From: Lachnospiraceae bacterium
GTDB taxonomy: Bacteria; Bacillota; Clostridia; Lachnospirales; Lachnospiraceae
Length of the DNA: 64,000 nt
Assembly (NCBI GenBank): GCA_021202465.1
Contig: JAJQCZ010000033.1
Location: 18,616 to 82,615 of the forward strand
Direction of reading: 5' to 3'
Below are positions 1-64,000 of this stretch, one piece after another. Made by a program: the position numbers and the translations under genes. The notes beneath the pieces were generated by a model. That model did not search any database. It saw only the letters and a list, made by a program, of their open reading frames with translations, and had not been told where the DNA came from. The stretch's first letter is position 1, and each line of letters begins with the position of its first letter.

Positions 1-177
1 CTTATGCTCATCCATCGTCAGCGTCGCGCTCTCACCTGTCGTCCCGCAGATCACAATTGCATCGGTTTTATGTTCAATCTGAAAATCGATCAGCTCGCCC
101 AGCTTCTCATAATTCACGCTTCCGTCCTCATGGAACGGAGTGATAATCGCTACGCCGGCCCCCTCAAAAACAGCCAT
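1..177 (-). CDS. dapA: 4-hydroxy-tetrahydrodipicolinate synthase, N-terminal 59 codons (gene runs off the left edge)
   Basis: Own reverse translation from ATG at 175-177 gives [59 protein letters not shown], a DapA-type N-terminus with the GTTGES motif. It is absent from the ORF track because it is truncated. Confidence 0.85.
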
Positions 178-278
178 ATTGATGCCCTCCTTTTGGATCT
201 CGTTCAAAATGTGATTCTATCATCAAAACGGAGGGTTGTCAACCGAAGGAGAAGGCATTTGCGTGGAGTATGAGCCTC

Positions 279-905
279 CTACTCCACGCACTCCAGCTTG
301 CTGACGGACACCTCGTAGGCGATGCGTTTTTCCGCCTCAGCATCCTCGGTCTTCTTCGTATATTCGCGGCTCTGGACACGCCCCCAGATGCGCAGGCGGC
401 TTCCCACCCGGAACCCGGCCGCATAGCGGGCGTTCCGGCCCCAGGCGATGCAGGGTATGTAATCTGACTTGCCGTAAGGGCGGTTCACGGCCAGCAGCAG
501 ATCGGCAATCTCCCGCCCCAGCGGCGTCTTCCGGTACACCGGTTCCTTGCATAAATAGCCATCCAGAAAAATCTGGTTGGTCCGTGTATAGTCGGAGCAG
601 TCGTCCGGGAAATGGATTTCCCGCGCGAAAACGGACAGCACCAGGCGGTTCCGGTTCCCCTCGTGACGGTTAAAAGAGCGGAACTGGCCGCTGGCCTCGA
701 GGATCCCGCCCCGATAGTCCTGATTGACATCCATCAGCCTCTCAGAGACCATCAACGGGATCTCATCAATCTGGTCACTGAGCCGGTTCACCAGAAGAGT
801 TGTGAGATAGAATCCCTCCCCGAACACCTCGTGGCTGAAGGTAAAATTCTCCGCCACCTCGCCGATCACATTCACTTTGTTATTTTCCAGCATTTTCTCT
901 GACAT
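279..905 (-). CDS. OB-fold single-stranded-DNA-binding-like protein (atypical SSB family)
   Basis: 208-aa ORF with RBS AGGAGGAAAG upstream of the ATG. The layout resembles the SSB-like proteins annotated in Clostridia. The family call is from memory only. Confidence 0.45.
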   Translation of the reverse strand: MSEKMLENNKVNVIGEVAENFTFSHEVFGEGFYLTTLLVNRLSDQIDEIPLMVSERLMDVNQDYRGGILEASGQFRSFNRHEGNRNRLVLSVFAREIHFPDDCSDYTRTNQIFLDGYLCKEPVYRKTPLGREIADLLLAVNRPYGKSDYIPCIAWGRNARYAAGFRVGSRLRIWGRVQSREYTKKTEDAEAEKRIAYEVSVSKLECVE

Positions 906-1099
906 TGGTATCTTTCCTCCTGCATTGCTCTGCGCCGCGGCCTCTCCCGCGCCCGCGCTTCCTGCTTACGCGCCCCTTCTCCGGGGTCTGCAATTAAATG
1001 TATTCGGATTCTCCGCCGGATATTCAAAGAACCGGTCGACGTTTTTCCGGCTTTTTCTCCTGTTCACCAAAAATGACACAACGGATTGCGGGACCCAAA

Positions 1100-1139
1100 G
1101 TCGTGAATCCGAATGCCTGCATTCGATTCACGACTTTTT
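1100..1139 (+). terminator. Orphan intrinsic terminator-like hairpin in a divergent intergenic region
   Basis: GTCGTGAATCCGAATGC-ct-GCATTCGATTCACGAC (one bulge) followed by TTTTT. No plus-strand ORF lies upstream. Confidence 0.5.
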
Positions 1140-1243
1140 GTCCCTTGTGTCATTTACTTTTCCGACGTTTTATATTAAGATGGTCTGATGTACGGTAAAC
1201 GATTTCAGGTCAGCCTGTTACCAGTCAGGATGGAGTTGTTTGT

Positions 1244-2206
1244 ATGAATACAACAGTAGATATCATCGTCCCCTGCTACAATGAGGAGCCGGGGCTGAAT
1301 CTGTTTTATGAGGAGACGCGGAAGGTGCTGGACACCCTGCCCGACTACCGCTTCTCCTTTCTCTTTGTCAACGACGGGAGCCGCGACGGGACGCTGCGCG
1401 AAATGCGGCGGCTGACGGCTCTGCACGCGGAGGTTCACTACCTCTCCTTCTCCCGCAACTTCGGGAAGGAAGCCGCCATGTACGCCGGGCTGCGCAATGT
1501 CTCCGGCGATCTGGTGATCATCATGGACGCGGACCTGCAGCACCCGCCGGCCATGATTCCGGAGATGCTGCGGGGCATCGAGGAGGGCTATGACTGCGCC
1601 GCAGCCAGACGCACCTCCCGGGAAGGGGAAAGCCGGATTCGCAGTCTCTTCTCCCGCGCCTTCTACCGGCTGAGCAACCGGCTCACCGATGTGACAATGG
1701 CCGAGGGAGCCGTGGATTTCCGGGTCATGACACGCCGCATGGTGGACGCCATCCTCGAGCTCTCCGAGGTGGAGCGCTTCTCCAAGGGCATCTTCGCCTG
1801 GGTGGGCTTTGAAACGAAATGGTACCCCTATGAGAATGTGGAGCGGGCCGTGGGCACCACCAAATGGAGCTTCATGGGACTGTTCCGCTACGCCATCGGC
1901 GGCATCACGTCCTTCTCCATCGCCCCGCTGCGCCTGGTAACCGGGACGGGCTTTGCGATCTCCCTGTGCGCCTTTATTTACATTCTCATCACACTGATAC
2001 AGACGCTGCTCTTCGGCATCACGGTACCCGGCTATGTCACGCTGCTGTGCGCGGTCCTCTTCCTGGGAGGAATCATCGAGCTCTCGGTGGGCATACTGGG
2101 AGAGTATGTCGCTCACATCTATCTGGAGGCCAAGGACCGTCCTCTCTATATCATACAGGAGGCCAGCCTGGGCAGAGACCGGGAGACCAAAGGAGGAAAA
2201 GTATGA
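1244..2206 (+). CDS. Family 2 glycosyltransferase, GtrB/CsbB-like (polyprenol-phosphate sugar synthase type)
   Basis: Has IIVPCYNEE, FVNDGSRDGT and the MDADLQHPP (DxD) motifs plus two C-terminal TM helices. Its stop overlaps the next start (ATGA). Confidence 0.85.
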   Translation: MNTTVDIIVPCYNEEPGLNLFYEETRKVLDTLPDYRFSFLFVNDGSRDGTLREMRRLTALHAEVHYLSFSRNFGKEAAMYAGLRNVSGDLVIIMDADLQHPPAMIPEMLRGIEEGYDCAAARRTSREGESRIRSLFSRAFYRLSNRLTDVTMAEGAVDFRVMTRRMVDAILELSEVERFSKGIFAWVGFETKWYPYENVERAVGTTKWSFMGLFRYAIGGITSFSIAPLRLVTGTGFAISLCAFIYILITLIQTLLFGITVPGYVTLLCAVLFLGGIIELSVGILGEYVAHIYLEAKDRPLYIIQEASLGRDRETKGGKV

Positions 2207-4974
2207 CTATGCCGATCAAAATATCCCATACCGGAAAGTCGGAGGACCGGCTTCCGATGATTCTCTCCTTTCTGCTGCCCGTCGTCATCATGGTGGGCAT
2301 CTTTGCCGGCAAGGGCATCTACCCCTTCGGGGAGAACAGTTTCCTGCGCACCGACCTGTACCACCAGTACGCGCCATTCTTCGCCGAATTCGCCCGGGCG
2401 CTTAAAGCCGGCGACAGCCTGACCTACTCCTTCGAGATCGGTCTGGGAAGCAATTACGTGGCGCTGATGGCCTATTACCTGGCCAGCCCCTTCAACTGGC
2501 TGCTGCTTGTGGTTCCCTCAGGCTTCGTCATCGAGTTCATGACCTACCTGATCGTCTTCAAGATCGGGCTGTGCGGGCTGACCATGGCCGGATATCTGAA
2601 GAGCAAATTTCAGGTAAACAGTCTTCTTCTTCCCTTTTTCGGCATCTGCTACGCCCTGTGCGGCTATCTGGCTGCCTACAGCTGGAATATCATGTGGCTG
2701 GACTGCCTGTGGCTGGCTCCCCTGATTCTTCTGGGACTGGAGCGTCTGGTCCGGGAGGACCGCCCCTTCCTGTACTGCATCACGCTGGGGCTGGCGATTC
2801 TCAGCAATTATTACATTTCCATCATGCTATGTATCTTCATGGTGCTGTATTTTGTCTGTGAAATGATCCTGCTGCCGCGGCAGCGGGCGTCACAGTATGC
2901 GAAGAAGACGGCTCTTTTCGCCGTATTTTCCCTGCTCGCCGGCGGTCTGGCCGCCGTCCTGCTGCTTCCCGCCGCCAACGCCCTGATGACGACAGCCTCG
3001 GCGGACAGCACGTTCCCCTCGACGCTGACCTCGTATTTCTCAATTCTGGAAATGCTGGCCCGACAGATGATGAACGTGGAGGTGGAAATTGGCCTGGAGC
3101 ACTGGCCCAACCTCTACAGCGGCGTGGTCTGCCTGCTCTGTTTTCCGGCATATATTTTAAACAAGGAAATTCCGGCCAGGCAGAAGATCGTCAAGAGCAC
3201 GCTGCTGATGATCATGCTTCTGAGCTTCAGTCTGAATGTTCTCAACTATATCTGGCACGGGATGCACTACCCCAACAGCCTGCCCTGCCGTCAGTCCTTC
3301 CTCTATACGATCCTGCTTCTCACCATGTGCTTCGAGGGCTTCCGCGGCCTGCGGCAGCTGAGCAAGGGACAGATCGCGGGCATTTTCTGCGGCGTCATGG
3401 CCTTCATCCTCATCTGCCAGGTCGTGATCACCGCGGACGAGTTCGATTACTATGTCTATTATCTGACGCTGCTGTTCGTGGCTCTGTATGCCCTGATCGC
3501 TTACATGTGGCGATCAGACCGGCTGGCCCGCTCGACCGCGCTGATTCTGGCTCTGGCTCTGGTGGTGGCGGAAACGGGCATCAATATGGCCTCGACCAGC
3601 GTCACGACCACCAGCCGGACCGATTACTGGAGCAATACAGAGAACTACCAGACGCTGCTGGAGCAGGCGGAGGAGAGCGACACCAGCGGCTTCTACCGCG
3701 TGGAGAAGGTCAGCCGCCGCACGAAGAACGACGGAGCCTGGGTCGGCTACCAGTCCGCCTCCATCTTCTCCTCGACCACACAGGCCGCCATCAGCGATTT
3801 CTACACGATCTTCGGCATGGAGGGGAACACCAACGCCTACAGCTTCACCGGCGCCACGCCTCTGATGGCCTCCCTGCTGTCGGTGCGCTATCAGCTGTCC
3901 ACGACGCAGCTGGCGGACAGCGAGCTCTATGAATGCATCGGCTGGGAGGACACGACCTATCTGTATGAGAATCTGTACACCCTGAATGTGGGCTTCATGA
4001 TCGCGGACGATGTCAGCGACTATTTCTCCTACTATTCCGGCGACCCAGCCGCGGCGCAGAACGCTCTGGTCAACCTGACCACCGGCAGCGGCAATGTACT
4101 GAACGAGATCGCGGAGAGTTCCGGCTCCTCTCTCTCCTTTGAGGTGACGGAGGCCGGTCACATCTACGTCTATGTGGAAAATGACGACGTGGAGGATGTC
4201 ACTGCCTATGTTAATTCTTCCCCGAAGAGCTTCTCCAACGTAGACCGCGGCTATCTCCTCGATCTGGGCGTCTGTGAGGTGGGAGACGTTATCTCGCTGA
4301 GCTCTGACGACGGGCTGACGCTTGATGCCACTGCGTACCTCTTCGACGACGAGGTCTTCATTGACTGGTACAACCGCATGAGCGAGCAGAGCTTCCAGGT
4401 CGAATCCTGCACGAACACGCTGACCGAGACCAGCCTCACCGGCACCGTCACCGCCACGGAAGACGGCACGCTTTTCCTCTCCATTCCCTACGACGCGGGC
4501 TGGACTGTGACCGTGGACGGCGAGGAAGTGGATGCCTCCGCTTTCGCAGATACCTTCCTGTCCCTGGATCTGACAGCGGGAACACACACGATCTCGCTGC
4601 ATTATCATGTCGTGGGACTGACCGAGGGCGCGGTCATCTCCCTGATCTCTCTGGCCATCCTCGTCTTCCTGGGCGTGCTGCTCCTCCTCTCCCGCAGGAA
4701 CCGAAGGCTGCGGCAGATACGCCGGAGACAGGAGCGTGCAGCACGTCTGGCGGCTGCCGCGGAGAAATATGCAGCGCAGGAGGCGGATTCGGAAGAGACG
4801 TCGGCGGAAAGTGACAGCAAACCGTTCACTGAAGAGACCTGGACGCCGCCATCCGGTACACAACCCCCGGAGGAAGCACCTCTGACGGACGATGAGATCG
4901 CCGAGATTCTGCTGGAGGACGAGGAATATCTGGATCCGCCGACTGAAACACCGGAAGACCGCTCTTCTTTATAA
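2203..4974 (+). CDS. yfhO: YfhO-family membrane glycosyltransferase with an acidic C-terminal tail
   Basis: Internal ATG at 2203 (in frame with ORF 1864..4974) preceded by AAAGGAGGAAAAG. The protein is polytopic (MTMPIKISHTGKSEDRLPMILSFLLPVVIM...YHQYAPFF). Pairing with a CsbB/GtrB-like GT2 is the known CsbB-YfhO arrangement. Confidence 0.8.
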   Translation: MTMPIKISHTGKSEDRLPMILSFLLPVVIMVGIFAGKGIYPFGENSFLRTDLYHQYAPFFAEFARALKAGDSLTYSFEIGLGSNYVALMAYYLASPFNWLLLVVPSGFVIEFMTYLIVFKIGLCGLTMAGYLKSKFQVNSLLLPFFGICYALCGYLAAYSWNIMWLDCLWLAPLILLGLERLVREDRPFLYCITLGLAILSNYYISIMLCIFMVLYFVCEMILLPRQRASQYAKKTALFAVFSLLAGGLAAVLLLPAANALMTTASADSTFPSTLTSYFSILEMLARQMMNVEVEIGLEHWPNLYSGVVCLLCFPAYILNKEIPARQKIVKSTLLMIMLLSFSLNVLNYIWHGMHYPNSLPCRQSFLYTILLLTMCFEGFRGLRQLSKGQIAGIFCGVMAFILICQVVITADEFDYYVYYLTLLFVALYALIAYMWRSDRLARSTALILALALVVAETGINMASTSVTTTSRTDYWSNTENYQTLLEQAEESDTSGFYRVEKVSRRTKNDGAWVGYQSASIFSSTTQAAISDFYTIFGMEGNTNAYSFTGATPLMASLLSVRYQLSTTQLADSELYECIGWEDTTYLYENLYTLNVGFMIADDVSDYFSYYSGDPAAAQNALVNLTTGSGNVLNEIAESSGSSLSFEVTEAGHIYVYVENDDVEDVTAYVNSSPKSFSNVDRGYLLDLGVCEVGDVISLSSDDGLTLDATAYLFDDEVFIDWYNRMSEQSFQVESCTNTLTETSLTGTVTATEDGTLFLSIPYDAGWTVTVDGEEVDASAFADTFLSLDLTAGTHTISLHYHVVGLTEGAVISLISLAILVFLGVLLLLSRRNRRLRQIRRRQERAARLAAAAEKYAAQEADSEETSAESDSKPFTEETWTPPSGTQPPEEAPLTDDEIAEILLEDEEYLDPPTETPEDRSSL

Positions 4975-5068
4975 TCCACATTTCAGAAAAAAAAGAATAA
5001 ACCGCACAGTGCGGACACGTTCCGACGGCTCCCGGACGGGAGCGCGGAAAGACAAGGAGATATTTACC

Positions 5069-6427
5069 ATGAAATTATGGGGTGGAAGATTCACCAAGAA
5101 AACAGACGATCTGGCCTTTGCCTTTAACGAGTCCCTGTCCTTCGACCGTCGGCTCTTCCGGCAGGACATTACCGGAAGCCTGGCGCATGTGGATATGCTG
5201 GCGAAGCAGGGAATCCTCACGGAAGAGGAAAAAACACAGATTCAGGCGGGCCTGCAGGGGATCCTCGACGACCTGACCGCCGGAACGCTCGACTTCGATC
5301 CGCAGTATGAGGACATCCACAGCTTCGTGGAGGCATTGCTCATCGAACGGATCGGCAATGTGGGGAAGAAGCTCCACACCGGCCGCAGCCGCAACGATCA
5401 GGTGGCACTGGATATGCGCCTGTACGTCCGGGATGAGATCCCGGTCCTGACAGAGCTGTTGGAGGAGCTGCGCGCCACGCTGAAGCAGCGGATGGAGGAA
5501 AACCTGGAGACCTACATGCCCGGCTTCACACACATGCAGAAGGCACAGCCCACGACCCTGGCGCATCATCTGGGCGCATACTATGAAATGTTCGGCCGTG
5601 ATCTCTCCCGCCTGCACGATCTGCGGGAGCGGATGAACGAATGCCCGCTGGGCGCCGGCGCCCTGGCCGGGACCACCTACCCGCTGGACCGCGAATACAC
5701 CGCCGAACTGCTGGGCTTCCGCTGTGCCACCGCCAACAGCATGGATTCGGTCTCGGACCGCGATTATCTCATCGAGCTGCTCTCCGCGCTCTCCCTCATC
5801 ATGATGCACCTGAGTCGTTTCTGTGAGGAAATCATCTGCTGGAATTCCAATGAATACCAGTTCGTGGAGATCGACGACGGCTACAGCACCGGCAGCAGCA
5901 TCATGCCCCAGAAAAAGAATCCCGACATTGCCGAGCTGGTCCGCGGCAAGACCGGCCGTGTCTACGGGGCTCTGATGGGACTGCTGACCACGATGAAGAG
6001 CCTGCCTCTGGCCTACAACAAGGATATGCAGGAGGACAAGGAAGGCGCCTTCGATGCCATCGACACCGTCGAGTCCTGTCTCTCCCTCTTTAACGGCATG
6101 CTCGCCACTCTGCGCTTCAACAAGCCCGCCATGGAACGCAGCGCCCGGGGCGGCTTCACCAACGCTACCGACGCCGCCGACTATCTGGTCAACCACGGCG
6201 TTCCCTTCCGTGACGCGCACGGCATCATCGGACAGCTGGTCCTGACCTGCCTGGAGAAGAACATCTCCCTGGATGAGCTTCCCCTGGAGGACTATCAGGC
6301 CATCTGCCCGGTCTTCCAGCAGGATATCTATGAAGCCATCAGCCTGAAGACCTGCGTGGAGAAACGAATGACCAAGGGCGCGCCCGGCGCGCTGATTGCT
6401 GAAGCGAAGAACGAGAAGCAGGGATAA
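5069..6427 (+). CDS. argH: Argininosuccinate lyase
   Basis: MKLWGGRFTKKTDD... N-terminus and the fumarate-lyase signature GSSIMPQKKNPD. The start at 5069 follows AAGGAGA. Confidence 0.95.
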   Translation: MKLWGGRFTKKTDDLAFAFNESLSFDRRLFRQDITGSLAHVDMLAKQGILTEEEKTQIQAGLQGILDDLTAGTLDFDPQYEDIHSFVEALLIERIGNVGKKLHTGRSRNDQVALDMRLYVRDEIPVLTELLEELRATLKQRMEENLETYMPGFTHMQKAQPTTLAHHLGAYYEMFGRDLSRLHDLRERMNECPLGAGALAGTTYPLDREYTAELLGFRCATANSMDSVSDRDYLIELLSALSLIMMHLSRFCEEIICWNSNEYQFVEIDDGYSTGSSIMPQKKNPDIAELVRGKTGRVYGALMGLLTTMKSLPLAYNKDMQEDKEGAFDAIDTVESCLSLFNGMLATLRFNKPAMERSARGGFTNATDAADYLVNHGVPFRDAHGIIGQLVLTCLEKNISLDELPLEDYQAICPVFQQDIYEAISLKTCVEKRMTKGAPGALIAEAKNEKQG

Positions 6428-6457
6428 GAGATAAGAGATAACAGATAAGAGATAACA
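6423..6457. repeat. Five tandem heptamers GATAAGA/GATAACA
   Basis: GATAAGA GATAAGA GATAACA GATAAGA GATAACA, read directly. The first copy contains the argH stop codon. Confidence 0.8.
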
Positions 6458-6462
6458 GAATA

Positions 6463-6504
6463 CCGCCCGGCGGGACGATCACATCCCCGTCGGGCGGCAT
6501 TTTT
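6463..6504 (+). terminator. Intrinsic terminator between convergent argH and yigZ
   Basis: CCGCCCGGCGGG...CCCCGTCGGGCGG stem followed by CATTTTT. Confidence 0.7.
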
Positions 6505-7153
6505 ACAAAAGAATGAGTTCCCGGTCCAGCACCGCATATCTCTGCTCCCCCAGCTCCTCGATGCCCGCCCGGCCGCTGGTAGCGTCGGTGATCTCCGCGG
6601 CGAAGCGTTCCGCGTCCGCCGCAGGGAGCAGATAAGTCAGTGACACCGCGTCGGCGTACTCGCTTTCCAGCGCCTGCAGTCCCCGGTTCCCGGCCAGGTA
6701 CTGAATCTTCCCCAGACTGTTGTAATCACAGGTCAGCCGCAGCCGTCTCCCCTCGATCCGCTCCAGCACGATACTGGCTGCGAGCCCCTCCCGGGCCGCC
6801 CGGCCATAGGCACGCACCAGACCGCCGGTTCCCAGGAGCGTCCCGCCGAAGTAGCGTGTCACCACGATACAGGCATTGCGGACACCGGCCCCCAGCAGCA
6901 CATCCAGAATCGGCCGCCCGGCCGTCCCGGAGGGTTCCCCGTCGTCGCTGCAGCGGCTGATCTCACTGCGCTCTCCCAGCACATAGGCGGAACAGTGATG
7001 TCTGGCGTCCCAGTATTTCTTCCGGATGGATTCCACGAAAGCCGCGGCTGCCTCCTCACTGTCCACAGCGGCCACATCCGCCAGAAAGCGGGACTTCTTC
7101 TCCACGACCTCCCCCTGACCGCCCTCGTACACGATCTTCACCGTCTCCTCCAT
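6503..7153 (-). CDS. yigZ: IMPACT/YigZ family protein (UPF0029)
   Basis: Has KKSRFLA, HHCSAY, DDGEPSGTAG and the TRYFGGTLLGTGGLVRAY motifs typical of YigZ. Confidence 0.85.
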   Translation of the reverse strand: MEETVKIVYEGGQGEVVEKKSRFLADVAAVDSEEAAAAFVESIRKKYWDARHHCSAYVLGERSEISRCSDDGEPSGTAGRPILDVLLGAGVRNACIVVTRYFGGTLLGTGGLVRAYGRAAREGLAASIVLERIEGRRLRLTCDYNSLGKIQYLAGNRGLQALESEYADAVSLTYLLPAADAERFAAEITDATSGRAGIEELGEQRYAVLDRELILL

Positions 7154-7415
7154 GCGTGCTTCTCCTCTCCGTTTCCTGCTCCCAGTCTAGCAGAAAAAGC
7201 GCTTTTTGGCTACCATCAAATCCTCCTTCGCCTTTTATTCCCCACTTTTCCCCTGATTTATGTCGAAAAAAGCGCATTTTTGCCTTAAAAATCGATGTTT
7301 TTTCTAATATTTCTGGGTTTTGGCAGCTTTCCCCTTTATTTATCATGATTTATCTGGTATACTTATCAAATGAGCACAGGCCTGTACGCAGGCGCTTACC
7401 TTTGGAGGATACACT

Positions 7416-10187
7416 ATGAATTTTGGAAAAAATGGCGTGCGGAAACAGCTCCATGCCATTCAGTCCGATCGCAAAAGAATCCGCAGCAAATCCATCCTGA
7501 CGGTTGTGAAGGTGGTTCTCTTTGTGATCCTCTTTATTGCTGTCGTGGGGACAGCCGCCGTGTACGGCATCGTCCGCGGCATCATCGCCGAGGCGCCGGA
7601 TATCAGCACCCTCGACGTGACGCCGCAGGGCATCTCCACCGAGATCTATGATTCCGACGGCAATCTCATCGAGACACTGGTCACCTCCGGTTCCAACCGG
7701 GATCCCGTGACCTACGACGAGGTACCCGAGGACCTGGTCAACGCTTTCGTAGCCATTGAGGACTCCCGCTTCTGGACCCACAGCGGCGTGGACATCCGCG
7801 GCCTGCTGCGGGCCGCCGTACTGGGTGTGCAGAGCGGCTTCACGACCACGCAGGGCGCCAGCACCATTACACAGCAGCTTATCAAGAACAATGTCTTTGA
7901 CGGCGGCGCAGAGTCAAGTCTGGGCGCCAAGATCGTCCGTAAGGTGCAGGAACAGTATCTGGCCATCGAGCTGGAGAAGGTGATGTCCAAGGAAGACATC
8001 ATGATCAATTACCTGAACACCATCAACCTGGGATCCAACTGTCTGGGCGTACAGACTGCCGCGAAGCGGTATTTCGACAAGGATGTCAGTGAGCTCACCC
8101 TGTCTGAATGCGCGGTCATCGCCGGTATCACACAGAACCCCTCCGGCTACAATCCCATCACACATCCCGAAGCCAACGCCGAGAGGCGGGAGATCATCCT
8201 CCAGTATATGGAGGAACAGGGCTATATCACCGCCGCGGAGCGCGAGGAAGCCCTGGCCGATCCGGTCTATGAGCGCATTCAGGAAGTGAACAGTGAATAC
8301 GAGGAGACCGACGACTCGCCCTATTCCTATTTTGTTGACCGCCTGATCACCGAGGTCATCGAGGATCTCCAGACCAAGTGCGGCTACACCGAAGCTCAGG
8401 CCACGACACTGCTCTACAGCGGCGGCCTGCAGATTTACACCACGCAGGATTCCGACATTCAGACCATCGTAGATGAGGAAGTCTCCGACCCGGACAACTA
8501 CACGGAGGTGGATAACAAATATTCCTTCTCCTATACACTGAATATATCCCGGAACGGTGAGACCGTCTATTACACCGAGGACGACGTACAGGACTACTGC
8601 GGCAAATCCTCGATGAATTTCGATACGCAGGAGGAAATCGAGGAGCTGGTGGAGGCCTTCAAGGATGCAACGCTGGAGGACAGCGATGAGATCCTCACGG
8701 ACACCATTACCTACACGCTCCAGCCGCAGACCTCCGTCGTACTGATGGAGCAGTCCACCGGCTACGTCAAGGCGATTAGCGGCGGACGCGGCGAGAAGAC
8801 CGCCAGCCTGTCCCTGAACCGGGCCACCAGCACCAGACGCTCCCCCGGTTCCACCTTCAAGATACTGACAGCCTTTGCCCCGGCACTGGATTCCTGTGAT
8901 CAGACTCTGGCCAGCGTCTACTACGATGAGCCTTACACAGATACCTCCACAGGGAAGACCTTCCGGAACTGGTGGGGCGATTCATATGTAGGTTATTCCA
9001 ACATCCGTCAGGCCATCGTCTACTCCATGAACATCGTAGCGGTGAAGTGTCTCGTAGAGACAGTGACCCCGGAACTGGGATTTGAATACGCCCTGAATTT
9101 CGGTTTTAACACACTTTATGAGTCCAAAGAGATCAACGGACAGATCTACACCGATATCTCCTCCTCGCTGGCGCTGGGCGGACTGACTGACGGTGTCACC
9201 AACCTGCAGCTGACCGCAGCCTATGCGGCCATCGCCAACGGCGGCACCTACACTGAACCGATCTTCTACACGAAGATCCTGGACAGCGAGGGAAATGTTC
9301 TCATCGACAATGAGCCGGAGACAAAGCAGGTCATCAAGGAAACAACTGCATTCCTGCTGACCGATGCCATGGCGGACTCCCTGGAGTCCTCCTCTCTCTA
9401 CGGCCTGCACAGCTCTACCAGCACCGCAGCAGCTCTCGACGATATGTCCGCCGCCGGTAAGAGCGGAACCTCCACCGGCAGCACCGACCTGTGGTTCGTG
9501 GGCTACACCCCCTACTACACCATGGGTATCTGGAGCGGATTTGACGACAATTCCTCCATGTCTACCAATGAAAGTTCGTCCTACCACAAGGTCATCTGGA
9601 AGAAAATCATGGACCGGGTGGACGAGCTGGAAGATCTGGAGGACATCGGCTTTGAGGTGCCGGACGGAATCGTAGAGGTACAGATCTGCGCTAAATCCGG
9701 CAAGATCGCCAGGGAAGGCGTCTGCACCGCGGACAGCCGCAGCGGCATGGTCTACACAGAATACTTCATCGAAGGCACCGAGCCCACAGAGACCTGCGAC
9801 GTCCATTACACCTATCAGGTCTGCAGTGAGAGCGGCCAGAAAGCGACCCAGTACTGCCCGAGTGTTGTAAATAAGGTCTATATCCAGCTGCCCGATGAGA
9901 CCACCGGCACGACCGATGACGATAATTACACCCTTTCATCCAAAGCCCGACATAGCTGCTCCATCCATACCTCGGCACCCACGGAGGAGGAGACCACCGA
10001 GGAGGAAACCACCGAAGAAGGAGATCCGGACGCCGGGGAGGATGACTCCGGCGGAGACGGGGAGGACGACAGCGGCGGCGGGGAAGACAGCGGCGGAAAC
10101 GACACTGGCGGGGAAGATGATTCCGGAGGCGACGACTCCGGAGGAAATGACACCGAAGGGGAAGTCGCCCCCGAAAACAACGAGTAA
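7416..10187 (+). CDS. Class A penicillin-binding protein (PBP1A-type glycosyltransferase/transpeptidase) with an acidic repeat tail
   Basis: GT51 motifs EDSRFWTHSGVD and GASTITQQ. Transpeptidase motifs STFK, SMN and KSGT. N-terminal TM anchor. The C-terminus is rich in GGEDDSGG-type repeats. Confidence 0.92.
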   Translation: MNFGKNGVRKQLHAIQSDRKRIRSKSILTVVKVVLFVILFIAVVGTAAVYGIVRGIIAEAPDISTLDVTPQGISTEIYDSDGNLIETLVTSGSNRDPVTYDEVPEDLVNAFVAIEDSRFWTHSGVDIRGLLRAAVLGVQSGFTTTQGASTITQQLIKNNVFDGGAESSLGAKIVRKVQEQYLAIELEKVMSKEDIMINYLNTINLGSNCLGVQTAAKRYFDKDVSELTLSECAVIAGITQNPSGYNPITHPEANAERREIILQYMEEQGYITAAEREEALADPVYERIQEVNSEYEETDDSPYSYFVDRLITEVIEDLQTKCGYTEAQATTLLYSGGLQIYTTQDSDIQTIVDEEVSDPDNYTEVDNKYSFSYTLNISRNGETVYYTEDDVQDYCGKSSMNFDTQEEIEELVEAFKDATLEDSDEILTDTITYTLQPQTSVVLMEQSTGYVKAISGGRGEKTASLSLNRATSTRRSPGSTFKILTAFAPALDSCDQTLASVYYDEPYTDTSTGKTFRNWWGDSYVGYSNIRQAIVYSMNIVAVKCLVETVTPELGFEYALNFGFNTLYESKEINGQIYTDISSSLALGGLTDGVTNLQLTAAYAAIANGGTYTEPIFYTKILDSEGNVLIDNEPETKQVIKETTAFLLTDAMADSLESSSLYGLHSSTSTAAALDDMSAAGKSGTSTGSTDLWFVGYTPYYTMGIWSGFDDNSSMSTNESSSYHKVIWKKIMDRVDELEDLEDIGFEVPDGIVEVQICAKSGKIAREGVCTADSRSGMVYTEYFIEGTEPTETCDVHYTYQVCSESGQKATQYCPSVVNKVYIQLPDETTGTTDDDNYTLSSKARHSCSIHTSAPTEEETTEEETTEEGDPDAGEDDSGGDGEDDSGGGEDSGGNDTGGEDDSGGDDSGGNDTEGEVAPENNE

Positions 10188-10205
10188 GCATCGATATATC
10201 CCAAT

Positions 10206-10251
10206 GAAAGGAAGGCCGACAGGTAAACACATACCTATCAGCCTTCCTTTC
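10206..10251. terminator. Long hairpin between the convergent PBP gene and spoVAE
   Basis: GAAAGGAAGGC ... GCCTTCCTTTC 11-bp stem with an inner AGGTA/TACCT extension. There is no clear U-tract. Confidence 0.4.
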
Positions 10252-10343
10252 ATTTCCGCGCAATCCGATCAGGCACAGCTTCTCTTTATGATCCGCTGAC
10301 GTCGAAAAAACTCCCCGATCCTTCTCCGCGCGATCCGGCGCCG

Positions 10344-10700
10344 TTACTCCTTCATCTTCGGCTTAAAGACCAGCGAGGCCAGATAACCGAAGACCAGCGC
10401 TCCGCAGATACCGGCCGCAGCAGCGGCCAGTCCACCGGTGAAGATACCCAGGAAGCCGTCCGTATCTACGGCCTCGCGTGCCCCTTTCCACAGCGTATTG
10501 CCGAATCCCAGCAGCGGAACACCCGCCCCGGCACCGGCCCACTCCAGAAAAGGCGGATAGAGCCCCACCGCCCCCAGCACGGTCCCCAATACGACCAGTC
10601 CCACCATGATGCGCCCCGGCATCCATTTCGTCTTATCCATGAAGATCTGCACCACGGCACAGATCACGCCGCCCACCAGAAATGCCCTGATATACTCCAT
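10344..10700 (-). CDS. spoVAE: Stage V sporulation protein AE (SpoVAEb-type)
   Basis: 118-aa polytopic protein MEYIRAFLVGGVICAVVQ...GFGNTLWKGA, of the size and sequence type of SpoVAE, directly downstream of spoVAD. Confidence 0.85.
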   Translation of the reverse strand: MEYIRAFLVGGVICAVVQIFMDKTKWMPGRIMVGLVVLGTVLGAVGLYPPFLEWAGAGAGVPLLGFGNTLWKGAREAVDTDGFLGIFTGGLAAAAAGICGALVFGYLASLVFKPKMKE

Positions 10701-10710
10701 CTCGCCCTCC

Positions 10711-11715
10711 TCACACTCTCTCCAGCATCACCCCGTGGGCGATTCCGGGAATAGGCTGCCCCTCGTTGAAGCTGACTGTGGAGAGCAGCGCGCCGGTAGG
10801 AATAAAAAGGATCCTCTTCCAGCGCCCCTCCCGCATCCGTGGGAGAATCTGCGCGCACAGCGTCACCGCGGAGCAACCGCAGCCGCTGCCTCCCGCATGC
10901 GTATCCTGCCGCGCGGCATCGTAGATTTCAATCCCGCAGTCGCGGTGAAAACCCTCCAGACACACACCCTCCTCCTTCAGCAGGTCAATCAGCGCCTTCT
11001 GTCCCACCGTCCCCAGATCGCCGGTGTAGATCCAGTCATAATAATCCGGTGTGATGTCAAAATCAATCAGGTTCTGCATGATCAGATCGGCCGCGGCCGG
11101 CGCCATGGCCGCCCCCATATTCATGGAATCCTTCACCCCAAGGTCCACGATCCGACCCGGCGTCACTCCGGTGATCTTCACGGCCCCACCGGTATTTCCG
11201 AGGATGACCGCTCCGCAGCCTGTCACCGTCCAGGTGGTCGATTCAGGTCTCTGCGTACCATAGCCGAGAGGAAAACGGAATTCCTTCTCCGCTGAAGCGA
11301 AATGGCTGGAAGCCAGACACAGCACCCGCTCTGCATAGCCCGCCGCCTGTGTCATGGCGCCGAGGCAGAGCGCCTCTCCCATCGTCGAGCAGGCTCCATA
11401 GAGCCCAAAGAGCGGCAGCTGCAGGTCGATCAGACCGAAGGAGGTAGCGATCAGCTGCCCCAGCAGATCTCCGGCAAAGCTGTAACGAATCTCTTCCCGT
11501 GTCAGTCCCGCGGCCTCGATGGCAATCTGCGCCGCCCGCTTCTGCATAGCGCTCTCCGCCGCCTCCCAGCTGTCCTGTCCAAAAAGCGGATCCTCCGACA
11601 CCTCGTCAAAACACACCCCCAGAGGGCCTTCTCCCTCCTTCTGTCCCACAATACTCCCACTCCCCAGAATATGAGGCGGATTCTCGAATTCTATACTGGC
11701 CTTTCCCCGAATCAT
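10711..11715 (-). CDS. spoVAD: Stage V sporulation protein AD
   Basis: 334-aa thiolase-fold-like protein (GSGSIVGQKEGEGPL, LYGACST, GGSGCGCSA) typical of SpoVAD. Confidence 0.88.
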   Translation of the reverse strand: MIRGKASIEFENPPHILGSGSIVGQKEGEGPLGVCFDEVSEDPLFGQDSWEAAESAMQKRAAQIAIEAAGLTREEIRYSFAGDLLGQLIATSFGLIDLQLPLFGLYGACSTMGEALCLGAMTQAAGYAERVLCLASSHFASAEKEFRFPLGYGTQRPESTTWTVTGCGAVILGNTGGAVKITGVTPGRIVDLGVKDSMNMGAAMAPAAADLIMQNLIDFDITPDYYDWIYTGDLGTVGQKALIDLLKEEGVCLEGFHRDCGIEIYDAARQDTHAGGSGCGCSAVTLCAQILPRMREGRWKRILFIPTGALLSTVSFNEGQPIPGIAHGVMLERV

Positions 11716-11774
11716 CTCTTCCCTCCTGCTGTAGATTGATGGGAATAGTGTGGCGGATTCGTGGAGGTTTTATT

Positions 11775-11821
11775 CTGAAAAAGCAGCCCGCCAGATTACA
11801 TTCCTGTGCTGCAGCTTGAAA
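11775..11821. repeat. ~45-nt repeated motif, copy 1
   Basis: CTGAAAAAGCAGCCCGCCAGATTACATTCCTGTGCTGCAGCTTGAAA. It aligns with the copies at 12881 and 12951. Confidence 0.7.
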
Positions 11822-11877
11822 CAGTCGGAAAGAAATCTGACGGGATAGCGTTCACGATTCAATTCTGGATTTCATAA

Positions 11878-12750
11878 TCAGGCAGGAGACAGAGCAATCC
11901 AGTTTTTTACAAGATCAATGCTGACATTCGCATACTTAGCGATCAGATCCTCCGCCATGCCGTCTTTATGCATGTTGATCGCCATGTTCTTTGCATTCTC
12001 CATCTTGCCCTGCTCGATTCCCTGCTCAATTCCCTGCTCAATTCCCTGCCCGATTCCTTGTTCGATTCCCTGTTCATAAATCTTTTCTGCCACTTCGCAC
12101 ATTTCTTTGTAGCCTCCCTTCTCGGTCTTCAAATAGCGGACCCGTTCTGATAGCTCTCCCTGACTCATATCGTCCGGGTCTGCCTTCTTGAAATACTGCA
12201 TCATCTTCGCGACTTCACTGCCGTCGTCCACTGCTGCATTGACGAAGATTACGTGTTTTCCATCATCGTATGGAATCGCTGATTTCCCAAGGATTTTGTT
12301 TACCGGGTACACCGTTTCTCCGCCATGCCACAAGTCAGTCTCACTGATGTAGATGATATACACATCGGGGAATTCCTTATGTTCGGCGCCCTTGTCCAAA
12401 ACACTCTTATCAATCATGGATCCGTAATATCTTGTGCGCCTTGCATGGTCTTTCGTATCCCGCCTCTGGATTTCGATGTTCACCAGACGCCCCGTGCTGT
12501 CCTGGGCAAAGGCATCCAGGATCGCATCTTTTGCCGTCAGGTTCAGCAGACGATACTGGCTTTTCACATCAATAATCCGGATGTCAGCTCTGCCCAGGAT
12601 TTTACGGACCACATACTGACAGGCATCTATATCCTGTAACGCCACCGAAGCGAATGTATCGCTCAGCAAATTGAGCTTCCGCATGTTCTCCGCACCCTGT
12701 CGAATCGCGTCCATGCGGTTCTTCTGTTCCTGTTCCATAAACCTTCTCAC
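11878..12750 (-). CDS. Rpn-family PD-(D/E)XK nuclease / putative transposase (YhgA-like), copy A
   Basis: DAILDAFAQD...GRLVNIEIQRRD matches the D...E-x-Q nuclease core of the YhgA/Rpn (Transposase_31/PDDEXK_2) family. The C-terminal tail carries EQGI repeats. Confidence 0.8.
   Translation of the reverse strand: MRRFMEQEQKNRMDAIRQGAENMRKLNLLSDTFASVALQDIDACQYVVRKILGRADIRIIDVKSQYRLLNLTAKDAILDAFAQDSTGRLVNIEIQRRDTKDHARRTRYYGSMIDKSVLDKGAEHKEFPDVYIIYISETDLWHGGETVYPVNKILGKSAIPYDDGKHVIFVNAAVDDGSEVAKMMQYFKKADPDDMSQGELSERVRYLKTEKGGYKEMCEVAEKIYEQGIEQGIGQGIEQGIEQGIEQGKMENAKNMAINMHKDGMAEDLIAKYANVSIDLVKNWIALSPA
12007..12075 (-). repeat. In-frame 12-nt tandem repeat encoding (E/G)QGI, about 5.75 copies
   Basis: Protein tract EQGIEQGIGQGIEQGIEQGIEQG. 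Copy B has only EQGIEQGIEQG (14639-14671). Confidence 0.85.
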
Positions 12751-12880
12751 CTCTGATTATATAGTCTTGCAGTTGTTTTCGCAATACTATTTTGCCAGAG
12801 GAGTCTCCGAATGTCCACAAACAAAAAGTCACTGTTTTTCCATCACTTTTTGTCCACATTGCGTGCAGGCTTATGAAAAG

Positions 12881-12930
12881 CTGCGAAAAGCATCCCGCCA
12901 GGTCACTTTCCCGTACAGCTGCCTTAGTAC
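12881..12930. repeat. ~45-nt repeated motif, copy 2
   Basis: CTGCGAAAAGCATCCCGCCAGGTCACTTTCCCGTACAGCTGCCTTAGTAC. Confidence 0.7.
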
Positions 12931-12950
12931 AATAGAAACGAAACATACAG

Positions 12951-13003
12951 AAGCGGAAAAAGCATCCTGCCAGATCGTTTTCACGTGCTGCCGCCTTAAA
13001 TAG
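12951..13003. repeat. ~45-nt repeated motif, copy 3
   Basis: AAGCGGAAAAAGCATCCTGCCAGATCGTTTTCACGTGCTGCCGCCTTAAATAG. Confidence 0.7.
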
Positions 13004-13086
13004 TTGAAGCAAGACATAGCAGAACGGCTGTCAGCACGCAAATGAGATTTCCCATGTTGCTCCGTAATAAGTCCGAAACGACGAAA

Positions 13087-13114
13087 CAGCATCACCGTTT
13101 GACGGGTGATGCTG
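13087..13114 (-). terminator. Intrinsic terminator downstream of the adhesin fragment
   Basis: CAGCATCACC-gtttgac-GGGTGATGCTG with T-rich runs on both sides, about 30 nt past the stop at 13143. Confidence 0.65.
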
Positions 13115-13142
13115 CTTCGTTGTTTTCTTCAGGCTTTAGTTT

Positions 13143-14487
13143 CTACAGGAGCCATCTTCTCTTGCCATACAATGCCAGTGCGGCCAGGCTGCAGATGAAC
13201 AGGCCCAGGAACAGGAAGCGCCGTGTGCCGGTACCGCCGGAATTCGGCAGTTCATAACCAACCTTATTGGTGGCTGTCAGCGTAACGGTCGTCTCAAGGT
13301 TCTTCTGGGAGACGGTCTGCGCTTCGAAGCTCAGAAGGTAGCCGTCCGGAGCGGTGACCTCGACCAGGTAATACTCCTCGCCCCTTCTCAGGTTGCTCCA
13401 GGAAGCGACGCCGGAATCGTCCGTCGTTTGCACCTGATAGAGATACCAGGTCTTCTCTTTGTCGGTGCCCTCGTCGGTGGTCACGGTTGTTGTCGGCAGG
13501 GTGTCCAGCGCCAGCGCTTTGTACTCCTCGTCCGACATCTGGTCCACCTCATAGGGGCTGTACAGGGCGAACACCGCGCCGGAGAGCGTCACCGTGGAGG
13601 CGGACTCGCTCACCTTGGTCAGTCGTAGCGTCCAACTCTGCTCCTTGTTCACGCAGGTCAGTGTGATGTCTTTGGAGCTGTCATAGGTAAAGGTGTACTT
13701 GTTCACTGTCGTGGTGGTGTTCCAACTGACGAAATCGTAATCCGTGTTAGGGATCTCGATGATGGTGTATTTCGTCTTATCGGTCCAGGTCCACGCCGTT
13801 TCGGTTTTCGTTCCGGTGTAAGTCTCATCTTCCTTGTTATACGTGATGGTGTACTGATTCAGGTTGCCCATCAGGACGCTGTCAGACGCACTCTCACCGG
13901 CTTTCACCGTCACGGTTTCCATCGTGTAGGTGGTAATGTCCTTGGCATACAGCGCGGCCAGCAAATCGTCGAGGGTGTCGCCGGTCACTGCGGTATCTCC
14001 CTCATAAATCAGGAAGGTAAAATCAGTGCCAGCTTCCGCCGTTGTCGCAGTGGTACCGTCAGACTGGACCAGCTTTTTCACCAGACTGGGCGCCGTAGGC
14101 ACCTGCACACCGACCTTCCGAGGAGAGGCGGACAGGTCGCTGTCGATGCTGGCAGCCGAGTAGAGGTAACCAAAGCTGTTGTACGCGCTCTCACCGGCGG
14201 ACATCGTATCGCTGTCGATGGTCGCGTCAAAGGTCACGGTCACGGTGGCGTTAGCCGGGATGTAGTCGCCCGCATCGTAGGCTCCATCTCCATCCGCGTC
14301 GTCGTTCAAAATGAAGATGATGCGGAAGGAGCGAACGGTTTCGTCTTCGAGGATATCATCCAGTGAGTCGTACCAGCCCTCAGTCGTTATCGTATACAGG
14401 TCGTCCTCGCTCACGATCTCGTCGCTGCCAGTGGTCAGGATCTCGCTGCCAAACAGTCGTAAAGAAACACGGCGGGCTGACGTCTGC
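13143..14487 (-). pseudogene. N-terminally truncated LPXTG adhesin fragment, paralogous to the last ~420 aa of the giant adhesin
   Basis: The open frame runs only from about 14487, and the track start at 14414 is a GTG. There is no signal peptide or RBS. It aligns with the C-terminal part of ORF 15659..25117 (VGVQVP(T/S)APSL(V/T)KKLV, GAVFALYS, YYLVEV(T/K)APDGY). It ends with LPNSGGTG, a TM helix and KRRWLL. Confidence 0.75.
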
Positions 14488-14491
14488 TATT

Positions 14492-15464
14492 TTGTTCTAA
14501 ATTTTACAATCAGGCAAGAGACAGGGCAATCCAGTTTTTCACAAGATCAATGCTGACATTCGCATACTTAGCAATCAGATCCTCCGCCATGCCGTCTTTA
14601 TGCATGTTGATCGCCATGTTCTTAGCCTTCTGCATCTCGCCCTGCTCGATTCCCTGCTCGATTCCCTGTTCATAAATCTTTTCTGCTACTTCGCACATTT
14701 CTTTGTAGCCTCCCTTCTCGGTCTTCAAATAGCGGACCCGTTCTGATAGCTCTCCCTGACTCATATCGTCCGGGTCTGCCTTCTTGAAATACTGCATCAT
14801 CTTCGCGACTTCACTGCCGTCGTCCACTGCTGCATTGACGAAGATTACGTGTTTTCCATCATCGTATGGAATCGCTGATTTCCCAAGGATTTTGTTTACC
14901 GGGTACACCGTTTCTCCGCCATGCCACAAGTCAGTCTCACTGATGTAGATGATATACACATCGGGGAATTCCTTATGTTCGGCGCCCTTGTCCAAAACAC
15001 TCTTATCAATCATGGATCCGTAATATCTTGTGCGCCTTGCATGGTCTTTCGTATCCCGCCTCTGGATTTCGATGTTCACCAGACGCCCCGTGCTGTCCTG
15101 GGCAAAGGCATCCAGGATCGCATCTTTTGCCGTCAGGTTCAGCAGACGATACTGGCTTTTCACATCAATAATCCGGATGTCAGCTCTGCCCAGGATTTTA
15201 CGGACCACATACTGACAGGCATCTATATCCTGTAACGCCACCGAAGCGAACGTATCGCTCAGCAAATTGAGCTTCCGCATGTTCTCCGCACCCTGCCGGA
15301 TCGCGTCCATACGGTTCTTCTGTTCCTGTTCCATAAACCTTCTCACCTCTAATTATATAGTCTTGCAGTTGTTTTCGCAATACTATTTTGCCAGAGGAGT
15401 TCCCGAATGTCCACAAACAAAAAGTCACTGTTTTTCCATCACTTTTTGTCCACATTGCGTGCGG
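14492..15464 (-). repeat. Duplicated ~1 kb segment, copy B
   Basis: See copy A. The first 225 codons give an identical protein sequence. Confidence 0.85.
14510..15346 (-). CDS. Rpn-family PD-(D/E)XK nuclease / putative transposase, copy B
   Basis: 278 aa, identical to copy A over residues 1-225. It has a shorter EQGI tract and a few C-terminal substitutions. Confidence 0.8.
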   Translation of the reverse strand: MRRFMEQEQKNRMDAIRQGAENMRKLNLLSDTFASVALQDIDACQYVVRKILGRADIRIIDVKSQYRLLNLTAKDAILDAFAQDSTGRLVNIEIQRRDTKDHARRTRYYGSMIDKSVLDKGAEHKEFPDVYIIYISETDLWHGGETVYPVNKILGKSAIPYDDGKHVIFVNAAVDDGSEVAKMMQYFKKADPDDMSQGELSERVRYLKTEKGGYKEMCEVAEKIYEQGIEQGIEQGEMQKAKNMAINMHKDGMAEDLIAKYANVSIDLVKNWIALSLA

Positions 15465-15579
15465 TTTGCCGCTGCGGATGAAGTCTTCGCAGGCGGTTTT
15501 CCGGCGGGATCAGAGCAGCGCAGCGGCGTAACATTAGGATTTATCAAGACTTCAACCTGCATTACTAAATATGCAGCAA

Positions 15580-15611
15580 GGGAGCAGCGCCGTTTCTATC
15601 GCGCTGCTCCC
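15580..15611 (-). terminator. Intrinsic terminator of the giant adhesin gene
   Basis: GGGAGCAGCGC-cgtttctat-GCGCTGCTCCC perfect 11-bp stem, about 50 nt past the stop at 15659. Confidence 0.7.
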
Positions 15612-15658
15612 TGCTTTCTGATCAGGACTTATATAGTTCCCTTCTGTTCAGATACTTT

Positions 15659-18600
15659 TTAGATACTCCTTCTGCGTCGATACAGTGCCAGGACGGCGCC
15701 GCCGCAGAGAATGAAGCTGACGATGGTGTACAGCCAGGTGCCAATGCCGCCGGATTTCGGCAGCTCGTAGCCGGCTTTGTTGGTTGCAATAATAGTCTCC
15801 GAATTGGATGTCCGGGTAACCTTATGAGAAGTATAACTCAGGTTGTACCCATCCGGAGCTTTTACCTCAACCAGGTAATAGCTGTCTTCGGTCAGGTCAG
15901 TCCAATTAATTGTTCCGTCACTATCCGTCGTCTTTTCACTGTACAGGTACCAGGTCACTCCATCTACCACAACAGTAGTCTCAGCTCCGTTGGAAGAAGT
16001 CACTGTACTTTCCGGCTTTGTCTTACTGTACAGTGCAAAGACCGCACCTTTCAAAGTATTGGTGTAAGTTTCAGTATCCTCATCATAGCTGTCCGCGTCC
16101 ACCTTAGTCAGAGTAAGATCCCAGACCTCATAAGTATTGGTACAGGTCATCCGCAGTTCTTTTGCTCTGTAATACGTAAATGTATAGCTATTACCGTTTG
16201 CTACGTCTGAGCTTGTACCTCCGGATGCACTCCAGGATTTCAATTCATAGCTATCGCCGGACTGGAATTCCGCAATCGTATAGGGCGCATCTTCTTCCCA
16301 GGTCCACCAGCGATCACCGGTCACCAGACCATTGCTGCCGATCAGACTCAGAGTACCGGAGGACTCTCCCTCCTTCACAGTCAAGGTTACTATACGGTAC
16401 TCTCGTGCGTCATCCCCACTCAATTTTTTCAGGGCATCTACAAGGTCACTCTGCGTCGTATAGCTGCTACCATTCGAGTCTGTCATTTCCTTACCCTCAT
16501 AGATAACAAAGGTAAATTCCGTATCACTCTCAGCTTCATAGGCTGTTCCATCCAGGCCAACCAGTTTTTTGGTCAGGCTCGGTGCGGAAGGCACCTGTAC
16601 GCCAACAACCAGAGGCATTGCCGTCAACTCAGTGTCAATATCCTTCAATGCATAATGATAGCCGAAATTATTCCAGGCTATAGCACTCGGCTCGATGGAC
16701 GTTCCATTCTCAGAGCTAGCCTCTGCATCAAATTCAATCGTTACAGTCGCACCAGCAGGAATCTGCGTTCCACCCTCATCTGTAATAATGATGCGGATTG
16801 CACGCACATTATCTGCGCTGACATCCGAATTCCATGTAAGCCACCTGGAAGAAGAATTGCCACCAGCATAGTCGTCTGTAGTAAACTCAGTTTCTGTCGT
16901 ACTATACTGAATCTCATAATACTGAGAGTTTAATACAGTTTCAGTTTCATTTCCATTCTCATCTTCTGTCGTCACATATACTGTAAAGTTCGGAGTATCT
17001 GCCAGCTTTACAGTAAACTCACTGCCTCGTTCCGTCGTACCAACCGCATATATATCGCCCTCAGCCGGAAGATTATCAATCACAACCAGCTTTGTCATAG
17101 CAATATCTGTCAGATTATGAACATTCAGGCTATACCGGAAAGTACTGTCTGCTGCGGAGAGAACAATGCTGTTCGTAGAACTATCTGATGAAGCCGTGTT
17201 GCCCGTGGGACTACTTTCCGAACCCAATTCCGTAACACTCTTGACAGAACTGGTAGCGTATGCGCCTGATACTGTAATCGAGGCGTTCGCACTAACCGCG
17301 TCCATATCTCCTTCCTCATCAGTTTCAAGGATGCCTTCGCCCTTTGTGTCGAACGCCCCATCCGGATCCAGCTTGACATTATTCACATAGGTTGAATAGG
17401 TCGTACCGCCACTGGGACTTCTGGATGAATAATTCAGAATGATTTTCCCGCTTTCCGGAATCGCAAAATATACTCCTTCGAACCGGACAGTTAAAATTTC
17501 GTTTCCATCATCATCTGTCGACAACGATATGACCATATAGCTGTCACCACCGTAGTTGCCGTACTTAATCGACAAACTATCGCCGTTTATCGTCAACGTA
17601 TAGCTTTTATTCCCGGACGTTATCGTGACCGAAGAATCATTCGCCGTCCGTGTCCCGATAGAGAACAGGGTCACATCACTTGCCGACATCGCTTCCGAGC
17701 TGGAATACACGGTCATCGTGACATCGCCTTCAAAGACATACGGATAAGGCATTGTGTCTGTTACCGTGTAGTCAGTAATCGATCGGCCCCCGTCATTTGT
17801 CAGGGTAGCGCTCCAGTAAACAACTTCCGAACTATAACCATACAAAGATGTTACGTTCTCTGTATGAATTGTTCCAGTACTGTCTTTATATCCCACGAAC
17901 GACTTCGAAATCCCCGGCACGATCTCCGCCAGCGTTTGTGTTACCGTAGAGGACAAGGTAATCGTATTTCCATCCTCCGTCACATCGCGGCTTCCGTCGT
18001 TGCTGGTATTCGCATAATAGGTTTCGCTATTGTATACAACATCGGTGCCTGTCAGATTATAATTCGAATCTTCTTCTGCTACCTGCGAAACACCCATCCC
18101 CAGATAATCATAATAATCCATGCTGATGGTATTCGTCGCCGTATCACCTGTGTCGCTATAGGAACCCACCTGGCATACATAGCCAAATACAAGCGCTTCG
18201 CCTTTCTCCAGATAATACATCTGGACAGCTTCATCGTAGCTTAGCGCATAGCTGCCTGAACTTCCGGTTACTGTGAACGAAATTTCACTTCCATCTCCAG
18301 ACTTTGTGATTGTCGCCGTCTTATAAGAAGTATCGTTCGGCAGGCCTGTGATCAGAAGGTTCTCGGAAGATCCTCCCGTTACTGTTATTGCGGACTTCGT
18401 ACTTACACTTTGATATACCTGACCATTCAGAAGGCCGCTTGTACTCCCTACCAGCTGTACATACGTATATCCATCAGGCAACGTATCTGTCAGTTCGCTC
18501 AGATACAGCTTCGTATTTCCCGCGTTATAAACCGTCACATAATAGACAACATAACGGAAATAGCTGTCCTGGTTGTTGAAATAATTCAAATTAACATCCG

Positions 18601-21600
18601 TCGGTGTATACTGATAATTCTGAGCGGATTTTGTCGGTTCGGTTGCTTCGCCATAGACACCTTTCTGGAGAATCACACTGGCTTCCTCCGTCAGATCATG
18701 CGTGACCGTCGAAGTGAAATTGCGGACATACAAGGTATTCGCTAACGAAGACCCGCCAGCTTCCTCCACATATTTATCCCATGTGCCATCCTCATCATCC
18801 GCACTCGGGAAGGTCAGTGTCACGTAAATCTTCAACTGAGCTGAGCTGCTGAAGATAATCTCCATATCCTCCGGCCATTTGATCCAGCTTCCTTTCGAAC
18901 CGCTTCTTTCTTCTACGATTTCCCAGGAATCGAGAGCCGTCGTTGTCGTTCCAACTTCGGCTGTCTCCGTGCTGCTGATCGTAATTCCCTCACCAGCTTC
19001 ATAACTCAAAGTCACATTGGTGTCTTTCACCCACTCGAACACGTCATACGTCTCCGGCAAAAGATCCCACAAATCACTACCGCTTAATGTGAAAGTGCCT
19101 CCGCCATGACCGGACAAAATCAGACAATATGTTACTGTCTCACCAGCTGAGATCGTGCTGTAGTCATCATCATCATAATCGTCAGCTCCTTCTGCACCTG
19201 TGCTGTTATCGTATTCGTCCACCTTCGTCGCATTGGTTTCGTCCTCATCCACAACAAGATGCTTTTCGAAATCGATCAATGTGCCGCCGCCCCAGATGCC
19301 ATCATAAATGCGTGATCCGGTTCTGTCATTCATCCAGACTACATTGCCGATGGAATACTCGATCTCATCCTCTTCATATTGCACCAGGGTCTGATAACTC
19401 ACTTCGATGGTATAGTTACCGCCGCCAAGATGGTCGAAATACCATTTGATTTCCGTATGATATCCGGTATACTCAGTGCCGTCTTCCGATTCCGTCTCCT
19501 CAGCGGAATATTCTACGGTAATCGTGTCTGCCATCAGCAACGAATCGCCAGAGGTGCCAACCAGGACATTTTCATATGTTCCTACACCAAGGACATAATA
19601 CTTAGTCCCATCCTCAGCCTCATAAATCGTCACTGTTCCTGTCGAATTGGAATTCTCATCATAAAGCATATCAGTGATACTGGTGTTGCCACTGTTTTCA
19701 GTATACAGCACTAACAGCTGCTGACTCCCGTAAATATCATCTACCATAGGCAGATCGTCATATTCGCCGTTCCCCTCATGCCTGAAGGTCAGTAGATACT
19801 CCAGAACATCTCCATCCGCGGCGGACGGATCCGAGGTCAGCAATACACCGTCTTCATTATACACTGCCTTGCTGATATAAGCTTCCCGACTCAGTGTCGT
19901 TGATGCATTCGCAGTTTTTACATTCCCGGATTTACCTGTAGTTCTGACATAGGCATTATTTCTTGCCGTATAAGTTGCCGTCAGATCATATCGGTTCTGA
20001 CGATCATCATTCAGCAGCATCTGGAATGTATCTTTTGTTGTCGCAGGGATCTCGAAAGTCAGGCTTTCTCCTGCACTCAGTTCAAAACTGGAAGTCACTG
20101 TATTACCGTCTTCATCTGTGGTTGTCTCACCACCACCTAAGACCCATGTACAGGTGTAGGTAGCGGTATTTGTGACACCATATCCCAGCGTCTGCAGAAT
20201 ATCAGCGAGACTACTTCCTGATTCTGTGACAGCCTCACCTTCTGCATTCACATAGGATACAGTATAGCTTTGGCTCTCAGAATCATAGGTAATGGTCAGT
20301 GTAACCGTTATTTCCTCCTCAGAGGAAGTATTTCCGGCATTCAGATTGACCGTACCTTCTCCCGTGGTATCTGTAGCAGTGTCTGACACACCAAGGACGG
20401 CTTTCGCAATTTCTATAGTCAGCGGATAGCCTCTCTCTGCTGCCTCTTCAAACATTCCCTCCATATTTTCCGCGCTGATATATGTATACTGATTGAGTAC
20501 ATCCACCAACGTATACTTGCCTGTATCAGACGCAGTATATTTCAGGGCCTTTGTATTCGATACAACCAGCGTGTAGGTTACATCCTCCCCGAAATAGCCG
20601 CTTGTCTTATCGACCGATTTGCTGAGATCCAATGTACCTTCCTCAACCTTTATATCCTTTTCCACGGAAGCAGTGTCTTCCTGATCCTCACTGTAGGTAT
20701 ATTTGAAGGTTGCCGTCACACTATTGTCAATTTTTTTGTAAACGGTCGTCGTCGTTGTTGTTTCTTCGGTCGTGTCATCATCATTTTCTGTCGTGGTGGT
20801 TGTTGTTTCCTCCGTTGAAGCAAGTTTCGATACATCTGTGACGACTGTTGCCGCCGGAGCAATGCTCAGAGCTACCGTGGTAGCACTCAAAGAACTGCTA
20901 CTGGAAGAATTTTTCACCGTCCAATACAGGACCACATATCCTTCCATATCTTCACTGCCTTCGACATATTTCACATTCACACCGGACAGCGACACATCGG
21001 TACCGTCGGAAATAGCGATTGACGCAATCTGCACTTTTTCCCCGTTTGTATCATAGATATAAAGCGAACCGCTCTGATAGTACACTTCATTATCCTTGAT
21101 AGCCTGCAGAACCGTATCATCCCACGTCACACCTTCCGGCAACGTAAGAACATCCTCATAGTATGCGCTGGTGGCAAGGTCACGCCCATATGTAAACGTA
21201 TCGCCGGAGATGCTGGTCTCTATCTTATAAGTCAATGAAGAAGCAAAGCGAATTGTTCCATCCTCCGCATAGAGTGTCACAGAATCCTGCGTAGCATTCC
21301 CTTTCGTCACCTCATATGTATCCGGCGACGTCTCCCACCAGGCCTGAATTGTCTCCGCGCTATCAGTGGGCTGTGTATTTGTTCCAGCCGTTTTTGCCTC
21401 GTCTGCCGTCAGCACTTCGCCCCAGATCGTCAGCCCACCGCCATCGGAAGTTACATTCGGGTAGTAGGTCGTGAGCGTGAAGCTGGTGGTTTCCTCTGTT
21501 GACACTGTAAATTCCAGATAAACCGTATTAGGGTCATCTGTTGTATGCCATTCACCATTATATCCTTCTGCATTGTAATCCAACACAGAATCAATATCCG

Positions 21601-24600
21601 TATAGGACAGGTAGACGCGATATACGTGAGTGTCAGTCGCACTTGGCGCCGACGCGGCGATATTAATGGTTAACGTTTCACCAGTCAAAAGTGTGTATCC
21701 ACCCAAAGCATCTTCATCCTCAGACCAGGTGCCTCCACTGACATCAATAACCAGTTTTGCCGACTCATTATCATCAGCAGTCATTGTCAGACTGGTAGAT
21801 CCATCCATATCTTCCGCAGATGCTCCGGTACCGGACGCACCGCCCAATGCCGTGTTGTAGAAGGGCTCGTAGCCGATATTTTCAGTTGCTCCGGTAAAGA
21901 GAGTCAGCGCCCCTTCTACTGTTGTGACAGTCTGGTTTGTTTTTGCATCGGTCACACTGGCCAGCTTTGTAGCGTTTGCCATAGCATAATCGCCCAACTG
22001 AGTAATTTGAGAAGCGTCCTCAAATGTTAACGCCGTCAGGTTTATTGCGTCATGGAAAGCGTTCGATGCAACAGAAGTTACAGTATACTCGGTATTGTTT
22101 CCATCCTCTGTATCCACGATCGTGGCGTAGACAGTATAATCTGTCAGCTTTTGCGTTTCGCCGTTCTCATCCAGATACGTCGACGGGACATAGAGTAAAG
22201 AAGCGGTCTTTTCCTCTGTATTAATCTGATATATTGCTCCATATTCATCAATATAAATATATCCGGAAAGATTTTGCAGTACTGTTGAGGTGGCACTGTC
22301 AAATGCGCCTTCCGTCACGGTAATAAAATTCGGTCCCTGGAATGTAATGCTGCTTGCATACCGAACAATATAATCAAAATTTGCAATCAGAGTGTCGACA
22401 TCAGTTCCAATGATAAGATCATAAGTCGAAACAGATTTGAATACATAATTATACTGTGCACTCCCCGCAATGTTTGTGGCATTTTCCGCATCATAAATCA
22501 ATGTGTTCAAATTCAACATTGTCGAGTTAGTATTCAGACCATAGATGGATGTTGTTCCACTGGGTATGGTAAGCGTTTCCAAAGACGTACAGCTATTAAT
22601 ATAACTCTGTCGCAGGGAAAGCCCCTCTGTATCCGGCAATGTAAGCGAGGTTAACTTCGAGGAGTTTTCAAACATATTGTTGCCGCTCGCATTTGCCCCA
22701 TCCTCAAACACAACAGATTCCAGCGAAGAGGACTGGGCAAACTCATATTGTCCGAAATTGCTTCCTCCATAAGTCTGCACAGAACCTGGCACAATAATCT
22801 CTTTTGTTCCCGAAAGATATTCCAGAGCCCTCGAAGCAATATTGGTCGTACTGTCCAAAAGCCTGTAACTATCTGCCTCCCGTGCGGAAGGATAATCCGC
22901 CAGTGTAGTCAAGTCTGCTGTATACAAAACACCATCAACAATTGTATATGTCCCATTCGTCTGACAGCCGTCCTCTGTTGTAGTTACGCCCTCTCCATAA
23001 AACTCATAGGAGGAGGCATTCAAAAATGCACCGCCGCTTACATATGTCACGCTGCCGGGCAGAGATACGGTATAAGAGACTCCGCTCGTCTGATTGTAAA
23101 AGGCAAACATACCGACAGACTCTACGCCCTCTTCCAACGTAACCGAGGTCAGTGAGCTCGCATATTGAAATGCATACGCCTCAATAGTTTTGACATTTCC
23201 CGGAATTGTAACGGACGACAGTTTTCTCACATACACAAACGCATTTTGACTGATATATGTGACATCCGATCCTATATCCAGACTTGTTATAATATTATTA
23301 TTAAACGCATATTTTCCTATTCCGGTAATTCCATCTTCAATAACCAGCGCCACACCGTCTATTCCGCTATTATTATTAATATAGCTAAACCAGGGTGTAC
23401 TGGAGCCGCCTGAATAATCCGGAATAGCTCCGGATCCGGAGATCACCAGCGTTGTCAGGTTCCCATCGATGTCCTGATAAAGCGTCCAGGTAATGGCATC
23501 TGCATCACCGTCCGCATTCGCCATTGTACCGCTTGCATACACGGTTTCCGAAGAGGTCACTGCATAGATCGAAAAATGCTCTGCATCAAAGGCAATTGCA
23601 CCATCTTCCGCTTCAGAATCTACTTTCTCCGCATCGCCCTCGTCGGGGATATAATATACATCGTTGTTACCGCTGATCGCATCAGACTGGATGGTGACGG
23701 AAACAGTGCCATCCTCCGGTTCGTACTCTGTGCCATCGGCATAGTAAATGGAGATATCGAAAGCCATCACAATGTTAAGCTCGTCATTTTCCACCTCTAC
23801 AGGGGTGGCGGTGACGGTGGCTCCCTCCGGCAGCATACCGGAAACGGTGATGATAGCACTATCTGCTGTAACGGTCAGAGTCTGCTGCGTCAGGGTCACA
23901 CTCTCCTCCTGTGCAGCCTTGGTATCGTTATCAGTCTCCTTCGTTTCAGGCTTGCTATCCGCTTCTGTATCATTCTCAGCCTGAGTTTCAGAATCAACGG
24001 ATGCTTCCGCCTCGGCACTCTCTTCCTCCAGCTCCTGCGCCGCCGCCACGGTGCCATAGCCGACGATCTCGCTGTCGTTCAGATCATATTTGTTCTTGCA
24101 GACGGCGTCTGCATCATCCTCTTCATAGTCGCCCTCGATGACCGTCAGTTGTTCCTTCTTTTCATTGACAACGCTGACGATGCCGACACGGTCGATCTTT
24201 CCGTCTTCGTCGGTATCAAAGAAGACCAGGTCGCCGGCGACAGGAATATAATCCTCCGCGGCCTGATACAGGTCGATCTTCTTCAGGGAGACAGACCAGG
24301 CGTACGCGCCAGTGGCCTCCGGGAAGTCCTTCTTGGAAATGCCGGCATAGTGCAGGCAGAACGAGGCAAACATGGCATCCCAGTCGCCATACTCATTTCC
24401 AGCCCAGGCGCCGTAACGGGTATAACCCTTGCGGGTCTCCTCATCATCGTCCAGGGTGAAGTTGGCCGTGCTCTCGGTGTAGCCGATCTGGCTCTCCGCC
24501 ACGGCAACGACATCGTCCGCCCAGACGCCGGTCAGCTTCTCAGGCAGCGTCTTCTCCCAGTCGTCGGAAGTCTCCACGTCGGCCGTCTCATCGATCAGGC

Positions 24601-25117
24601 ACTCGACGGTATGGGTATGCTCCTCCAGACCGCAGGTCAGCTGCTCCTCATAGCATTCGTCTGTATGGGTGTGTCCCTCAGACTCCTCCAGGTCGCAGAC
24701 CAGGACCTTCTCGGTCTCATAGCAGGCATCCGTATGCGTATGACCCTCAGACTCCTCCTGGCCGCAGATCAGGTTGCCATCCGCGTCATAGCAGTCGTCG
24801 GTATGCGTATGGCCTTCAGATTCCTCCAGACCGCACACCAGGGCCTTCTGCTCTTCGTAGCAGGCGTCTGTATGTGTATGGCCCTCAGACTCTTCCTGGC
24901 CGCAAACCAGGACCTTCTCATAACAGTCCTCGGTGTGCGTATGCTCCTCCAGGCCGCAGTAGGTCTCGTTGGTCATGGCAATGCCGGTCGCGTGCAGCTG
25001 CCAGGCGACGCCCGCCGTCACCAGCAGCGCCAGCGCAGCCAGCATCGCCGCCATCCGCTGAGACCTGCGGTGCTCCGCCCGGAACTTCCGCACGTAGGAA
25101 TTCACTATATTCTTCAT
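15659..25117 (-). CDS. Giant (3152 aa) LPXTG-type cell-wall-anchored multidomain adhesin
   Basis: N-terminal signal/anchor helix, then Cys/His repeats, a CHAP-like domain and BspA-type leucine-rich repeats (residues ~540-1000, e.g. IGKYAFNNN, ISQNAFVY, IEAYAFQYASSLTSVTL). A long Thr/Ser/Asp-rich beta-type region follows. The C-terminus has a SpaA/CnaB-like domain (GAVFALYS...YYLVEVKAPDGYNL) and LPKSGGIG plus a TM helix plus RRRRSI. Confidence 0.9.
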   Translation of the reverse strand: MKNIVNSYVRKFRAEHRRSQRMAAMLAALALLVTAGVAWQLHATGIAMTNETYCGLEEHTHTEDCYEKVLVCGQEESEGHTHTDACYEEQKALVCGLEESEGHTHTDDCYDADGNLICGQEESEGHTHTDACYETEKVLVCDLEESEGHTHTDECYEEQLTCGLEEHTHTVECLIDETADVETSDDWEKTLPEKLTGVWADDVVAVAESQIGYTESTANFTLDDDEETRKGYTRYGAWAGNEYGDWDAMFASFCLHYAGISKKDFPEATGAYAWSVSLKKIDLYQAAEDYIPVAGDLVFFDTDEDGKIDRVGIVSVVNEKKEQLTVIEGDYEEDDADAVCKNKYDLNDSEIVGYGTVAAAQELEEESAEAEASVDSETQAENDTEADSKPETKETDNDTKAAQEESVTLTQQTLTVTADSAIITVSGMLPEGATVTATPVEVENDELNIVMAFDISIYYADGTEYEPEDGTVSVTIQSDAISGNNDVYYIPDEGDAEKVDSEAEDGAIAFDAEHFSIYAVTSSETVYASGTMANADGDADAITWTLYQDIDGNLTTLVISGSGAIPDYSGGSSTPWFSYINNNSGIDGVALVIEDGITGIGKYAFNNNIITSLDIGSDVTYISQNAFVYVRKLSSVTIPGNVKTIEAYAFQYASSLTSVTLEEGVESVGMFAFYNQTSGVSYTVSLPGSVTYVSGGAFLNASSYEFYGEGVTTTEDGCQTNGTYTIVDGVLYTADLTTLADYPSAREADSYRLLDSTTNIASRALEYLSGTKEIIVPGSVQTYGGSNFGQYEFAQSSSLESVVFEDGANASGNNMFENSSKLTSLTLPDTEGLSLRQSYINSCTSLETLTIPSGTTSIYGLNTNSTMLNLNTLIYDAENATNIAGSAQYNYVFKSVSTYDLIIGTDVDTLIANFDYIVRYASSITFQGPNFITVTEGAFDSATSTVLQNLSGYIYIDEYGAIYQINTEEKTASLLYVPSTYLDENGETQKLTDYTVYATIVDTEDGNNTEYTVTSVASNAFHDAINLTALTFEDASQITQLGDYAMANATKLASVTDAKTNQTVTTVEGALTLFTGATENIGYEPFYNTALGGASGTGASAEDMDGSTSLTMTADDNESAKLVIDVSGGTWSEDEDALGGYTLLTGETLTINIAASAPSATDTHVYRVYLSYTDIDSVLDYNAEGYNGEWHTTDDPNTVYLEFTVSTEETTSFTLTTYYPNVTSDGGGLTIWGEVLTADEAKTAGTNTQPTDSAETIQAWWETSPDTYEVTKGNATQDSVTLYAEDGTIRFASSLTYKIETSISGDTFTYGRDLATSAYYEDVLTLPEGVTWDDTVLQAIKDNEVYYQSGSLYIYDTNGEKVQIASIAISDGTDVSLSGVNVKYVEGSEDMEGYVVLYWTVKNSSSSSSLSATTVALSIAPAATVVTDVSKLASTEETTTTTTENDDDTTEETTTTTTVYKKIDNSVTATFKYTYSEDQEDTASVEKDIKVEEGTLDLSKSVDKTSGYFGEDVTYTLVVSNTKALKYTASDTGKYTLVDVLNQYTYISAENMEGMFEEAAERGYPLTIEIAKAVLGVSDTATDTTGEGTVNLNAGNTSSEEEITVTLTITYDSESQSYTVSYVNAEGEAVTESGSSLADILQTLGYGVTNTATYTCTWVLGGGETTTDEDGNTVTSSFELSAGESLTFEIPATTKDTFQMLLNDDRQNRYDLTATYTARNNAYVRTTGKSGNVKTANASTTLSREAYISKAVYNEDGVLLTSDPSAADGDVLEYLLTFRHEGNGEYDDLPMVDDIYGSQQLLVLYTENSGNTSITDMLYDENSNSTGTVTIYEAEDGTKYYVLGVGTYENVLVGTSGDSLLMADTITVEYSAEETESEDGTEYTGYHTEIKWYFDHLGGGNYTIEVSYQTLVQYEEDEIEYSIGNVVWMNDRTGSRIYDGIWGGGTLIDFEKHLVVDEDETNATKVDEYDNSTGAEGADDYDDDDYSTISAGETVTYCLILSGHGGGTFTLSGSDLWDLLPETYDVFEWVKDTNVTLSYEAGEGITISSTETAEVGTTTTALDSWEIVEERSGSKGSWIKWPEDMEIIFSSSAQLKIYVTLTFPSADDEDGTWDKYVEEAGGSSLANTLYVRNFTSTVTHDLTEEASVILQKGVYGEATEPTKSAQNYQYTPTDVNLNYFNNQDSYFRYVVYYVTVYNAGNTKLYLSELTDTLPDGYTYVQLVGSTSGLLNGQVYQSVSTKSAITVTGGSSENLLITGLPNDTSYKTATITKSGDGSEISFTVTGSSGSYALSYDEAVQMYYLEKGEALVFGYVCQVGSYSDTGDTATNTISMDYYDYLGMGVSQVAEEDSNYNLTGTDVVYNSETYYANTSNDGSRDVTEDGNTITLSSTVTQTLAEIVPGISKSFVGYKDSTGTIHTENVTSLYGYSSEVVYWSATLTNDGGRSITDYTVTDTMPYPYVFEGDVTMTVYSSSEAMSASDVTLFSIGTRTANDSSVTITSGNKSYTLTINGDSLSIKYGNYGGDSYMVISLSTDDDGNEILTVRFEGVYFAIPESGKIILNYSSRSPSGGTTYSTYVNNVKLDPDGAFDTKGEGILETDEEGDMDAVSANASITVSGAYATSSVKSVTELGSESSPTGNTASSDSSTNSIVLSAADSTFRYSLNVHNLTDIAMTKLVVIDNLPAEGDIYAVGTTERGSEFTVKLADTPNFTVYVTTEDENGNETETVLNSQYYEIQYSTTETEFTTDDYAGGNSSSRWLTWNSDVSADNVRAIRIIITDEGGTQIPAGATVTIEFDAEASSENGTSIEPSAIAWNNFGYHYALKDIDTELTAMPLVVGVQVPSAPSLTKKLVGLDGTAYEAESDTEFTFVIYEGKEMTDSNGSSYTTQSDLVDALKKLSGDDAREYRIVTLTVKEGESSGTLSLIGSNGLVTGDRWWTWEEDAPYTIAEFQSGDSYELKSWSASGGTSSDVANGNSYTFTYYRAKELRMTCTNTYEVWDLTLTKVDADSYDEDTETYTNTLKGAVFALYSKTKPESTVTSSNGAETTVVVDGVTWYLYSEKTTDSDGTINWTDLTEDSYYLVEVKAPDGYNLSYTSHKVTRTSNSETIIATNKAGYELPKSGGIGTWLYTIVSFILCGGAVLALYRRRRSI
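24599..24958 (-). repeat. Coding repeats: 7 copies of C-x-x-EE-(SEG)-HTHT-x-x-C(Y)
   Basis: Residues 54-173 read CGLEEHTHTEDCY / CGQEESEGHTHTDACY / CGLEESEGHTHTDDCY / CGQEESEGHTHTDACY / CDLEESEGHTHTDECY / CGLEEHTHTVECL. The repeat is also visible as ~72-nt DNA repeats. Confidence 0.85.
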
Positions 25118-25193
25118 ATTCCAGCACCTCTTCTTTCATTTCCGAGGAAGGACCTCTCTTCCGCCGGTCCGCCCTCCAAATGTTTGCGCTCCT

Positions 25194-25796
25194 TTATGTT
25201 TCATCCGTCCGGCTGCACCGGACAGTCACTCTCGTTCTTCCGCCGATGGTACAGGTAAACAGCGTCAGATCCCATTCACCGGTAATCATTTCCTCCACAT
25301 CGGTGGGCTGCAAGATGATCACCTCTGCCACCTGGTAGTGAAATACATTTCCGTTGACATCGGTGAAGGTCAGCGTGTCGCCCGTTTCCAGGTATTTCAG
25401 ATTCCCGAAATGCCGGGAGTAGTTGTGCCCGCAGATGACCAGGTCGTCTGTCCACACGGATCCGGTGTACCGCCCCGGCGCGATCCGCAGCCCCTCATAG
25501 CTCCACTCGGAGAGGATGGGCAGCTCCAGATCCAGCGAAGGGATGGTCAGCGTGCCGATGTAGGCGCGTCCGTCGATCTCCACGGTATCCATCACGCCGT
25601 CCTCCGGGCGATTGTAAATGGGGATGTCCACGCCTGTTGAGCGCTGCTCCGTATCCCACTGCAGCTCCTCCAGCGCCTCGTCTGCATTCTTCCCGGTCTG
25701 AGAGTCCTCCCAGCGGTTGTACAGGATCAGCGACAGAGCTCCCAGCAGCAGCACCAGCCCCAGTACCATGCAGAGGATACCGCCCTTACGCCGCAT
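25194..25796 (-). CDS. Short sortase-family transpeptidase (class uncertain)
   Basis: 200 aa with an N-terminal TM helix, the catalytic-type motifs ICGHN (His), LTLFTCT (TLxTC Cys) and RVTVRC (Arg). Its start overlaps the stop of the upstream pilin gene. Confidence 0.8.
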   Translation of the reverse strand: MRRKGGILCMVLGLVLLLGALSLILYNRWEDSQTGKNADEALEELQWDTEQRSTGVDIPIYNRPEDGVMDTVEIDGRAYIGTLTIPSLDLELPILSEWSYEGLRIAPGRYTGSVWTDDLVICGHNYSRHFGNLKYLETGDTLTFTDVNGNVFHYQVAEVIILQPTDVEEMITGEWDLTLFTCTIGGRTRVTVRCSRTDET

Positions 25797-26559
25797 GTCC
25801 CTTCTTCTTATCTGTCCGGACCAGCACCCAGCCCAGGGTAAACAGCACCAGGCCTCCCGCTGCCAGGATTGGGATCGGCCAGTTCAACTGTCCGGTCTGG
25901 GGGAGCGTGGTCGTCGTTCCGGTGGTCTTCGTTGTTTTCCCTGTCTTCGTGGTCGTAGCTGGCTCTTCCTCCGTCGCGGCCTCTGTTGTGGCCTCCTCGG
26001 TGGGTTCCTCGGGCGTTTCCGGAAGGACTGTCACCTCCACCTTCGGGGTCGCATCCACCGCATAGACCCAGGCTTCGCTCTCCTCACTGGGAAGCGTCAC
26101 CACAAAGGGAGAAAGGGTGGCGAAGCCGGTGGACTGGGTGGTCTGCACCACCAGATAAAGCCCCAACTCCAGCTCGTCAAAGAGGACCGTGCCGTCCTCC
26201 CCGATAGAAGCGGTGATCCCCTCGGCCTCCGTCGTCCCGATATACTCCGCCAGTGCGGATGCCAGGGACGTATCCTCCACATCCAGGTCGCCGGTATAGT
26301 CGGCAAAGACGTCTGTCGGCTCATAGGCCATACTGCCGTCATCCAGATACAGCGCCGCCACCTCGTAGAGGGTGACCGCTCCGTCGGTCATGACATTGCC
26401 GTCGTTATCCGCGAGCGTCAGGCTCACGGAACCGGTCTGCGTGAAGTCCAGTGACGCGCTGTCCGCGGCACAGACATTCTGACTCACGCCGCAGGCCAGG
26501 GTCAGCGCCAGCAGCAGGGCGCCGACCAGACGAGCTGTTCTTGTCATCGTCTTCATCAA
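25786..26559 (-). CDS. Small LPXTG pilin subunit (single CnaB/SpaA-like domain)
   Basis: Signal peptide, then LYLVVQT...SPFVVTLP...WVYAVDATPK (pilin-motif-like Lys), a Thr/Glu linker, and LPQTG plus a TM helix plus KKKGH. Confidence 0.8.
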   Translation of the reverse strand: MMKTMTRTARLVGALLLALTLACGVSQNVCAADSASLDFTQTGSVSLTLADNDGNVMTDGAVTLYEVAALYLDDGSMAYEPTDVFADYTGDLDVEDTSLASALAEYIGTTEAEGITASIGEDGTVLFDELELGLYLVVQTTQSTGFATLSPFVVTLPSEESEAWVYAVDATPKVEVTVLPETPEEPTEEATTEAATEEEPATTTKTGKTTKTTGTTTTLPQTGQLNWPIPILAAGGLVLFTLGWVLVRTDKKKGHAA

Positions 26560-27473
26560 GATTCCTCCTTTTTTCTCTTCCGGCGTGATCCCGCCAGCAC
26601 TCCGATCAGAAGGAGCAGCAGTAAGGGCACCGCCACGATCGTTGCAACCAGTATTGTATCCACCTGATATGCCTCCGCGGTCACGCGGATCAAAGCATCG
26701 TCGGCATTTTCTATACGCACCCCGCGTACCAGCAGCCGATGGCTGTTGATGCCGTAGGGAGTACAGGTCATCAATGTACAGTAATCTTTTCCTTCTTCTA
26801 TATAAAGGTTCTCGATCTCATCCGGCTCTACGATGGAGATCTGATCGATTTCATAGGTAAGAACCTGATTCAGCACGGTGATCGTGAAAGTATCTCCGAC
26901 CTCCAGCTGATCCAGATCCGTAAACAGCAGCGCACTGGGCAATCCCCGGTGTGCGGAGATTACGCAGTGTGTGCTTTCTCCTCCGACAGGAAGACTGGTT
27001 CCCTCCAGATGTCCGGCTCCGTTCTGAAGGACCGACGTATCGGTCCCGTGGTAAATGGGCAGCTCCACGTCGATCTTGTCAATCGTGACATAGCCCATGA
27101 TTCCGGTTCCGGTGATATTCAACAGGTCCCAGTAATCCTCATCAACCAGATCCGGGACGGAAATCGTCTTGTCAGACCCCAGCTCCGCCAGCCGTTCATT
27201 GTATGCCTCCGCCGCTTCAAAATAGGAGGAATAGTCTTCTTCCGTCATCTCGGAAACGGCTTCCTCGTAGGTGGCGATCGCCTTCGTCTGTGCCCGGGAA
27301 TTCCACCAGTTGCTGACAGAGGGATACAGCATCACGGCCAGACCGATAAAAAACACAATCACCAGAAGGATGGTTCCCCGCCTGTCATTTCTTCTCCGGT
27401 TTCGTTTTCTTCGTTGTCTTCGTGTTCGTTTAACTTCGTTATCTTCTCGGCTCGTCTGGCGTTTCATGTCCAT
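26556..27473 (-). CDS. Class C (pilus-assembly) sortase
   Basis: ELPIYHGT, VISAHRG and TLMTCTPYGINSHRLLVRG motifs, with N- and C-terminal TM helices as in class C sortases. Confidence 0.9.
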   Translation of the reverse strand: MDMKRQTSREDNEVKRTRRQRRKRNRRRNDRRGTILLVIVFFIGLAVMLYPSVSNWWNSRAQTKAIATYEEAVSEMTEEDYSSYFEAAEAYNERLAELGSDKTISVPDLVDEDYWDLLNITGTGIMGYVTIDKIDVELPIYHGTDTSVLQNGAGHLEGTSLPVGGESTHCVISAHRGLPSALLFTDLDQLEVGDTFTITVLNQVLTYEIDQISIVEPDEIENLYIEEGKDYCTLMTCTPYGINSHRLLVRGVRIENADDALIRVTAEAYQVDTILVATIVAVPLLLLLLIGVLAGSRRKRKKEES

Positions 27474-27565
27474 AAGTTACTCCTGCAACGCCGCCTTTCA
27501 TTAGCTCTTAGCCGCCAGCCACCATGGACCACGGTCGTGAGCAGCTAACAACCAACCATCGATGC

Positions 27566-27599
27566 CTCTCCTCCCCTGGCCGAAGCCGGGGAAGGAGAG
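27566..27599 (-). promoter_or_regulatory. Strong intercistronic hairpin between the large pilin gene and the class C sortase gene
   Basis: CTCTCCTCCCC-tggccgaagcc-GGGGAAGGAGAG (about 11 bp, GC-rich) with no U-tract. It could be a partial terminator or an mRNA stabiliser. Confidence 0.5.
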
Positions 27600-27644
27600 A
27601 GTTGATCTGCAGAAATGTTTTCGGTTACTTACCGTTTCGGTTTA

Positions 27645-30524
27645 TCAGTTCCGGCTCATTCTCCGGCGGGTGATCAGCAGAACCGCCGCGCCGAGAACCA
27701 GAATGCCGCCGACCAGGTAGAAGAGCGTAGTGCCCATACCACCGGTGCCGGGAAGGGTCGAACCGGCTGCGTTGGCGACGAGGACAGAAATCACAGGAAC
27801 TTCAAACTCCGTTACGGTCGTGATTTCAGATTCTTCACCATCGCTTTCGGTGCTCACCAGCTTATAAAGCCCCTCAGCATATGTATCCGGCTTGACTGTT
27901 TCTTCGAACGTTCCATCTTCGAGCTTTGTATACACAGTACCGTCGTATCCATCTAACTCTTCCTCAGTAATAGCTGCGAAATACCGGGTAGTCGTGATAG
28001 TGGACGTGCTGTACGTCACAGAACTCGAATCCATCTTGGCTTCCAGGGTTTTAGGATCCGTCAGCAGGACATAGCCATCGGGAGCCTTAACCTCAGTGAG
28101 GGTATAGGTTCCGATATCCACACCCTTGATGATAATCTGACCATTGGAGTTGCTGACAAAGGTTGACGTTGCGCCTTCAGTATTGGAATCGGACGTGTAA
28201 TTATAATACTGAACCGCTCCGTTACCATCGGTCACCGGCACCGCATAAATCGCGTTTTCGTCGGCATCCACAAGCGTGAACTCCGCACCCTCCAGAGCCT
28301 CACCAGTCTCCTCGCTGGTCTTGTAAACGCCAAGTGCGTAGGTGTAGGTCACGGTAGTACGCTCTTCGGTTTCATGGTTCAGATCACTGCCGCTGGGATA
28401 TGTCGGATTTTCCGGATCAGGATCATAGGGCTTTTCATGGCCCACCACAGAGTAATCGTAAATCGCACTGTTCACGTTACCATCACCTGCGATAACTGCA
28501 TCCTCGTTAATAATGGCATCATAAGTCAGATGAATCTCACAGTTCGGGTAGAGACCGTTACCATCTTCATCCGCCCAGATAATGGTGGCTTCGATCAGGG
28601 TGTAGTCCTTTTCACCGTCCTCACCATATACCTCACAAGTAAACAAAGTACCAATCACATTTTCTTCATCATCCTTAATTGTATAAGTGACTGAGTTTGT
28701 ACTCTTTGAAGGATTGTCTTTCGCAACATTATATTCCACATCATTGATGGTTAATTTAAAGCTATTGCCATCCAGATCAAAGCCTGGATCCATCTTATCG
28801 TAGATGTAGTAATATTTAACCTGATCGGTATAAGTGTTCTCATCATTCTCAACATGACCTTCATCTGCCACATTATTCACAGCGTCAATGCTGACATCAA
28901 AGGTCACGGTGTCGCCAAAAGCACCAGTAGAGACGGTGCTCTCGGTACCATCCTTGTTGAGAATAACCTTACCGAAGTCCTCATCCTCAGGCTCATCTGG
29001 CTCGTCTTCTGTAGGGTTCTTTACAACATTGGTCTTATAATAATTCTCACCGTCAAAGCTGTAATCAGCGGTATTCACAATGGTGCTGTCCGTGATAGAC
29101 AGAGCCGCCTCCGTGACTTTCACCTGGAAGTAGACGGTCACAGTAGCACCGACCGCCAGGTCATCAACGACCCATTTAATATTGCCATCCGTATCCACGG
29201 CGATCGTGGTCTGATCACTGAGGGTACTGCTGGCACTGCCAGCTACATAGACGGTTCCGGCAGGCGGAGCGTCAACGATGGTCAGGTCAACCGCTTCATC
29301 TGCGGTGTTTGTGTACTCGATGGTGTAAGTCAAAGTATTACCTACATCCACCTTGTTGCCATCGATGGAGCCCTGTGTATTTTCATCTGTAGGATCATAG
29401 GTTGCATCCTTGACATCCTTGACAGGTGACTCGGGATTGTCTACGGGGTTTTCCACAACATTGGTCTTGAGGTTGTACTCATGACCAACAAGGGTCACGA
29501 CAAGGTCCGCGTCGTTAACAACCGTTCTGTTTTCAATCTTCAGTGCAGCTTCTGTGACCATCACCTGGAATTCGACCACCAGGGTGGCACCATCCTCGAG
29601 ACCTGTCACTGTCCAGGTCAGAGTGCCATCAGTGGCTGTGTTCGTAGTCCCCTCACAAACAACCAGAGACCCGTCTACCAGCTGATAGATTGCCATGCTA
29701 CCTTCCACAAACTCCGTTCCTTCCGGAGCAGCATCCGTCACAACCACTTTATCCAATGTCACACCGGAATCATTCGTGTAACTGATCTGGTAAGTCAGGA
29801 TATCGCCTACGCTCACTGTTTCTTTGTTAATATCTCTGTAAGTGGTGGTTCCATCGTCCTCGTCTACCGTCTTTTCCAGAACAGCCTTGACCGGATCATC
29901 GGGCACCGGCTCTTCGGGATCATTATCCCAGCTGGGCTCTTTAGTGTTCTTATCCGTAATGGTAGCCGTGGGGTTGGTCGTAGACAGAGAAACCACCGAT
30001 CCCAGAGAGCTGGTCACGAAATAGTATCCTAGGGGCAGATTACTGAATTTCACGGTGGAAGCCTTTGCCACGTCACTAGCAACCTCTATCGCGCCGGGGA
30101 AATAACATACGATTACATCCTCACTCTGCGCAACAATAAACGATTTGACAAATGCAATGACTTCTTCATCCGAATAGGTCGTGCCATCAGCCTTGGTTCC
30201 GATCGTCACCTGATAATCGCCGTTCGAAAGCGCTGTAAAAACAAACACATTGCCACTGGCCGCCTCCAGCACCTTCTTCTGTGCTGCAGTCGCGGTGTAG
30301 GCTGTTGCAGTCACGGTATTACCGTCTTCATCCACAGACTCACTGTAAGTTGCGTCAAACAGCTTGTAGACGTGATACGTTTCATCGATGGTCGCGTTGG
30401 TGATCGTAATAGATCCCGTCGCGCTCGCATCGGAGTCTGTCTCGTCTGCAAAAGCCGTCACAGTCATGCTGAGCGTCATGACCAGCGCCAGCAATATACA
30501 GGCAGCTCGTTTCAGTTTCTTCAT
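27645..30524 (-). CDS. Large LPXTG pilin / fimbrial adhesin (isopeptide-domain type) with two DUF11-like repeats
   Basis: Signal peptide MKKLKRAACILLALVMTLSMTVTAFA. GSITITNATIDETYHVYKLFDATY is typical of the N-terminal domain of SpaH/RrgB-type pilins. There are two ~115-aa repeats (V(S/D)VG(D/N)xLTYxIxYTN...). The protein ends with LPGTGGMG, a TM helix and RRRMSRN. Confidence 0.88.
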   Translation of the reverse strand: MKKLKRAACILLALVMTLSMTVTAFADETDSDASATGSITITNATIDETYHVYKLFDATYSESVDEDGNTVTATAYTATAAQKKVLEAASGNVFVFTALSNGDYQVTIGTKADGTTYSDEEVIAFVKSFIVAQSEDVIVCYFPGAIEVASDVAKASTVKFSNLPLGYYFVTSSLGSVVSLSTTNPTATITDKNTKEPSWDNDPEEPVPDDPVKAVLEKTVDEDDGTTTYRDINKETVSVGDILTYQISYTNDSGVTLDKVVVTDAAPEGTEFVEGSMAIYQLVDGSLVVCEGTTNTATDGTLTWTVTGLEDGATLVVEFQVMVTEAALKIENRTVVNDADLVVTLVGHEYNLKTNVVENPVDNPESPVKDVKDATYDPTDENTQGSIDGNKVDVGNTLTYTIEYTNTADEAVDLTIVDAPPAGTVYVAGSASSTLSDQTTIAVDTDGNIKWVVDDLAVGATVTVYFQVKVTEAALSITDSTIVNTADYSFDGENYYKTNVVKNPTEDEPDEPEDEDFGKVILNKDGTESTVSTGAFGDTVTFDVSIDAVNNVADEGHVENDENTYTDQVKYYYIYDKMDPGFDLDGNSFKLTINDVEYNVAKDNPSKSTNSVTYTIKDDEENVIGTLFTCEVYGEDGEKDYTLIEATIIWADEDGNGLYPNCEIHLTYDAIINEDAVIAGDGNVNSAIYDYSVVGHEKPYDPDPENPTYPSGSDLNHETEERTTVTYTYALGVYKTSEETGEALEGAEFTLVDADENAIYAVPVTDGNGAVQYYNYTSDSNTEGATSTFVSNSNGQIIIKGVDIGTYTLTEVKAPDGYVLLTDPKTLEAKMDSSSVTYSTSTITTTRYFAAITEEELDGYDGTVYTKLEDGTFEETVKPDTYAEGLYKLVSTESDGEESEITTVTEFEVPVISVLVANAAGSTLPGTGGMGTTLFYLVGGILVLGAAVLLITRRRMSRN

Positions 30525-30780
30525 TCTTACTCTCCTTTTATATATTTAAGCAGGCCGCCTTCCCCTGTCAGGCAGAGTACAGCAAAGCCGTTTACAGTAA
30601 CCTTTGTCATACATTTCCGGACCACCGGATCAGTCGTCCGGCCCGTCTCTTTCACGGCTGCGGTTTCTCCGGATGCCTGTGCAGCAGACAACCGGCTCGC
30701 TCCGTCCTCTCATAGTCACACCCCCGTTCTGCACGTTTTCTTCCTTATTTTTACTGGATCAGCGACAATCGGTTCAGCGG

Positions 30781-31341
30781 TCAGATCCGCAGGATGACCC
30801 TGCCCACGATCTGGTCCTTCTCGATGCAGCCGATAACGCTGCTTCGGGAGTCGATCGAGGTCGATCGGTTATCTCCCATCACGAAATAACGATTCTCTGG
30901 CACCTGATAGGGATAGGTAATGTCTGTCTCGCCAAGCGACTGTTCGGTTACATACGGCTCGTCGAGAACTTCGCCGTTGACGAAGACCACTCCGTCGTCG
31001 TCTATATCGATCACATCGCCCGGTCCGCCGATGACCCGCTTCAACAGCAATTTGTTCTGATAGTAAAAGCCCACCAGGTCGCCGGTCTCGAAGTCGCCGG
31101 TCTTCACCAGGACGATGATGTCGTTGTCCGAGAGCGTCGGCTCCATACTGGTGCCGGATACCTGCAGCACCGGCAGGAACAGCGTCGCCAGCAGAACGGC
31201 GGCGGCCGCCACAACGATCAGCGCGTAGATCGTACTGCGCAGCGTCTGGCGGTATCGTTTCTGATATTGTAATCGTTCCCGTTCGGCGGTTACTTCCTCC
31301 TCAGAGGGGACATTTGCCATTTGCGGAATTCTGGGTTCCAT
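30781..31341 (-). CDS. Type I signal peptidase (S26 family), pilus-locus associated
   Basis: TM anchor, then SGTSMEPTL (Ser), LLKRVIG (Lys) and GDNRSTSIDSR boxes. Confidence 0.88.
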   Translation of the reverse strand: MEPRIPQMANVPSEEEVTAERERLQYQKRYRQTLRSTIYALIVVAAAAVLLATLFLPVLQVSGTSMEPTLSDNDIIVLVKTGDFETGDLVGFYYQNKLLLKRVIGGPGDVIDIDDDGVVFVNGEVLDEPYVTEQSLGETDITYPYQVPENRYFVMGDNRSTSIDSRSSVIGCIEKDQIVGRVILRI

Positions 31342-31404
31342 TACAGTTCCTTCCCATATTGATTCACATGACAGGCCGGATCTCCCCCTGAGACGCTGTC
31401 CGCT

Positions 31405-32139
31405 CTATGTGTCAGATTTTTCAAACATGCGGTTTGCCAGCTCCGGATTCTCTTTAAGAATTTTCTTTGCCTCCCGAACGAAGGCCGCCCGCATCCGCTT
31501 CACGTCCTGTGTTGTCTTCTCCCGCTGCGCCGTGCATTCCGTCTCAGTCTGTTCCCGCAGCGCCGTACATTCCGTCTCGGTCTGTTCCCGCAGCGCTGTA
31601 CATTCCGTCTCGGTCTGCTCTCGCAGCGCGACACATTCTGTCTCCGTTTGCTCCCGCAACGCGGCACATTCTGTTTCCGTCTGTTCCCGCAGAGAGCGGC
31701 ACTCCTCTTCGACCCGCCGCGTCTGTTCCGCAGCTGTCTCCTTCTCGGACTGCACCGATGCGAGCAGCTCTGCCGCCGCGTCCTTTTCCGCCTGCGCCGA
31801 TGCAAGCAGCTCCGCCGCCTGCGCTCCGGCTTCTGCCAGCCTCTGCTCTGCCTCGCTGTCTCTCTGCTTCACAGAGTCCAGATATTGCCGGGCCGCCGCC
31901 TCGGCATCCTCAAAGATATGATTCAACCCAACAGCCGCCTCTGCGATCGAACCGGCTTCCTCTATCCGCAGGAGTTTGTCATCCAGCTGACGCTGCAGCT
32001 CTTCATTTTCTGCGCGAAGCGTCTTTTCATTCTGCTGCAGAGCATAAATAATCTCGATCAGCTCCGTGCGGTTCATCCTTCGCAGGTCTTTTTCTGCTCC
32101 TCTTGCCATGCTTCTCTCACTCACTCCAACCCACGGCAC
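31405..32139 (-). CDS. Coiled-coil protein with five LREQTETECxA decapeptide repeats (start uncertain: 32139, 32109 or 32076)
   Basis: Ala/Glu/Gln-rich heptad-like sequence with no signal peptide. It overlaps or abuts the stop of the upstream gene. Function is unknown. Confidence 0.6.
   Translation of the reverse strand: MPWVGVSERSMARGAEKDLRRMNRTELIEIIYALQQNEKTLRAENEELQRQLDDKLLRIEEAGSIAEAAVGLNHIFEDAEAAARQYLDSVKQRDSEAEQRLAEAGAQAAELLASAQAEKDAAAELLASVQSEKETAAEQTRRVEEECRSLREQTETECAALREQTETECVALREQTETECTALREQTETECTALREQTETECTAQREKTTQDVKRMRAAFVREAKKILKENPELANRMFEKSDT
31525..31692 (-). repeat. 30-nt in-frame tandem repeat, about 5.5 copies
   Basis: GCATTCCGTCTC(A/G)GTCTGTTCCCGCAGCGC(C/T)GTA-type units, read directly. 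They encode LREQTETEC(A/V/T)A. Confidence 0.85.
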
Positions 32140-32929
32140 GCTGTTCCCGCTCGGCCAGCCGGTCGCTGGCCTGATCCACCAGAACGCTGATGTTCTCCCA
32201 GATACTCTCCGTCGTCGTCTGATGCAGATGCTGCAGACAGCGCGGCGAACATTTCTCCGGTGCCACGCGGGCTTCTCCGGCCAGACCGCGAATCTCGCGG
32301 CTCAGGTTGCTCCGGTCGAGCTCACCGCCGCCCCGCGTACGGAAAATCATTCCGCTGCCGATGCCCTGCCGTTCGGCATAGTTCAGCAGCTCGCCGCGCA
32401 GGGGTGCCGGAATATGTACCGACGCAGACCCCAGGAGTAATCTTCCTTCCCGGACAGCTTCCACCGTCACCTGCGAGAGCTGGGCGATCATCACACCGGT
32501 CCCCGCGAAGAGCTTGACCAGCAGATACGCTCTCTCCCGGTTCAGGCGGCGCGCCGCTCCCAGCAGACGCAGGTATTCGCTGCGTGTCAGCTCCGGCCGC
32601 ACCTCCGGCTCTCCCTTCAGGGACTGGCTCACCTGGAATTCCCGGTGACCGTAATAATCCAAAAAGCCGTTGACCGCCGCGGTGAAGGAATTGACCGTGC
32701 TGGCGGAATAACCCTTCGCCAGCAGCTTCATCCGCATCTCTTCCAGTGTTCCCCGCCGGATCCGTCGGTCCTCCGGCAGGATCTGAACCATCTGCGACAG
32801 CTTGCTCCGGTACATTCTGAGGGTTTCCTGTGACCGGCCCTGCTCCCGCAGTACATCCAGATAGCGGGCCAGCATCGGCTCGCTGACCACCAGACTCGCC
32901 TCCGGAATCTTCTCTCTGGTCTCTTCCAT
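32117..32929 (-). CDS. Tyrosine-recombinase-like protein lacking all catalytic residues (pseudo-recombinase)
   Basis: Paralogue of ORF 33370..34206 (shared YLRLL/YKRLL, VTVEAV, IFRTRxGxxxDRSN). However TGIRISEL has become TGVMIAQL, HNLRHLF has become PRCLQHL, and the GHSRIETTRIY region is unrelated, with no Tyr. Confidence 0.75.
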   Translation of the reverse strand: MEETREKIPEASLVVSEPMLARYLDVLREQGRSQETLRMYRSKLSQMVQILPEDRRIRRGTLEEMRMKLLAKGYSASTVNSFTAAVNGFLDYYGHREFQVSQSLKGEPEVRPELTRSEYLRLLGAARRLNRERAYLLVKLFAGTGVMIAQLSQVTVEAVREGRLLLGSASVHIPAPLRGELLNYAERQGIGSGMIFRTRGGGELDRSNLSREIRGLAGEARVAPEKCSPRCLQHLHQTTTESIWENISVLVDQASDRLAEREQRAVGWSE

Positions 32930-32967
32930 CCCTCACACTCCCTTCGCAGGGATTCCCCGTCCCCGGT

Positions 32968-32993
32968 AAACCGCAGACTATTCATTCTGCGGT
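32968..32993. repeat. Left inverted repeat / candidate recombinase core site
   Basis: AAACCGCAGACTATTCATTCTGCGGT. Arms ACCGCAGA and TCTGCGGT flank the 8-nt spacer CTATTCAT. Confidence 0.85.
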
Positions 32994-33181
32994 TCGACCC
33001 GAACTGCATTCACACAGTAAAGAAAATAGCGCCGATCACAACGTCTCCCGACAGAGCAGCAAGTGAATCGGCGTACAAAAAACAGACCTGCGGTGTTTAT
33101 CGTCCTCCTCAGGCTATTTTTGTGTGTCAATCAGAGAAGAATATGCTTCATAAGGCCCGGAATCTGTCACCTTTTGTCGCC

Positions 33182-33220
33182 AAAAAGGTTCAAAAAATGT
33201 TCAAAAAAGCTTCAAAAAAA
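33182..33220 (+). promoter_or_regulatory. Four phased A-tracts (UP-element-like / curved DNA) upstream of the -35
   Basis: CAAAAAGG TTCAAAAAATG TTCAAAAAAGC TTCAAAAAAAGG. The A-tracts start at about 33182, 33192, 33203 and 33214. Confidence 0.6.
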
Positions 33221-33232
33221 GGGGAAATTTCC

Positions 33233-33261
33233 TTGTAATTCCGATGTATGTAGGCTATAAT
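33233..33261 (+). promoter_or_regulatory. Sigma-A-type promoter TTGTAA-17-TATAAT
   Basis: -35 at 33233-33238, 17-nt spacer, -10 at 33256-33261. Read directly. Confidence 0.65.
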
Positions 33262-33305
33262 AGGCAATGTATGGCACGCAATAAGAATTATGTTGTGCAC
33301 AGCTT

Positions 33306-33331
33306 ACCGCAGAATGAATAGTCTGCGGTTT
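33306..33331. repeat. Right inverted repeat / candidate recombinase core site
   Basis: ACCGCAGAATGAATAGTCTGCGGTTT is the exact reverse complement of 32968-32993. The spacer ATGAATAG is inverted relative to the left site. Confidence 0.85.
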
Positions 33332-33340
33332 TTCTTTTTC
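33307..33340 (+). terminator. Plus-strand terminator formed by the right repeat hairpin plus an external T-tract
   Basis: CCGCAGA-atgaatag-TCTGCGG followed by TTTTTCTTTTT. The T-tract lies outside the repeat. Confidence 0.5.
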
Positions 33341-33369
33341 CCGCCCGCCGGGTCACGCCCCCCGCCGTT

Positions 33370-34206
33370 TCACAGGACCAGCCTCATCTGCTCCAGGACG
33401 CGCTCATGGGAGGCGGCGCTGACGGCGACATAGATGCGCGTGGTCTCGATGCGGCTATGGCCCAGGACGTCCGCCAGGTGCGCGAGATTCCTCTCGACCG
33501 CGTAGAAGCAGCGGGCAAAAAGATGACGCAGATTGTGGGGGAATACCTTGTTTCGATCAACGCCCGCCGCCTCGCAGAGCCGTTTCATCTGATGACAGAT
33601 GTTGCTCCGGTCCATGGGGCGCCCGCTGCGGGTGCGGAAGATCACTCCGCCGTCGATGTCCCGGCCCCCGGCATAGTCCCGGAGGCGGCGGCGCAGATCT
33701 TTGGGAAGCAGGACGGTGCGGCTCTTTCCCTTCATGTGAATCTCCGCGCGCCCGGCTGCCACCGCCTCCACGGTGATGTATGGCAGCTCGCTGATGCGGA
33801 TGCCGGTGCTGCCCAGCGTCATCATCAGGAGACACAGCCGCTCATCTCCCTGCCTGCGCGCCGCCTCGAGAAGCCTCTTATACTCGGCTTCCGTCAGTTC
33901 CCGCTTCTCCTCGACGAAGGCGGCCCGCTGCACCTTCACGAAATGCACCCGCAGTCCCTCCAGGTCCCGGAACCGGAGGTAGGCGTTGACGGCGGACAGA
34001 ACACCGTTGACCGTCTGCGCCTTCCGCTGCTCCATGAGAGCATCCCGCCAGGCCAGGAGCCTCGGCTTCGTCAGCGGCTCCCCGCCCAGCCAGTCCGCCA
34101 GCCTCCGCAACGCCATGCCGTATTTCCGGATTGTAGCGCGCGCCTTCTCATTCAGTGCCAGTGCCTCCTCGAATTCCCGGATACGTTCCTCTGTAATGTA
34201 TTCCAT
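33370..34206 (-). CDS. Tyrosine site-specific recombinase (XerC/D-like, intact active site)
   Basis: TGIRISEL (Arg), HMKGKSR (Lys), HNLRHLFA (His-x-x-Arg) and LGHSRIETTRIY (His, Tyr) are all present. Confidence 0.88.
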   Translation of the reverse strand: MEYITEERIREFEEALALNEKARATIRKYGMALRRLADWLGGEPLTKPRLLAWRDALMEQRKAQTVNGVLSAVNAYLRFRDLEGLRVHFVKVQRAAFVEEKRELTEAEYKRLLEAARRQGDERLCLLMMTLGSTGIRISELPYITVEAVAAGRAEIHMKGKSRTVLLPKDLRRRLRDYAGGRDIDGGVIFRTRSGRPMDRSNICHQMKRLCEAAGVDRNKVFPHNLRHLFARCFYAVERNLAHLADVLGHSRIETTRIYVAVSAASHERVLEQMRLVL

Positions 34207-34221
34207 GCTCTTCCTCCCTCG

Positions 34222-34256
34222 GCCGAAGATCGCCGCTTCGGCACTTTTTTCTTTTT
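34222..34256 (+). terminator. Plus-strand intrinsic terminator just beyond the 5' end of the recombinase gene
   Basis: GCCGAAG-atcgccg-CTTCGGC followed by ACTTTTTTCTTTTT. There is no plus-strand ORF upstream, and it lies upstream of the ABC-F promoter. Confidence 0.6.
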
Positions 34257-34310
34257 ATCATAGCAAACCGTCTGTGCGGGAAGGAAGTGAGGATTATTTC
34301 CCGGATTTCT

Positions 34311-34339
34311 TTGACTTTTCCCGGGAACGATGCTATGAT
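34311..34339 (+). promoter_or_regulatory. Sigma-A-type promoter TTGACT-17-TATGAT for the ABC-F gene
   Basis: Read directly, about 48 nt upstream of the ATG at 34387. Confidence 0.6.
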
Positions 34340-34386
34340 GTGTGCGATTGTATGCCGCCCCGGCGGCCCAAGGAGGATTTCATTTC

Positions 34387-36018
34387 ATGATTACCGTCAG
34401 CAACGTGTCCCTGCGCTTCGGCAAGAGCGCGCTCTTTGAAGATGTCAATGTCAAGTTCGTTCCCGGCCACTGCTACGGCCTCATCGGCGCCAACGGAGCC
34501 GGGAAGTCCACCTTCCTGCGCATCCTGACCGGGGAACTGGAGCCCACCAGGGGAGAGGTGATCATCACACCCGGTGAGCGCCTGTCCTTCCTGAAGCAGG
34601 ATCATTTCCAGTATGAAGAGGAGACGGTTCTGGATACCGTCATGCTGGGGAATCCCCGCCTGATCGAGATCATGCGGGAGAAGGACGCCCTGTATGCCAA
34701 GACCGATTTCACCGAGGAAGACGGCATCCGCGCCAGCGAGCTGGAGGCGGAGTTCGCCGGGATGGATGGCTGGGAGGCGGAGTCCGACGCAGCCTCGCTG
34801 TTGAACGGTCTGGGCATCGAAACGGAGCTCCACTATAAATATATGAAGGAACTGAACGGAAGTGAGAAGGTGAAGGTGCTGCTGGCGCAGGCTCTCTTCG
34901 GGAATCCGGACATCCTGCTGCTCGACGAGCCGACCAACCATCTCGATCTGGCCGCCATCGCCTGGCTGGAGGAGTTCCTGATTAATTTTGAGAATACTGT
35001 CATCGTGGTCTCGCACGACCGCTATTTCCTCAACAAGGTCTGCACACAGATCGCGGACATAGACTATGGCAAGATTCAGCTCTACGCCGGCAACTATGAT
35101 TTCTGGTACGAGTCCAGCCAGCTGATGATCCGTCAGATGAAGGAAGCCAATAAGAAGAAGGAAGAGAAGATCAAGGAGCTGCAGGAATTCATCCAGCGGT
35201 TCTCCGCCAATGCTTCCAAGTCCAAGCAGGCCACATCACGGAAACGGGCTCTGGAGAAGATTCAGCTGGATGAGATCCGTCCCTCCAGCCGCAAATACCC
35301 CTACATTGATTTCCGGCCGGAGCGCTCCATCGGCAACGATGTGCTGGAGGTGAAGAACCTCTCCAAGACCGTGGACGGCATCAAGGTGCTGGACGACATT
35401 TCCTTCACGCTGACCCGCGAGGACAAGGTCGCCTTCGTCGGCTCGGACGAGCTGGCCAAGACCACTCTGTTCCAGATCCTGACTAGCGAGCTGGAGCCGG
35501 ACGAGGGCAGCTACAAATGGGGCGTTACCACCTCTCTGGCTTATTTCCCCAAAGACAATTCGGCGGAATTCCAGAGCGATTACACGATTACCGACTGGCT
35601 GACCGGCTACTCGGAGATCAAGGATGTCACCTACGTCCGCGGCTTCCTGGGGCGCATGCTCTTCGCCGGAGACGACGGCATGAAGCGGCTGAATGTTCTC
35701 TCCGGAGGCGAGCGGGTGCGCTGCATGTTCTCGAAGATGATGATCTCGGGCGCCAACTGCCTGATCTTCGACGAACCGACCAACCATCTGGATATGGAGT
35801 CGATCACAGCGCTGAACAACGGGCTGATCAAGTTCCCCGGCGTGCTGCTCTTCACCTCACGCGACCATCAGATCGTGGAGACTACGGCCAACCGCATCAT
35901 GGAGCTCATCGGCGGCAAGCTGATCGACAAGATCACCACCTACGACGAGTACCTGGTCAGCGACGAGATGGCCATGAAGCGGCAGGTTTATACAGCGGCT
36001 TCGGTGGAGGATAACTGA
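34387..36018 (+). CDS. ABC-F family ATPase (YbiT/Uup-like, two NBDs, no TM domain)
   Basis: Start MITVSNVSLRFG follows AAGGAGGA. There are two Walker A sites (GANGAGKST, and a degenerate second one), two LSGGE signatures and a basic linker (KKKEEKIKELQEFIQRF). Confidence 0.88.
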   Translation: MITVSNVSLRFGKSALFEDVNVKFVPGHCYGLIGANGAGKSTFLRILTGELEPTRGEVIITPGERLSFLKQDHFQYEEETVLDTVMLGNPRLIEIMREKDALYAKTDFTEEDGIRASELEAEFAGMDGWEAESDAASLLNGLGIETELHYKYMKELNGSEKVKVLLAQALFGNPDILLLDEPTNHLDLAAIAWLEEFLINFENTVIVVSHDRYFLNKVCTQIADIDYGKIQLYAGNYDFWYESSQLMIRQMKEANKKKEEKIKELQEFIQRFSANASKSKQATSRKRALEKIQLDEIRPSSRKYPYIDFRPERSIGNDVLEVKNLSKTVDGIKVLDDISFTLTREDKVAFVGSDELAKTTLFQILTSELEPDEGSYKWGVTTSLAYFPKDNSAEFQSDYTITDWLTGYSEIKDVTYVRGFLGRMLFAGDDGMKRLNVLSGGERVRCMFSKMMISGANCLIFDEPTNHLDMESITALNNGLIKFPGVLLFTSRDHQIVETTANRIMELIGGKLIDKITTYDEYLVSDEMAMKRQVYTAASVEDN

Positions 36019-36039
36019 TTTCTATCGTATTACTTTTGC

Positions 36040-36068
36040 TTGCTTTCAGAATACATCAGTGATATAAT
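36040..36068 (+). promoter_or_regulatory. Sigma-A-type promoter TTGCTT-17-TATAAT for dinJ-yoeB
   Basis: Read directly, about 33 nt upstream of the dinJ ATG. Confidence 0.6.
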
Positions 36069-36100
36069 CGTTGTCATAAAACACGAAAGGAGTTGTTATT

Positions 36101-36370
36101 ATGGCGCTGGCGACTTTAACCGCAAGAGTAGACGAGAATGACAAAGCAAATTTTGATGCCTTTTGCTCCCATGTTGGATTAAATACTTCTACCGCAATCA
36201 ATCTCTATGTGAAGGCTGTACTGCGCGAGAATCGCATCCCCTTTGAGATCACCCCGGCCTCGGATCCTTTTTTCTCCGAGAATAATATGGCTTATGTTAA
36301 GAAATCCGTCCGGGAATTAAAAACCGGAAGAGGCACCGTACATGAATTGATTGAGGATACAGATGAGTGA
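36101..36370 (+). CDS. dinJ: RelB/DinJ-family type II antitoxin
   Basis: MALATLTARVDENDKANFDAFCSHVGLNTSTAINLYVKAVLRENRIPFEI is a DinJ/RelB ribbon-helix-helix N-terminus. It overlaps the toxin gene. Confidence 0.85.
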   Translation: MALATLTARVDENDKANFDAFCSHVGLNTSTAINLYVKAVLRENRIPFEITPASDPFFSENNMAYVKKSVRELKTGRGTVHELIEDTDE

Positions 36371-36632
36371 AAAGATATGGTCAGATGACGCATGGGACGA
36401 TTATCTCTACTGGCAGATGCAGGACAAGAAAACACTCAAACGTATCAATCAGCTGATTAAAGATATTGAACGAAATGGCTGTGATCAGGGCATCGGAAAA
36501 CCTGAACCTCTGACTGGCGATTTGCGCGGCGAATACAGTCGCCGCATCAACGAAAAGGATCGGCTTGTTTATCATGTGGAAAATGGTCGCATCTACATTG
36601 CCCACTGCCGCGGTCACTATGATGATAAATAG
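36363..36632 (+). CDS. yoeB: YoeB/Txe-family type II toxin (mRNA interferase)
   Basis: MSEKIWSDDAWDDYLYWQMQDKKTLKRINQLIKDIERN...GKPEPL...YSRRINEKDRLVY...I..CRGHY, a canonical YoeB sequence. The internal ATG at 36363 overlaps the dinJ stop by 8 nt. Confidence 0.9.
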   Translation: MSEKIWSDDAWDDYLYWQMQDKKTLKRINQLIKDIERNGCDQGIGKPEPLTGDLRGEYSRRINEKDRLVYHVENGRIYIAHCRGHYDDK

Positions 36633-36638
36633 AAAAAT

Positions 36639-36685
36639 AGCTCTTGCTTCCTCAACAAACCGAAAGCAAGAGCTGTTTGTTGTTT
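36639..36685. terminator. Bidirectional terminator between yoeB and rpoD
   Basis: AGCTCTTGCTT ... AAGCAAGAGCT 11-bp stem followed by GTTTGTTGTTT. Confidence 0.7.
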
Positions 36686-36686
36686 C

Positions 36687-37814
36687 CTACAGGAAATCCC
36701 GGATCCGTTTGCTGCGCACGGGATTGCGCAGCTTCCGCAGGGCCTTGGCCTCGATCTGACGGATTCGCTCACGGGTGACATTGAATTCCTTGCCGACCTC
36801 CTCGAGGGTACGCGGATGTCCGTCCTCCAGGCCGAAGCGGAGGATGACCACCTGCTTCTCACGGTCCTTCAGGTCGTCCAGGAGAACGTCGATGTGCTCG
36901 CGGAGCATGACTGACTCCACGTTGCCCTCCGGCGTGACGGCGTTGCTGTCCGCCACGAAATCACCCAGGTTGGAGTCGTCCTCCTCGCCGATGGGTGTCT
37001 CCAGAGAAGCCGGTTCACGGGCGATCTGCATGATCTCCATGACCTTCTCCTCGGTCATATCCAGCGCCTGCGCCAGCTCCGCCGTCGAGGGCTCATAGCC
37101 CAGCTCCAGCGTCAGCTTCCGCTGCATCTTAGACATCTTGTTAATGGTCTCCACCATATGCACCGGCACCCGGATCGTCCGGGCCTGATCGGCCAACGCC
37201 CGTGTCACCGACTGACGGATCCACCAGGTGGCATATGTACTCAGCTTATATCCCTTGGTATAATCGAACTTCTCTACGCCCTTGATCAGACCCAGGTTGC
37301 CCTCCTGCACCAGATCGAGGAAGCTCATGCCCCGTCCGGTGTAGCGCTTGGCGATGCTGACCACCAGACGCAGGTTCGCCTCGATGAGCCGCTCCTTGGC
37401 CCGCTCGTCGCCCTCGGACTTCCGCCGGGCCAGTTCCAGCTCCTCCTCGGCCGTCAGAAGAGGCACCGTACCGATCTCTTTCAAATACATACGGACCGGA
37501 TCCTCCGTGCCAATGCCGTCCAGCAGGTCGATGGCATCGAGGTCGATCTCCTCTTCCTCCTCTTCATTCATGGAGAAATTGTCATCGTCGTCCTCCAGAA
37601 CCATCTCCTCAACGGCGGTGGGCTCATCGGTCATCACCCGCAGTACATCAATATTCTTGCTCTCCAGGTAACTATAGACGCTCTCCATCTGCTCCGCATC
37701 CAGCTTCACACCCTTGAAGAAGTCGTTGATATCATTGATGTCCAACGCATTATGCTTGGATTTGCCCAACTCCACCAGCTTGTCCAACTGCTTCAAAAAA
37801 TTGTCTTTCTCCAC
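36687..37814 (-). CDS. rpoD: RNA polymerase primary sigma factor
   Basis: Regions 1.2-4.2 are present. [15 protein letters not shown] and [20 protein letters not shown] are signature sequences. Confidence 0.95.
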
Positions 37815-37916
37815 TGCGCGCCTCTCTCCCCATATTAAAAATCGTATCTTAAAAAGACATTATAGCCTTTTTTCTCCAAATGTAAACATGGAAAATCCCT
37901 TTTTCACGGGATTTTT

Positions 37917-38888
37917 TCATATTTTCTCCAATATTTCCGCACTCTCCGCACGCTTCGGCGCGCCATCCGACCGTTTTCCGGCCGCCGCGCCGCGCCCCGG
38001 CTTCCGCAGGATGCGAAGGGGACCGCAGAGCACTTCCACCTCCACCTCCGTGAAGGAACCGGCAAATTCGCCGTCCTTCACCCAGTCGATGGGCTCCTCG
38101 CTGAAGAAATGCAGATGGTTCGCCTTGCGGCGGATCACCAGGTTCGAGCGGACATCCGGCGAGAGCAGCGCCGTCACGGCCTCGCCCCAGCCAACGATGT
38201 CTGTCGGCATGCGGATCAGCGTCACTTCGAAGAGCCCGTCGTCCATCCTGATATCCTTCCCCCAGATGCCGGACATCCCGGCCACCCGGTTGGAATTACT
38301 GACAAAGCCGCAGAGAAAATCCGAGTCGATGATCTCATCGCCAATCTCCGCGCAGACATGGCAGGGCTTCAGGTCCATGAGTTCTCTGGCCGCCTCCATG
38401 ATGTAGGCCGTGTGGCCCAGCTGCCGTTTCAGCGCCTGAGACGTCGCATAGGAGACCTCCGTGAAGGCTCCGAAGCCGACCAGATAACAGAAATACGCGT
38501 CGTTGACTCTCCCGATATCGATCGGGAACAACTCCTCGCCCACCGCTACCTGTGCCGCATCCAGGATGCGTGCCGGCAGCTTCAGACTGTGCGCGAAATC
38601 ATTGGTGGTTCCCGCGGAGATATAGCCCAGCTCCGGGCGTTTCTCCGGCGGAAGTGCCATCAGACCGTTGACGGTCTCATCCAGCGTGCCGTCGCCGCCG
38701 CTGCAGATCACGCGGTCCACATGGGCGCCGCGCCGTCTGGCGACCTTCGCGGCGTCCCCGGCCTCCTGGGTGATGTACACCTCTACCCGATAACCGGCTT
38801 TCACACAGAGATCCAGCACATCCGCCAGCCGGTTTTTGATCTGTCCCTTCCCGGCATGCAGATTGGCAATCACCAGCAATCTTTTCAT
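37917..38888 (-). CDS. Diacylglycerol/lipid kinase family protein (YegS/DagK)
   Basis: N-terminal LLVIANLHAGKG and the ICSGGDGTLDETVNG motif. Confidence 0.85.
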   Translation of the reverse strand: MKRLLVIANLHAGKGQIKNRLADVLDLCVKAGYRVEVYITQEAGDAAKVARRRGAHVDRVICSGGDGTLDETVNGLMALPPEKRPELGYISAGTTNDFAHSLKLPARILDAAQVAVGEELFPIDIGRVNDAYFCYLVGFGAFTEVSYATSQALKRQLGHTAYIMEAARELMDLKPCHVCAEIGDEIIDSDFLCGFVSNSNRVAGMSGIWGKDIRMDDGLFEVTLIRMPTDIVGWGEAVTALLSPDVRSNLVIRRKANHLHFFSEEPIDWVKDGEFAGSFTEVEVEVLCGPLRILRKPGRGAAAGKRSDGAPKRAESAEILEKI

Positions 38889-38958
38889 ATACTACCCTCC
38901 TGTAAGAAGTTCCCTCGAAATGCCCCAACATGTTCTCCGGTTTTCCCGGGACATATCC

Positions 38959-40035
38959 TTATTGTATATGTGCTGCGTAAGCGCGAAATGCGGCAGGAAG
39001 CGGATAGTCCCTGCGAATCGTTTCCGCGTCTTCGAAGAACCACGCCCCCGGTATCTCACGATCCAGAACGATCCGCCATCCTGTCATATGCCATTCAATA
39101 TGTGAAAATATATGCCGTGCCTCCGGCAGCTCTGTCAGTTCGCCGTCCCCCGGGCCTTCCGCCATCCAGACTTCCATGTCCGCCCGGCTGCATTTCCCGG
39201 AAAGCCAGGGCAGCTCATGCATCCCGGCCAGCAGCCCCTCCTGCGCGCGCCGGCGGATAGCGTAACGGTTCCGGCAGGAAATGACAAGAACCGTCTTTTT
39301 TTCCACAGCCCGGGCCTTTTTCACAGGCCGCACCGGATAGGCCTCCGGATTCCCCTGCGCCCGCGCAAGACAGATCGCAGCCAGCGGACAGGACGCACAC
39401 AGCGGCCGACCACCGGGGATGCACACGGTCTCCCCCAGCTCCATGAGCGCCTGGTTGAAGGCGCCCGCCTGTCCCGGCGGCAGCACCGCCCGGATCCGCT
39501 CCTCCGTACGCCGCCGCACCGGCGCCCGGGAGATATCGGAATCGTCCGCCAGATACCGCATCATCACCCGGAAGACATTTCCGTCGACGGCCGGCACAGC
39601 AAGCCCCAGGGCAATGGAGCCGATGGCGCCCGCTGTATAGGGACCGATGCCCGGCAGAGCCCGTAGCTCCTCATAGGTCCGGGGCAAGTCTCCGCCATAC
39701 TCATCCCGGCAGACCCGGGCGGCCCGCATCAGATTCCGGGCCCGGCTGTAGTACCCCAGACCCTCCCAGAGCTTCAGGACGCGGGTCTCCTCCGCATCCG
39801 CCAGAGCATTTACATCCGGAAAAGCCGCCAGGAAACGCTCATAGTATCCGCGGACCACCTCGATGCGCGTCTGCTGCAGCATGATCTCGGAGATCCACAC
39901 CCGGTAGGGCGAAGGTGAAACACGCCAGGGTAGCTCCCGCCGCACCGACGCATACCAGGAAAGGAGAGGCTCCGGCATCGCTGCCATCCGCTGACTGATC
40001 TCCGTCTCCGCTGTATCATGGTTTTTCTCTTCCAT
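38959..40035 (-). CDS. mutY: A/G-specific adenine DNA glycosylase
   Basis: LPWR, VWISEIMLQQTR and LGYYSRARNL (HhH-GPD), an Fe-S Cys cluster (C-x8-C-x2-C-x5-C) and a NUDIX-like C-terminus. The preferred start is MEEKNH at 40035 (GGAGG RBS). The track ORF extends to 40083. Confidence 0.88.
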   Translation of the reverse strand: MEEKNHDTAETEISQRMAAMPEPLLSWYASVRRELPWRVSPSPYRVWISEIMLQQTRIEVVRGYYERFLAAFPDVNALADAEETRVLKLWEGLGYYSRARNLMRAARVCRDEYGGDLPRTYEELRALPGIGPYTAGAIGSIALGLAVPAVDGNVFRVMMRYLADDSDISRAPVRRRTEERIRAVLPPGQAGAFNQALMELGETVCIPGGRPLCASCPLAAICLARAQGNPEAYPVRPVKKARAVEKKTVLVISCRNRYAIRRRAQEGLLAGMHELPWLSGKCSRADMEVWMAEGPGDGELTELPEARHIFSHIEWHMTGWRIVLDREIPGAWFFEDAETIRRDYPLPAAFRAYAAHIQ

Positions 40036-40143
40036 CAGAGCCTCCGTCCATCGCTTTTCATACAATGATACCACATACGTCAAACACTATCCAATGACGA
40101 AAAAAACGCCCGCCGGTTTCCCGGCAGGCGCCCCGTCCATATT

Positions 40144-41772
40144 TTATACCAGATGCACTTTCCGCGCGATGCGCAGCAGTGTCGCCCCTTTGGGGATCTT
40201 CCGCAGTTCATCCTCTCCGACCGCACCGGTCCTCAGAATCATTACAAAATATACGATCACAGCCAGCACAATGGCAATCGCCACAGAGATCACACTGCTG
40301 CACAGCGCATAGCAGGCCTCATAGCTGCCCCAGGCCACCGCGCCCATGACCGCCGCCGACAGGATCGGCAGAAGGAAGGTATGCATGTATTCCTGACGGT
40401 AGGTCAGGCTCTTGCGCACCGACCACTGGTTGAGGAGGCACATGGTGAAGGAGTACACGATGGCCGCGAAGACGATACAGTACTGGTTCCAGTCTGTAAA
40501 GAGCAGAAGGGGAACCAGGACGACGGTCTGCGCCACCAGCGCGAGGGCCGCGTGGATGACGGGCCGGTTGACCTGCCCGATGCCCTGGAGCACCGCGTTC
40601 GTCAGCGTGGAAAGGGAGTAGAATACCACGGTGATGCTGGAAGCGCGCAGCAGCGACGCCGCCGTATCCAGCGACTCCGGCTGGGGAAAGAGCAGCGCGG
40701 TAATGGGGCGCGCCAGCACAGCCAGCCCCACGGCAGCCGGAATGGCAATCAGCATGGTCGTCTGTACCGCCGTCGCCACCTCCTCGCGGGTTCCCTGCAC
40801 GTCCTTCGTGGCGTAGGTCCCCGAAATAGAGGGAATCATCGCCGCCGACATCGCCGAAGCGATGGCGATCGGAATGTTGACAATGACCACGGCCTTCCCG
40901 GAGTAGATGCCGTACATGGTCGCCGCCTCCGAGGAGGTGTAGTTCTTCACCAGAAGCATGATTCTCACGTAAATGGTCTGATTCAGAGAGGTGCTCAGGT
41001 TGTAAATGAAGGTGCTGAGGATGAAGGGCGTTACCATCATCACGATGAGCTTAAGCCCCTCTCCGGTGGAGAGCACATGCGTTTCCTGGTCTCCGTTCAC
41101 CTTCCGCAGGATCTGTTTGCGGTTCATCATATACATGCCGTACATGAACAGCAGCGCGATCAGAACACCCGCGCCGGTACCCATGGCGCTTCCCGTGGCG
41201 CCGCGGATGGCTTTCGTCGTGGAATCCGCCCCGGCCGCTGCCGTCTGAATCAGGAGCCAGGCGGCAAAGACGCTGACCACCGCATTGATGATCTGTTCCA
41301 GAATCTGCGAAAGCGAGGTCTGTATCATGGTCTGATGCGCCTGAAAATAGCCCCGCAGCACCCCCAGCAGCCCGGAGAGGAAAATCGTCGGGACAAAGAC
41401 CCTCAGCACGCTGACCGTGTTCGCATCCACCAGCACCCCGGCAAAAGCGAAGGTAAACAGACTGGCCGCGCCGCCCACGATCACCACATAGATCAGCGCA
41501 CACTGAAAAATCCGGTGCGCATTCTTATATTCCCGGAGAGCCAGCCTCTGGGCGATGACTTTGGAAACAGCGGAAGGGATGCTGTAGGAGGCCAGCAGCA
41601 GGATGATCGTGTAAATATTGTAGGCCATGCTGTAGTAGCCATTTCCCTCATCTCCGATGATGCTGGTCAGAGGCTTCCGGTACAGGATGCCGATGATGCG
41701 GACGAGGATCCCGGCGATGGCCAGGATGCTTCCCTGCATGATAAAGCCGTTCCGCTTATTTTCTTGATTCAT
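40144..41772 (-). CDS. MOP-superfamily flippase (SpoVB/MurJ-like polysaccharide biosynthesis protein)
   Basis: 542-aa protein with about 14 TM helices, of SpoVB-like size and N-terminus (GSILAIAGILVRIIGILYRKPL). Confidence 0.75.
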   Translation of the reverse strand: MNQENKRNGFIMQGSILAIAGILVRIIGILYRKPLTSIIGDEGNGYYSMAYNIYTIILLLASYSIPSAVSKVIAQRLALREYKNAHRIFQCALIYVVIVGGAASLFTFAFAGVLVDANTVSVLRVFVPTIFLSGLLGVLRGYFQAHQTMIQTSLSQILEQIINAVVSVFAAWLLIQTAAAGADSTTKAIRGATGSAMGTGAGVLIALLFMYGMYMMNRKQILRKVNGDQETHVLSTGEGLKLIVMMVTPFILSTFIYNLSTSLNQTIYVRIMLLVKNYTSSEAATMYGIYSGKAVVIVNIPIAIASAMSAAMIPSISGTYATKDVQGTREEVATAVQTTMLIAIPAAVGLAVLARPITALLFPQPESLDTAASLLRASSITVVFYSLSTLTNAVLQGIGQVNRPVIHAALALVAQTVVLVPLLLFTDWNQYCIVFAAIVYSFTMCLLNQWSVRKSLTYRQEYMHTFLLPILSAAVMGAVAWGSYEACYALCSSVISVAIAIVLAVIVYFVMILRTGAVGEDELRKIPKGATLLRIARKVHLV

Positions 41773-41798
41773 GACGATTCAGGTCCTCCTCATTGGTT

Positions 41799-43052
41799 TC
41801 AGATTGGTTCCTCCTCAAAAGGGCGGATAAAGAGCCCATTACAGAGCTTCGGCTCAAACCAGGTGGATTTGGGCGGCATCGTCGCCCCCGCATCCGCCAC
41901 CGCTAGCAGCTCTTCCATGGAGGTAGGATGCAGCAGGAAACCGACGCGGTCCCGCTTCTGACATTTCTCCTCCACCGCCTGAGGCTGCTTCAGACCCCCG
42001 ATAAATTCCAGACGGCTGTCGTTTCTCACATTTCCAATCCCCAGAATCGGCCGCAGGATACGGTTTCCCAGCACCGCCACATCCAGGCTGTCGGGGACCT
42101 CCTGCGGACGCAGCTCCTCCCGCAGGATCAGACGCCGCCACCGGCCGGCCAGATACATGCCGAACTGGCCCCGGCGCTCCGGAACCGCATCCCGGCGGCC
42201 CGCACACTCCTCGATCTGAAAGGAATTCGCCACCTGTTCCAGAAATTTTGCCTCGGTGCGGCCATTTAACCCTTCCACCATGCGGCTGTAAGGGAGAATC
42301 TGCAGCTGATCATCAGGAAAACAGACGCAGGTAAACCAGTTCCAGGGCTCCTCCCCCGTAAAATCCGGCTTCGCTTCCCGTCTCCTGCGGCAGATCTCCG
42401 CCGCCGCCATCACCCGGTGATGTCCGTCGGAAATGTACAGTGACGGCACGCGGCCCATGGCCTCCTGCACCCATGCCGTCTCCGCCGGGTCCTCAATCTT
42501 CCAGATCGTGTTCTGTATGCCGTTTTCTGAAAGAAAATCATAGAGAGGCGGACGCTTCGCCACGGACTCCATCCATTCTGTCAGTTCCCGCCGTCTCCGG
42601 TAGGCCATGAGAATCGGCCCGCCGATCTGCGCCCGGCAGATCTCCATGTGGTGCGCCAGATCCTGCAGCTTGCTGTCGCGCACCTTCTCATGCGCGCGAA
42701 TCCTGCGGTTGAACAGGTCGTCCACCGACGTGCAGCCCACCAGTCCCGTCTGCACATGGCCGCCGCTCTCCAGCCGGTAGAGATAGAAGGCTTTCTCCCG
42801 GTCTCTCACCATAATATTCTTTTCCACCCACTCCGTCAGCGTCTCCGCCGCCATCCGGTAGGCTTTGTCCACATCCCCGCGACCGCGTCCCATGAGAAGC
42901 CGCGGATGCACGATTCTCGAATAACTCAGCGGGTTGTCCTCCATCTTTTTCCGAATCTCATCCTGGCTCATCGCGCTGTGCGGCCCCGAAGCAATCCTCG
43001 CAGCCAGCTCCGGCTGCGGCCGGATACAGGAAAACGGTCTCAGTACAGCCAT
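41799..43052 (-). CDS. DUF1015 domain-containing protein
   Basis: From internal Met 40 (MAVLRPFSCIRP...), a typical DUF1015 N-terminus. It also has ISDGHHR and F.PK motifs. Confidence 0.75.
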   Translation of the reverse strand: MAVLRPFSCIRPQPELAARIASGPHSAMSQDEIRKKMEDNPLSYSRIVHPRLLMGRGRGDVDKAYRMAAETLTEWVEKNIMVRDREKAFYLYRLESGGHVQTGLVGCTSVDDLFNRRIRAHEKVRDSKLQDLAHHMEICRAQIGGPILMAYRRRRELTEWMESVAKRPPLYDFLSENGIQNTIWKIEDPAETAWVQEAMGRVPSLYISDGHHRVMAAAEICRRRREAKPDFTGEEPWNWFTCVCFPDDQLQILPYSRMVEGLNGRTEAKFLEQVANSFQIEECAGRRDAVPERRGQFGMYLAGRWRRLILREELRPQEVPDSLDVAVLGNRILRPILGIGNVRNDSRLEFIGGLKQPQAVEEKCQKRDRVGFLLHPTSMEELLAVADAGATMPPKSTWFEPKLCNGLFIRPFEEEPI

Positions 43053-43279
43053 CCCGGAAACTCCCCTCTCATCTCTTTTTTCCGTAGAACTCTGAATAAT
43101 CTTCATACAGTACCCTGTGTAAGCGTTCCATTCCTGACTTTGGGTCCCTTGTGTCATATTGTACCACATTGATACAGAATTTCTACTTAAAATTTACATT
43201 CGGCGGTTTTCCCGCACCATTTTGATTTTGGTTCATATCGTATGATAAAAGGTTCTTTTCCGAAAGGAGTTCTCATAGA

Positions 43280-43645
43280 ATGACAGGTCAATGCTCCGGC
43301 AGCTATACGCCGGATTATGCGATGAGACGCCGGAATCAGGAATGCGGATGCCGACGCTCTCCCCGTCCTGAGGGAAGACCCGACATGCCCGGACATCCCG
43401 GGCGTGATGCGGGATCTCCGCCTCCCGTCGGCGGTCCCTGCTGCAGCCCGGCGCCCCGTCCCCGTTCCGGCATGGCGCCTGAGGCAGCTGTTTCCTCTGA
43501 TATCGATCAGTTCCCGGTCGGCATGACATATGTGCCCTGGCAGACATGGCAGAACCTCTACGAAGCGGAGTACGGCTTCCAGGTCGGCACGATCTTCGGG
43601 GACCTCGACTATCCCTGGGAAGTGGGGAGGTGCTGCCGACGATGA
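43280..43645 (+). CDS. cotJA: Spore coat-associated protein CotJA (with a Cys/Pro/Arg-rich N-terminal extension)
   Basis: The C-terminal FPVGMTYVPWQTWQNLYEAEYGFQVGTIFGDLDYPW is the CotJA signature. AAAGGAG RBS before 43280. The stop overlaps the cotJB start. Confidence 0.8.
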   Translation: MTGQCSGSYTPDYAMRRRNQECGCRRSPRPEGRPDMPGHPGRDAGSPPPVGGPCCSPAPRPRSGMAPEAAVSSDIDQFPVGMTYVPWQTWQNLYEAEYGFQVGTIFGDLDYPWEVGRCCRR

Positions 43646-43905
43646 AAAATCCCACTGAAAAGCAGAAACTGATGAAGGATATTTACGTGTACGGCTTCGC
43701 CGTAGACGACGTCAAGCTTTATCTCGACACCCATCCCGGCTGCTGCGAGGCACTCGCTTATTTCCACCGGATGCAGGACGCCCTTGAAACAGCCCGGCAG
43801 AATTACACGGAGGCCTTCGGTCCCCTGGAGGCCATCGACGTGGATGTGGCCGACGGCTGGACCTGGATTCGTGACCCCTGGCCCTGGGAAGGAGGTGCCT
43901 GCTGA
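43642..43905 (+). CDS. cotJB: Spore coat protein CotJB
   Basis: Internal ATG at 43642. FAVDDVKLYLDTHP...A..F and PW.WE motifs. Confidence 0.85.
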   Translation: MKNPTEKQKLMKDIYVYGFAVDDVKLYLDTHPGCCEALAYFHRMQDALETARQNYTEAFGPLEAIDVDVADGWTWIRDPWPWEGGAC

Positions 43906-44510
43906 TGTGGCAATATGAAAAACGTCTTCAGTATCCGGTGCATATCACCCGGACCGACGCCAAACTGGCGCAGTTCATCTCCAGCCAGTACGGCGGCCCC
44001 GACGGCGAGATGAGCGCCTCCCTGCGCTATTTATCTCAGCGCTACACGATGCCCTTTGCGGAAGCAAAGGCCCTGTTGACGGATATCGGCACGGAGGAAT
44101 TAGCACACATGGAGATCATCGCCTCCATCGTGCGCCAGCTCACGCGTGACCTGAGCATGGAGGAGATCGAGGCATCCGGCTTCGGCCCGTATTATATCGA
44201 TCACACCACCGGCATCTGGCCCGCCGCAGCCGCCGGTATCCCCTTCAACGCCTGCGAGTTCCAGTGCAAGGGCGACGGCATCACCGATCTGGTGGAAGAC
44301 ATGGCGGCCGAACAGAAAGCCCGCAGCACCTACGACAACATCCTCCGCGTCGTGAAGGAGGAAGAGATCTGCGACCCCATCCGCTTCCTGCGGCAGCGGG
44401 AGATCGTCCATTTCCAGCGCTTCGGCGAAGCCCTGCGCCTCGCCAAGGATAACATTGACACTCCCAACTTCTACGCCTTCAACCCGGCCTTTGACCGGGA
44501 GGAGAAATAA
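43905..44510 (+). CDS. cotJC: Spore coat protein CotJC (manganese catalase family)
   Basis: YGGPDGEMSASLRYLSQRY...EELAHMEI ferritin-like motifs. 1-nt overlap with cotJB (TGATG). Confidence 0.9.
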   Translation: MWQYEKRLQYPVHITRTDAKLAQFISSQYGGPDGEMSASLRYLSQRYTMPFAEAKALLTDIGTEELAHMEIIASIVRQLTRDLSMEEIEASGFGPYYIDHTTGIWPAAAAGIPFNACEFQCKGDGITDLVEDMAAEQKARSTYDNILRVVKEEEICDPIRFLRQREIVHFQRFGEALRLAKDNIDTPNFYAFNPAFDREEK

Positions 44511-44536
44511 GCGCGGGAATCCCTTTAAAAAACAGA

Positions 44537-44570
44537 GCCCGGGAGCACATTGCGTGCCTCCGGGCGTTTT
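44537..44570 (+). terminator. Intrinsic terminator after cotJC
   Basis: GCCCGGGAG-cacattgcgtgc-CTCCGGGC followed by GTTTT. Confidence 0.65.
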
Positions 44571-44638
44571 CATCACACCACTTTCTCCATCAGGTCCTCG
44601 ACCCCGCGGCACTGCCGCGGGGTCTTCCTGCACTGATA

Positions 44639-45526
44639 TTAATCCCGATCCACCTCTTTTTCAAGGATTTTTCCACTGGTGGCATTGATGGTGTAGTCAT
44701 ACTCATATCCGTTATAGTCAAAGCTGACTTCGTATACAACCACGCCATTTTCCTTATCCTTCTCTACTTCCAGATCATACACCTTAGATTCCGTAGCTCC
44801 CGCATCCGTCAAAGCTATGGATTTGGCTTTCGCCGTTCCGATGTAGCTGGTAGAAGAGCTGCTCTTTGCTGTAGTCGTTACCTTATACACATCAGAGAAA
44901 TCTCCGTAATACTTATTTTTACCGGAATCCGAAATCAGGTACGCCCGAACCTTAAACTTGTATGTGGTTCCGCTGCTCAGTCCGGAAATTGTTGCACTGG
45001 TGCCGCTTACGGTTGTCTTGCGCACATATTTATTCTGTGCCGTATCGTAGATGTACACCTGATATTTGGTTGCCCGGCTCACTTTACTCCACTTCAATGT
45101 TACTGATGTGGTTGTCTTTGCAGAGGCCTTCAGATTCTCTACCTCTTCCGGTTCCGTGTAGGTGGTGAGAGTTGCCGAATACGAACCAAAGGTCGTTTTG
45201 CCATTGCTCTTCGTATAAGCTCTGACTTTGAATTTGTACTTCGTCGCTGATGTCAGGTTCTCTACTTCATACCTGTTCTTCGACGTTGTCTTGATCTTCT
45301 TCCACTTTCCTGTGCTCGTGTCGTAGCGATAAATCTGATATCCGGTTGCCCCTGATACTTTCGTCCATTTGAGGGTCAGTTCATCGTCATCCCTCACCGC
45401 TACCTTCAGGCCCGACACTTTTGCCGGTGCACTTGCCGCCTGTACGGTAGTTCCTAATGCACCGATTCCTAAAAACATTGCGATCGCCAGAGTGGTTACG
45501 GCCAGTTTTGCTAAAAATTTCTTCAT
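44639..45526 (-). CDS. Secreted protein with two fibronectin type III domains and a C-terminal PepSY-like domain
   Basis: Signal peptide ending TVQA. Two repeats of V.GLK......L.L.W.KVSGATGYQIY / KYKFKVRAY. The C-terminus is I..AKAK.IAL.DAG......Y.LE.....G..VYEV.F, which is PepSY-like. Confidence 0.7.
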   Translation of the reverse strand: MKKFLAKLAVTTLAIAMFLGIGALGTTVQAASAPAKVSGLKVAVRDDDELTLKWTKVSGATGYQIYRYDTSTGKWKKIKTTSKNRYEVENLTSATKYKFKVRAYTKSNGKTTFGSYSATLTTYTEPEEVENLKASAKTTTSVTLKWSKVSRATKYQVYIYDTAQNKYVRKTTVSGTSATISGLSSGTTYKFKVRAYLISDSGKNKYYGDFSDVYKVTTTAKSSSSTSYIGTAKAKSIALTDAGATESKVYDLEVEKDKENGVVVYEVSFDYNGYEYDYTINATSGKILEKEVDRD

Positions 45527-45685
45527 AGTCTTTGTCCTCCTTTTTCTTTTTTGCTGGTCGAATAACCGCCCGGAAACAAGTGTAATCTCTGTCTCCTGTT
45601 TGGTTCTCTTTTATTTGATGACCTCAGTATAAAGGAGAAACATTAGAGGGAAATTAGAAGAACAATTAAAATTATTTTTTCAGAC

Positions 45686-46333
45686 TCAACAATCCACTTT
45701 CTCCATCAGATCCTCAACGCCGCAGCACAGCGCTCTGGACAGCCTGACCAGATACTCGGCCTGCGCCTTATTGATATTCTTTTGCCGCTGTTCGTATTGC
45801 TGGATGGTGCGAACCGGCACGCCGGACAGCACGGCGAGTTCCCGCTGGCTGAGGCCGGCTCTCCGGCGCAGAGATTTCAGGTTTGTCTCCGGCTTGGCTG
45901 CCCGATACAGTTCCGTCATTTTGTCGCAAAACTGGCGGATATCCATTTCGTGACAGGGGGAATACAGACTGAGGATGGTTCTAATGGGCACATGACGGAC
46001 AATTTCTGCAAAGCTCATGGCCGTCTCCCACTGATAGTAAGCCAGCGCCCAGCCGGTCCAGTATTCCTCGCTGCGGTCAACCGTGTACCCGGGTCTGACG
46101 CGCTTGATTTCCCTGCCGGATAATTCGAGGACCGTGTAAGCCAGCTCCACACCGGACATTCCTGCGATCAGAGAGAAGTCCCCCTGTTCAAACCTCCGGG
46201 CAACTCCGGAGGTGATAAACAGATTGAAGAAATCCTCAAGATCGTACGCCAGATCATAGACCGCAAAGTCCAGCATCCGCCCCAGAGAAGTCCGGGCTTT
46301 GCCCAGATACACCTTATCGTAAGCGTGAATCAT
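45686..46333 (-). CDS. Two-domain protein: uncharacterised N-terminal domain plus C-terminal XRE-family HTH
   Basis: The C-terminal LKSLRRRAGLSQRELAVLSGVPVRTIQQYEQRQKNINKAQAEYLVRLSRAL is a canonical Cro/C1 HTH. It overlaps the upstream DUF3990 gene by 20 nt. Confidence 0.75.
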   Translation of the reverse strand: MIHAYDKVYLGKARTSLGRMLDFAVYDLAYDLEDFFNLFITSGVARRFEQGDFSLIAGMSGVELAYTVLELSGREIKRVRPGYTVDRSEEYWTGWALAYYQWETAMSFAEIVRHVPIRTILSLYSPCHEMDIRQFCDKMTELYRAAKPETNLKSLRRRAGLSQRELAVLSGVPVRTIQQYEQRQKNINKAQAEYLVRLSRALCCGVEDLMEKVDC

Positions 46334-46991
46334 CTGCTTTCATCTCCTCATCCATAATCCGGGTGATATAAAGGTCTCCCCGTTGGCGACGGTTACGCTC
46401 CACATCAAAGTATTCCCGGCGGGCGGACTTATCACGAAGCATCTTTTTCGTATACCATTCCTCCCTGTCCGCGATCTCATAGCCAATGAACTGAATGCGG
46501 TTAAATGCTTTCCGGCTTTTCAGGGCGAACTGCTGTCCCAGTTTGCCCAGGTGCATCGCATTGTTCAGCTGCCGATAGGAGATCGTACCATTGATGAAGT
46601 CCTGCGCGAAGGAGAAATAACTATCATCCGCCCGATAGCCGATGATCGCGTCATACTCCTGGTAATTCACTGCAAAATTGGCAAGGATATATTCTTTCGC
46701 ATCCAGAGCCAGCCCGGAGGGCACATCGAATTCCCGGTTCTCCAGCAGAACAGCCAGCCAGTGCAGGATGCAGAACTCTGCACTGTTCAGATCCAGGATC
46801 TGCAGGCCATCACATTCCAGCTCATAACAGTTGGCATAACCGCTCCTGTCCGGAGACACGCCCCATTCCTTCGCCATTTCCAGACTGTCCGTGCAGTAAA
46901 ATCCCAGGCCATAGTCGTTATAACGTTTGTCATACCCAAATCTGGGGTGCTCAATAATATCCGATGATCCATGATAGAGTTTGCGAATCAT
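46314..46991 (-). CDS. DUF3990-family protein (ADP-ribosyltransferase-like motifs)
   Basis: From internal Met (MIRKLYHGSSDII...) preceded by GGAGGA. LYHGS, DYGLGFYCT and YDAIIGYRADD match my recollection of DUF3990. Confidence 0.7.
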   Translation of the reverse strand: MIRKLYHGSSDIIEHPRFGYDKRYNDYGLGFYCTDSLEMAKEWGVSPDRSGYANCYELECDGLQILDLNSAEFCILHWLAVLLENREFDVPSGLALDAKEYILANFAVNYQEYDAIIGYRADDSYFSFAQDFINGTISYRQLNNAMHLGKLGQQFALKSRKAFNRIQFIGYEIADREEWYTKKMLRDKSARREYFDVERNRRQRGDLYITRIMDEEMKADDSRLR

Positions 46992-47119
46992 AAAAACGTC
47001 CTCCGCCTCATTTATACTCCTTAAGGAGTATAAAGTCAAGTGTTGATTAATAAAAGAACGGGCAATTCACCAGAATCGCCCGCAGCAGCACAAAGGGCTT
47101 TGAAGATGTCATATAGCTC

Positions 47120-48118
47120 TTACGGATCACAGATCTTACAGGGTTCATACCCCATCCCGATCACGTCGTCGCGGCTCCCGGTATATTCTTCCCTGTTCTT
47201 CTCACTCATCCGCTCCACGGCGGAGCAGGAAGGGAGATGGAATTTCTTCGTATTGGTATTGAGGATATATGTGCGACCGCTGCTTTCCACAGTGGCTACC
47301 GTTGTTATCTCTTCTTCCGTCTCTTCCGCTGAGGCAGTCACTGTACCATCCGCGGAGGTATACCCAGTCGCATAATCAATCGTTACGCCGGGCTGCACAT
47401 TGTAGCAGTAAACATTGAAACAAATCCCCTCCCCCTCATCCTCGACCGACCAGGCCTCCATCAGCACGCCGGAGGCCACCAGATTGTCTCCGTCATAGAC
47501 CGGCGTCACACGGTACAGGACATGATACTCCATCTCCCGCACGAAGTCGGCGACCATATTTTCAAAGGGAAGCATTCCTTCGAGGTTGAGATAGCGGGTG
47601 CCGGTGATCAGGTTCTTCTCATTCGCGCTTTCTCCCGCCAGCTGGAAGCCGATCAGATGACAGCGGTTGTAGACGTATCCGTCCTCGATGAAATCATAGG
47701 AAGCGTTGTGCCAGCCGGAGGGAATGATCTCACGAATGGATTCCCGCGCTTCGGTCGGCATCAGTTCTGTACAAAGATTCGCATAGGCGACGCCGCAGCG
47801 GCCCAGAGAATCCAGATCACTGTAGGTCTCGAAGACTTCCGTCGTGTACTCATCCTCGGTAAAAAACGGTTCGTTATCATTCACCGTGACATATGTCTCG
47901 CCGGAATATTCTGCGATCTCGGAAACTGTCACCGTACTCCCGGCCTGCGCGGCGGCTCCCACAGAATCCTCTTCGTTATGCTCCGTTGACCCGGCAATCG
48001 TTTCCGCGGTGGTGAGCGGCGCTTCCGCCGTCTTCGTATCCTTCGACCCGCCGCCGAGAGCAGAGAGCGCCAGGATAACGACCAGCACAACCGCTGCGCC
48101 TTTTATTATTTTCTTCAT
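47120..48118 (-). CDS. Secreted/anchored DNA/RNA non-specific endonuclease (EndA/Endonuclease_NS_2-like) with a C-terminal Cys-rich motif
   Basis: N-terminal hydrophobic anchor. YNRCHLIGFQLAGE resembles the (D/N)RxHLIA active-site motif of DNA-entry nucleases. The C-terminus reads KKFHLPSCSAV...EPCKICDP. Confidence 0.7.
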   Translation of the reverse strand: MKKIIKGAAVVLVVILALSALGGGSKDTKTAEAPLTTAETIAGSTEHNEEDSVGAAAQAGSTVTVSEIAEYSGETYVTVNDNEPFFTEDEYTTEVFETYSDLDSLGRCGVAYANLCTELMPTEARESIREIIPSGWHNASYDFIEDGYVYNRCHLIGFQLAGESANEKNLITGTRYLNLEGMLPFENMVADFVREMEYHVLYRVTPVYDGDNLVASGVLMEAWSVEDEGEGICFNVYCYNVQPGVTIDYATGYTSADGTVTASAEETEEEITTVATVESSGRTYILNTNTKKFHLPSCSAVERMSEKNREEYTGSRDDVIGMGYEPCKICDP

Positions 48119-48543
48119 TCGTCTCCTCTCCCGTCCCGAAGGTAGGTTTCCTGCGTGATTTTCTCATGCGATGAACCGACAAAATTCTCTGTTGACACCC
48201 TCCGCCAGGCAGAAAGATCCAGGTCGAAGGTAACATCGCCGGGATATGTGCGATTCCATTTGAACAGGATCACCTTCTCGATCTGCGCTTCATAAGACAC
48301 AAGAGCTGTGTTTTCCACAAAGCAGAATTCGCCCGGCCCGGCCTTCTCCATAAAATGATCATCAACACAGATCAGTCCCGTATCCATCTGATCTCCAAAT
48401 TGCTTTGCAGTATAGGCGTTCATCCAGACAATCCTTCCCCCGGCCAGAGACAGAACGCGCTGACGCAGAACCCGGTCCTGGCTCTGCCGCCGGCTGCCGA
48501 ACATCATCCCTCCACGGTCATCGACCACCGCGATCACGATCAT
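48115..48543 (-). CDS. Small DHFR-fold-like protein of unknown function
   Basis: MIVIAVVDDRGGMMFGSRRQS... and ...KVILFKWNRTYPGDVTFDLDL resemble dihydrofolate-reductase/RibD_C topology. It has 4-nt overlaps with both neighbours. Confidence 0.45.
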   Translation of the reverse strand: MIVIAVVDDRGGMMFGSRRQSQDRVLRQRVLSLAGGRIVWMNAYTAKQFGDQMDTGLICVDDHFMEKAGPGEFCFVENTALVSYEAQIEKVILFKWNRTYPGDVTFDLDLSAWRRVSTENFVGSSHEKITQETYLRDGRGDE

Positions 48544-49937
48544 CTGTTTTCATTCTCCCGGCGCAGCGCCGCCAACGCCTCGCCGATATTTCGTACGCCG
48601 ATCAGGCGGATGCCGGGTACCTCCCCCAGACGTCTCGCGGCGCTCGCGGGCAGGATACAGGTATCAAACCCCAGCTTCAGCGCCTCGTTGACACGGCGGT
48701 CCGCCTGGGAGACGCCGCGCACCTCCCCGGCCAGGCCCACCTCGCCGAAGACCATCGTTTTATCGCCCACCACGACGTCCTGATAGCTGGAATAAAGCGC
48801 CGTGACGATCCCCAGATCGAGTGATGGCTCGGAGAGCCGCATGCCCCCGGCGATGTTCACATAGGCGTCGCACTCCGCCAGCCGTAGTCCCATGCGCTTC
48901 TCCAGCACCGCCATCAGGAGGTTGACCCGGTTGTAGTCTGCTCCGGCGGCCGTCCGTCTCGGATTGCCGAAATTACTGCGGCACACCAGCGCCTGAATCT
49001 CCAGCAGGACCGGGCGCGTTCCTTCCATGGCGCAGGTCACCATGGAGCCGCTGGCCCCCTCCGGACGGCCATTCAGCATGAATTCCGAAGGATTTTTCAC
49101 TTCATGGAGACCGTCCCCCTGCATATCGAAGACACCGATCTCATTCGTGGAACCGAAGCGGTTCTTCACGGCGCGAATGATCCGGTAGGAAGCGCTGCGC
49201 TCGCCCTCGAAGTAGAGCACCGTGTCCACCATATGCTCCAGCATCCGCGGCCCCGCCACAGTCCCCTCCTTGGTCACATGACCCACGAGGAAGATCGTGA
49301 TTCCCAGCCCCTTGGCCAGCTGCAGCAGCACGTTCGTCGATTCGCGCACCTGCCCCACACTGCCCGGCGCACTGTCGAGGTCCTCCCGGTACATCGTCTG
49401 GATTGAATCGATGATCACCACCTCAGGGCTGTATTTCCGTAAGGTCTCCGCCACCGTATCCAGATCCGTCTCACAGAGAAAGCTCAGGTTCTCCGTGAAC
49501 TCGCCCATGCGCTGAGCACGCATCTTGATCTGCCGCAGGGATTCCTCGCCGGAGATGTAGAGCACCTTCCGCCCGGCCGCTGACACATGACGGCACATCT
49601 GCAGCAGCAGGGTGGACTTGCCGATGCCGGGATCGCCTCCCACGAGGACGAGAGAGGCCGGGACGATGCCGCCGCCCAGCACGCCGTCCAGCTCGGAGAA
49701 ACCGCTCGTAAACCGCTCCTCCTGCATATTTTCGATCTGTGACAGAGTCACCGGCACGGCCTCCGGGCGCAGACCACGCCCGGTAATCCGCTCCTTCTTC
49801 GCCGCGCGCGGCGCCTCTACCAGGGTATTCCAGGCCTTGCAGGAAGGGCACTGCCCCTGCCATTTGGATGTCTCGCAGCCGCACTCGCTGCAGAAAAACG
49901 CCGTTGCTTTCGCCTTTGCCAAAATGGTTCCCTCCAT
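48540..49937 (-). CDS. radA: DNA repair protein RadA/Sms
   Basis: N-terminal Zn finger CSECG..14..CPSC, Walker A GDPGIGKST, the KNRFG motif and a Lon-like C-terminal domain. Confidence 0.95.
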   Translation of the reverse strand: MEGTILAKAKATAFFCSECGCETSKWQGQCPSCKAWNTLVEAPRAAKKERITGRGLRPEAVPVTLSQIENMQEERFTSGFSELDGVLGGGIVPASLVLVGGDPGIGKSTLLLQMCRHVSAAGRKVLYISGEESLRQIKMRAQRMGEFTENLSFLCETDLDTVAETLRKYSPEVVIIDSIQTMYREDLDSAPGSVGQVRESTNVLLQLAKGLGITIFLVGHVTKEGTVAGPRMLEHMVDTVLYFEGERSASYRIIRAVKNRFGSTNEIGVFDMQGDGLHEVKNPSEFMLNGRPEGASGSMVTCAMEGTRPVLLEIQALVCRSNFGNPRRTAAGADYNRVNLLMAVLEKRMGLRLAECDAYVNIAGGMRLSEPSLDLGIVTALYSSYQDVVVGDKTMVFGEVGLAGEVRGVSQADRRVNEALKLGFDTCILPASAARRLGEVPGIRLIGVRNIGEALAALRRENENR

Positions 49938-49982
49938 AATATAGAAAAAGGGCCGCCCTGCGGCGGCCCCGATGCTTTGTTC

Positions 49983-50396
49983 TTACCTCTTCGTGATGCG
50001 GACTTCGACGCTCTGCCCCTCCTCCATCTCGACGCCGATGGACAGCTTCCCGCTGCGGTTGGTCTCCATCAGGCCGTGCTGTTCGCCGTCGTAGGTGATG
50101 AGATACTGAGTGGACTCCGCCAGTTCCACGGTGATCTCGCAGTCCCGATAACTCTCGACCCGGAAGGACAGCCCGTCCTCTCTGGCCGCGAACTGATGCA
50201 CCGCCGTCCCGGGCACCGACTCATAAACGAAGGCTCCGTTCTTCTCCAGCTTGGTGATCTCCCGGAAGGTCTTCACCTTATACAGGTCGCCGCCGAACTC
50301 GAAATCCTCCCGTTTTGTCTTCTTCTCCAGCGTGTAATCGCCGAAGCTGATGCTCCCGTTGGTCTCTCCCCGAAGCAGTTCCTTTACCACAGACAT
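49983..50396 (-). CDS. Hypothetical protein (137 aa from internal Met)
   Basis: AAGGAGGA RBS before ATG at 50396. There is no family I can name. Confidence 0.5.
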   Translation of the reverse strand: MSVVKELLRGETNGSISFGDYTLEKKTKREDFEFGGDLYKVKTFREITKLEKNGAFVYESVPGTAVHQFAAREDGLSFRVESYRDCEITVELAESTQYLITYDGEQHGLMETNRSGKLSIGVEMEEGQSVEVRITKR

Positions 50397-50632
50397 CTGT
50401 ATGTCCTCCTTCATTCGATCCCGGCATGCTGACCATCGCCCCATTCACGAACGGTGTCCGCCTGCCGACACGTTTGCGCGAACCTTCGCGCCCTGTCCCC
50501 TTCGTAGCCAATATGATATGATACAATGGCTCTGCGCTGATGCGCTCCCTTGTATCTTCAGTATACCGTTATTTTCGAATTTTCGCAATCAAAACAACCG
50601 CGTATTATACAATCTTCGGAAAATGTTGCCGG

Positions 50633-53092
50633 TCACAGAACCGCGCTCTCCGCCGCCTCACGCACCGGAGTAAGACGCAGTTCTCCCTGCGTCAGACCGA
50701 CCTTCACGGTATCGCCGAGAACGATGCGCCCGGCCAGCAGCTCGTCGGCCAGACGATCCTCCAGCCCGCTCTGCAGGGCACGGCGCAGCGGGCGGGCGCC
50801 GTATTTGCGGTCGAAACTGCGGTCAATGAACCAGTCCCGGGCCGCAGCCGTCACCGTCAGGCGCAGGTTCTGAGACTCCGCAACACGCCGCTCGATCTCT
50901 CCCAGCTGGATCCGGCAGATGTCCCGCATGTTCTCGCGATTCAGCGCATGGAAGACGATGGTCTCATCGATGCGGTTGAGGAACTCCGGCTTGAAAAGCC
51001 TGCGCACCTCTTCCATGACGCCCTTTTTCATGCGCTCGTAGTCCGCGCTCTCGTCGCTCCCGGCGGCAAAGCCCAGGAGCTTCGGCTCCACGATCCGCTC
51101 AGCGCCGACGTTAGAAGTCATGATGAGAATCGTATTCTTGAAATCCACCTTCCGCCCCTGCGCGTCTGTCACATGCCCGTCATCGAGGATCTGCAGCAGC
51201 ACATTGAATACATCCGGATGCGCCTTCTCAATCTCATCGAAGAGGATTACGGAATAGGGATTGCGGCGAACCTTCTCGCTGATCTGTCCTCCCTCTTCAT
51301 ACCCCACATAGCCGGGCGGCGAACCGATCAGGCGGGACACGCTGTGTTTCTCCATATATTCCGACATATCAACCCGGATCATCGCCGATTCCTGGCCGAA
51401 GACAGCCTCCGCCAGCGCCTTGCACAGTTCTGTCTTGCCCACACCGGTCGGCCCGAGGAAGAGAAACGAACCGATCGGGCGGCGCGGATCCTTGAGGCCG
51501 ATGCGCCCCCGGCGGACAGCCCGGGAAACGGCGGTCACCGCCTCGTCCTGGCCCACGACCCGGCGATGAAGCGTCTTCTCAAGCTTCCGCAGGCGCTCTG
51601 TCTCCTTCTCGGCCAGACGGCTGACCGGGATATGTGTCCAGCCGGCCACCACCTCCGCCACATCCTCCTCCGTGACGACGGCCCGGCCCCCCTTCGCTTT
51701 GCGCTGCTTCTGTCTCTCCCGGCGGGCGGACAGCTTCTGCTGCTCCTCCCGCAGAGCGGAAATGTCCTCGAAGCGCTGTTCGCGGATCGCGCGTTCCTTG
51801 GCCTCTTCCAGCTCCTGCCATTTCGTATCAAACGATTCCGCTGAAGCTCCGGCACAGCTTCCGGCCAGCCGGACACGCGAAGCCGCCTCATCCATGAGAT
51901 CCAGTGCCTTATCCGGAAGGAAACGGTCTCCCACATAGCGGGCGGACAGCTTCACCGCCGCCTCGACCGCCTCATCGGTGATCTCCGCCTCGTGATGGCT
52001 CTCATAGCGCGGACGCAGCCCCCGCAGAATCTCCACCGTCTCCTCCAGGGACGGCTCCTCCACCTGAATCGGCTGGAAACGCCGCTCCAGCGCCGCATCC
52101 TTCTCGATATGCTTCCGATATTCATCCACCGTCGTGGCACCGATCAACTGTACCTCCCCGCGGGAGAGGGCGGGCTTCAGGATATTGGCGGCATCCAGAC
52201 CTCCCTCGGAGCCTCCGGCGCCAATCAGCGTGTGAATCTCATCCAGAAACAGGAGGATCCGCCCGTCTCCGGCCACCTCCTGAATCACTCTCTTGATCCG
52301 CTCCTCGAATTCCCCCCGGTACTTGGTTCCGGCGACCATGGCTGACAGATCCAGCGCCAGGAGCCGCCGGTCCTTCAGGCTGTCCGGTACCTGTCCGGCA
52401 GCGATACGCAGGGCCAGACACTCCACGATGGCCGTCTTCCCCACGCCCGGTTCCCCGATCAGACAGGGATTATTCTTCGTGCGGCGGCCGAGGATCTGCA
52501 TCAGACGTTCCATTTCCTGCTCCCGTCCGATGACCGGATCCAGATTTCCCGCCGCGGCCAGGGCGGTCAGATCCCGGCTGAAACGATCCAGACAGGCGGT
52601 TCCCTGAGGGCGGCCGCCCTCCTCGCCGTCCGTCCGTAGAAGAGCGCCTTCCGGTCCCATGGCCTCCGCCAGCTCACCGCAGAGGCGGCTGTAGCCTACC
52701 TCCATGGTATTTAACAGACGGATGGCCACACAGTCCTCGTCGCGCATCAGCGCCAGGAGAATATGATCGCTGCCGACCACATCCTTACCCGCCTGCCGGG
52801 CGATCTCCCAGCTCAGATCCAGCGCCAGTGAGGCCTTGGGCGTGAGCTGCAGCCGTCCGTCCGGCTTCACCGGCTGCTCCGGCGCGATCAGCTGCGCCAT
52901 CAGCTGAAACATCCGCTCCTCCGTTACGTTCATGCGGTGAAGCACCTCGGCGGACATGCATTCCGTCTGCAGGATTCCCAGAAGCAGATGCTCTGTCCCT
53001 ACGTAACCGTGTTCCAGCGTGAGCGCCATCTTCTCTGCCTGGCGGAGCACCTGCTGCGCCTGCTTTGTCATGGGATATTTCCCTTTGGCCAT
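50633..53092 (-). CDS. clpC: ATP-dependent Clp protease ATP-binding subunit ClpC
   Basis: Clp_N repeats ([10 protein letters not shown]), two AAA+ modules (GEPGVGKT and GPTGVGKT) and a ClpB_D2-small C-terminus. An alternative start is at 53071. Confidence 0.92.
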
Positions 53093-53151
53093 AAGCTTTC
53101 AAATCCTCCTTCGCAGCACATCAGCCTCCGCTCCTGTGGCGAAGTGCAGTG

Positions 53152-54846
53152 TTACTGCTGCTGATTTCTCCCCTGCAGGTCCTCGGCGCTGAACACGTTG
53201 GACAGCTTGCCGTTCGGCTCCACCATGGGGAATACCTTGTCGTCACAGTCGATGACACAGTCGATGACTGCGGCCTTCCGGCTGGCGATGACCTCCGCCA
53301 GTACGGCGTCGGCCTCCTTGCGGGTCGTCACGCGGTAGCCCTTCACACCCAGTGCCTCAGCGACCGCCACATAATCAACGGCATCCTGCAGAATGGTCTG
53401 GGAATAACGCTCCCCGTAAAACAGCGTCTGCCACTGACGCACCATGCCCAGCACATGATTATCGATGATCACGGTCACGATGGGCAGCCCATTGCGGCTC
53501 ACCGTCGCCAGCTCGTTCATATTCATGCGGAAGCAGCCGTCGCCGGTGATATTGACCACCAGCTTGTCCGGGAAAGCCATCTGCGCGCCGATGGCGGCGC
53601 CCATACCGTAGCCCATCGTACCCAGACCGCCGGAGCTTAAGAATGTCCTCGGATGCGTATAGGTATAATGCTGGGAAGCCCACATCTGATGCTGTCCCAC
53701 GTCAGTCACGATCAGTGTATTGTCATGAGAGGTCAGCTCGTCCAGTTTCTCGATGATGTAAGGCCCGGTGAGCACGTCACGGCGGAAGCGCAGCGGATAT
53801 CTCTGCTTCAGATCCTGGATGTATTTCATCCAGGCCGGATGCTCTGTCGCATCGAGACGGCGGTTCAGCTCGGCCAGCACCAGCTTCACATCGCCGATCA
53901 CGGAGGCATCCGTCCGCACATTTTTATTCACCTCGGCCGGATCCACATCGAGATGCAGAATCTTCGCCTGCTCGGCAAAAGCCTTCGTATCCCCGGTGCA
54001 GCGGTCACTGAAACGCACGCCGATGCCGATCAACAGGTCGCAGGCACAGACGCCCAGATCCGAGGCCTTAGTTCCATGCATACCCAGCATCCCGGTATAG
54101 GCAGGGTCAGACTCGTCGAACGCGCCCTGTCCCATGAGGGAGAGCGTCACCGGCGCATCGATCTTCTTCGCAAATTCTGTCAGTTCTTCCGAAGCATTGG
54201 CGGAGATCACGCCGCCGCCCGCGAAGATAAAGGGCTTCTTTGCCGCGCGGATCATCTCCACGGCCCGGCAGAGATCCTCCTCTGTCAGATGCGCCCGGGC
54301 CGGCGCGACGGGCTCCGGTTCCACCGGCGTGAACTCGCAGAGAGCCGCTGTCACGTCCTTGGTGATATCAACCAGCACCGGGCCCTGCCGCCCGCTCTTC
54401 GCCAGGCGGAAGGCGCGGCGGATGGCCGGCGCCAGGTCCTCCACCTTCTTCACCAGGGTACTGTACTTAGTGATCGGCATGGCCACCCCGGCGATGTCAA
54501 TCTCCTGGAAGGAATCCTTGCCCAGCATGGCAGTTCCCACATTGGCCGTGATCGCCACCAGCGGAATGGAATCCATATAGGCCGTCGCGATTCCCGTCAC
54601 CAGGTTGGTCGCTCCGGGGCCGGAGGTGGCAAAGCACACTCCGACCCGGCCCGTCGCGCGGGCATAGCCGTCGGCGGCATGCGCCGCCCCCTGCTCATGG
54701 GAGGTCAGGATATGATGAATCTTATCTGAGTATTTATAAAGAGCGTCGTACACATTCAGGATGCTCCCGCCCGGATAGCCGAAAATGGTGTCCACCTTCT
54801 GCTCCAGCAGGCACTCCATCAGGATCTCCGATCCGTTTAAAGTCAT
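53152..54846 (-). CDS. ilvB: Acetolactate synthase, large (catalytic) subunit
   Basis: ThDP enzyme with GYPGGSIL, GPGATNLVTGIA and GLGTMGYGMGAAIGA motifs. No small-subunit gene is adjacent. Confidence 0.9.
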   Translation of the reverse strand: MTLNGSEILMECLLEQKVDTIFGYPGGSILNVYDALYKYSDKIHHILTSHEQGAAHAADGYARATGRVGVCFATSGPGATNLVTGIATAYMDSIPLVAITANVGTAMLGKDSFQEIDIAGVAMPITKYSTLVKKVEDLAPAIRRAFRLAKSGRQGPVLVDITKDVTAALCEFTPVEPEPVAPARAHLTEEDLCRAVEMIRAAKKPFIFAGGGVISANASEELTEFAKKIDAPVTLSLMGQGAFDESDPAYTGMLGMHGTKASDLGVCACDLLIGIGVRFSDRCTGDTKAFAEQAKILHLDVDPAEVNKNVRTDASVIGDVKLVLAELNRRLDATEHPAWMKYIQDLKQRYPLRFRRDVLTGPYIIEKLDELTSHDNTLIVTDVGQHQMWASQHYTYTHPRTFLSSGGLGTMGYGMGAAIGAQMAFPDKLVVNITGDGCFRMNMNELATVSRNGLPIVTVIIDNHVLGMVRQWQTLFYGERYSQTILQDAVDYVAVAEALGVKGYRVTTRKEADAVLAEVIASRKAAVIDCVIDCDDKVFPMVEPNGKLSNVFSAEDLQGRNQQQ

Positions 54847-54888
54847 TTGGTATTCTCCTTTGCTCTGTCTGTCGTCCTCTGCGGTGGC

Positions 54889-56553
54889 CTACTGAATCTC
54901 CAGGATAGCCCCCCGGTTGCCGGAGGTGACCAGCTTCGCGTAGCGGGCCAGATATCCGGTTGTAACTTTGGGCTCTCTGGGCTGCCATTTCGCCTTCCGC
55001 GCCGCCATCTCCTCATCGGAGATCAGGACATCCAGGCGGCAGTTCTCGATATCAATGGAAATGATATCTCCCTCCTCCACCAGGGCAATGGGGCCGCCCA
55101 CCGCCGCTTCGGGGGAAACATGGCCGATCGAAGCGCCGCGGGAAGCGCCGCTGAAACGTCCGTCGGTGATCAGCGCCACGGAGGAACCCAGACCCATGCC
55201 CGCGATCGCGGAGGTGGGATTGAGCATCTCACGCATGCCGGGGCCGCCCTTGGGACCCTCATAACGGATCACGACCACGTCTCCGGCGACGATCTTTCCG
55301 CCCTTGATGGCCGCGATCGCATCCTCCTCGCAGTCAAAGACCCGCGCCGGTCCCTCATGCTTCATCATTTCGGGCACCACGGCGGAGCGCTTGACCACAC
55401 CGGAATCGGGAGCCAGGTTGCCCTTGAGGATCGCCAGGCCGCCGGTCTCGCTGTAGGGATTCTCGACAGGCCGGATGACCTCCGGGTTGCGGTTAACCGC
55501 GTGCTCGATGTTCTCACCCACAGTCCTGCCGGTCGCCGTGATCAGGTCAGTATAGAGCAGGTCCTTCTTCGTCAGCTCCTTCATGACAGCATAGACGCCG
55601 CCAGCCTCATAGAGGTCTTCCATATACGTCGGGCCCGCCGGCGCCAGATGACAGAGGTTCGGCGTCCGGCTGCTGATCTCATTAGCAATGTCCACATTGA
55701 TCTCCACACCGGCCTCATGGGCAATGGCAGGAATGTGCAGCATCGTGTTGGTGCTGCAGCCCAGCGCCATATCCACCACCAGCGCGTTGGTAAAGGCCTT
55801 CTCGGTCATGATATCCCGGGGACGGATGTTCTTCTCCAGAAGCTCCATCACCTTCATCCCGGCGTGCTTCGCCAGTTTGATGCGCTCGGAATACACAGCG
55901 GGGATGGTGCCATTTCCTTCCAGACCCATGCCGATGGCCTCGGCCAGGCAGTTCATGCTGTTGGCGGTATACATGCCGGAGCAGGAACCGCAGGTCGGGC
56001 AGGCACGGCGCTCAAATTCCTTCACGTCCTCCTCCGTCATGGTCCCGGCACTGTAAGAACCGACCGCCTCAAACATACTGGAGAGACTGGTCTTGTGCCC
56101 CTTCACGTGACCGGCCATCATGGGGCCGCCGCTGACAAACACCGTAGGGATGTTCAGGCGGGCCGCCGCCATCAGGAGGCCGGGGACATTCTTATCGCAG
56201 TTCGGCACCATGACCAGCGCATCAAAGGCATGGGCAATGGCCATGCACTCGGTCGAATCACAGATCAGGTCGCGGGTCACCAGGGAGTACTTCATACCCA
56301 CATGGCCCATGGCGATGCCGTCGCAGACCGCGATGGCCGGAAATACGATCGGGGTGCCGCCGGCCATGGCGACGCCGGTCTTCACGGCATTGACGATCTT
56401 GTCCAGGTTCATATGGCCGGGAACGATCTCATTGTACGAGCTGACGATACCCACCAGCGGGCGGTTCAGCTCCTCTTCCGTCATGCCCAGTGCGTTGAAC
56501 AGAGAACGGTGGGGCGCCTGCTGCATCCCCTTTGTCACGGAATCACTCTTCAT
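54889..56553 (-). CDS. ilvD: Dihydroxy-acid dehydratase
   Basis: [25 protein letters not shown] and [13 protein letters not shown] signatures. Confidence 0.95.
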
Positions 56554-56582
56554 TTTATTTATTCTCCTTTATCTATTGTCAC

Positions 56583-57665
56583 TTACAGCCGCGCCCGGAT
56601 GGCTTCGCCCATCTGCGTGGTACCTACCTTCTCACAGCCCTCGGACCAGATGTCGCCGGTGCGGTATCCGTCCGCCAGCACCTGCTTCACGGCATTCTCG
56701 ATGTCGTCGGCCTCCTCCGTCAGATCGAAGGAATAGCGGAGCATCATGGCCGCCGAGAGGATCGTCGCAATGGGGTTCGCCAGGTTCTGTCCTGCGATGT
56801 CCGGCGCCGAGCCGTGACTCGGCTCGTAGAGTCCCAGCTTCGTCTTCCCCAGGCTGGCCGAGGAAAGCATGCCGATCGAACCCGTCACCTCGCTGGCCTC
56901 ATCAGAGAGAATGTCTCCGAACATATTTTCCGTCAGAATCACGTCAAACTGTCCCGGCGCCCGGACCAGCTGCATGGCGCAGTTGTCCACCAGCATATGG
57001 GAGAGTTTCACGTCGGGATAGTCCTTCGCCACATCCTCTACGACAGCGCGCCACAGGCGGGAGGAATCAAGGACGTTGGCCTTGTCCACGCTGATGACTT
57101 CCTTTCTCCTCTTCTGCGCCACCTCAAAGGCCTTGATGGCGATACGGCGGATCTCATTCTCATTGTACACCAGAGTATCCGTGGCCTGCTTCACGCCGTC
57201 CACCTCCTCAGTGAACCGTTTGCCGAAATACAGCCCCCCTGTCAGCTCGCGCATAATCACCATATCGAAGCCGTCGCCGATGATATCGGGACGCACCGGG
57301 CAGCGATCCTTCAGCTCCGGATACAGATACGCCGGTCGCATATTGGCAAAAAGCTCCAGCCCCTTGCGCAGGGCCAGCAGCCCCGCCTCCGGCCGCTCCT
57401 GCGGCGGACGGTCATACCAGGCGGAATTGCCGACATTTCCGCCCACAGCGCCCAGCAGCACCGCATCAGAGGCCTTTGCCGCCGCCAGTGCCTCGTCTGT
57501 CAGGGGCACTCCATAGCGGTCGATGGAGCAGCCGCCCATCAGCAGCTCCGTATATTCAAACGTATGCCCGTACTTTTCGCCGACGGCGTCCAGTACCTTT
57601 CTCGTTTCTCCGACAATCTCGGGGCCGATCCCGTCCCCGGGAATCAGTGCAACATGACAAATCAT
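56583..57665 (-). CDS. leuB: 3-isopropylmalate dehydrogenase
   Basis: Start at internal Met ([17 protein letters not shown]) after [18 protein letters not shown] and GSAPDIAG motifs. Confidence 0.92.
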
Positions 57666-57730
57666 ATGGATCCTCCTCCCCATGCGGCGCGCCCCGGCCT
57701 CCTGCCGTCCGCCTGCCGCACATTTCGTCT

Positions 57731-57759
57731 ATCATAGCCTATCCCGCTCTGTTTTTCAA
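57731..57759 (-). promoter_or_regulatory. Sigma-A-type promoter TTGAAA-17-TATGAT upstream of leuB
   Basis: Read on the minus strand: -35 at 57754-57759 and -10 at 57731-57736, about 65 nt before the ATG. Confidence 0.55.
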
Positions 57760-57873
57760 CTGTCTGCACGGTATTCATCGGTCAGGAGACAGCCTTATCG
57801 TCTCCTGACCGCCGCGCGAGCCGGGTGCGGCATCAGCCGCACCACTCCCTGCCCGGCTCTGCGCATATTAAAC

Positions 57874-57907
57874 AGGACAAAGCCGCGAAAATCCACAGCC
57901 TTGTCCT
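57874..57907 (-). terminator. Probable yajC terminator
   Basis: Minus strand AGGACAAGGC-tgtggattttcgcg-GCTTTGTCCT followed by GTTTAAT. Confidence 0.45.
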
Positions 57908-57968
57908 TCGATGCCTTTCTATGCGGGTTTATCCGGTTCCCGGCCTCTGCGGCCGCGAACCCACGCCG

Positions 57969-58274
57969 TCACTCCTGGCCGGGCTTCTCCACCTGAATGA
58001 TCGCTTCCTTCTGCATGGGAATCCGGCAGTTCTTGTTATTGCCGAACTCCACGATCACCACATCCTCGGTGACATCGATGATGGTTCCGTAAAAACCGCT
58101 GCTGGTCAGGACGCTGTCCCCGATCTCGATGCTGGCAACCAGGGCCGCTTTCTCTTTCTTCTGCTTGTTCTGCGGGCGGATCATGACGAAGTACATGAAC
58201 GCTACAATGATCACAATGTAGACGACCCAGAAACCAACCCCGTAACCGCTGCTGTCTGCTGCTAACAATGCCAT
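57969..58274 (-). CDS. yajC: Preprotein translocase subunit YajC
   Basis: Single TM helix followed by RPQNKQKKE...IGD.V.T..G..G.I, the YajC signature. Confidence 0.9.
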   Translation of the reverse strand: MALLAADSSGYGVGFWVVYIVIIVAFMYFVMIRPQNKQKKEKAALVASIEIGDSVLTSSGFYGTIIDVTEDVVIVEFGNNKNCRIPMQKEAIIQVEKPGQE

Positions 58275-58325
58275 AATTAAATGTTCCTCCTGTGTTTCCG
58301 GCTGGCCGCCGGCATTTCGGACGCC

Positions 58326-59474
58326 TCAGACGGTGGCTTCCACCGGCTCCACGCCCAGGCCCGCCAGTTTGCTTCTCTTGTACTGCGCATAGCAGCCCTC
58401 CTCGATCGCCTGGCGAATCTCCGTCATCATTGTATTATAAAAATATAGATTATGCAAGACACAAAAACGCATTCCCAGCATCTCACCGGCCTTCAGCAGG
58501 TGCCGGATATAGGCCCGGCTGTAGCCGCCGCGGCACGCGGGACAGCCGCAGCCCTCCTCGATCGGCGCGCCGTCGGTTTCGAAGCGGGCGTTAAAGAGGT
58601 TCAGCTTCCCGTGGTTCGTGTAAACATGCCCGTGCCGCCCGTTGCGGCTGGGATAGACGCAGTCGAAGAAATCCACGCCCCGATCCACGGCCTCCAGGAT
58701 GTTGGCCGGTGTGCCGACCCCCATCAGATAAATCGGTTTATTCTCCGGCAGATGCGGCACCGTGACATCCAGAATCCGGTACATCTCCGCGTGGCTCTCC
58801 CCCACGGCCAGACCGCCCAGCGCGTAACCGTCCAGATCCATGGCCGCGATCTGCTCCGCCTGAGCAATACGGATATCCTCGAAGGTGCCACCCTGATTGA
58901 TGCCAAAAAGCATCTGCTGAGGGTTCAGGGTATCCGGCAGGGCATTAAGCCGTTCCATCTCCGCTTTGCAGCGCGCCAGCCACCGCGTGGTCCGCGCCAC
59001 ACTGTCTTCCATATAGTCCCGCGTTGCCGGATGCGGTGCGCACTCGTCAAAAGCCATGGCGATCGTCGAGCCCAGATTGGACTGAATCTGCATGCTCTCC
59101 TCCGGCCCCATGAAGATCTTCCGCCCGTCTACATGAGAGTGAAACCAGACGCCCTCCTCGCGGATCTTCCGCAATCCGGCCAGTGAAAAGACCTGAAAGC
59201 CGCCGGAATCCGTCAGGATCGGCCGGTCCCAGCGCATAAATGCGTGAAGGCCTCCCATCTGACGCACCACCTGATCGCCGGGGCGAACATGGAGATGGTA
59301 GGTGTTGGAAAGCTCCACCTGTGTGCCGATCTCCCGGAGGTCGTCGGCGGAAACGGCGCCCTTGATCGCCCCCACCGTCCCAACATTCATGAACACGGGA
59401 GTTTCAATGACGCCGTGGACCGTCTCAAGCCGCCCCCGCCGGGCCCGATGATCCTTTTTGATCAGTGTATACAT
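58326..59474 (-). CDS. tgt: tRNA-guanine transglycosylase (queuine tRNA-ribosyltransferase)
   Basis: TPVFMNVGT, LSNTYHL, TDSGGFQ and the Zn site CGCPAC...H. Confidence 0.95.
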   Translation of the reverse strand: MYTLIKKDHRARRGRLETVHGVIETPVFMNVGTVGAIKGAVSADDLREIGTQVELSNTYHLHVRPGDQVVRQMGGLHAFMRWDRPILTDSGGFQVFSLAGLRKIREEGVWFHSHVDGRKIFMGPEESMQIQSNLGSTIAMAFDECAPHPATRDYMEDSVARTTRWLARCKAEMERLNALPDTLNPQQMLFGINQGGTFEDIRIAQAEQIAAMDLDGYALGGLAVGESHAEMYRILDVTVPHLPENKPIYLMGVGTPANILEAVDRGVDFFDCVYPSRNGRHGHVYTNHGKLNLFNARFETDGAPIEEGCGCPACRGGYSRAYIRHLLKAGEMLGMRFCVLHNLYFYNTMMTEIRQAIEEGCYAQYKRSKLAGLGVEPVEATV

Positions 59475-59478
59475 AAAT

Positions 59479-60744
59479 CTATTCGTTCTCCTCTTTTTCT
59501 GCCTGCACCAGCACCTTCTCCACCCGGCGGCCGTCCATACTCAGGACCGTCACCCGCAGACCATGCCAGTGGAAGCTCTCGCCGCTCTTCGGGTACGCGC
59601 CGCCGAAGGACTCCAGCGTCCAGCCGCCCACCGTGTCGCTTTCCGCCTCGAGCTCCTCCTCACGGATATCGAAGAGCTCCAGAAAATCTCCCATCATCAT
59701 AGCGCCGTCCAGCTCGTAGATGCCTCCGGCGTGCTCGGTCACCTCCGGTTCCACGGTGTCCGTCTCATCCCAGATGTCCCCGACGATCTGTTCCAGCAGA
59801 TCCTCCATCGAAAGCACACCCACCGTGCCTCCGTACTCGCCGGTGACGATGGCCAGATGCTGCTTGGCACGGCGCAGCTGATTCATCACCTCCGGCAGCT
59901 TCATGGTCTTATACACATAGCAGGGCGGCATCAGCAGTGAACGGATGTCCACGGAACCGCCCTCTGTCAGGGCTTTCAGAAAATGATTCAGATACAAAAC
60001 GCCGATAACGTTATCAATATTGTCCTCGTAGACAGGCAGCCGCGAATACGGCGAATCCTCTACCACGGCCAGGATATCCTCCCAGTCATCCTCAATATCA
60101 ATAGCCAGGACATCCACCCGCGCCGTCATGACCTCCTGCGCAGAGATATCGGCGAACCCGATGGCCGCCTGCACCAGCTCCGTCTGATCCTCGTCGAGGA
60201 CTGCCTCATCCTCCGCCGTCTCGATGATGGACTGAAGCTCCTCCACCGCCTCATCGGCGTCGCCCTCCTCATCGCCCTTCATGCCGCGTGTCAGCCAGGC
60301 GATCAGATGCACGACCACCCAGATCAGCGGACTCAGGACGATCATCAGACCATGAAGCAGGGAAGCACTGCGTACCGCCATCCCATTGGCGTTCTTCTTG
60401 ACGGTGATCTTGGGAATGGTTTCCCCGAAGATGATCACCAGCACCGTCAGCACCAGCGTAGCGACCCAGGCATACGCATCGCTGCCGGTGACCAGAATCA
60501 CGAACACCGAACCCAGAGAAGACGAAGCAATGTTCACCAGATTGTTGCCAATCAAAATGGCGCTGAGCGCATCGTCATACCGGTCCAGGATACGCAGAGC
60601 CAGTCCCGCTTTCCGGGAACCATCCTCCGCCTCATTCTCCAGACGAAGCCGGTTACAGGCAGAGTAGGATATTTCTGAAGCGGAAAAGAACGCCGAGCCG
60701 CAGAGGCACAGCAGAATCGCCAGCGCGATCAGATACACTGTCAT
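59479..60744 (-). CDS. CNNM/DUF21-CBS-CorC_HlyC family protein ('hemolysin family')
   Basis: 4-TM DUF21 N-terminus (AFFSASEISY), a CBS pair and a CorC_HlyC C-terminal domain. Confidence 0.85.
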   Translation of the reverse strand: MTVYLIALAILLCLCGSAFFSASEISYSACNRLRLENEAEDGSRKAGLALRILDRYDDALSAILIGNNLVNIASSSLGSVFVILVTGSDAYAWVATLVLTVLVIIFGETIPKITVKKNANGMAVRSASLLHGLMIVLSPLIWVVVHLIAWLTRGMKGDEEGDADEAVEELQSIIETAEDEAVLDEDQTELVQAAIGFADISAQEVMTARVDVLAIDIEDDWEDILAVVEDSPYSRLPVYEDNIDNVIGVLYLNHFLKALTEGGSVDIRSLLMPPCYVYKTMKLPEVMNQLRRAKQHLAIVTGEYGGTVGVLSMEDLLEQIVGDIWDETDTVEPEVTEHAGGIYELDGAMMMGDFLELFDIREEELEAESDTVGGWTLESFGGAYPKSGESFHWHGLRVTVLSMDGRRVEKVLVQAEKEENE

Positions 60745-62072
60745 GCCTCCTCACCCCCTTCCGCGCCGGCCGGAAGCCGCCGCAGAGTGAGCTTGCGGAT
60801 GCGGTTGTGATCCATTTCGGAGACCGTGATCTCCAGCTCGTGATAGGTAAACCGGTCTCCCACCGCCGGGATAGCCGGGAACTGCTCATAGGCCCATTCA
60901 CCCATCAGCGTATTGATGAGGTCTTCATCCTCCTCCGGATCCTCGTAATCCACATGCTCGAAGGCATCACTCACCGACTCGTCCGCGTCTACCTGATAGG
61001 AGCCATCCTCCAGCTGAACGACCGTCTCATCAACGACGTCGTCCTCGTCCCAGATCTCTCCGACCAGCTCCTCGAGGATATCCTCCACCGTGACGATGCC
61101 GAGAGTTCCCCCGTAATTGTCGGTGACGACCGCCATATTCAGTTTTTCCTTAGACATGGTCGGAAGAAGATCATCGATATTCGCACTCTGATGGACGAAC
61201 AGCACCTCATCCAGCAGCGAGCGCAAGTCCAGCCCGTCGCCCTGACGCAGGTAAGCCTTGATAAATGTACGGATCTGCAGGACGCCGATGATGTGATCGA
61301 TCGTCCCCTCATAGACAGGCAGCCGGCTGTGGTTCTGCTCTTTGACAAAGTCCAGGATCTCCCCGGTGGGCGTATCAATGTCGATGGCCGCCACATCCAC
61401 CCGGGGCGTCAGCACACTCTCCACCGTCACGTCGCCGAACTGCAGCGCCGACGAGATCAGATCGCCCCGGGCATCGTCCAGTGTGCCTTCCTCGGTCATG
61501 TCCTCGATGATGTCGTAAAGCTCATCCTCCGTCACGGAAATCTGCGGGTCTCCTTTGGTCAGCTTCGCCGCCGCCTGGCCGATCCAGGTCAGCAGCGTGG
61601 AGAGCGGCGCCAGCACCTTCATCAGAAAACAGAGAGGCGCCGCGCAGGTCAGAAGAAGCCTCTCGCTGTACTTCTTGGCCACGCTCTTGGGAAGCATCTC
61701 CCCCGCGAAGAACACCACGATCGTGGTGAGAAGCGTACTGACCGACACCGCGCCCAGTCCCCAGATCCGGGTCACCTGCACGGTGACGATCGAGGCGGTG
61801 GCCAGGTGCACGACATTCGTGCAGATCAGCAGCGTACTGATCGCCCGGTCAAAATTCTCCAGCACATAGAGGGCACTCTCCGCATGCTTCTCGCCGCGCT
61901 CGGCGGCCATGCGGATCCTGACCCGGGAGGCCGCGGCCGCCGCGGTCTCCGCCACGGCAAAAAAGGCCGCGCAGAACAACAGAATAATCACGAGTAGCCA
62001 TGATATTCGACTGCCATCATCCATTTTAGGACATCCATCTCCTTTATCTTCGGTTCCCATAGGGCACGGCAC
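60741..62072 (-). CDS. CNNM/DUF21-CBS-CorC_HlyC family protein, tandem paralogue (start possibly 62024)
   Basis: Same architecture (AFFAVAETA...). Its stop overlaps the next start by 4 nt. Confidence 0.85.
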   Translation of the reverse strand: MPCPMGTEDKGDGCPKMDDGSRISWLLVIILLFCAAFFAVAETAAAAASRVRIRMAAERGEKHAESALYVLENFDRAISTLLICTNVVHLATASIVTVQVTRIWGLGAVSVSTLLTTIVVFFAGEMLPKSVAKKYSERLLLTCAAPLCFLMKVLAPLSTLLTWIGQAAAKLTKGDPQISVTEDELYDIIEDMTEEGTLDDARGDLISSALQFGDVTVESVLTPRVDVAAIDIDTPTGEILDFVKEQNHSRLPVYEGTIDHIIGVLQIRTFIKAYLRQGDGLDLRSLLDEVLFVHQSANIDDLLPTMSKEKLNMAVVTDNYGGTLGIVTVEDILEELVGEIWDEDDVVDETVVQLEDGSYQVDADESVSDAFEHVDYEDPEEDEDLINTLMGEWAYEQFPAIPAVGDRFTYHELEITVSEMDHNRIRKLTLRRLPAGAEGGEEA

Positions 62073-62221
62073 GCAGGCCGCCCGTAAACCAGGTTCTTCG
62101 TTTTTAAAAATGTTTAAAGTTAGGCATCATGTTACCACGAATCGGCCCTCCCTGTCAATGCACAGAAACTGACAAACCGGAGAAAATGTCTGAGATGCCA
62201 CATTCTGTCACCGGTCTCGCG

Positions 62222-62644
62222 TCACGAAAAAATTCCGCCGACTCCGCCGCCGGACAGACAAAGCAAAGGCGCCCAGAAACCTGCGGAGGCGCCGGTTGAT
62301 TCCGTGGAAAAAATCAGAGAGAGCAGCAGAAGGACGAGGAAATAAATCAACCCGGCCGCCAGTCCCCAGAGCAGGCGGCGGTTCCCCGCAGCCCGGGCGG
62401 CCAGGAGTCCGCCTGTGAAGGCAGAGAGAAACCAGATAACGCGGACAACGACAGGAATCACAGAGAATCCCACCCCCGCCAGTGTAAAGACGGCCGCCGC
62501 CGCAAGGAGGAGAAGGGTGCTCACCAGAGCTGCAAAGAAAAGAGCCCTCCCCAGGATACGAACCGGGGAGGGAAGAATCTGATGATCCACAGCAGGCCTC
62601 CGGACATATGCTGTGGTATTGTATGCAGCGGACCTCACATCCAT
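62222..62644 (-). CDS. Small polytopic membrane protein (TIGR04086/YrzE-like)
   Basis: Four hydrophobic helices. GGLLAARAAGNRRLLWGLAAGLIY resembles the TIGR04086 family motif. I prefer it over the overlapping frame 62208..62648. Confidence 0.55.
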   Translation of the reverse strand: MDVRSAAYNTTAYVRRPAVDHQILPSPVRILGRALFFAALVSTLLLLAAAAVFTLAGVGFSVIPVVVRVIWFLSAFTGGLLAARAAGNRRLLWGLAAGLIYFLVLLLLSLIFSTESTGASAGFWAPLLCLSGGGVGGIFS

Positions 62645-62671
62645 TCACCTACAGGCAGGATTTCCGCCGGG

Positions 62672-63715
62672 TCAGCGTGAAGCTTCCTCCGGTTTCCGAA
62701 CCAGAGCGTATATCTTTTTCACGGCCCGGTTAAAACCGCCGGATGCCTTATCATTTCCGAAAATCAGGATACATAAAACAGACAAAACGGTCGCTGCCAG
62801 ATACGCCTTCAGGGCACTTTCCGCAAGCATCGGCAGATTTATGATCTTTCTATAGAAGACGATGTATAAGACGGCCTGTCCCAGATAAATCGTCAGGGAA
62901 TTCTGCCCCAGATAAGAAAAGCAGGTCTTTTTTGACGGAAAAAGAGCCAGCAGCACGCCGCACATCAAAACCGCCAGCACGAAAATATACACAAAACCCA
63001 GATATCCGTAAAGCGGCGAACCGTCAAAATGATCCACGGTGATCGTCCGCAGCATCATCGCACGTAACGTTCCGGCGGAGACGATGCCACCGGATATAAC
63101 CATCTCAACAGATACAACACCCACAAGCAGAGCCAGGATGGGCACCGCCTTCGGCAGCCGGCGAATTTTCCCGATCGTATCTTTCTGCGTATAATACCCG
63201 GCCAGAAAGAAGAACGCAAAGCTTACGACCCTGATGCACCATGTCTGCAGATCCGTTCCCATGATCAGGATATTCAACACAAAGGCAACGGGCAGAATAT
63301 ACCGGATCCTGACCAACCCCCCCAGGAAGCTGCGCCAGAGAAATAAAGCCAGCAGATACCACATGGAAAACTGCGGTTTCAGAAGACTGCTCAGGGTAAT
63401 GGCTTCCCCGTAAAGCAGGAATCGTGTCAGAACGATCAGCAGCTGTCCGATGAAAAACAGAACCAGAATTTCGCCGGCCTTCTCCCGGCCTTTCTGTATG
63501 TTTTTGGAAAAATACCCCGAAATAAATACAAAAAGCGGCATATGAAAGGAACAGGCAAGAACCAGGAAACGGTCAATCCATACGTTTGCGCCAAATTGTT
63601 TTTTGACCGGCGCAAACAGATGGACAAGAACGACCAGAACAATCAGCAGTGCCTTTAAATTATCAAAAAGATAATCTCTTTCACTGATTTTGTCAGGATT
63701 GTTCATGATTTTCAC
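62672..63715 (-). CDS. Acyltransferase family 3 membrane protein (O-acyltransferase)
   Basis: RDYLFDNLKALLIVLVVLVHLF N-terminus and about 10 TM helices, typical of Acyl_transf_3. Confidence 0.8.
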   Translation of the reverse strand: MKIMNNPDKISERDYLFDNLKALLIVLVVLVHLFAPVKKQFGANVWIDRFLVLACSFHMPLFVFISGYFSKNIQKGREKAGEILVLFFIGQLLIVLTRFLLYGEAITLSSLLKPQFSMWYLLALFLWRSFLGGLVRIRYILPVAFVLNILIMGTDLQTWCIRVVSFAFFFLAGYYTQKDTIGKIRRLPKAVPILALLVGVVSVEMVISGGIVSAGTLRAMMLRTITVDHFDGSPLYGYLGFVYIFVLAVLMCGVLLALFPSKKTCFSYLGQNSLTIYLGQAVLYIVFYRKIINLPMLAESALKAYLAATVLSVLCILIFGNDKASGGFNRAVKKIYALVRKPEEASR

Positions 63716-64000
63716 TCCTCAAGCGCATGATAGAGCAGTTTTACCACCCGTTCCGTCGAATGCCCGTCAAAATCATCGAAGAAGCGCCGGGCAAACGCGG
63801 GAACCTTTTCTTCTGCGAAATCCTCCTTTACGATCGCACGCTGCAGCATCTCCTGCGTGAAGAAGAAATGTCCGGGAACAAACGTCTCAAAATCAAAATA
63901 GAAATCCCGGTCCTTCATATATTCTCTCAGATCGAACGTATAGAACATCATGGGAATATTTAACAGCGACGCTTCAAATACAAGCGACGAGTAATCAGTA
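63712..64000 (-). CDS. CDP-glycerol glycerophosphotransferase (TagB/TagF family), C-terminal part (gene runs off the right edge)
   Basis: The frame is open to the window edge and reads ...TDYSSLVFEASLLNIPMMFYTFDLREY...FVPG, a TagF-family C-terminal motif. Confidence 0.7.
   Translation of the reverse strand, partial: TDYSSLVFEASLLNIPMMFYTFDLREYMKDRDFYFDFETFVPGHFFFTQEMLQRAIVKEDFAEEKVPAFARRFFDDFDGHSTERVVKLLYHALEE

Follow-up and report, generated by a model that had tools for sequence, protein, structure and literature searches.

A catalytically dead tyrosine-recombinase paralogue behind an invertible promoter in a Lachnospiraceae pilus locus

Introduction

Invertible promoters are a main route to surface variation in gut bacteria, and the rates, direction and mutual exclusivity of multiple switches are understood in only a few model species. 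In Escherichia coli, FimB and FimE act on fimS, an invertible promoter of approximately 300 bp that controls pilus genes, has 9-bp repeats and requires IHF and Lrp. The capsule loci of Bacteroides fragilis carry invertible promoters with upxY and upxZ as first genes, where inversion is performed by the global serine recombinase Mpi; UpxY resembles NusG, and UpxZ has no relationship to recombinases. The RecV-dependent switches of Clostridioides difficile, for example that of cwpV, invert short regulatory stretches that precede genes for surface proteins; a single distant recombinase serves many switches, and control of cwpV works by a terminator, not a promoter. We know of no dead recombinase paralogue at the RecV switches.

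Here we analysed a 64,000-nt stretch of DNA from a Lachnospiraceae bacterium (the window). Like fim, it holds a tyrosine-recombinase-driven invertible promoter of approximately 300 bp controlling pilus genes, next to a recombinase gene that is read towards the switch, whereas its arms are full palindromic core sites of 24–26 nt instead of 9-bp repeats. The initial annotation compared a second, catalytically dead recombinase gene with fimE; the comparison holds for the predicted orientation-dependent expression but not for the proteins, because fimE lies upstream of fimS and its product is an active enzyme, whereas the protein of the window that is predicted to depend on orientation is dead and is encoded downstream, in the operon. 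With the B. fragilis capsule loci the system shares the presence of several phase-variable surface loci per genome and a first gene that is, or here would be, a regulator and not a structural gene, a likeness that suggests coordination between loci, although no recombinase-derived protein is involved there. The RecV switches are similar in that a tyrosine recombinase inverts short regulatory segments in Clostridia, and differ in the distant recombinase and in the terminator control at cwpV.

Two published systems are closer in other respects. The passages of PMC11892184 on inverton group 139 and invertase group 35 place 32 of 33 invertons in the class Clostridia (Clostridium sp. D5 and Intestinimonas butyriciproducens among them), print two examples, in which arms of 14 nt and 26 nt enclose approximately 205–228 nt, and report an adjacent tyrosine recombinase for nearly every inverton as well as flipping seen in sequencing reads. 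The comparison of these groups with the family described here is one of taxonomy and dimensions, which agree, and those passages of PMC11892184 say nothing of a dead recombinase paralogue. TnsF of Tn6022-like Tn7 transposons is a tyrosine-recombinase-derived protein that has lost its catalytic pocket and, similarly, represents a co-opted DNA-binding or DNA-bending factor beside an active relative, but it has zinc fingers and tandem core-binding (CB) domains, selects comM targets and is unconnected to phase variation (PMC10293859). Domain and neighbour searches with the dead protein of the window revealed no homology to TnsF beyond the superfamily, no zinc fingers and no Tn7-like neighbours. 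In the literature that we searched, no invertible promoter was accompanied by an inactive paralogue of a recombinase. A conserved pseudo-recombinase within such loci would constitute a new type of control component.

An invertible promoter ahead of a pilus operon

The switch comprises the following elements (window coordinates):

33370–34206, minus strand: intact (active) tyrosine recombinase, 278 aa, transcribed towards the switch
33332–33341, plus strand: T-run, terminator-like element together with the arm hairpin
33306–33331, strand not applicable: recombinase-proximal arm, core site ACCGCAGA-ATGAATAG-TCTGCGGT (+TT)
33233–33261, plus strand: sigma-70-type promoter TTGTAA-17-TATAAT, 10/12 matches
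33182–33219, plus strand: 11-nt A-tract repeat, 3.5 copies, just upstream of the -35 hexamer
32994–33305, strand not applicable: invertible segment, 312 nt, OFF at present
32968–32993, strand not applicable: operon-proximal arm, with the core site inverted

The active recombinase matches PF00589 (E 7.6e-26) and PF02899, retains its catalytic residues (R137, K159/K161, H224, R227, H250 and Y259) and was modelled by AF2 (pLDDT 84.6) with separate C-terminal helices. Its stop codon lies 38 nt from the arm. The inverted repeat is perfect over 26 nt (core site ACCGCAGAATGAATAGTCTGCGGT), with 312 nt between the arms, each of which consists of two 8-bp palindromic half-sites around an asymmetric 8-nt spacer. 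The core-site architecture common to related loci is GACA(A/G)A-ATnnnnAT-T(C/T)TGTC, and modules of one genome have similar half-sites and different central spacers. One further half-site with one mismatch, at 33087–33094, was considered as an accessory site and rejected, as it does not exceed chance expectation: across the window, one-mismatch matches turn up every 670 nt or so.

The promoter is directed at the recombinase gene, away from the operon. A promoter 65–100 nt from one end of the segment was found in 29 of 41 related modules, in the OFF orientation in 22 and in the ON orientation in 7. The repeat upstream has phased A-tracts and may act like an UP element. A terminator scan returned a match at 33306–33329 plus TTTTTCTTTTT, and the RNA fold gave the 8-bp arm hairpin followed by UUUUUCUUUUU; this hairpin and the T-run would end transcripts from the OFF-oriented promoter. 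An internal terminator blocking read-through in the OFF state was only a weak candidate, with a fold no better than that of shuffled sequences.

Direct comparison of two related loci (L062 and L071) captured inversion: their flanks align directly (94% and 85%), and the inner 276-nt segment aligns (88%) in inverted orientation alone, with breakpoints at the arms. The exact locus was found in the OFF orientation alone, in the window and in L081, and contig L082 of an independent assembly starts exactly at the operon-proximal arm. The predicted ON junction of the window switch reads ...GCACAGCTT|ACCGCAGAATGAATAGTCTGCGGT|TTACCGG. Neither this junction nor the site itself had a match in the JGI metagenomes, which are uninformative on orientation because the unmatched site means that the organism is absent from them. 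Together, the perfect 26-nt arms, the promoter, the adjacent recombinase and the occurrence of related modules in both orientations indicate that the invertible promoter switch, which had been called putative in the initial annotation, is real.

Behind the switch lies a same-strand cluster:

32117–32929, minus strand: catalytically dead tyrosine-recombinase paralogue, 270 aa, ATG start
31405–32139, minus strand: coiled-coil protein, 244 aa, overlapping the stop of the dead gene by 23 nt
30781–31341, minus strand: S26 signal-peptidase-like protein (PF10502, E 5e-35)
27645–30524, minus strand: SpaA-domain LPXTG surface protein, pilin or adhesin, 959 aa (PF17802, PF01345, PF00746)
26556–27473, minus strand: sortase (PF04203, E 7.7e-25)
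25786–26559, minus strand: LPXTG pilin-like protein, 257 aa (NCBIfam NF033902 and NF053819, both below cut-off)
25194–25796, minus strand: second sortase (PF04203, E 4e-16)
15659–25117, minus strand: BspA-LRR/SpaA-domain giant adhesin, 3152 aa (PF13306, PF17802)

The giant adhesin is the last large gene of the cluster. The coiled-coil gene contains 5.2 copies of a 33-nt repeat, and its homologues are confined to pilus-type loci (L001, L025 and L060). The dead gene is, as originally proposed, the first ORF behind the switch, with a 38-nt leader between the arm end at 32968 and the start codon at 32929. Because the promoter now points away from the operon, the dead gene should be transcribed only after inversion; read-through from the active recombinase gene could nevertheless express it in both orientations, since the sole candidate terminator inside the segment is weak.

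A recombinase fold without the catalytic residues

The dead protein shares 38% identity with the active recombinase over 185 aa (BLASTP, E 7e-30), and a MAFFT alignment of 41 locus pairs showed dead and active proteins to be collinear over their whole length, which bears out the paralogy that had been read from the sequence. Pfam detected in the dead protein PF02899 alone (N-terminal SAM-like domain, E 3.6e-8, above the Pfam cut-off) and not the PF00589 that is present in the active protein, and NCBIfam returned only Xer models below cut-off and no dedicated model. The N-terminal CB domain gave profile matches to XerA, XerD and lambda Int.

The catalytic positions were read by alignment with E. 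coli XerD and with the active paralogue. The six positions are occupied by M, a deletion, R, Q, D and A. At the Arg-I site, TGIRISEL of the active protein is replaced by TGVMIAQL; at the hairpin Lys site, HMKGKSRTVLLP by LLLGS--ASVHIP, the Lys having gone with a small deletion; at the HxxR site, HNLRH by RCLQH, with loss of both His-II and Arg-II; and in the His-III/Tyr region, GHSRIETTRIY by SDRLAEREQRA, in which the Tyr is missing and after which only 7 residues remain to the end of the protein. A separate profile alignment to the PDB copy of XerD placed Arg-I and HxxR in the same register. The claim that every catalytic position is substituted thus stands, with both alignments agreeing on the register of these two sites. 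Across the family, Arg-II is mostly kept as R, K or H, so that the Gln of the window is a minority state, and His-II is replaced by a conserved Arg in the motif NPRCLRRL; an intact R..HxxR..Y signature was found in none of the best 139 of at least 816 family clusters.

The AF2 model of the dead protein has a confident two-domain recombinase fold (pLDDT 93.1). A Foldseek search of the PDB with this model gave 29 matches with E <= 0.001, each a tyrosine recombinase, including XerA (E 1.3e-9), with the best TM-scores (0.62–0.65) for DNA-bound lambda Int. The final 38 residues are remodelled into a single helix, and both the alignment and the AF2 models show that the protein ends just past the Tyr-equivalent position, without the C-terminal helix that the active recombinase has. 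The dead protein is therefore a tyrosine recombinase by fold that lacks the R-K-H-R-H/W-Y set of the enzyme.

The initial annotation further proposed that the inactive protein had kept its capacity to bind DNA. The Xer-type DNA-binding motifs YRR.L and GY..T.N are indeed retained in the CB domain of the dead family, the conservation of which is 0.42 against 0.47 in the active family. Mean net charge falls from +22.6 in the active to +5.7 in the dead proteins, a loss of approximately 17 net positive charges, which suggests weaker DNA affinity.

A large family kept under selection

Genomes were scanned with a profile built from a 16-sequence subset of a 57-sequence alignment. The dead family comprises at least 816 clusters at 50% identity (matches at E <= 1e-30), and the dead ORF is intact in 80 loci. 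Its members have motifs of their own (ELTR.EYLRLL, NPRCLRRL and E.EQ..GW), and the dN/dS of the dead genes is approximately 0.06–0.09 in five close pairs, the lowest five of nine, which equals that of the active partner. The loss of all catalytic residues, together with public names that amount to 'site-specific integrase' or 'hypothetical protein', could point to a decaying pseudogene or a protein without a DNA-related role; given the intact ORFs, the family-specific motifs, the low dN/dS, the number of clusters and the high-confidence fold, we consider this explanation highly improbable, and its pseudogene part is effectively refuted. The dead protein is a folded, selected, non-catalytic derivative of a tyrosine recombinase that has probably been retained for a new function.

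In at least 41 of the 80 loci, the active recombinase gene is followed on the same strand by approximately 300–370 nt and then by the dead gene, and approximately 7 further loci with long-form dead genes have the same order. The arms in related loci lie 5–20 nt past the recombinase stop and 30–80 nt ahead of the dead start. Distance matrices of dead and active proteins correlate with r = 0.41, and evolution is faster in the dead family than in the active one, though the half-site is conserved. At least 14 genomes, by a hand tally from contig names, carry 2–4 modules each; DWYU01, for example, has four. The first-gene position behind an invertible promoter, found in the window and most loci, is not universal: the dead gene is second, third or last in the operon at some loci, and in the closest relatives (57–58% identity) it is the last gene of a pilus operon. 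Dead-family members are also found behind serine-invertase switches, the repeats of which are unlike the tyrosine-recombinase core site, and closely similar switches exist without a dead gene. In some members, dead catalytic domains are arranged in tandem, with stand-alone ones following. The genes carried by dead-gene loci are, in every case, for surface glycans, giant adhesins or pili. Taken together, the dead family is large and apparently undescribed, and its members occur in gut Clostridia, at surface-structure loci that are under switch control.

This distribution bears on the main rival to the role that we propose below, namely that the dead protein is a recombinase-derived DNA-binding factor that controls transcription at surface-structure loci, either by activating its own operon or by repressing other loci; pilus-operon activators such as RlrA, as well as UpxY/UpxZ, offer a comparison. 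The feature shared by all loci is that the dead gene has the same orientation as the phase-variable surface operon that contains it; proximity to tyrosine-recombinase arms is not invariant. The dead genes behind serine-invertase switches or at later operon positions, the uniform surface cargo, the several modules per genome and the conserved CB domain all fit such a regulator. Against it, the leader of approximately 35–40 nt from arm to start is too short for an operator, no conserved operator motif was identified, and it is hard to see how the stand-alone dead catalytic domains, which have no CB domain, could serve as transcription factors. Foldseek also found no known RNA-polymerase-interacting module in the fold, and Pfam, NCBIfam and Foldseek returned recombinase matches alone, with no NusG/KOW-like fold. 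We regard a regulator of this kind as possible, but on balance unlikely.

A proposed ON-state modulator of recombinase switches

We tentatively propose, with somewhat less than even confidence, that the dead protein modulates tyrosine-recombinase switches in a manner coupled to the ON state, at its own locus and possibly at paralogous loci. The intact upstream recombinase would flip the 312-nt segment. In the OFF state the promoter would fire into the terminator-like arm; after inversion it would drive the dead gene and the sortase-pilus genes, making the dead protein a read-out of the ON locus. The protein may then feed back on recombination by occupying GACA(A/G)A-type half-sites or, alternatively, by joining active protomers in complexes unable to finish strand exchange; the dead protein lacks both a nucleophile and a C-terminal tail that it could donate. 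Further inversion might be slowed or biased at its own switch and, as the half-sites are shared, at paralogous switches of the same genome. The data above show the catalytic loss, the retained fold, the purifying selection, the size of the family, its linkage to genuine invertible promoters and its co-orientation with the operon; expression in the ON state only, binding to DNA or recombinase, and any effect on inversion are inferred. The truncated C-terminus and the tandem dead domains are possible features of a poison subunit. Because the same kind of switch exists without a dead gene, the protein is optional and therefore modulatory.

Instead of modulating inversion, the dead protein might work together with the active recombinase, either as in XerC/XerD hetero-complexes or as a directionality factor, and be necessary for, or promote, one direction of inversion, for example ON to OFF. 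The gene pair is co-inherited, and the excess of OFF over ON assemblies noted above (22 vs 7) fits an ON-made factor driving the return to OFF. However, each core site has palindromic half-sites, the pattern expected of a single protein species; near-identical switches lack the dead gene; and a partner without a nucleophile permits one strand-exchange pair alone under the established tyrosine-recombinase mechanism. Furthermore, an OFF locus could not supply a partner that is needed for the OFF-to-ON step. An obligate or directional partnership therefore appears improbable.

For the modulator, the initial suggestion that the dead paralogue binds the same arms to lock or bias the switch is complicated by the family data and needs widening beyond a simple cis-lock, because a purely cis, same-arm mechanism cannot be general in a family that also follows serine-recombinase switches. 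The later operon positions of some dead genes, the reduced positive charge, the tandem dead-domain forms and the similar switches without a dead gene add to this complication. The faster evolution of the dead family beside a conserved half-site and the possible read-through in both orientations likewise count against the modulator. A broader and more speculative version, which we hold to be rather doubtful, is that the dead family is dedicated to signalling that a phase-variable surface locus is ON, and acts in trans on shared half-sites or active recombinases to freeze or order several switches. This would provide a latch by which one locus is ON while others are held, a counterpart of UpxZ or FimE by way of a pseudo-enzyme.

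Since dead-family proteins are labelled 'site-specific integrase', inverton surveys that count nearby recombinases will include inactive ones. No dead-family member was present in plasmid and phage collections; the sole match there, in a Monoglobus plasmid record, is an active-type recombinase with 33% identity. Cultured carriers of the family are Anaerotruncus sp. G3(2012) (L017), Agathobaculum ammoniilyticum (L057) and Oscillibacter valericigenes An890 (L049).

Loss of catalytic residues in a recombinase paralogue

Two tyrosine-recombinase genes of the window flank a pair of inverted-repeat arms that bound a promoter segment, the promoter facing away from the operon in the OFF state and towards it in the ON state:

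33370-34206, minus strand: intact (active) tyrosine recombinase, 278 aa, upstream; Pfam Phage_integrase domain detected
33306-33331 and 32968-32993: perfect inverted-repeat arms, 26 nt, with 312 nt between them
33233-33261, plus strand: candidate promoter TTGTAA-17-TATAAT within the segment, with phased A-tracts upstream
33306-33341, plus strand: terminator-like element, the 8-bp hairpin of the arm followed by the T-run TTTTTCTTTTT
32117-32929, minus strand: dead paralogue, 270 aa; ATG start and GGGAG-type ribosome-binding site

The initial annotation had described the last of these as a full-length relative of the recombinase at 33370-34206 with every catalytic position lost, and this description was correct in all details. 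The two proteins share 38% identity over 185 residues (E 7e-30), and an alignment of 41 pairs of dead and active proteins was collinear from end to end. Pfam detected the N-terminal SAM-like domain in both proteins and the catalytic Phage_integrase domain in the upstream protein only. Alignment with XerD and the active paralogue revealed M, a deletion, R, Q, D and A in the dead protein at the six catalytic positions R, K, H, R, H and Y, and no tyrosine in its last 85 residues; the register at Arg-I and HxxR was confirmed by an independent profile alignment to a PDB XerD chain. AlphaFold2 predicted a two-domain recombinase fold (pLDDT 93.1), for which all significant Foldseek matches in the PDB were tyrosine recombinases and the best superpositions were with DNA-bound lambda integrase. 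The predicted C-terminal region of the active enzyme comprises separate helices, the Tyr loop and a final helix, whereas that of the dead protein is a single 38-residue helix at which the chain ends.

The dead paralogue is no accident but a member of a family. Among 5.8 billion proteins searched, approximately 88 clusters matched at 39-58% identity; almost all lack the catalytic residues, and they stand clearly apart from active relatives at 31-39% identity. A profile run against 1.84 billion representatives gave 816 clusters at E <= 1e-30, of which the 139 best full-length members all lacked R..HxxR..Y. Family-specific conserved motifs were ELTR.EYLRLL, YLLVK, NPRCLRRL, in which a conserved Arg replaces His-II, and a C-terminal E.EQ..GW. 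Neither Pfam nor NCBIfam holds a family model for the dead proteins, which public records name 'site-specific integrase' or 'hypothetical protein'. Long forms occur at loci L024, L030, L031, L032, L035, L041, L066 and L076 (proteins P0002-P0010 and P0024). In one long-form clade, an additional dead catalytic domain is fused N-terminally to the full dead unit, and a separate 187-aa ORF downstream encodes a lone dead catalytic domain; one ORF (L041) contains three dead units. Catalytic residues are absent from all fused, stand-alone and three-unit forms, and the E.EQ..GWE end is kept in stand-alone ORFs and C-terminal units. The dN/dS of the dead gene was 0.06-0.09 in five close pairs, equal to that of the active partner, and 0.3-0.46 for both genes in four other pairs. 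The core-binding domain is about as conserved in dead proteins as in the active family, and mean net charge is +5.7 in dead versus +22.6 in active proteins. That the gene is a pseudogene, or its product has no DNA-related role, appears very improbable.

A probable invertible promoter in the window

Each arm consists of two palindromic 8-bp half-sites, ACCGCAGA / TCTGCGGT, separated by a spacer of 8 nt that is asymmetric; paired half-sites around a spacer are the classical core-site layout of tyrosine recombinases. The switch would work like fim, RecV invertons and Bacteroides invertons. Currently, the promoter faces the recombinase-proximal arm, with the minus-strand operon behind it. The T-run 3′ of that arm is fixed, outside the invertible segment, and the core site would double as a terminator, keeping OFF-promoter transcripts from extending antisense into the recombinase gene. 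By eye, arms of related loci are AT-rich and the terminator-like element is apparently not conserved there. An independent assembly (L081) is identical to the window and likewise OFF. An independent contig (L082, Logan SRR15221336) has its position 1 exactly at the operon-proximal 26-nt arm, a break expected for mixed orientations at assembly and only suggestive of them.

Once inverted, the promoter would drive the dead paralogue, then a coiled-coil protein and an S26 signal-peptidase-like protein, and further downstream a 959-aa SpaA/LPXTG protein, two sortases, a small pilin and a 3152-aa LRR/SpaA adhesin, in that order.

A recurrent module and its exceptions

Scanning one genome per species yielded 109 loci. 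The 80 retained came largely from Oscillospiraceae, Lachnospiraceae and other gut Clostridia, three cultured strains among them; by a hand tally of contig names, at least 14 genomes carry 2-4 loci each. In 41 analysed loci, the active recombinase is followed after approximately 300-370 nt by the dead gene on the same strand, an order repeated in about seven additional loci with long-form dead genes. Arms lie 5-20 nt past the recombinase stop and 30-80 nt ahead of the dead-gene start, in most cases approximately 210-280 nt apart. Their consensus is GACA(A/G)A-ATnnnnAT-T(C/T)TGTC; arms were clearly above shuffled controls in 24 of the 41 loci, and weaker ones had the same motif. The promoter, at a fixed distance of 65-100 nt from one segment end, points towards the recombinase in 22 loci and towards the dead gene in 7 (12 ambiguous). 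Two modules of one MAG (L062 and L071) have flanks that align directly (94% and 85% identity), whereas the inner 276 nt align only when inverted (88%), with breakpoints at the arms. Cargo is cell-surface genes throughout: glycosyltransferase / LicD / glycerophosphotransferase / ABC-2 exporter loci, giant SLH, VWA or SpaA proteins (1300-3300 aa), or sortase pili. The invariant is a dead protein co-oriented, and presumably co-expressed, with a surface operon under an invertible promoter.

At L037:9619-9885, unusually long perfect arms (61-67 nt) surround just 133-145 nt, and the repeat reaches far past the core site, so that it may include accessory sites. Directly 5′ of the dead gene, L045:280-897 encodes an approximately 205-aa protein with no Pfam match, possibly an invertase or regulator of a further type; fragments of a homologue lie at L021:905-1378.

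The main rival for the role of the dead protein, transcriptional regulation of surface loci, is somewhat unlikely in our estimate and recalls, in its first-gene regulator, UpxY/UpxZ. It would fit naturally where the upstream gene encodes an approximately 200-aa serine recombinase (L026, L027, L042 and L019), where other genes intervene between switch and dead gene (L052 and L014) and where the dead gene is last in a sortase-pilus operon, as in the window protein's nearest relatives (57-58% identity). The stand-alone catalytic-type domains would be left unexplained, however, and the 35-40-nt leaders are too short for an operator. The L026 switch has a 31-nt repeat of unrelated sequence around a 113-nt promoter segment. 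Between L026:629-1500 and L027:116-1000, from two MAGs, flanks are 98-99% identical and the inner segment matches (112/113) only as its reverse complement; both states of this serine-type switch therefore occur in nature. A dead-recombinase gene and a glycan operon lie downstream.

L085 and L088 have switches with near-identical core sites and active recombinases, yet no dead gene. Because the dead gene is optional, its product would serve as a modulator and not as an essential subunit. That it is a required or directional partner of the active recombinase is accordingly improbable, the half-sites also being palindromic. At L088:4842-5161, three core-site copies (ACCACATAATGGGCATTATGTGGT), two operon-side and one recombinase-side, would make alternative inversions possible; downstream is a Wzz / tyrosine-kinase / Bac_transf capsule locus.

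Ranked first, and held tentatively, is an ON-coupled effect of the dead protein on tyrosine-recombinase switching. The protein might occupy the shared half-sites, or join active protomers in complexes unable to finish strand exchange. Its action could reach its own switch and also other switches of the same cell, since these have half-sites in common and differ in their spacers. The serine-type and operon-terminal cases fit only with such action in trans, which we infer. The evidence for the anatomy and for the family is strong and surprising; the function of the dead protein is a proposal. A precedent for an inactivated tyrosine recombinase turned DNA-binding factor is TnsF (PMC10293859). A published survey describes an 'inverton group 139' of Clostridia, in passages that tie it to a tyrosine recombinase group and report flipping in reads (PMC11892184); matched by taxonomy and dimensions, this is probably the same switch family, and those passages mention no dead paralogue. 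The literature searched, whose coverage is incomplete, yielded no account of a dead recombinase paralogue within phase-variable loci.

Other features of the window

31405-32139, minus strand: coiled-coil protein gene, overlapping the dead gene's stop codon by 23 nt
14510-15346, minus strand: PD-(D/E)XK transposase-family gene
13143-14414, minus strand: SpaA-domain gene

The coiled-coil gene contains a 33-nt repeat in 5.2 in-frame copies (31520-31692; protein repeat ALREQTETEC-like) and a second, 42-nt repeat (31739-31819), which could be a length-variable region. At the far end of the pilus cluster, the transposase-family gene separates the giant adhesin gene from the SpaA-domain gene. By eye, two overlapping small plus-strand ORFs at 36101-36632 (89 and 93 aa) resemble a type II antitoxin/toxin pair, of RelB/DinJ and YoeB/Txe type.

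Follow-up and report, generated by a model that had tools for sequence, protein, structure and literature searches.

A candidate promoter-inversion switch upstream of a sortase-pilus operon in a Lachnospiraceae genome

The window analysed, a 64-kb stretch of DNA from a Lachnospiraceae bacterium, contains a tyrosine recombinase gene, a short segment bounded by inverted repeats and a long run of same-strand genes for surface proteins and their processing. The features of the locus are listed in Table 1.

Table 1. Features of the recombinase gene, the repeat-bounded cassette and the adjoining operon, in window coordinates
Feature	Position	Strand	Basis or remark
3152-aa adhesin with BspA-type LRR and SpaA domains, end of the same-strand run	15659..25117	-	domain search
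Second sortase	25194..25796	-	Pfam Sortase 4e-16
Pilin-like protein, SpaH/EbpB type	25786..26559	-	NCBIfam NF033902 2.5e-15, under cut-off
Sortase	26556..27473	-	Pfam Sortase 7.7e-25
959-aa surface protein with SpaA and DUF11 domains and C-terminal LPXTG-type anchor	27645..30524	-	domain search
Type I signal peptidase (S26)	30781..31341	-	Pfam Peptidase_S26 5e-35
Coiled-coil repeat protein, 244 aa, role unassigned	31405..32139	-	ORF translation and domain search
Recombinase paralogue, predicted dead, 270 aa, first operon gene	32117..32929	-	32% identical to the recombinase
Operon-proximal inverted repeat	32968..32993	.	minus-strand hairpin followed by just TTTACCGGGG, without a U-tract
Invertible interior, 312 bp, non-coding	32994..33305	.	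reverse-complemented in L100 as compared to the window
Internal A-run / hairpin / T-run, bidirectional-terminator-like	33070..33128	.	contains CTGCGGT
Three phased 11-bp A-tract repeats (AAAAAGGTTCA), UP-element-like, just upstream of the -35	33182..33219	+	repeat searches
Predicted sigma-70-type promoter, TTGTAA-17-TATAAT	33233..33261	+	matches 10/12 consensus positions; now faces the recombinase gene
Recombinase-proximal inverted repeat, palindromic core-type site	33306..33331	.	ACCGCAGA-ATGAATAG-TCTGCGGT plus TTT
Predicted intrinsic terminator for the OFF-state promoter	33306..33341	+	repeat hairpin (8 bp, -12.7 kcal/mol) and TTTTTCTTTTT
Site-specific tyrosine recombinase, 278 aa, Xer-like, two domains, presumed invertase	33370..34206	-	Pfam

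Both the repeat search and the reading of the sequence bore out an earlier note on this DNA, which had described 26-nt exact inverted repeats. The two copies are exact reverse complements (26/26 nt, 100% complementary) with 312 nt between them, and each arm is an 8-8-8 palindrome in which ACCGCAGA and TCTGCGGT enclose an asymmetric 8-nt centre (CTATTCAT or ATGAATAG), as the arm-spacer-arm layout proposed earlier had it. At <=3 mismatches these two are the only such sites in the 64-kb window, where 100 shuffles gave an expectation of 0.00; with the degenerate pattern ACCRCAGA-N8-TCTGYGGT, for which 0.04 would be expected, the same two sites and no more were returned. The pair surrounds a short intergenic segment, as in an inverton, and is unique in the window. 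An exact scan of the JGI metagenome collection for the repeat sequence gave 0 matches.

The interior is non-coding, as evident from indels of 1 and 10 nt between strains. Its only ORFs are short (65 and 50 aa), in agreement with the prior view that the cassette has no credible ORF, and the product of the 65-aa ORF gave no record in a database look-up. The promoter previously reported on the + strand inside the cassette was located, and the A-tract repeats beside it have a period of 11 and 3.5 copies. In the flipped state, where a coordinate x becomes 66299-x, the -10 would come to occupy minus-strand positions 33038-33043, leaving about 100 nt to the ATG at 32929; this arithmetic, given before, was borne out, and at the sequence level the promoter could face the operon after inversion. 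The cassettes of relatives have a promoter at the equivalent relative position.

For the internal hairpin, folding is predicted on either strand, with -16.9 kcal/mol (z -2.7) for one and -15.5 kcal/mol (z -2.4) for the other. An equivalent hairpin is found in relatives, its stems differing with compensating changes, as read jointly from the alignment and from a hairpin scan of all cassettes that is noisy in AT-rich sequence; the version in the window is weaker and more bulged than those of relatives. The earlier note had regarded CTGCGGT as an extra half-site inside the cassette. The motif is present at 33088-33094, but it forms the 5' arm of this conserved terminator-like hairpin, and its candidacy as an accessory recombinase site was rejected, as the arms of relatives co-vary there (GCCTGCAT/ATGCAGGC, GACCTGCG/CGCAGGTC and others).

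The recombinase-proximal repeat has the make-up of a Rho-independent terminator on the + strand (8-bp stem, 5 G-C pairs, tail TTTTTCTTTTT), whereas the distal repeat, with the tail TACCGGGGAC, does not. The U-tract given by TTTTTCTTTTT sits outside the invertible segment, on the recombinase side, and a terminator scan placed a second + strand terminator at 34222-34252, past the recombinase gene. Since the proximal repeat and its U-tract constitute an intrinsic terminator, the promoter in its present orientation probably yields an RNA of ~70 nt and not an antisense RNA across the recombinase gene. The suggestion that it simply fires antisense into that gene needs correction, as a canonical terminator, conserved in relatives, intervenes. 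Promoter, terminators and transcript ends alike were predicted from consensus features. A search of 32800-33500 against Rfam (E<=1) gave only chance matches to eukaryotic lncRNA and snoRNA models, so that no known sRNA or riboswitch is indicated there.

The recombinase contains a Pfam Phage_integrase domain (7.6e-26) and an N-terminal SAM-like domain, and its catalytic residues R137, K159/K161, H224, R227, H250 and Y259 are all present and invariant in the alignment. By these residues a competent recombinase appears to be at hand, encoded by a gene that ends 38 nt from the repeat; its product presumably is the enzyme that catalyses inversion. Its best NCBIfam matches are XerA and XerD, and the bit scores for XerA (125.4, equivalog cut-off 220), XerD (96.7, 329.6), XerC (91.6, 335) and XerS (45.5, 267) are all under the cut-offs. 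Judged by these scores, the protein is homologous to the XerC/XerD/XerA/XerS dimer resolvases and a member of none. Nor does it belong with the FimB/FimE-type invertases, as NF007370 scored 25.9 bits (cut-off 221) and NF007371 21.6 (222). The nearest PDB entries are XerC-like 4a8e, XerA 5hxy and XerD 1a0p, and there are 6884 homologues at E<=1e-20, most of exactly 278 aa.

By its domains, the same-strand run qualifies as a sortase-dependent pilus operon, with two Sortase matches, three SpaA matches (one LPGTG-anchored) and a SpaH/EbpB-like pilin below the cut-off. The 959-aa protein ends in LPGTGG followed by a hydrophobic stretch and RRR, and a 33-bp repeat with 5.2 copies lies at 31520-31692, within the span of the coiled-coil gene. 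A promoter scan of the intergenic gaps revealed no strong minus-strand promoter, in line with the earlier statement that the run has no other strong one; weak promoters may occur in these gaps, e.g. at 30524-30781. Sortase-pilus genes do follow the flipped promoter, as had been proposed, but the first gene that it would read is the recombinase paralogue.

The orientation of the cassette differs among related genomes. L100 (GCA_021202965.1), a sister MAG, agrees with the window in gene order, and the two recombinases share a 90% cluster. Identity between L100 and the window is 92.2% and 97.3% in the two flanks, and the interior of L100 is 78.1% identical to the reverse complement of the window's interior as compared to 49.6% on the same strand; this example of the ON state comes from a different but closely related MAG, not from the population of the same strain. 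The promoter sequence is identical in L100 and faces the operon there, while in the window it faces the recombinase, which agrees with the earlier claim that the switch was captured OFF. Four further contigs (L101, L001, L002, L085) are oriented as in the window, and the near-identical ones, counted with the window, are OFF in 4/4 cases (window, L001, L002, L101). At P0075, the locus of a 63%-identical homologue, L086 does not differ from L087/L088 in flanks or repeats, but the interior is exactly reverse-complemented between them, and two other contigs (L090, L091) stop exactly at the repeat. Both orientations thus occur in nature, in the window, L001, L002 and L101 versus L100 and in L086 versus L087/L088. 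The two states are told apart by the recombinase-side junction, TCTGCGGT/AAGCTGTG versus TCTGCGGT/TCGACCCG.

These flipped interiors, in L100 and at P0075, match the prediction that oppositely oriented spacers would lead to inversion, and they make it very improbable that the two hairpins are just related intrinsic terminators between which the DNA never inverts. Each repeat does form a stable hairpin (-12.7 kcal/mol), and the right copy with TTTTTCTTTTT scores as a + strand terminator. However, neither strand of the left copy is followed by a U-tract, and this copy precedes a gene instead of following one; moreover, terminators would not need an inverted identity of 26/26 that includes the loop. 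This alternative, raised in the earlier note, is partly true, because the proximal repeat with TTTTTCTTTTT is a canonical intrinsic terminator; the terminator role works beside inversion, not instead of it.

The uniform OFF state of the window, L001, L002 and L101 could also reflect a relic, in which inversion took place during the divergence of lineages and the cassette is now locked OFF in the strain of the window. The 82%-identical L085, with its degenerate distal repeat, is in keeping with such a history, and its own switch may be locked. In the window, however, both repeats are perfect even at the crossover centre, and the recombinase is encoded by an intact ORF that retains every catalytic residue. 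Furthermore, the contig L003 begins exactly where the repeat has its inner edge, which a mixed population would be expected to produce, and L084, a 97%-identical variant, shares with L100 the first 5 nt of the ON junction, a match too short for strong evidence. A relic is accordingly considered unlikely.

The locus is judged to be a genuine inverton, of a well-known class of on/off switch. The reading preferred here, with a probability of roughly 0.85 and grounded in sequence comparison, is that the 312-bp cassette acts as a promoter-inversion phase-variation switch that is OFF in the window; the invertible cassette first proposed, with the neighbouring tyrosine recombinase as its enzyme, appears well supported by the intact catalytic residues, the sortase-pilus genes of the operon, the flipped state of L100 and the two orientations of the P0075 locus. 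In the mechanism envisaged, the Xer-like recombinase would bind the two identical palindromic sites of 24-26 bp, with arms of ~8-10 bp around the asymmetric centre, and strand exchange between them would invert the 312-bp interior because the asymmetric centres point opposite ways. The cargo of the interior would be one strong promoter with its A-tracts and, upstream of it, the two-strand terminator-like hairpin. In the OFF state the promoter would be directed toward the recombinase gene and its transcript would end after ~60-75 nt at the repeat hairpin and the outside U-tract, while the internal hairpin would block read-through of the recombinase gene from reaching the operon. In the ON state the promoter and hairpin would face left; transcription should continue, because the hairpin would then be followed by UUUACCGGGG, without a U-tract. 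The ON transcript would have a ~100-nt 5' leader, followed by the genes for the dead recombinase, coiled-coil protein, signal peptidase, pilins, sortases and giant adhesin (32929 to 15659). The repeat hairpin followed by UUU might attenuate this transcription. The transcript starts and stops, and the rate of switching, are those that we infer from this arrangement.

The first product of the ON state is, to judge by its residues, catalytically dead. In place of R137, H224 and R227 of the recombinase it has M, R and Q, the Lys-bearing hairpin with the KGK motif has been lost, and EQxAVGW stands where the C-terminal His/Tyr segment would be, so that the R-K-H-R-H/W-Y set of an active tyrosine recombinase is missing. 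The Xer/lambda-Int fold is retained in the AF2 model (pLDDT 91.9), and the hhalign probability with the recombinase is 100%, over residues 14-253 alone. The paralogue represents a conserved family of its own. In another species, this family also provides the first gene of an operon that follows a serine-invertase switch, for which both orientations are observed; any role of the paralogue at the present switch is one that we infer.

Among GTDB representatives, an exact inverted-repeat pair begins 0-50 nt after the stop codon of the recombinase in 60/67 loci, the gap between the repeats being mostly 200-280 nt. By these sequence features, the 278-aa Xer-like recombinase and a repeat-flanked promoter cassette of ~250 bp make up a conserved module of Clostridia, the cargo of which is varied and comprises surface and signalling genes, inclusive of c-di-GMP or response-regulator genes. 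The best promoter is directed at the recombinase in 45 cassettes and at the cargo in 14, at mirrored positions, and a U-rich tail (>=6/10) is found on the recombinase side in 23/60 loci as compared to 3/60 on the cargo side.

The spread of this module upstream of many different surface and signalling operons argues against dif-like sites that would serve chromosome-dimer resolution or the integration of a mobile element without switching any gene. Although the recombinase is Xer-like and the sites have the arm-spacer-arm layout, they are inverted, lie 312 bp apart and enclose a promoter, both orientations are observed, and all Xer equivalog scores fall far under their cut-offs; such a function is hardly credible. 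Somewhat more weight, though still little, is given to both orientations being functional, the present one yielding either a small RNA or an antisense transcript with control over the recombinase, as in the orientational control of fimE. The promoter is strong, the ~45 nt of leader that separate its -10 from the repeat fall within the promoter-proximal 80 nt that differ by 1 mismatch between the window and L100, and 45/60 reference genomes have the present orientation, with the + terminator at 34222-34252 past the recombinase gene also in keeping. Against this, no Rfam family was matched and the predicted RNA is little structured apart from the repeat hairpin (z -1.3). The conserved terminator argues for antisense transcription being prevented rather than used, and the leader is the 5' UTR of the ON state too, which could alone explain its conservation.

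Within the preferred reading of a promoter-inversion switch, a broader proposal is offered tentatively, as a possibility on the doubtful side. The locus may represent a portable, self-insulated module of gut Clostridia, in which the core sites double as terminator stems, the fixed outside U-tract sets the terminating orientation and the two-strand internal hairpin isolates the cargo from recombinase read-through. The first ON product would then be a dead DNA-binding paralogue that feeds back by locking or biasing the switch, or cross-regulates other phase-variable loci. If so, the paralogue would be a new class of orientation-dependent accessory factor, and the presence of its family behind the serine-invertase switch would suggest a regulatory role common to phase-variable surface operons and independent of any one invertase. 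No description of the recombinase-cassette family or of the dead paralogue was found in full-text searches of the literature, including PMC11892184, PMC11602134, PMC2784873 and PMC13464465, and earlier cataloguing among invertons (PhaseFinder, Jiang et al. 2019) is possible; in the supplements of the hCom2 paper, the repeat motifs were absent among those searched.

A close parallel in layout is E. coli fimS (textbook; summarised in PMC2784873), where an invertible element of ~314 bp with the fimbrial promoter has the recombinase gene(s) on one side and the operon on the other, as in the window. In both, tyrosine recombinases are encoded beside the switch and an adhesive appendage is under ON/OFF control. 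FimB and FimE, however, are short (~200 aa), whereas the recombinase of the window has 278 aa and lies outside their NCBIfam invertase models; the fimS repeats are of 9 bp, whereas those of the window are 26-bp palindromic sites doubling as terminator stems. The window also differs in having one active recombinase with a dead paralogue inside the switched operon, and in its appendage, a Gram-positive sortase pilus.

The RecV switches of C. difficile (cwpV, flgB, cmrRST, pdcB; PMC2784873, PMC13464465, PMC6837544) share with the window a tyrosine recombinase and short inverted repeats in a member of the Clostridia, the switched segments being 150-200 bp in these reports. The OFF state of cwpV is decided by intrinsic termination, and the cwpV switch has no promoter (PMC2784873); RecV lacks the N-terminal domain (PMC13464465). 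The window is unlike RecV/cwpV in its two-domain recombinase and in the promoter inside the switch. Furthermore, recV lies at a distance from the several switches on which its product acts, whereas the recombinase of the window adjoins its single switch. The cargo of the RecV switches and of the present family is alike, namely surface proteins and c-di-GMP or response-regulator genes.

In Bacteroidales, the invertase is often adjacent and the first genes of the switched operons encode regulators. The invertible promoters of this group, with Tsr/Mpi invertases and UpxY/UpxZ leaders (PMC11892184 and general knowledge), are invertons of gut commensals that drive surface operons, as is proposed here. 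They differ in phylum, promoter type and repeat motifs, and in having a leader antiterminator in place of a dead recombinase. The single-recombinase Xer/dif systems (XerA, XerH, XerS) provide the closest sequence and structure matches to the recombinase, and their sites likewise consist of two inverted arms of ~10 bp around a short asymmetric centre. They use one site at the replication terminus for dimer resolution, whereas in the window two inverted sites flank a promoter, so that inversion would result. Surface proteins are also switched by an Xer-like invertase system at the mpl promoters of M. penetrans. In M. agalactiae, the adjacent Xer-like tyrosine recombinase Xer1 is reported to invert DNA at vpma and thereby to switch surface-protein expression (PMC2268961), as is proposed here. 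The Mycoplasma systems differ in shuffling several genes or in having many small promoter switches with shared recombinases.

Lachnospiraceae and Oscillospiraceae are dominant gut commensals whose surface variation is little understood. Through this locus, sortase pili and a 3152-aa adhesin would come under phase variation, with consequences for colonisation, immune recognition and phage susceptibility. Its compact design (recombinase, two 26-bp sites, promoter, built-in terminators) makes it a candidate switch for engineering Clostridia, and the dead paralogue as leader gene provides a testable lead on how such switches may be biased or coordinated. Where the gene for a 278-aa recombinase is directly followed by a palindromic repeat, an inverton is to be expected, and with it a likely contig break in metagenome assemblies; of 80 contigs, 14 break off in the 250 nt downstream of the recombinase gene, as compared to 1/80 upstream.

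The left (AAACCGCAGACTATTCATTCTGCGGT) and right repeats are perfect reverse complements, 312 nt apart, as evident from the sequence and a repeat finder, and each 26-nt copy is itself palindromic, its arms ACCGCAGA and TCTGCGGT enclosing an asymmetric centre of 8 nt. When the whole window was searched with up to three mismatches, the site occurred at these two places only (0 in 100 shuffles), and the degenerate form ACCRCAGA-N8-TCTGYGGT returned the same two sites against 0.04 expected. The sequence bears out the arm-spacer-arm layout read in the earlier note. The TTGTAA-17-TATAAT promoter proposed for the plus strand of the ORF-poor interior was also recovered. The only ORFs of the interior encode 50 and 65 aa, a database look-up of the 65-aa product gave no record, and strain-to-strain indels are not multiples of three in length; the interior is therefore non-coding.

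Features of the switch and its surroundings (window coordinates)
Feature	Position	Strand	Remarks
Left (operon-proximal) repeat	32968-32993		
Predicted promoter position after inversion	33038-33066	-	
Internal hairpin	33070-33128	both	folds with z -2.7 and -2.4
Three phased 11-bp A-tract repeats	33182-33219		just 5' of promoter; repeat finder
Promoter TTGTAA-17-TATAAT	33233-33261	+	inside cassette
Right (recombinase-proximal) repeat	33306-33331		
Tyrosine recombinase, 278 aa	33370-34206	-	right of cassette; Pfam Phage_integrase 7.6e-26, N-terminal SAM-like domain
Second intrinsic terminator	34222-34252	+	GCCGAAGATCGCCGCTTCGGC then ACTTTTTTCT; just past recombinase gene start
ABC-F gene promoter	34311-34339		
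Two small overlapping ORFs, 89 and 93 aa	36101-36632	+	
Run of genes left of cassette	32929 down to 15659	-	ORF calls and domain matches
Gene 1, recombinase-like ORF, 270 aa	32117-32929	-	
Gene 2, coiled-coil repeat protein	31405-32139	-	
33-bp tandem repeat, 5.2 copies	31520-31692	-	in gene 2; units REQTETECxAL
Gene 3, S26 signal peptidase		-	
Gene 4, SpaA/DUF11 protein, 959 aa		-	terminus LPGTG
Gene 5, sortase		-	
Gene 6, SpaH/EbpB-like pilin		-	
Gene 7, second sortase		-	
Gene 8, adhesin, 3152 aa		-	BspA-LRR and SpaA domains
PD-(D/E)XK transposase-like ORF	14510-15346	-	downstream of operon
Further SpaA-domain protein	13143-14414	-	downstream of operon; 10/12 promoter match 5' at 15380-15352

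Three contigs with identical proteins were obtained from Logan assemblies. Two of them (L001 and L002) have the orientation of the window, and the third (L003) has its start precisely where the left repeat meets the interior, a break explained by de Bruijn graph behaviour when two different sequences adjoin a repeat. The deciding evidence comes from two further loci, found via members of the 90%-identity protein cluster of the recombinase; L101 (GCA_965328865.1) is oriented as the window. In L100 (MAG GCA_021202965.1) the genes are arranged as in the window (rpoD, ABC-F, recombinase, cassette, recombinase-like ORF, coiled-coil protein, signal peptidase) and the flanks are 92.2 and 97.3% identical to those of the window, whereas the interior is 78.1% identical to that of the window after reverse complementation and 49.6% identical on the same strand. 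An 80-nt promoter and leader stretch, one base apart from that of the window, faces the operon in L100. The same cassette is thus present in both states among closely related genomes, as evident from the interior of L100 being reversed relative to the window and L101, the window holding the state in which the promoter is directed away from the operon. The repeat was absent from the JGI metagenome collection.

The exact repeats together with the flipped interior of L100 confirm the observation of the earlier note and support its interpretation as a phase-variation switch captured OFF; a comparison across strains gives both orientations (window, L001, L002 and L101 against L100). The locus is a genuine invertible promoter, OFF in the window, and is predicted to control the sortase-pilus and adhesin operon of this Lachnospiraceae MAG. 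In another MAG (GCA_021202715.1, recombinase 82% identical), the operon-side repeat at L085:5208-5231 is degenerate, with ACCCCGGAAGCGATATTCTGCGGC where ACCGCAGAAGCGATACTCTGCGGT is expected, and the promoter is oriented toward the recombinase; possible explanations are a switch fixed in the OFF state or noise in the MAG consensus.

A search for a strong intergenic minus-strand promoter within the 32929-15659 run found none, in agreement with the earlier reading of this ~17-kb stretch. Orthologues of the coiled-coil protein measure 234 aa in L001 and L002, 223 aa in L100 and 212 aa in L101, which suggests that the copy number of its repeat varies between strains. Downstream of the operon, the further SpaA-domain gene might represent a pilin gene of its own or one that has been disrupted. 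The two small overlapping ORFs on the other side resemble a RelB/YoeB-type antitoxin-toxin pair, being identified by likeness to their L101 equivalents, which match Pfam RelB and YoeB_toxin; the pair is variable among strains, as L100 lacks it in the interval from rpoD to the ABC-F gene.

The recombinase gene beside the cassette is intact, as had been proposed, with a complete catalytic set that is invariant among homologues (R137, K159/K161, H224, R227, H250 and Y259). Its nearest curated families and solved structures are of Xer type (XerA, XerD, XerC), all family scores being far under cut-off, and FimB/FimE-type invertase models barely score. At E<=1e-20 there are 6884 homologues, which come from Lachnospiraceae, Oscillospiraceae and related groups; the majority are exactly 278 aa long and 60-68% identical.

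Eighty loci from GTDB representative genomes were surveyed, and repeat pairs were counted over 67. Contigs ended within 250 nt of the recombinase gene 14 times downstream versus once upstream (80 loci). An exact inverted-repeat pair of 14-33 nt, beginning 0-50 nt past the recombinase stop codon, is present at 60 of the 67, enclosing 165-390 nt (mostly 200-280 nt), and the loci share a palindromic repeat design, ACCACAGAAT-N4-ATTCTGTGGT, or ACATAAT-N4/6-ATTATGTGGT or -ATTATGTTGT. In each cassette the best promoter occupies a mirrored position, directed at the recombinase in 45 cassettes and at the cargo in 14. The locus of P0075, a 63%-identical homologue, occurs in both states among independent assemblies: between L086 and L087/L088 the flanks and repeats are identical and the interior is exactly reverse-complemented, and two long contigs (55 and 68 kb) terminate exactly at the repeat. 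The cargo is diverse yet has a common theme, comprising BspA-LRR and Listeria-Bacteroides-repeat surface proteins, SLH proteins, capsule genes, GGDEF/EAL/HD proteins and response regulators.

Three assembly signatures were recorded, which could serve to find invertons without reads. The first is a palindromic chimera in which the cassette has the 3' end of the recombinase gene on either side (contig L068); such a contig can be assembled only from reads that contain both junctions. The second is a cassette with a promoter at both ends, and the third, seen many times, a contig end at the repeat (L010, L013, L020, L038, L044, L071, L078, L079, L090 and L091). Besides these contig ends, the signature loci are L068:4751-5264, L050:4646-5017 and L033:4850-5284.

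The alternative that the two hairpins are simply related terminators is partly true, alongside inversion: the right repeat, with the tail TTTTTCTTTTT lying beyond the DNA that inverts, scores as a plus-strand intrinsic terminator (hairpin -12.7 kcal/mol), but the left repeat, whose minus-strand tail is TTTACCGGGG, does not qualify. A U-rich tail (>=6 U in 10 nt) is found on the recombinase side at 23 of 60 loci, nearly all close relatives among them, and on the cargo side at only 3 of 60 (Wilcoxon p = 0.007); the U-tract asymmetry is conserved. Alignment of 15 promoter-oriented cassettes gave a common order of far repeat, variable stretch, A-run/hairpin/T-run, A-tracts, -35, -10, ~45 nt and near repeat. 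The internal hairpin differs in sequence between loci with its pairing kept, and the "extra half-site" CTGCGGT (33088-33094) of the earlier note is rather its 5' arm.

An invertible promoter of this design most probably works as follows. By analogy with Xer/dif and Cre/loxP, the Xer-like enzyme would bind the palindromic arms, with strand exchange in the asymmetric centre. In the OFF state the promoter does face the minus-strand recombinase gene, as had been noted, but the antisense transcription expected from this would be countered by the predicted terminator at the proximal repeat; the transcript would end after ~60-75 nt at the repeat hairpin and U-tract, sparing the gene. The internal hairpin would halt recombinase-gene read-through ahead of the operon. 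In the ON state the transcript would cross the repeat hairpin, now lacking the U-tract, and enter the operon via a ~100-nt leader. The second terminator, preceding the ABC-F gene promoter and forming part of the recombinase 5' leader on the minus strand, would stop antisense transcripts escaping the switch terminator.

Invertible-promoter switches are well known in kind. In E. coli, fimS is a ~314-bp promoter segment inverted beside the recombinase genes FimB/FimE, upstream of fimbrial genes. The window switch matches it in function, although model scores place its recombinase outside the FimB/FimE family. The known Clostridia precedent, C. difficile RecV, acts in trans and has no N-terminal domain, and the segment that it inverts at cwpV contains no promoter and forms a terminator (PMC2784873, PMC13464465), whereas the window recombinase has an N-terminal domain and adjoins a promoter cassette. 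Surveys of gut-bacteria invertons reported novel repeat motifs in Clostridia-like Firmicutes (PMC11892184, PMC11602134), with no description matchable to this recombinase-cassette family. The literature searched, to which the PhaseFinder catalogue does not belong, gave no account of the recombinase-cassette module or of the dead paralogue described below. What goes beyond the earlier note is that the family is broad and uniform in architecture, that the recombination sites seem to double as terminator stems with a conserved putative internal insulator, and that the leader gene encodes a dead recombinase, the most novel lead of the three.

This leader gene, the first of the switched operon, encodes a paralogue of the recombinase (32% identity) that has lost the active site (R137 to M, Lys-bearing hairpin deleted, H224 to R, R227 to Q), its C-terminal His/Tyr segment being swapped for a long helix ending ...EQxAVGW. 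Profile comparison with the recombinase gave 100% homology probability, limited to residues 14-253, and the AlphaFold model (pLDDT 91.9) predicts that the two-domain Xer/lambda-integrase fold is kept. Such proteins form their own conserved family of ~90 clusters, with motifs such as EKxNPRCLRKLYQ instead of KVFPHNLRHLFA. Members are also found behind the cassette in two further lineages (L062 and L074), and another closes a pilus operon that has no switch in its vicinity.

P0137, a member with 48% identity, is encoded by the first gene beyond a serine recombinase and a segment of ~130 bp that has GTGGGTTGCA/TGCAACCCAC at its flanks. This segment also occurs in both orientations among assemblies (L092, L093, L097 and L098 versus L094, L095 and L096), its promoter TTGCAA-17-TAGAAT facing the gene in the latter three, and the cargo consists of surface-polysaccharide genes (ABC-2 transporter, DUF4422 glycosyltransferase, acyltransferase). 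We infer that the dead paralogue may act as a DNA-binding regulator. In the P0137 switch (loci L092-L098, e.g. L092:3778-3954) the serine recombinase is a Resolvase of 195 aa and the repeats are of 10 bp. Six members of 447-457 aa (P0122, P0123, P0124, P0126, P0128 and P0130) have part of their C-terminal domain duplicated at the N-terminus.
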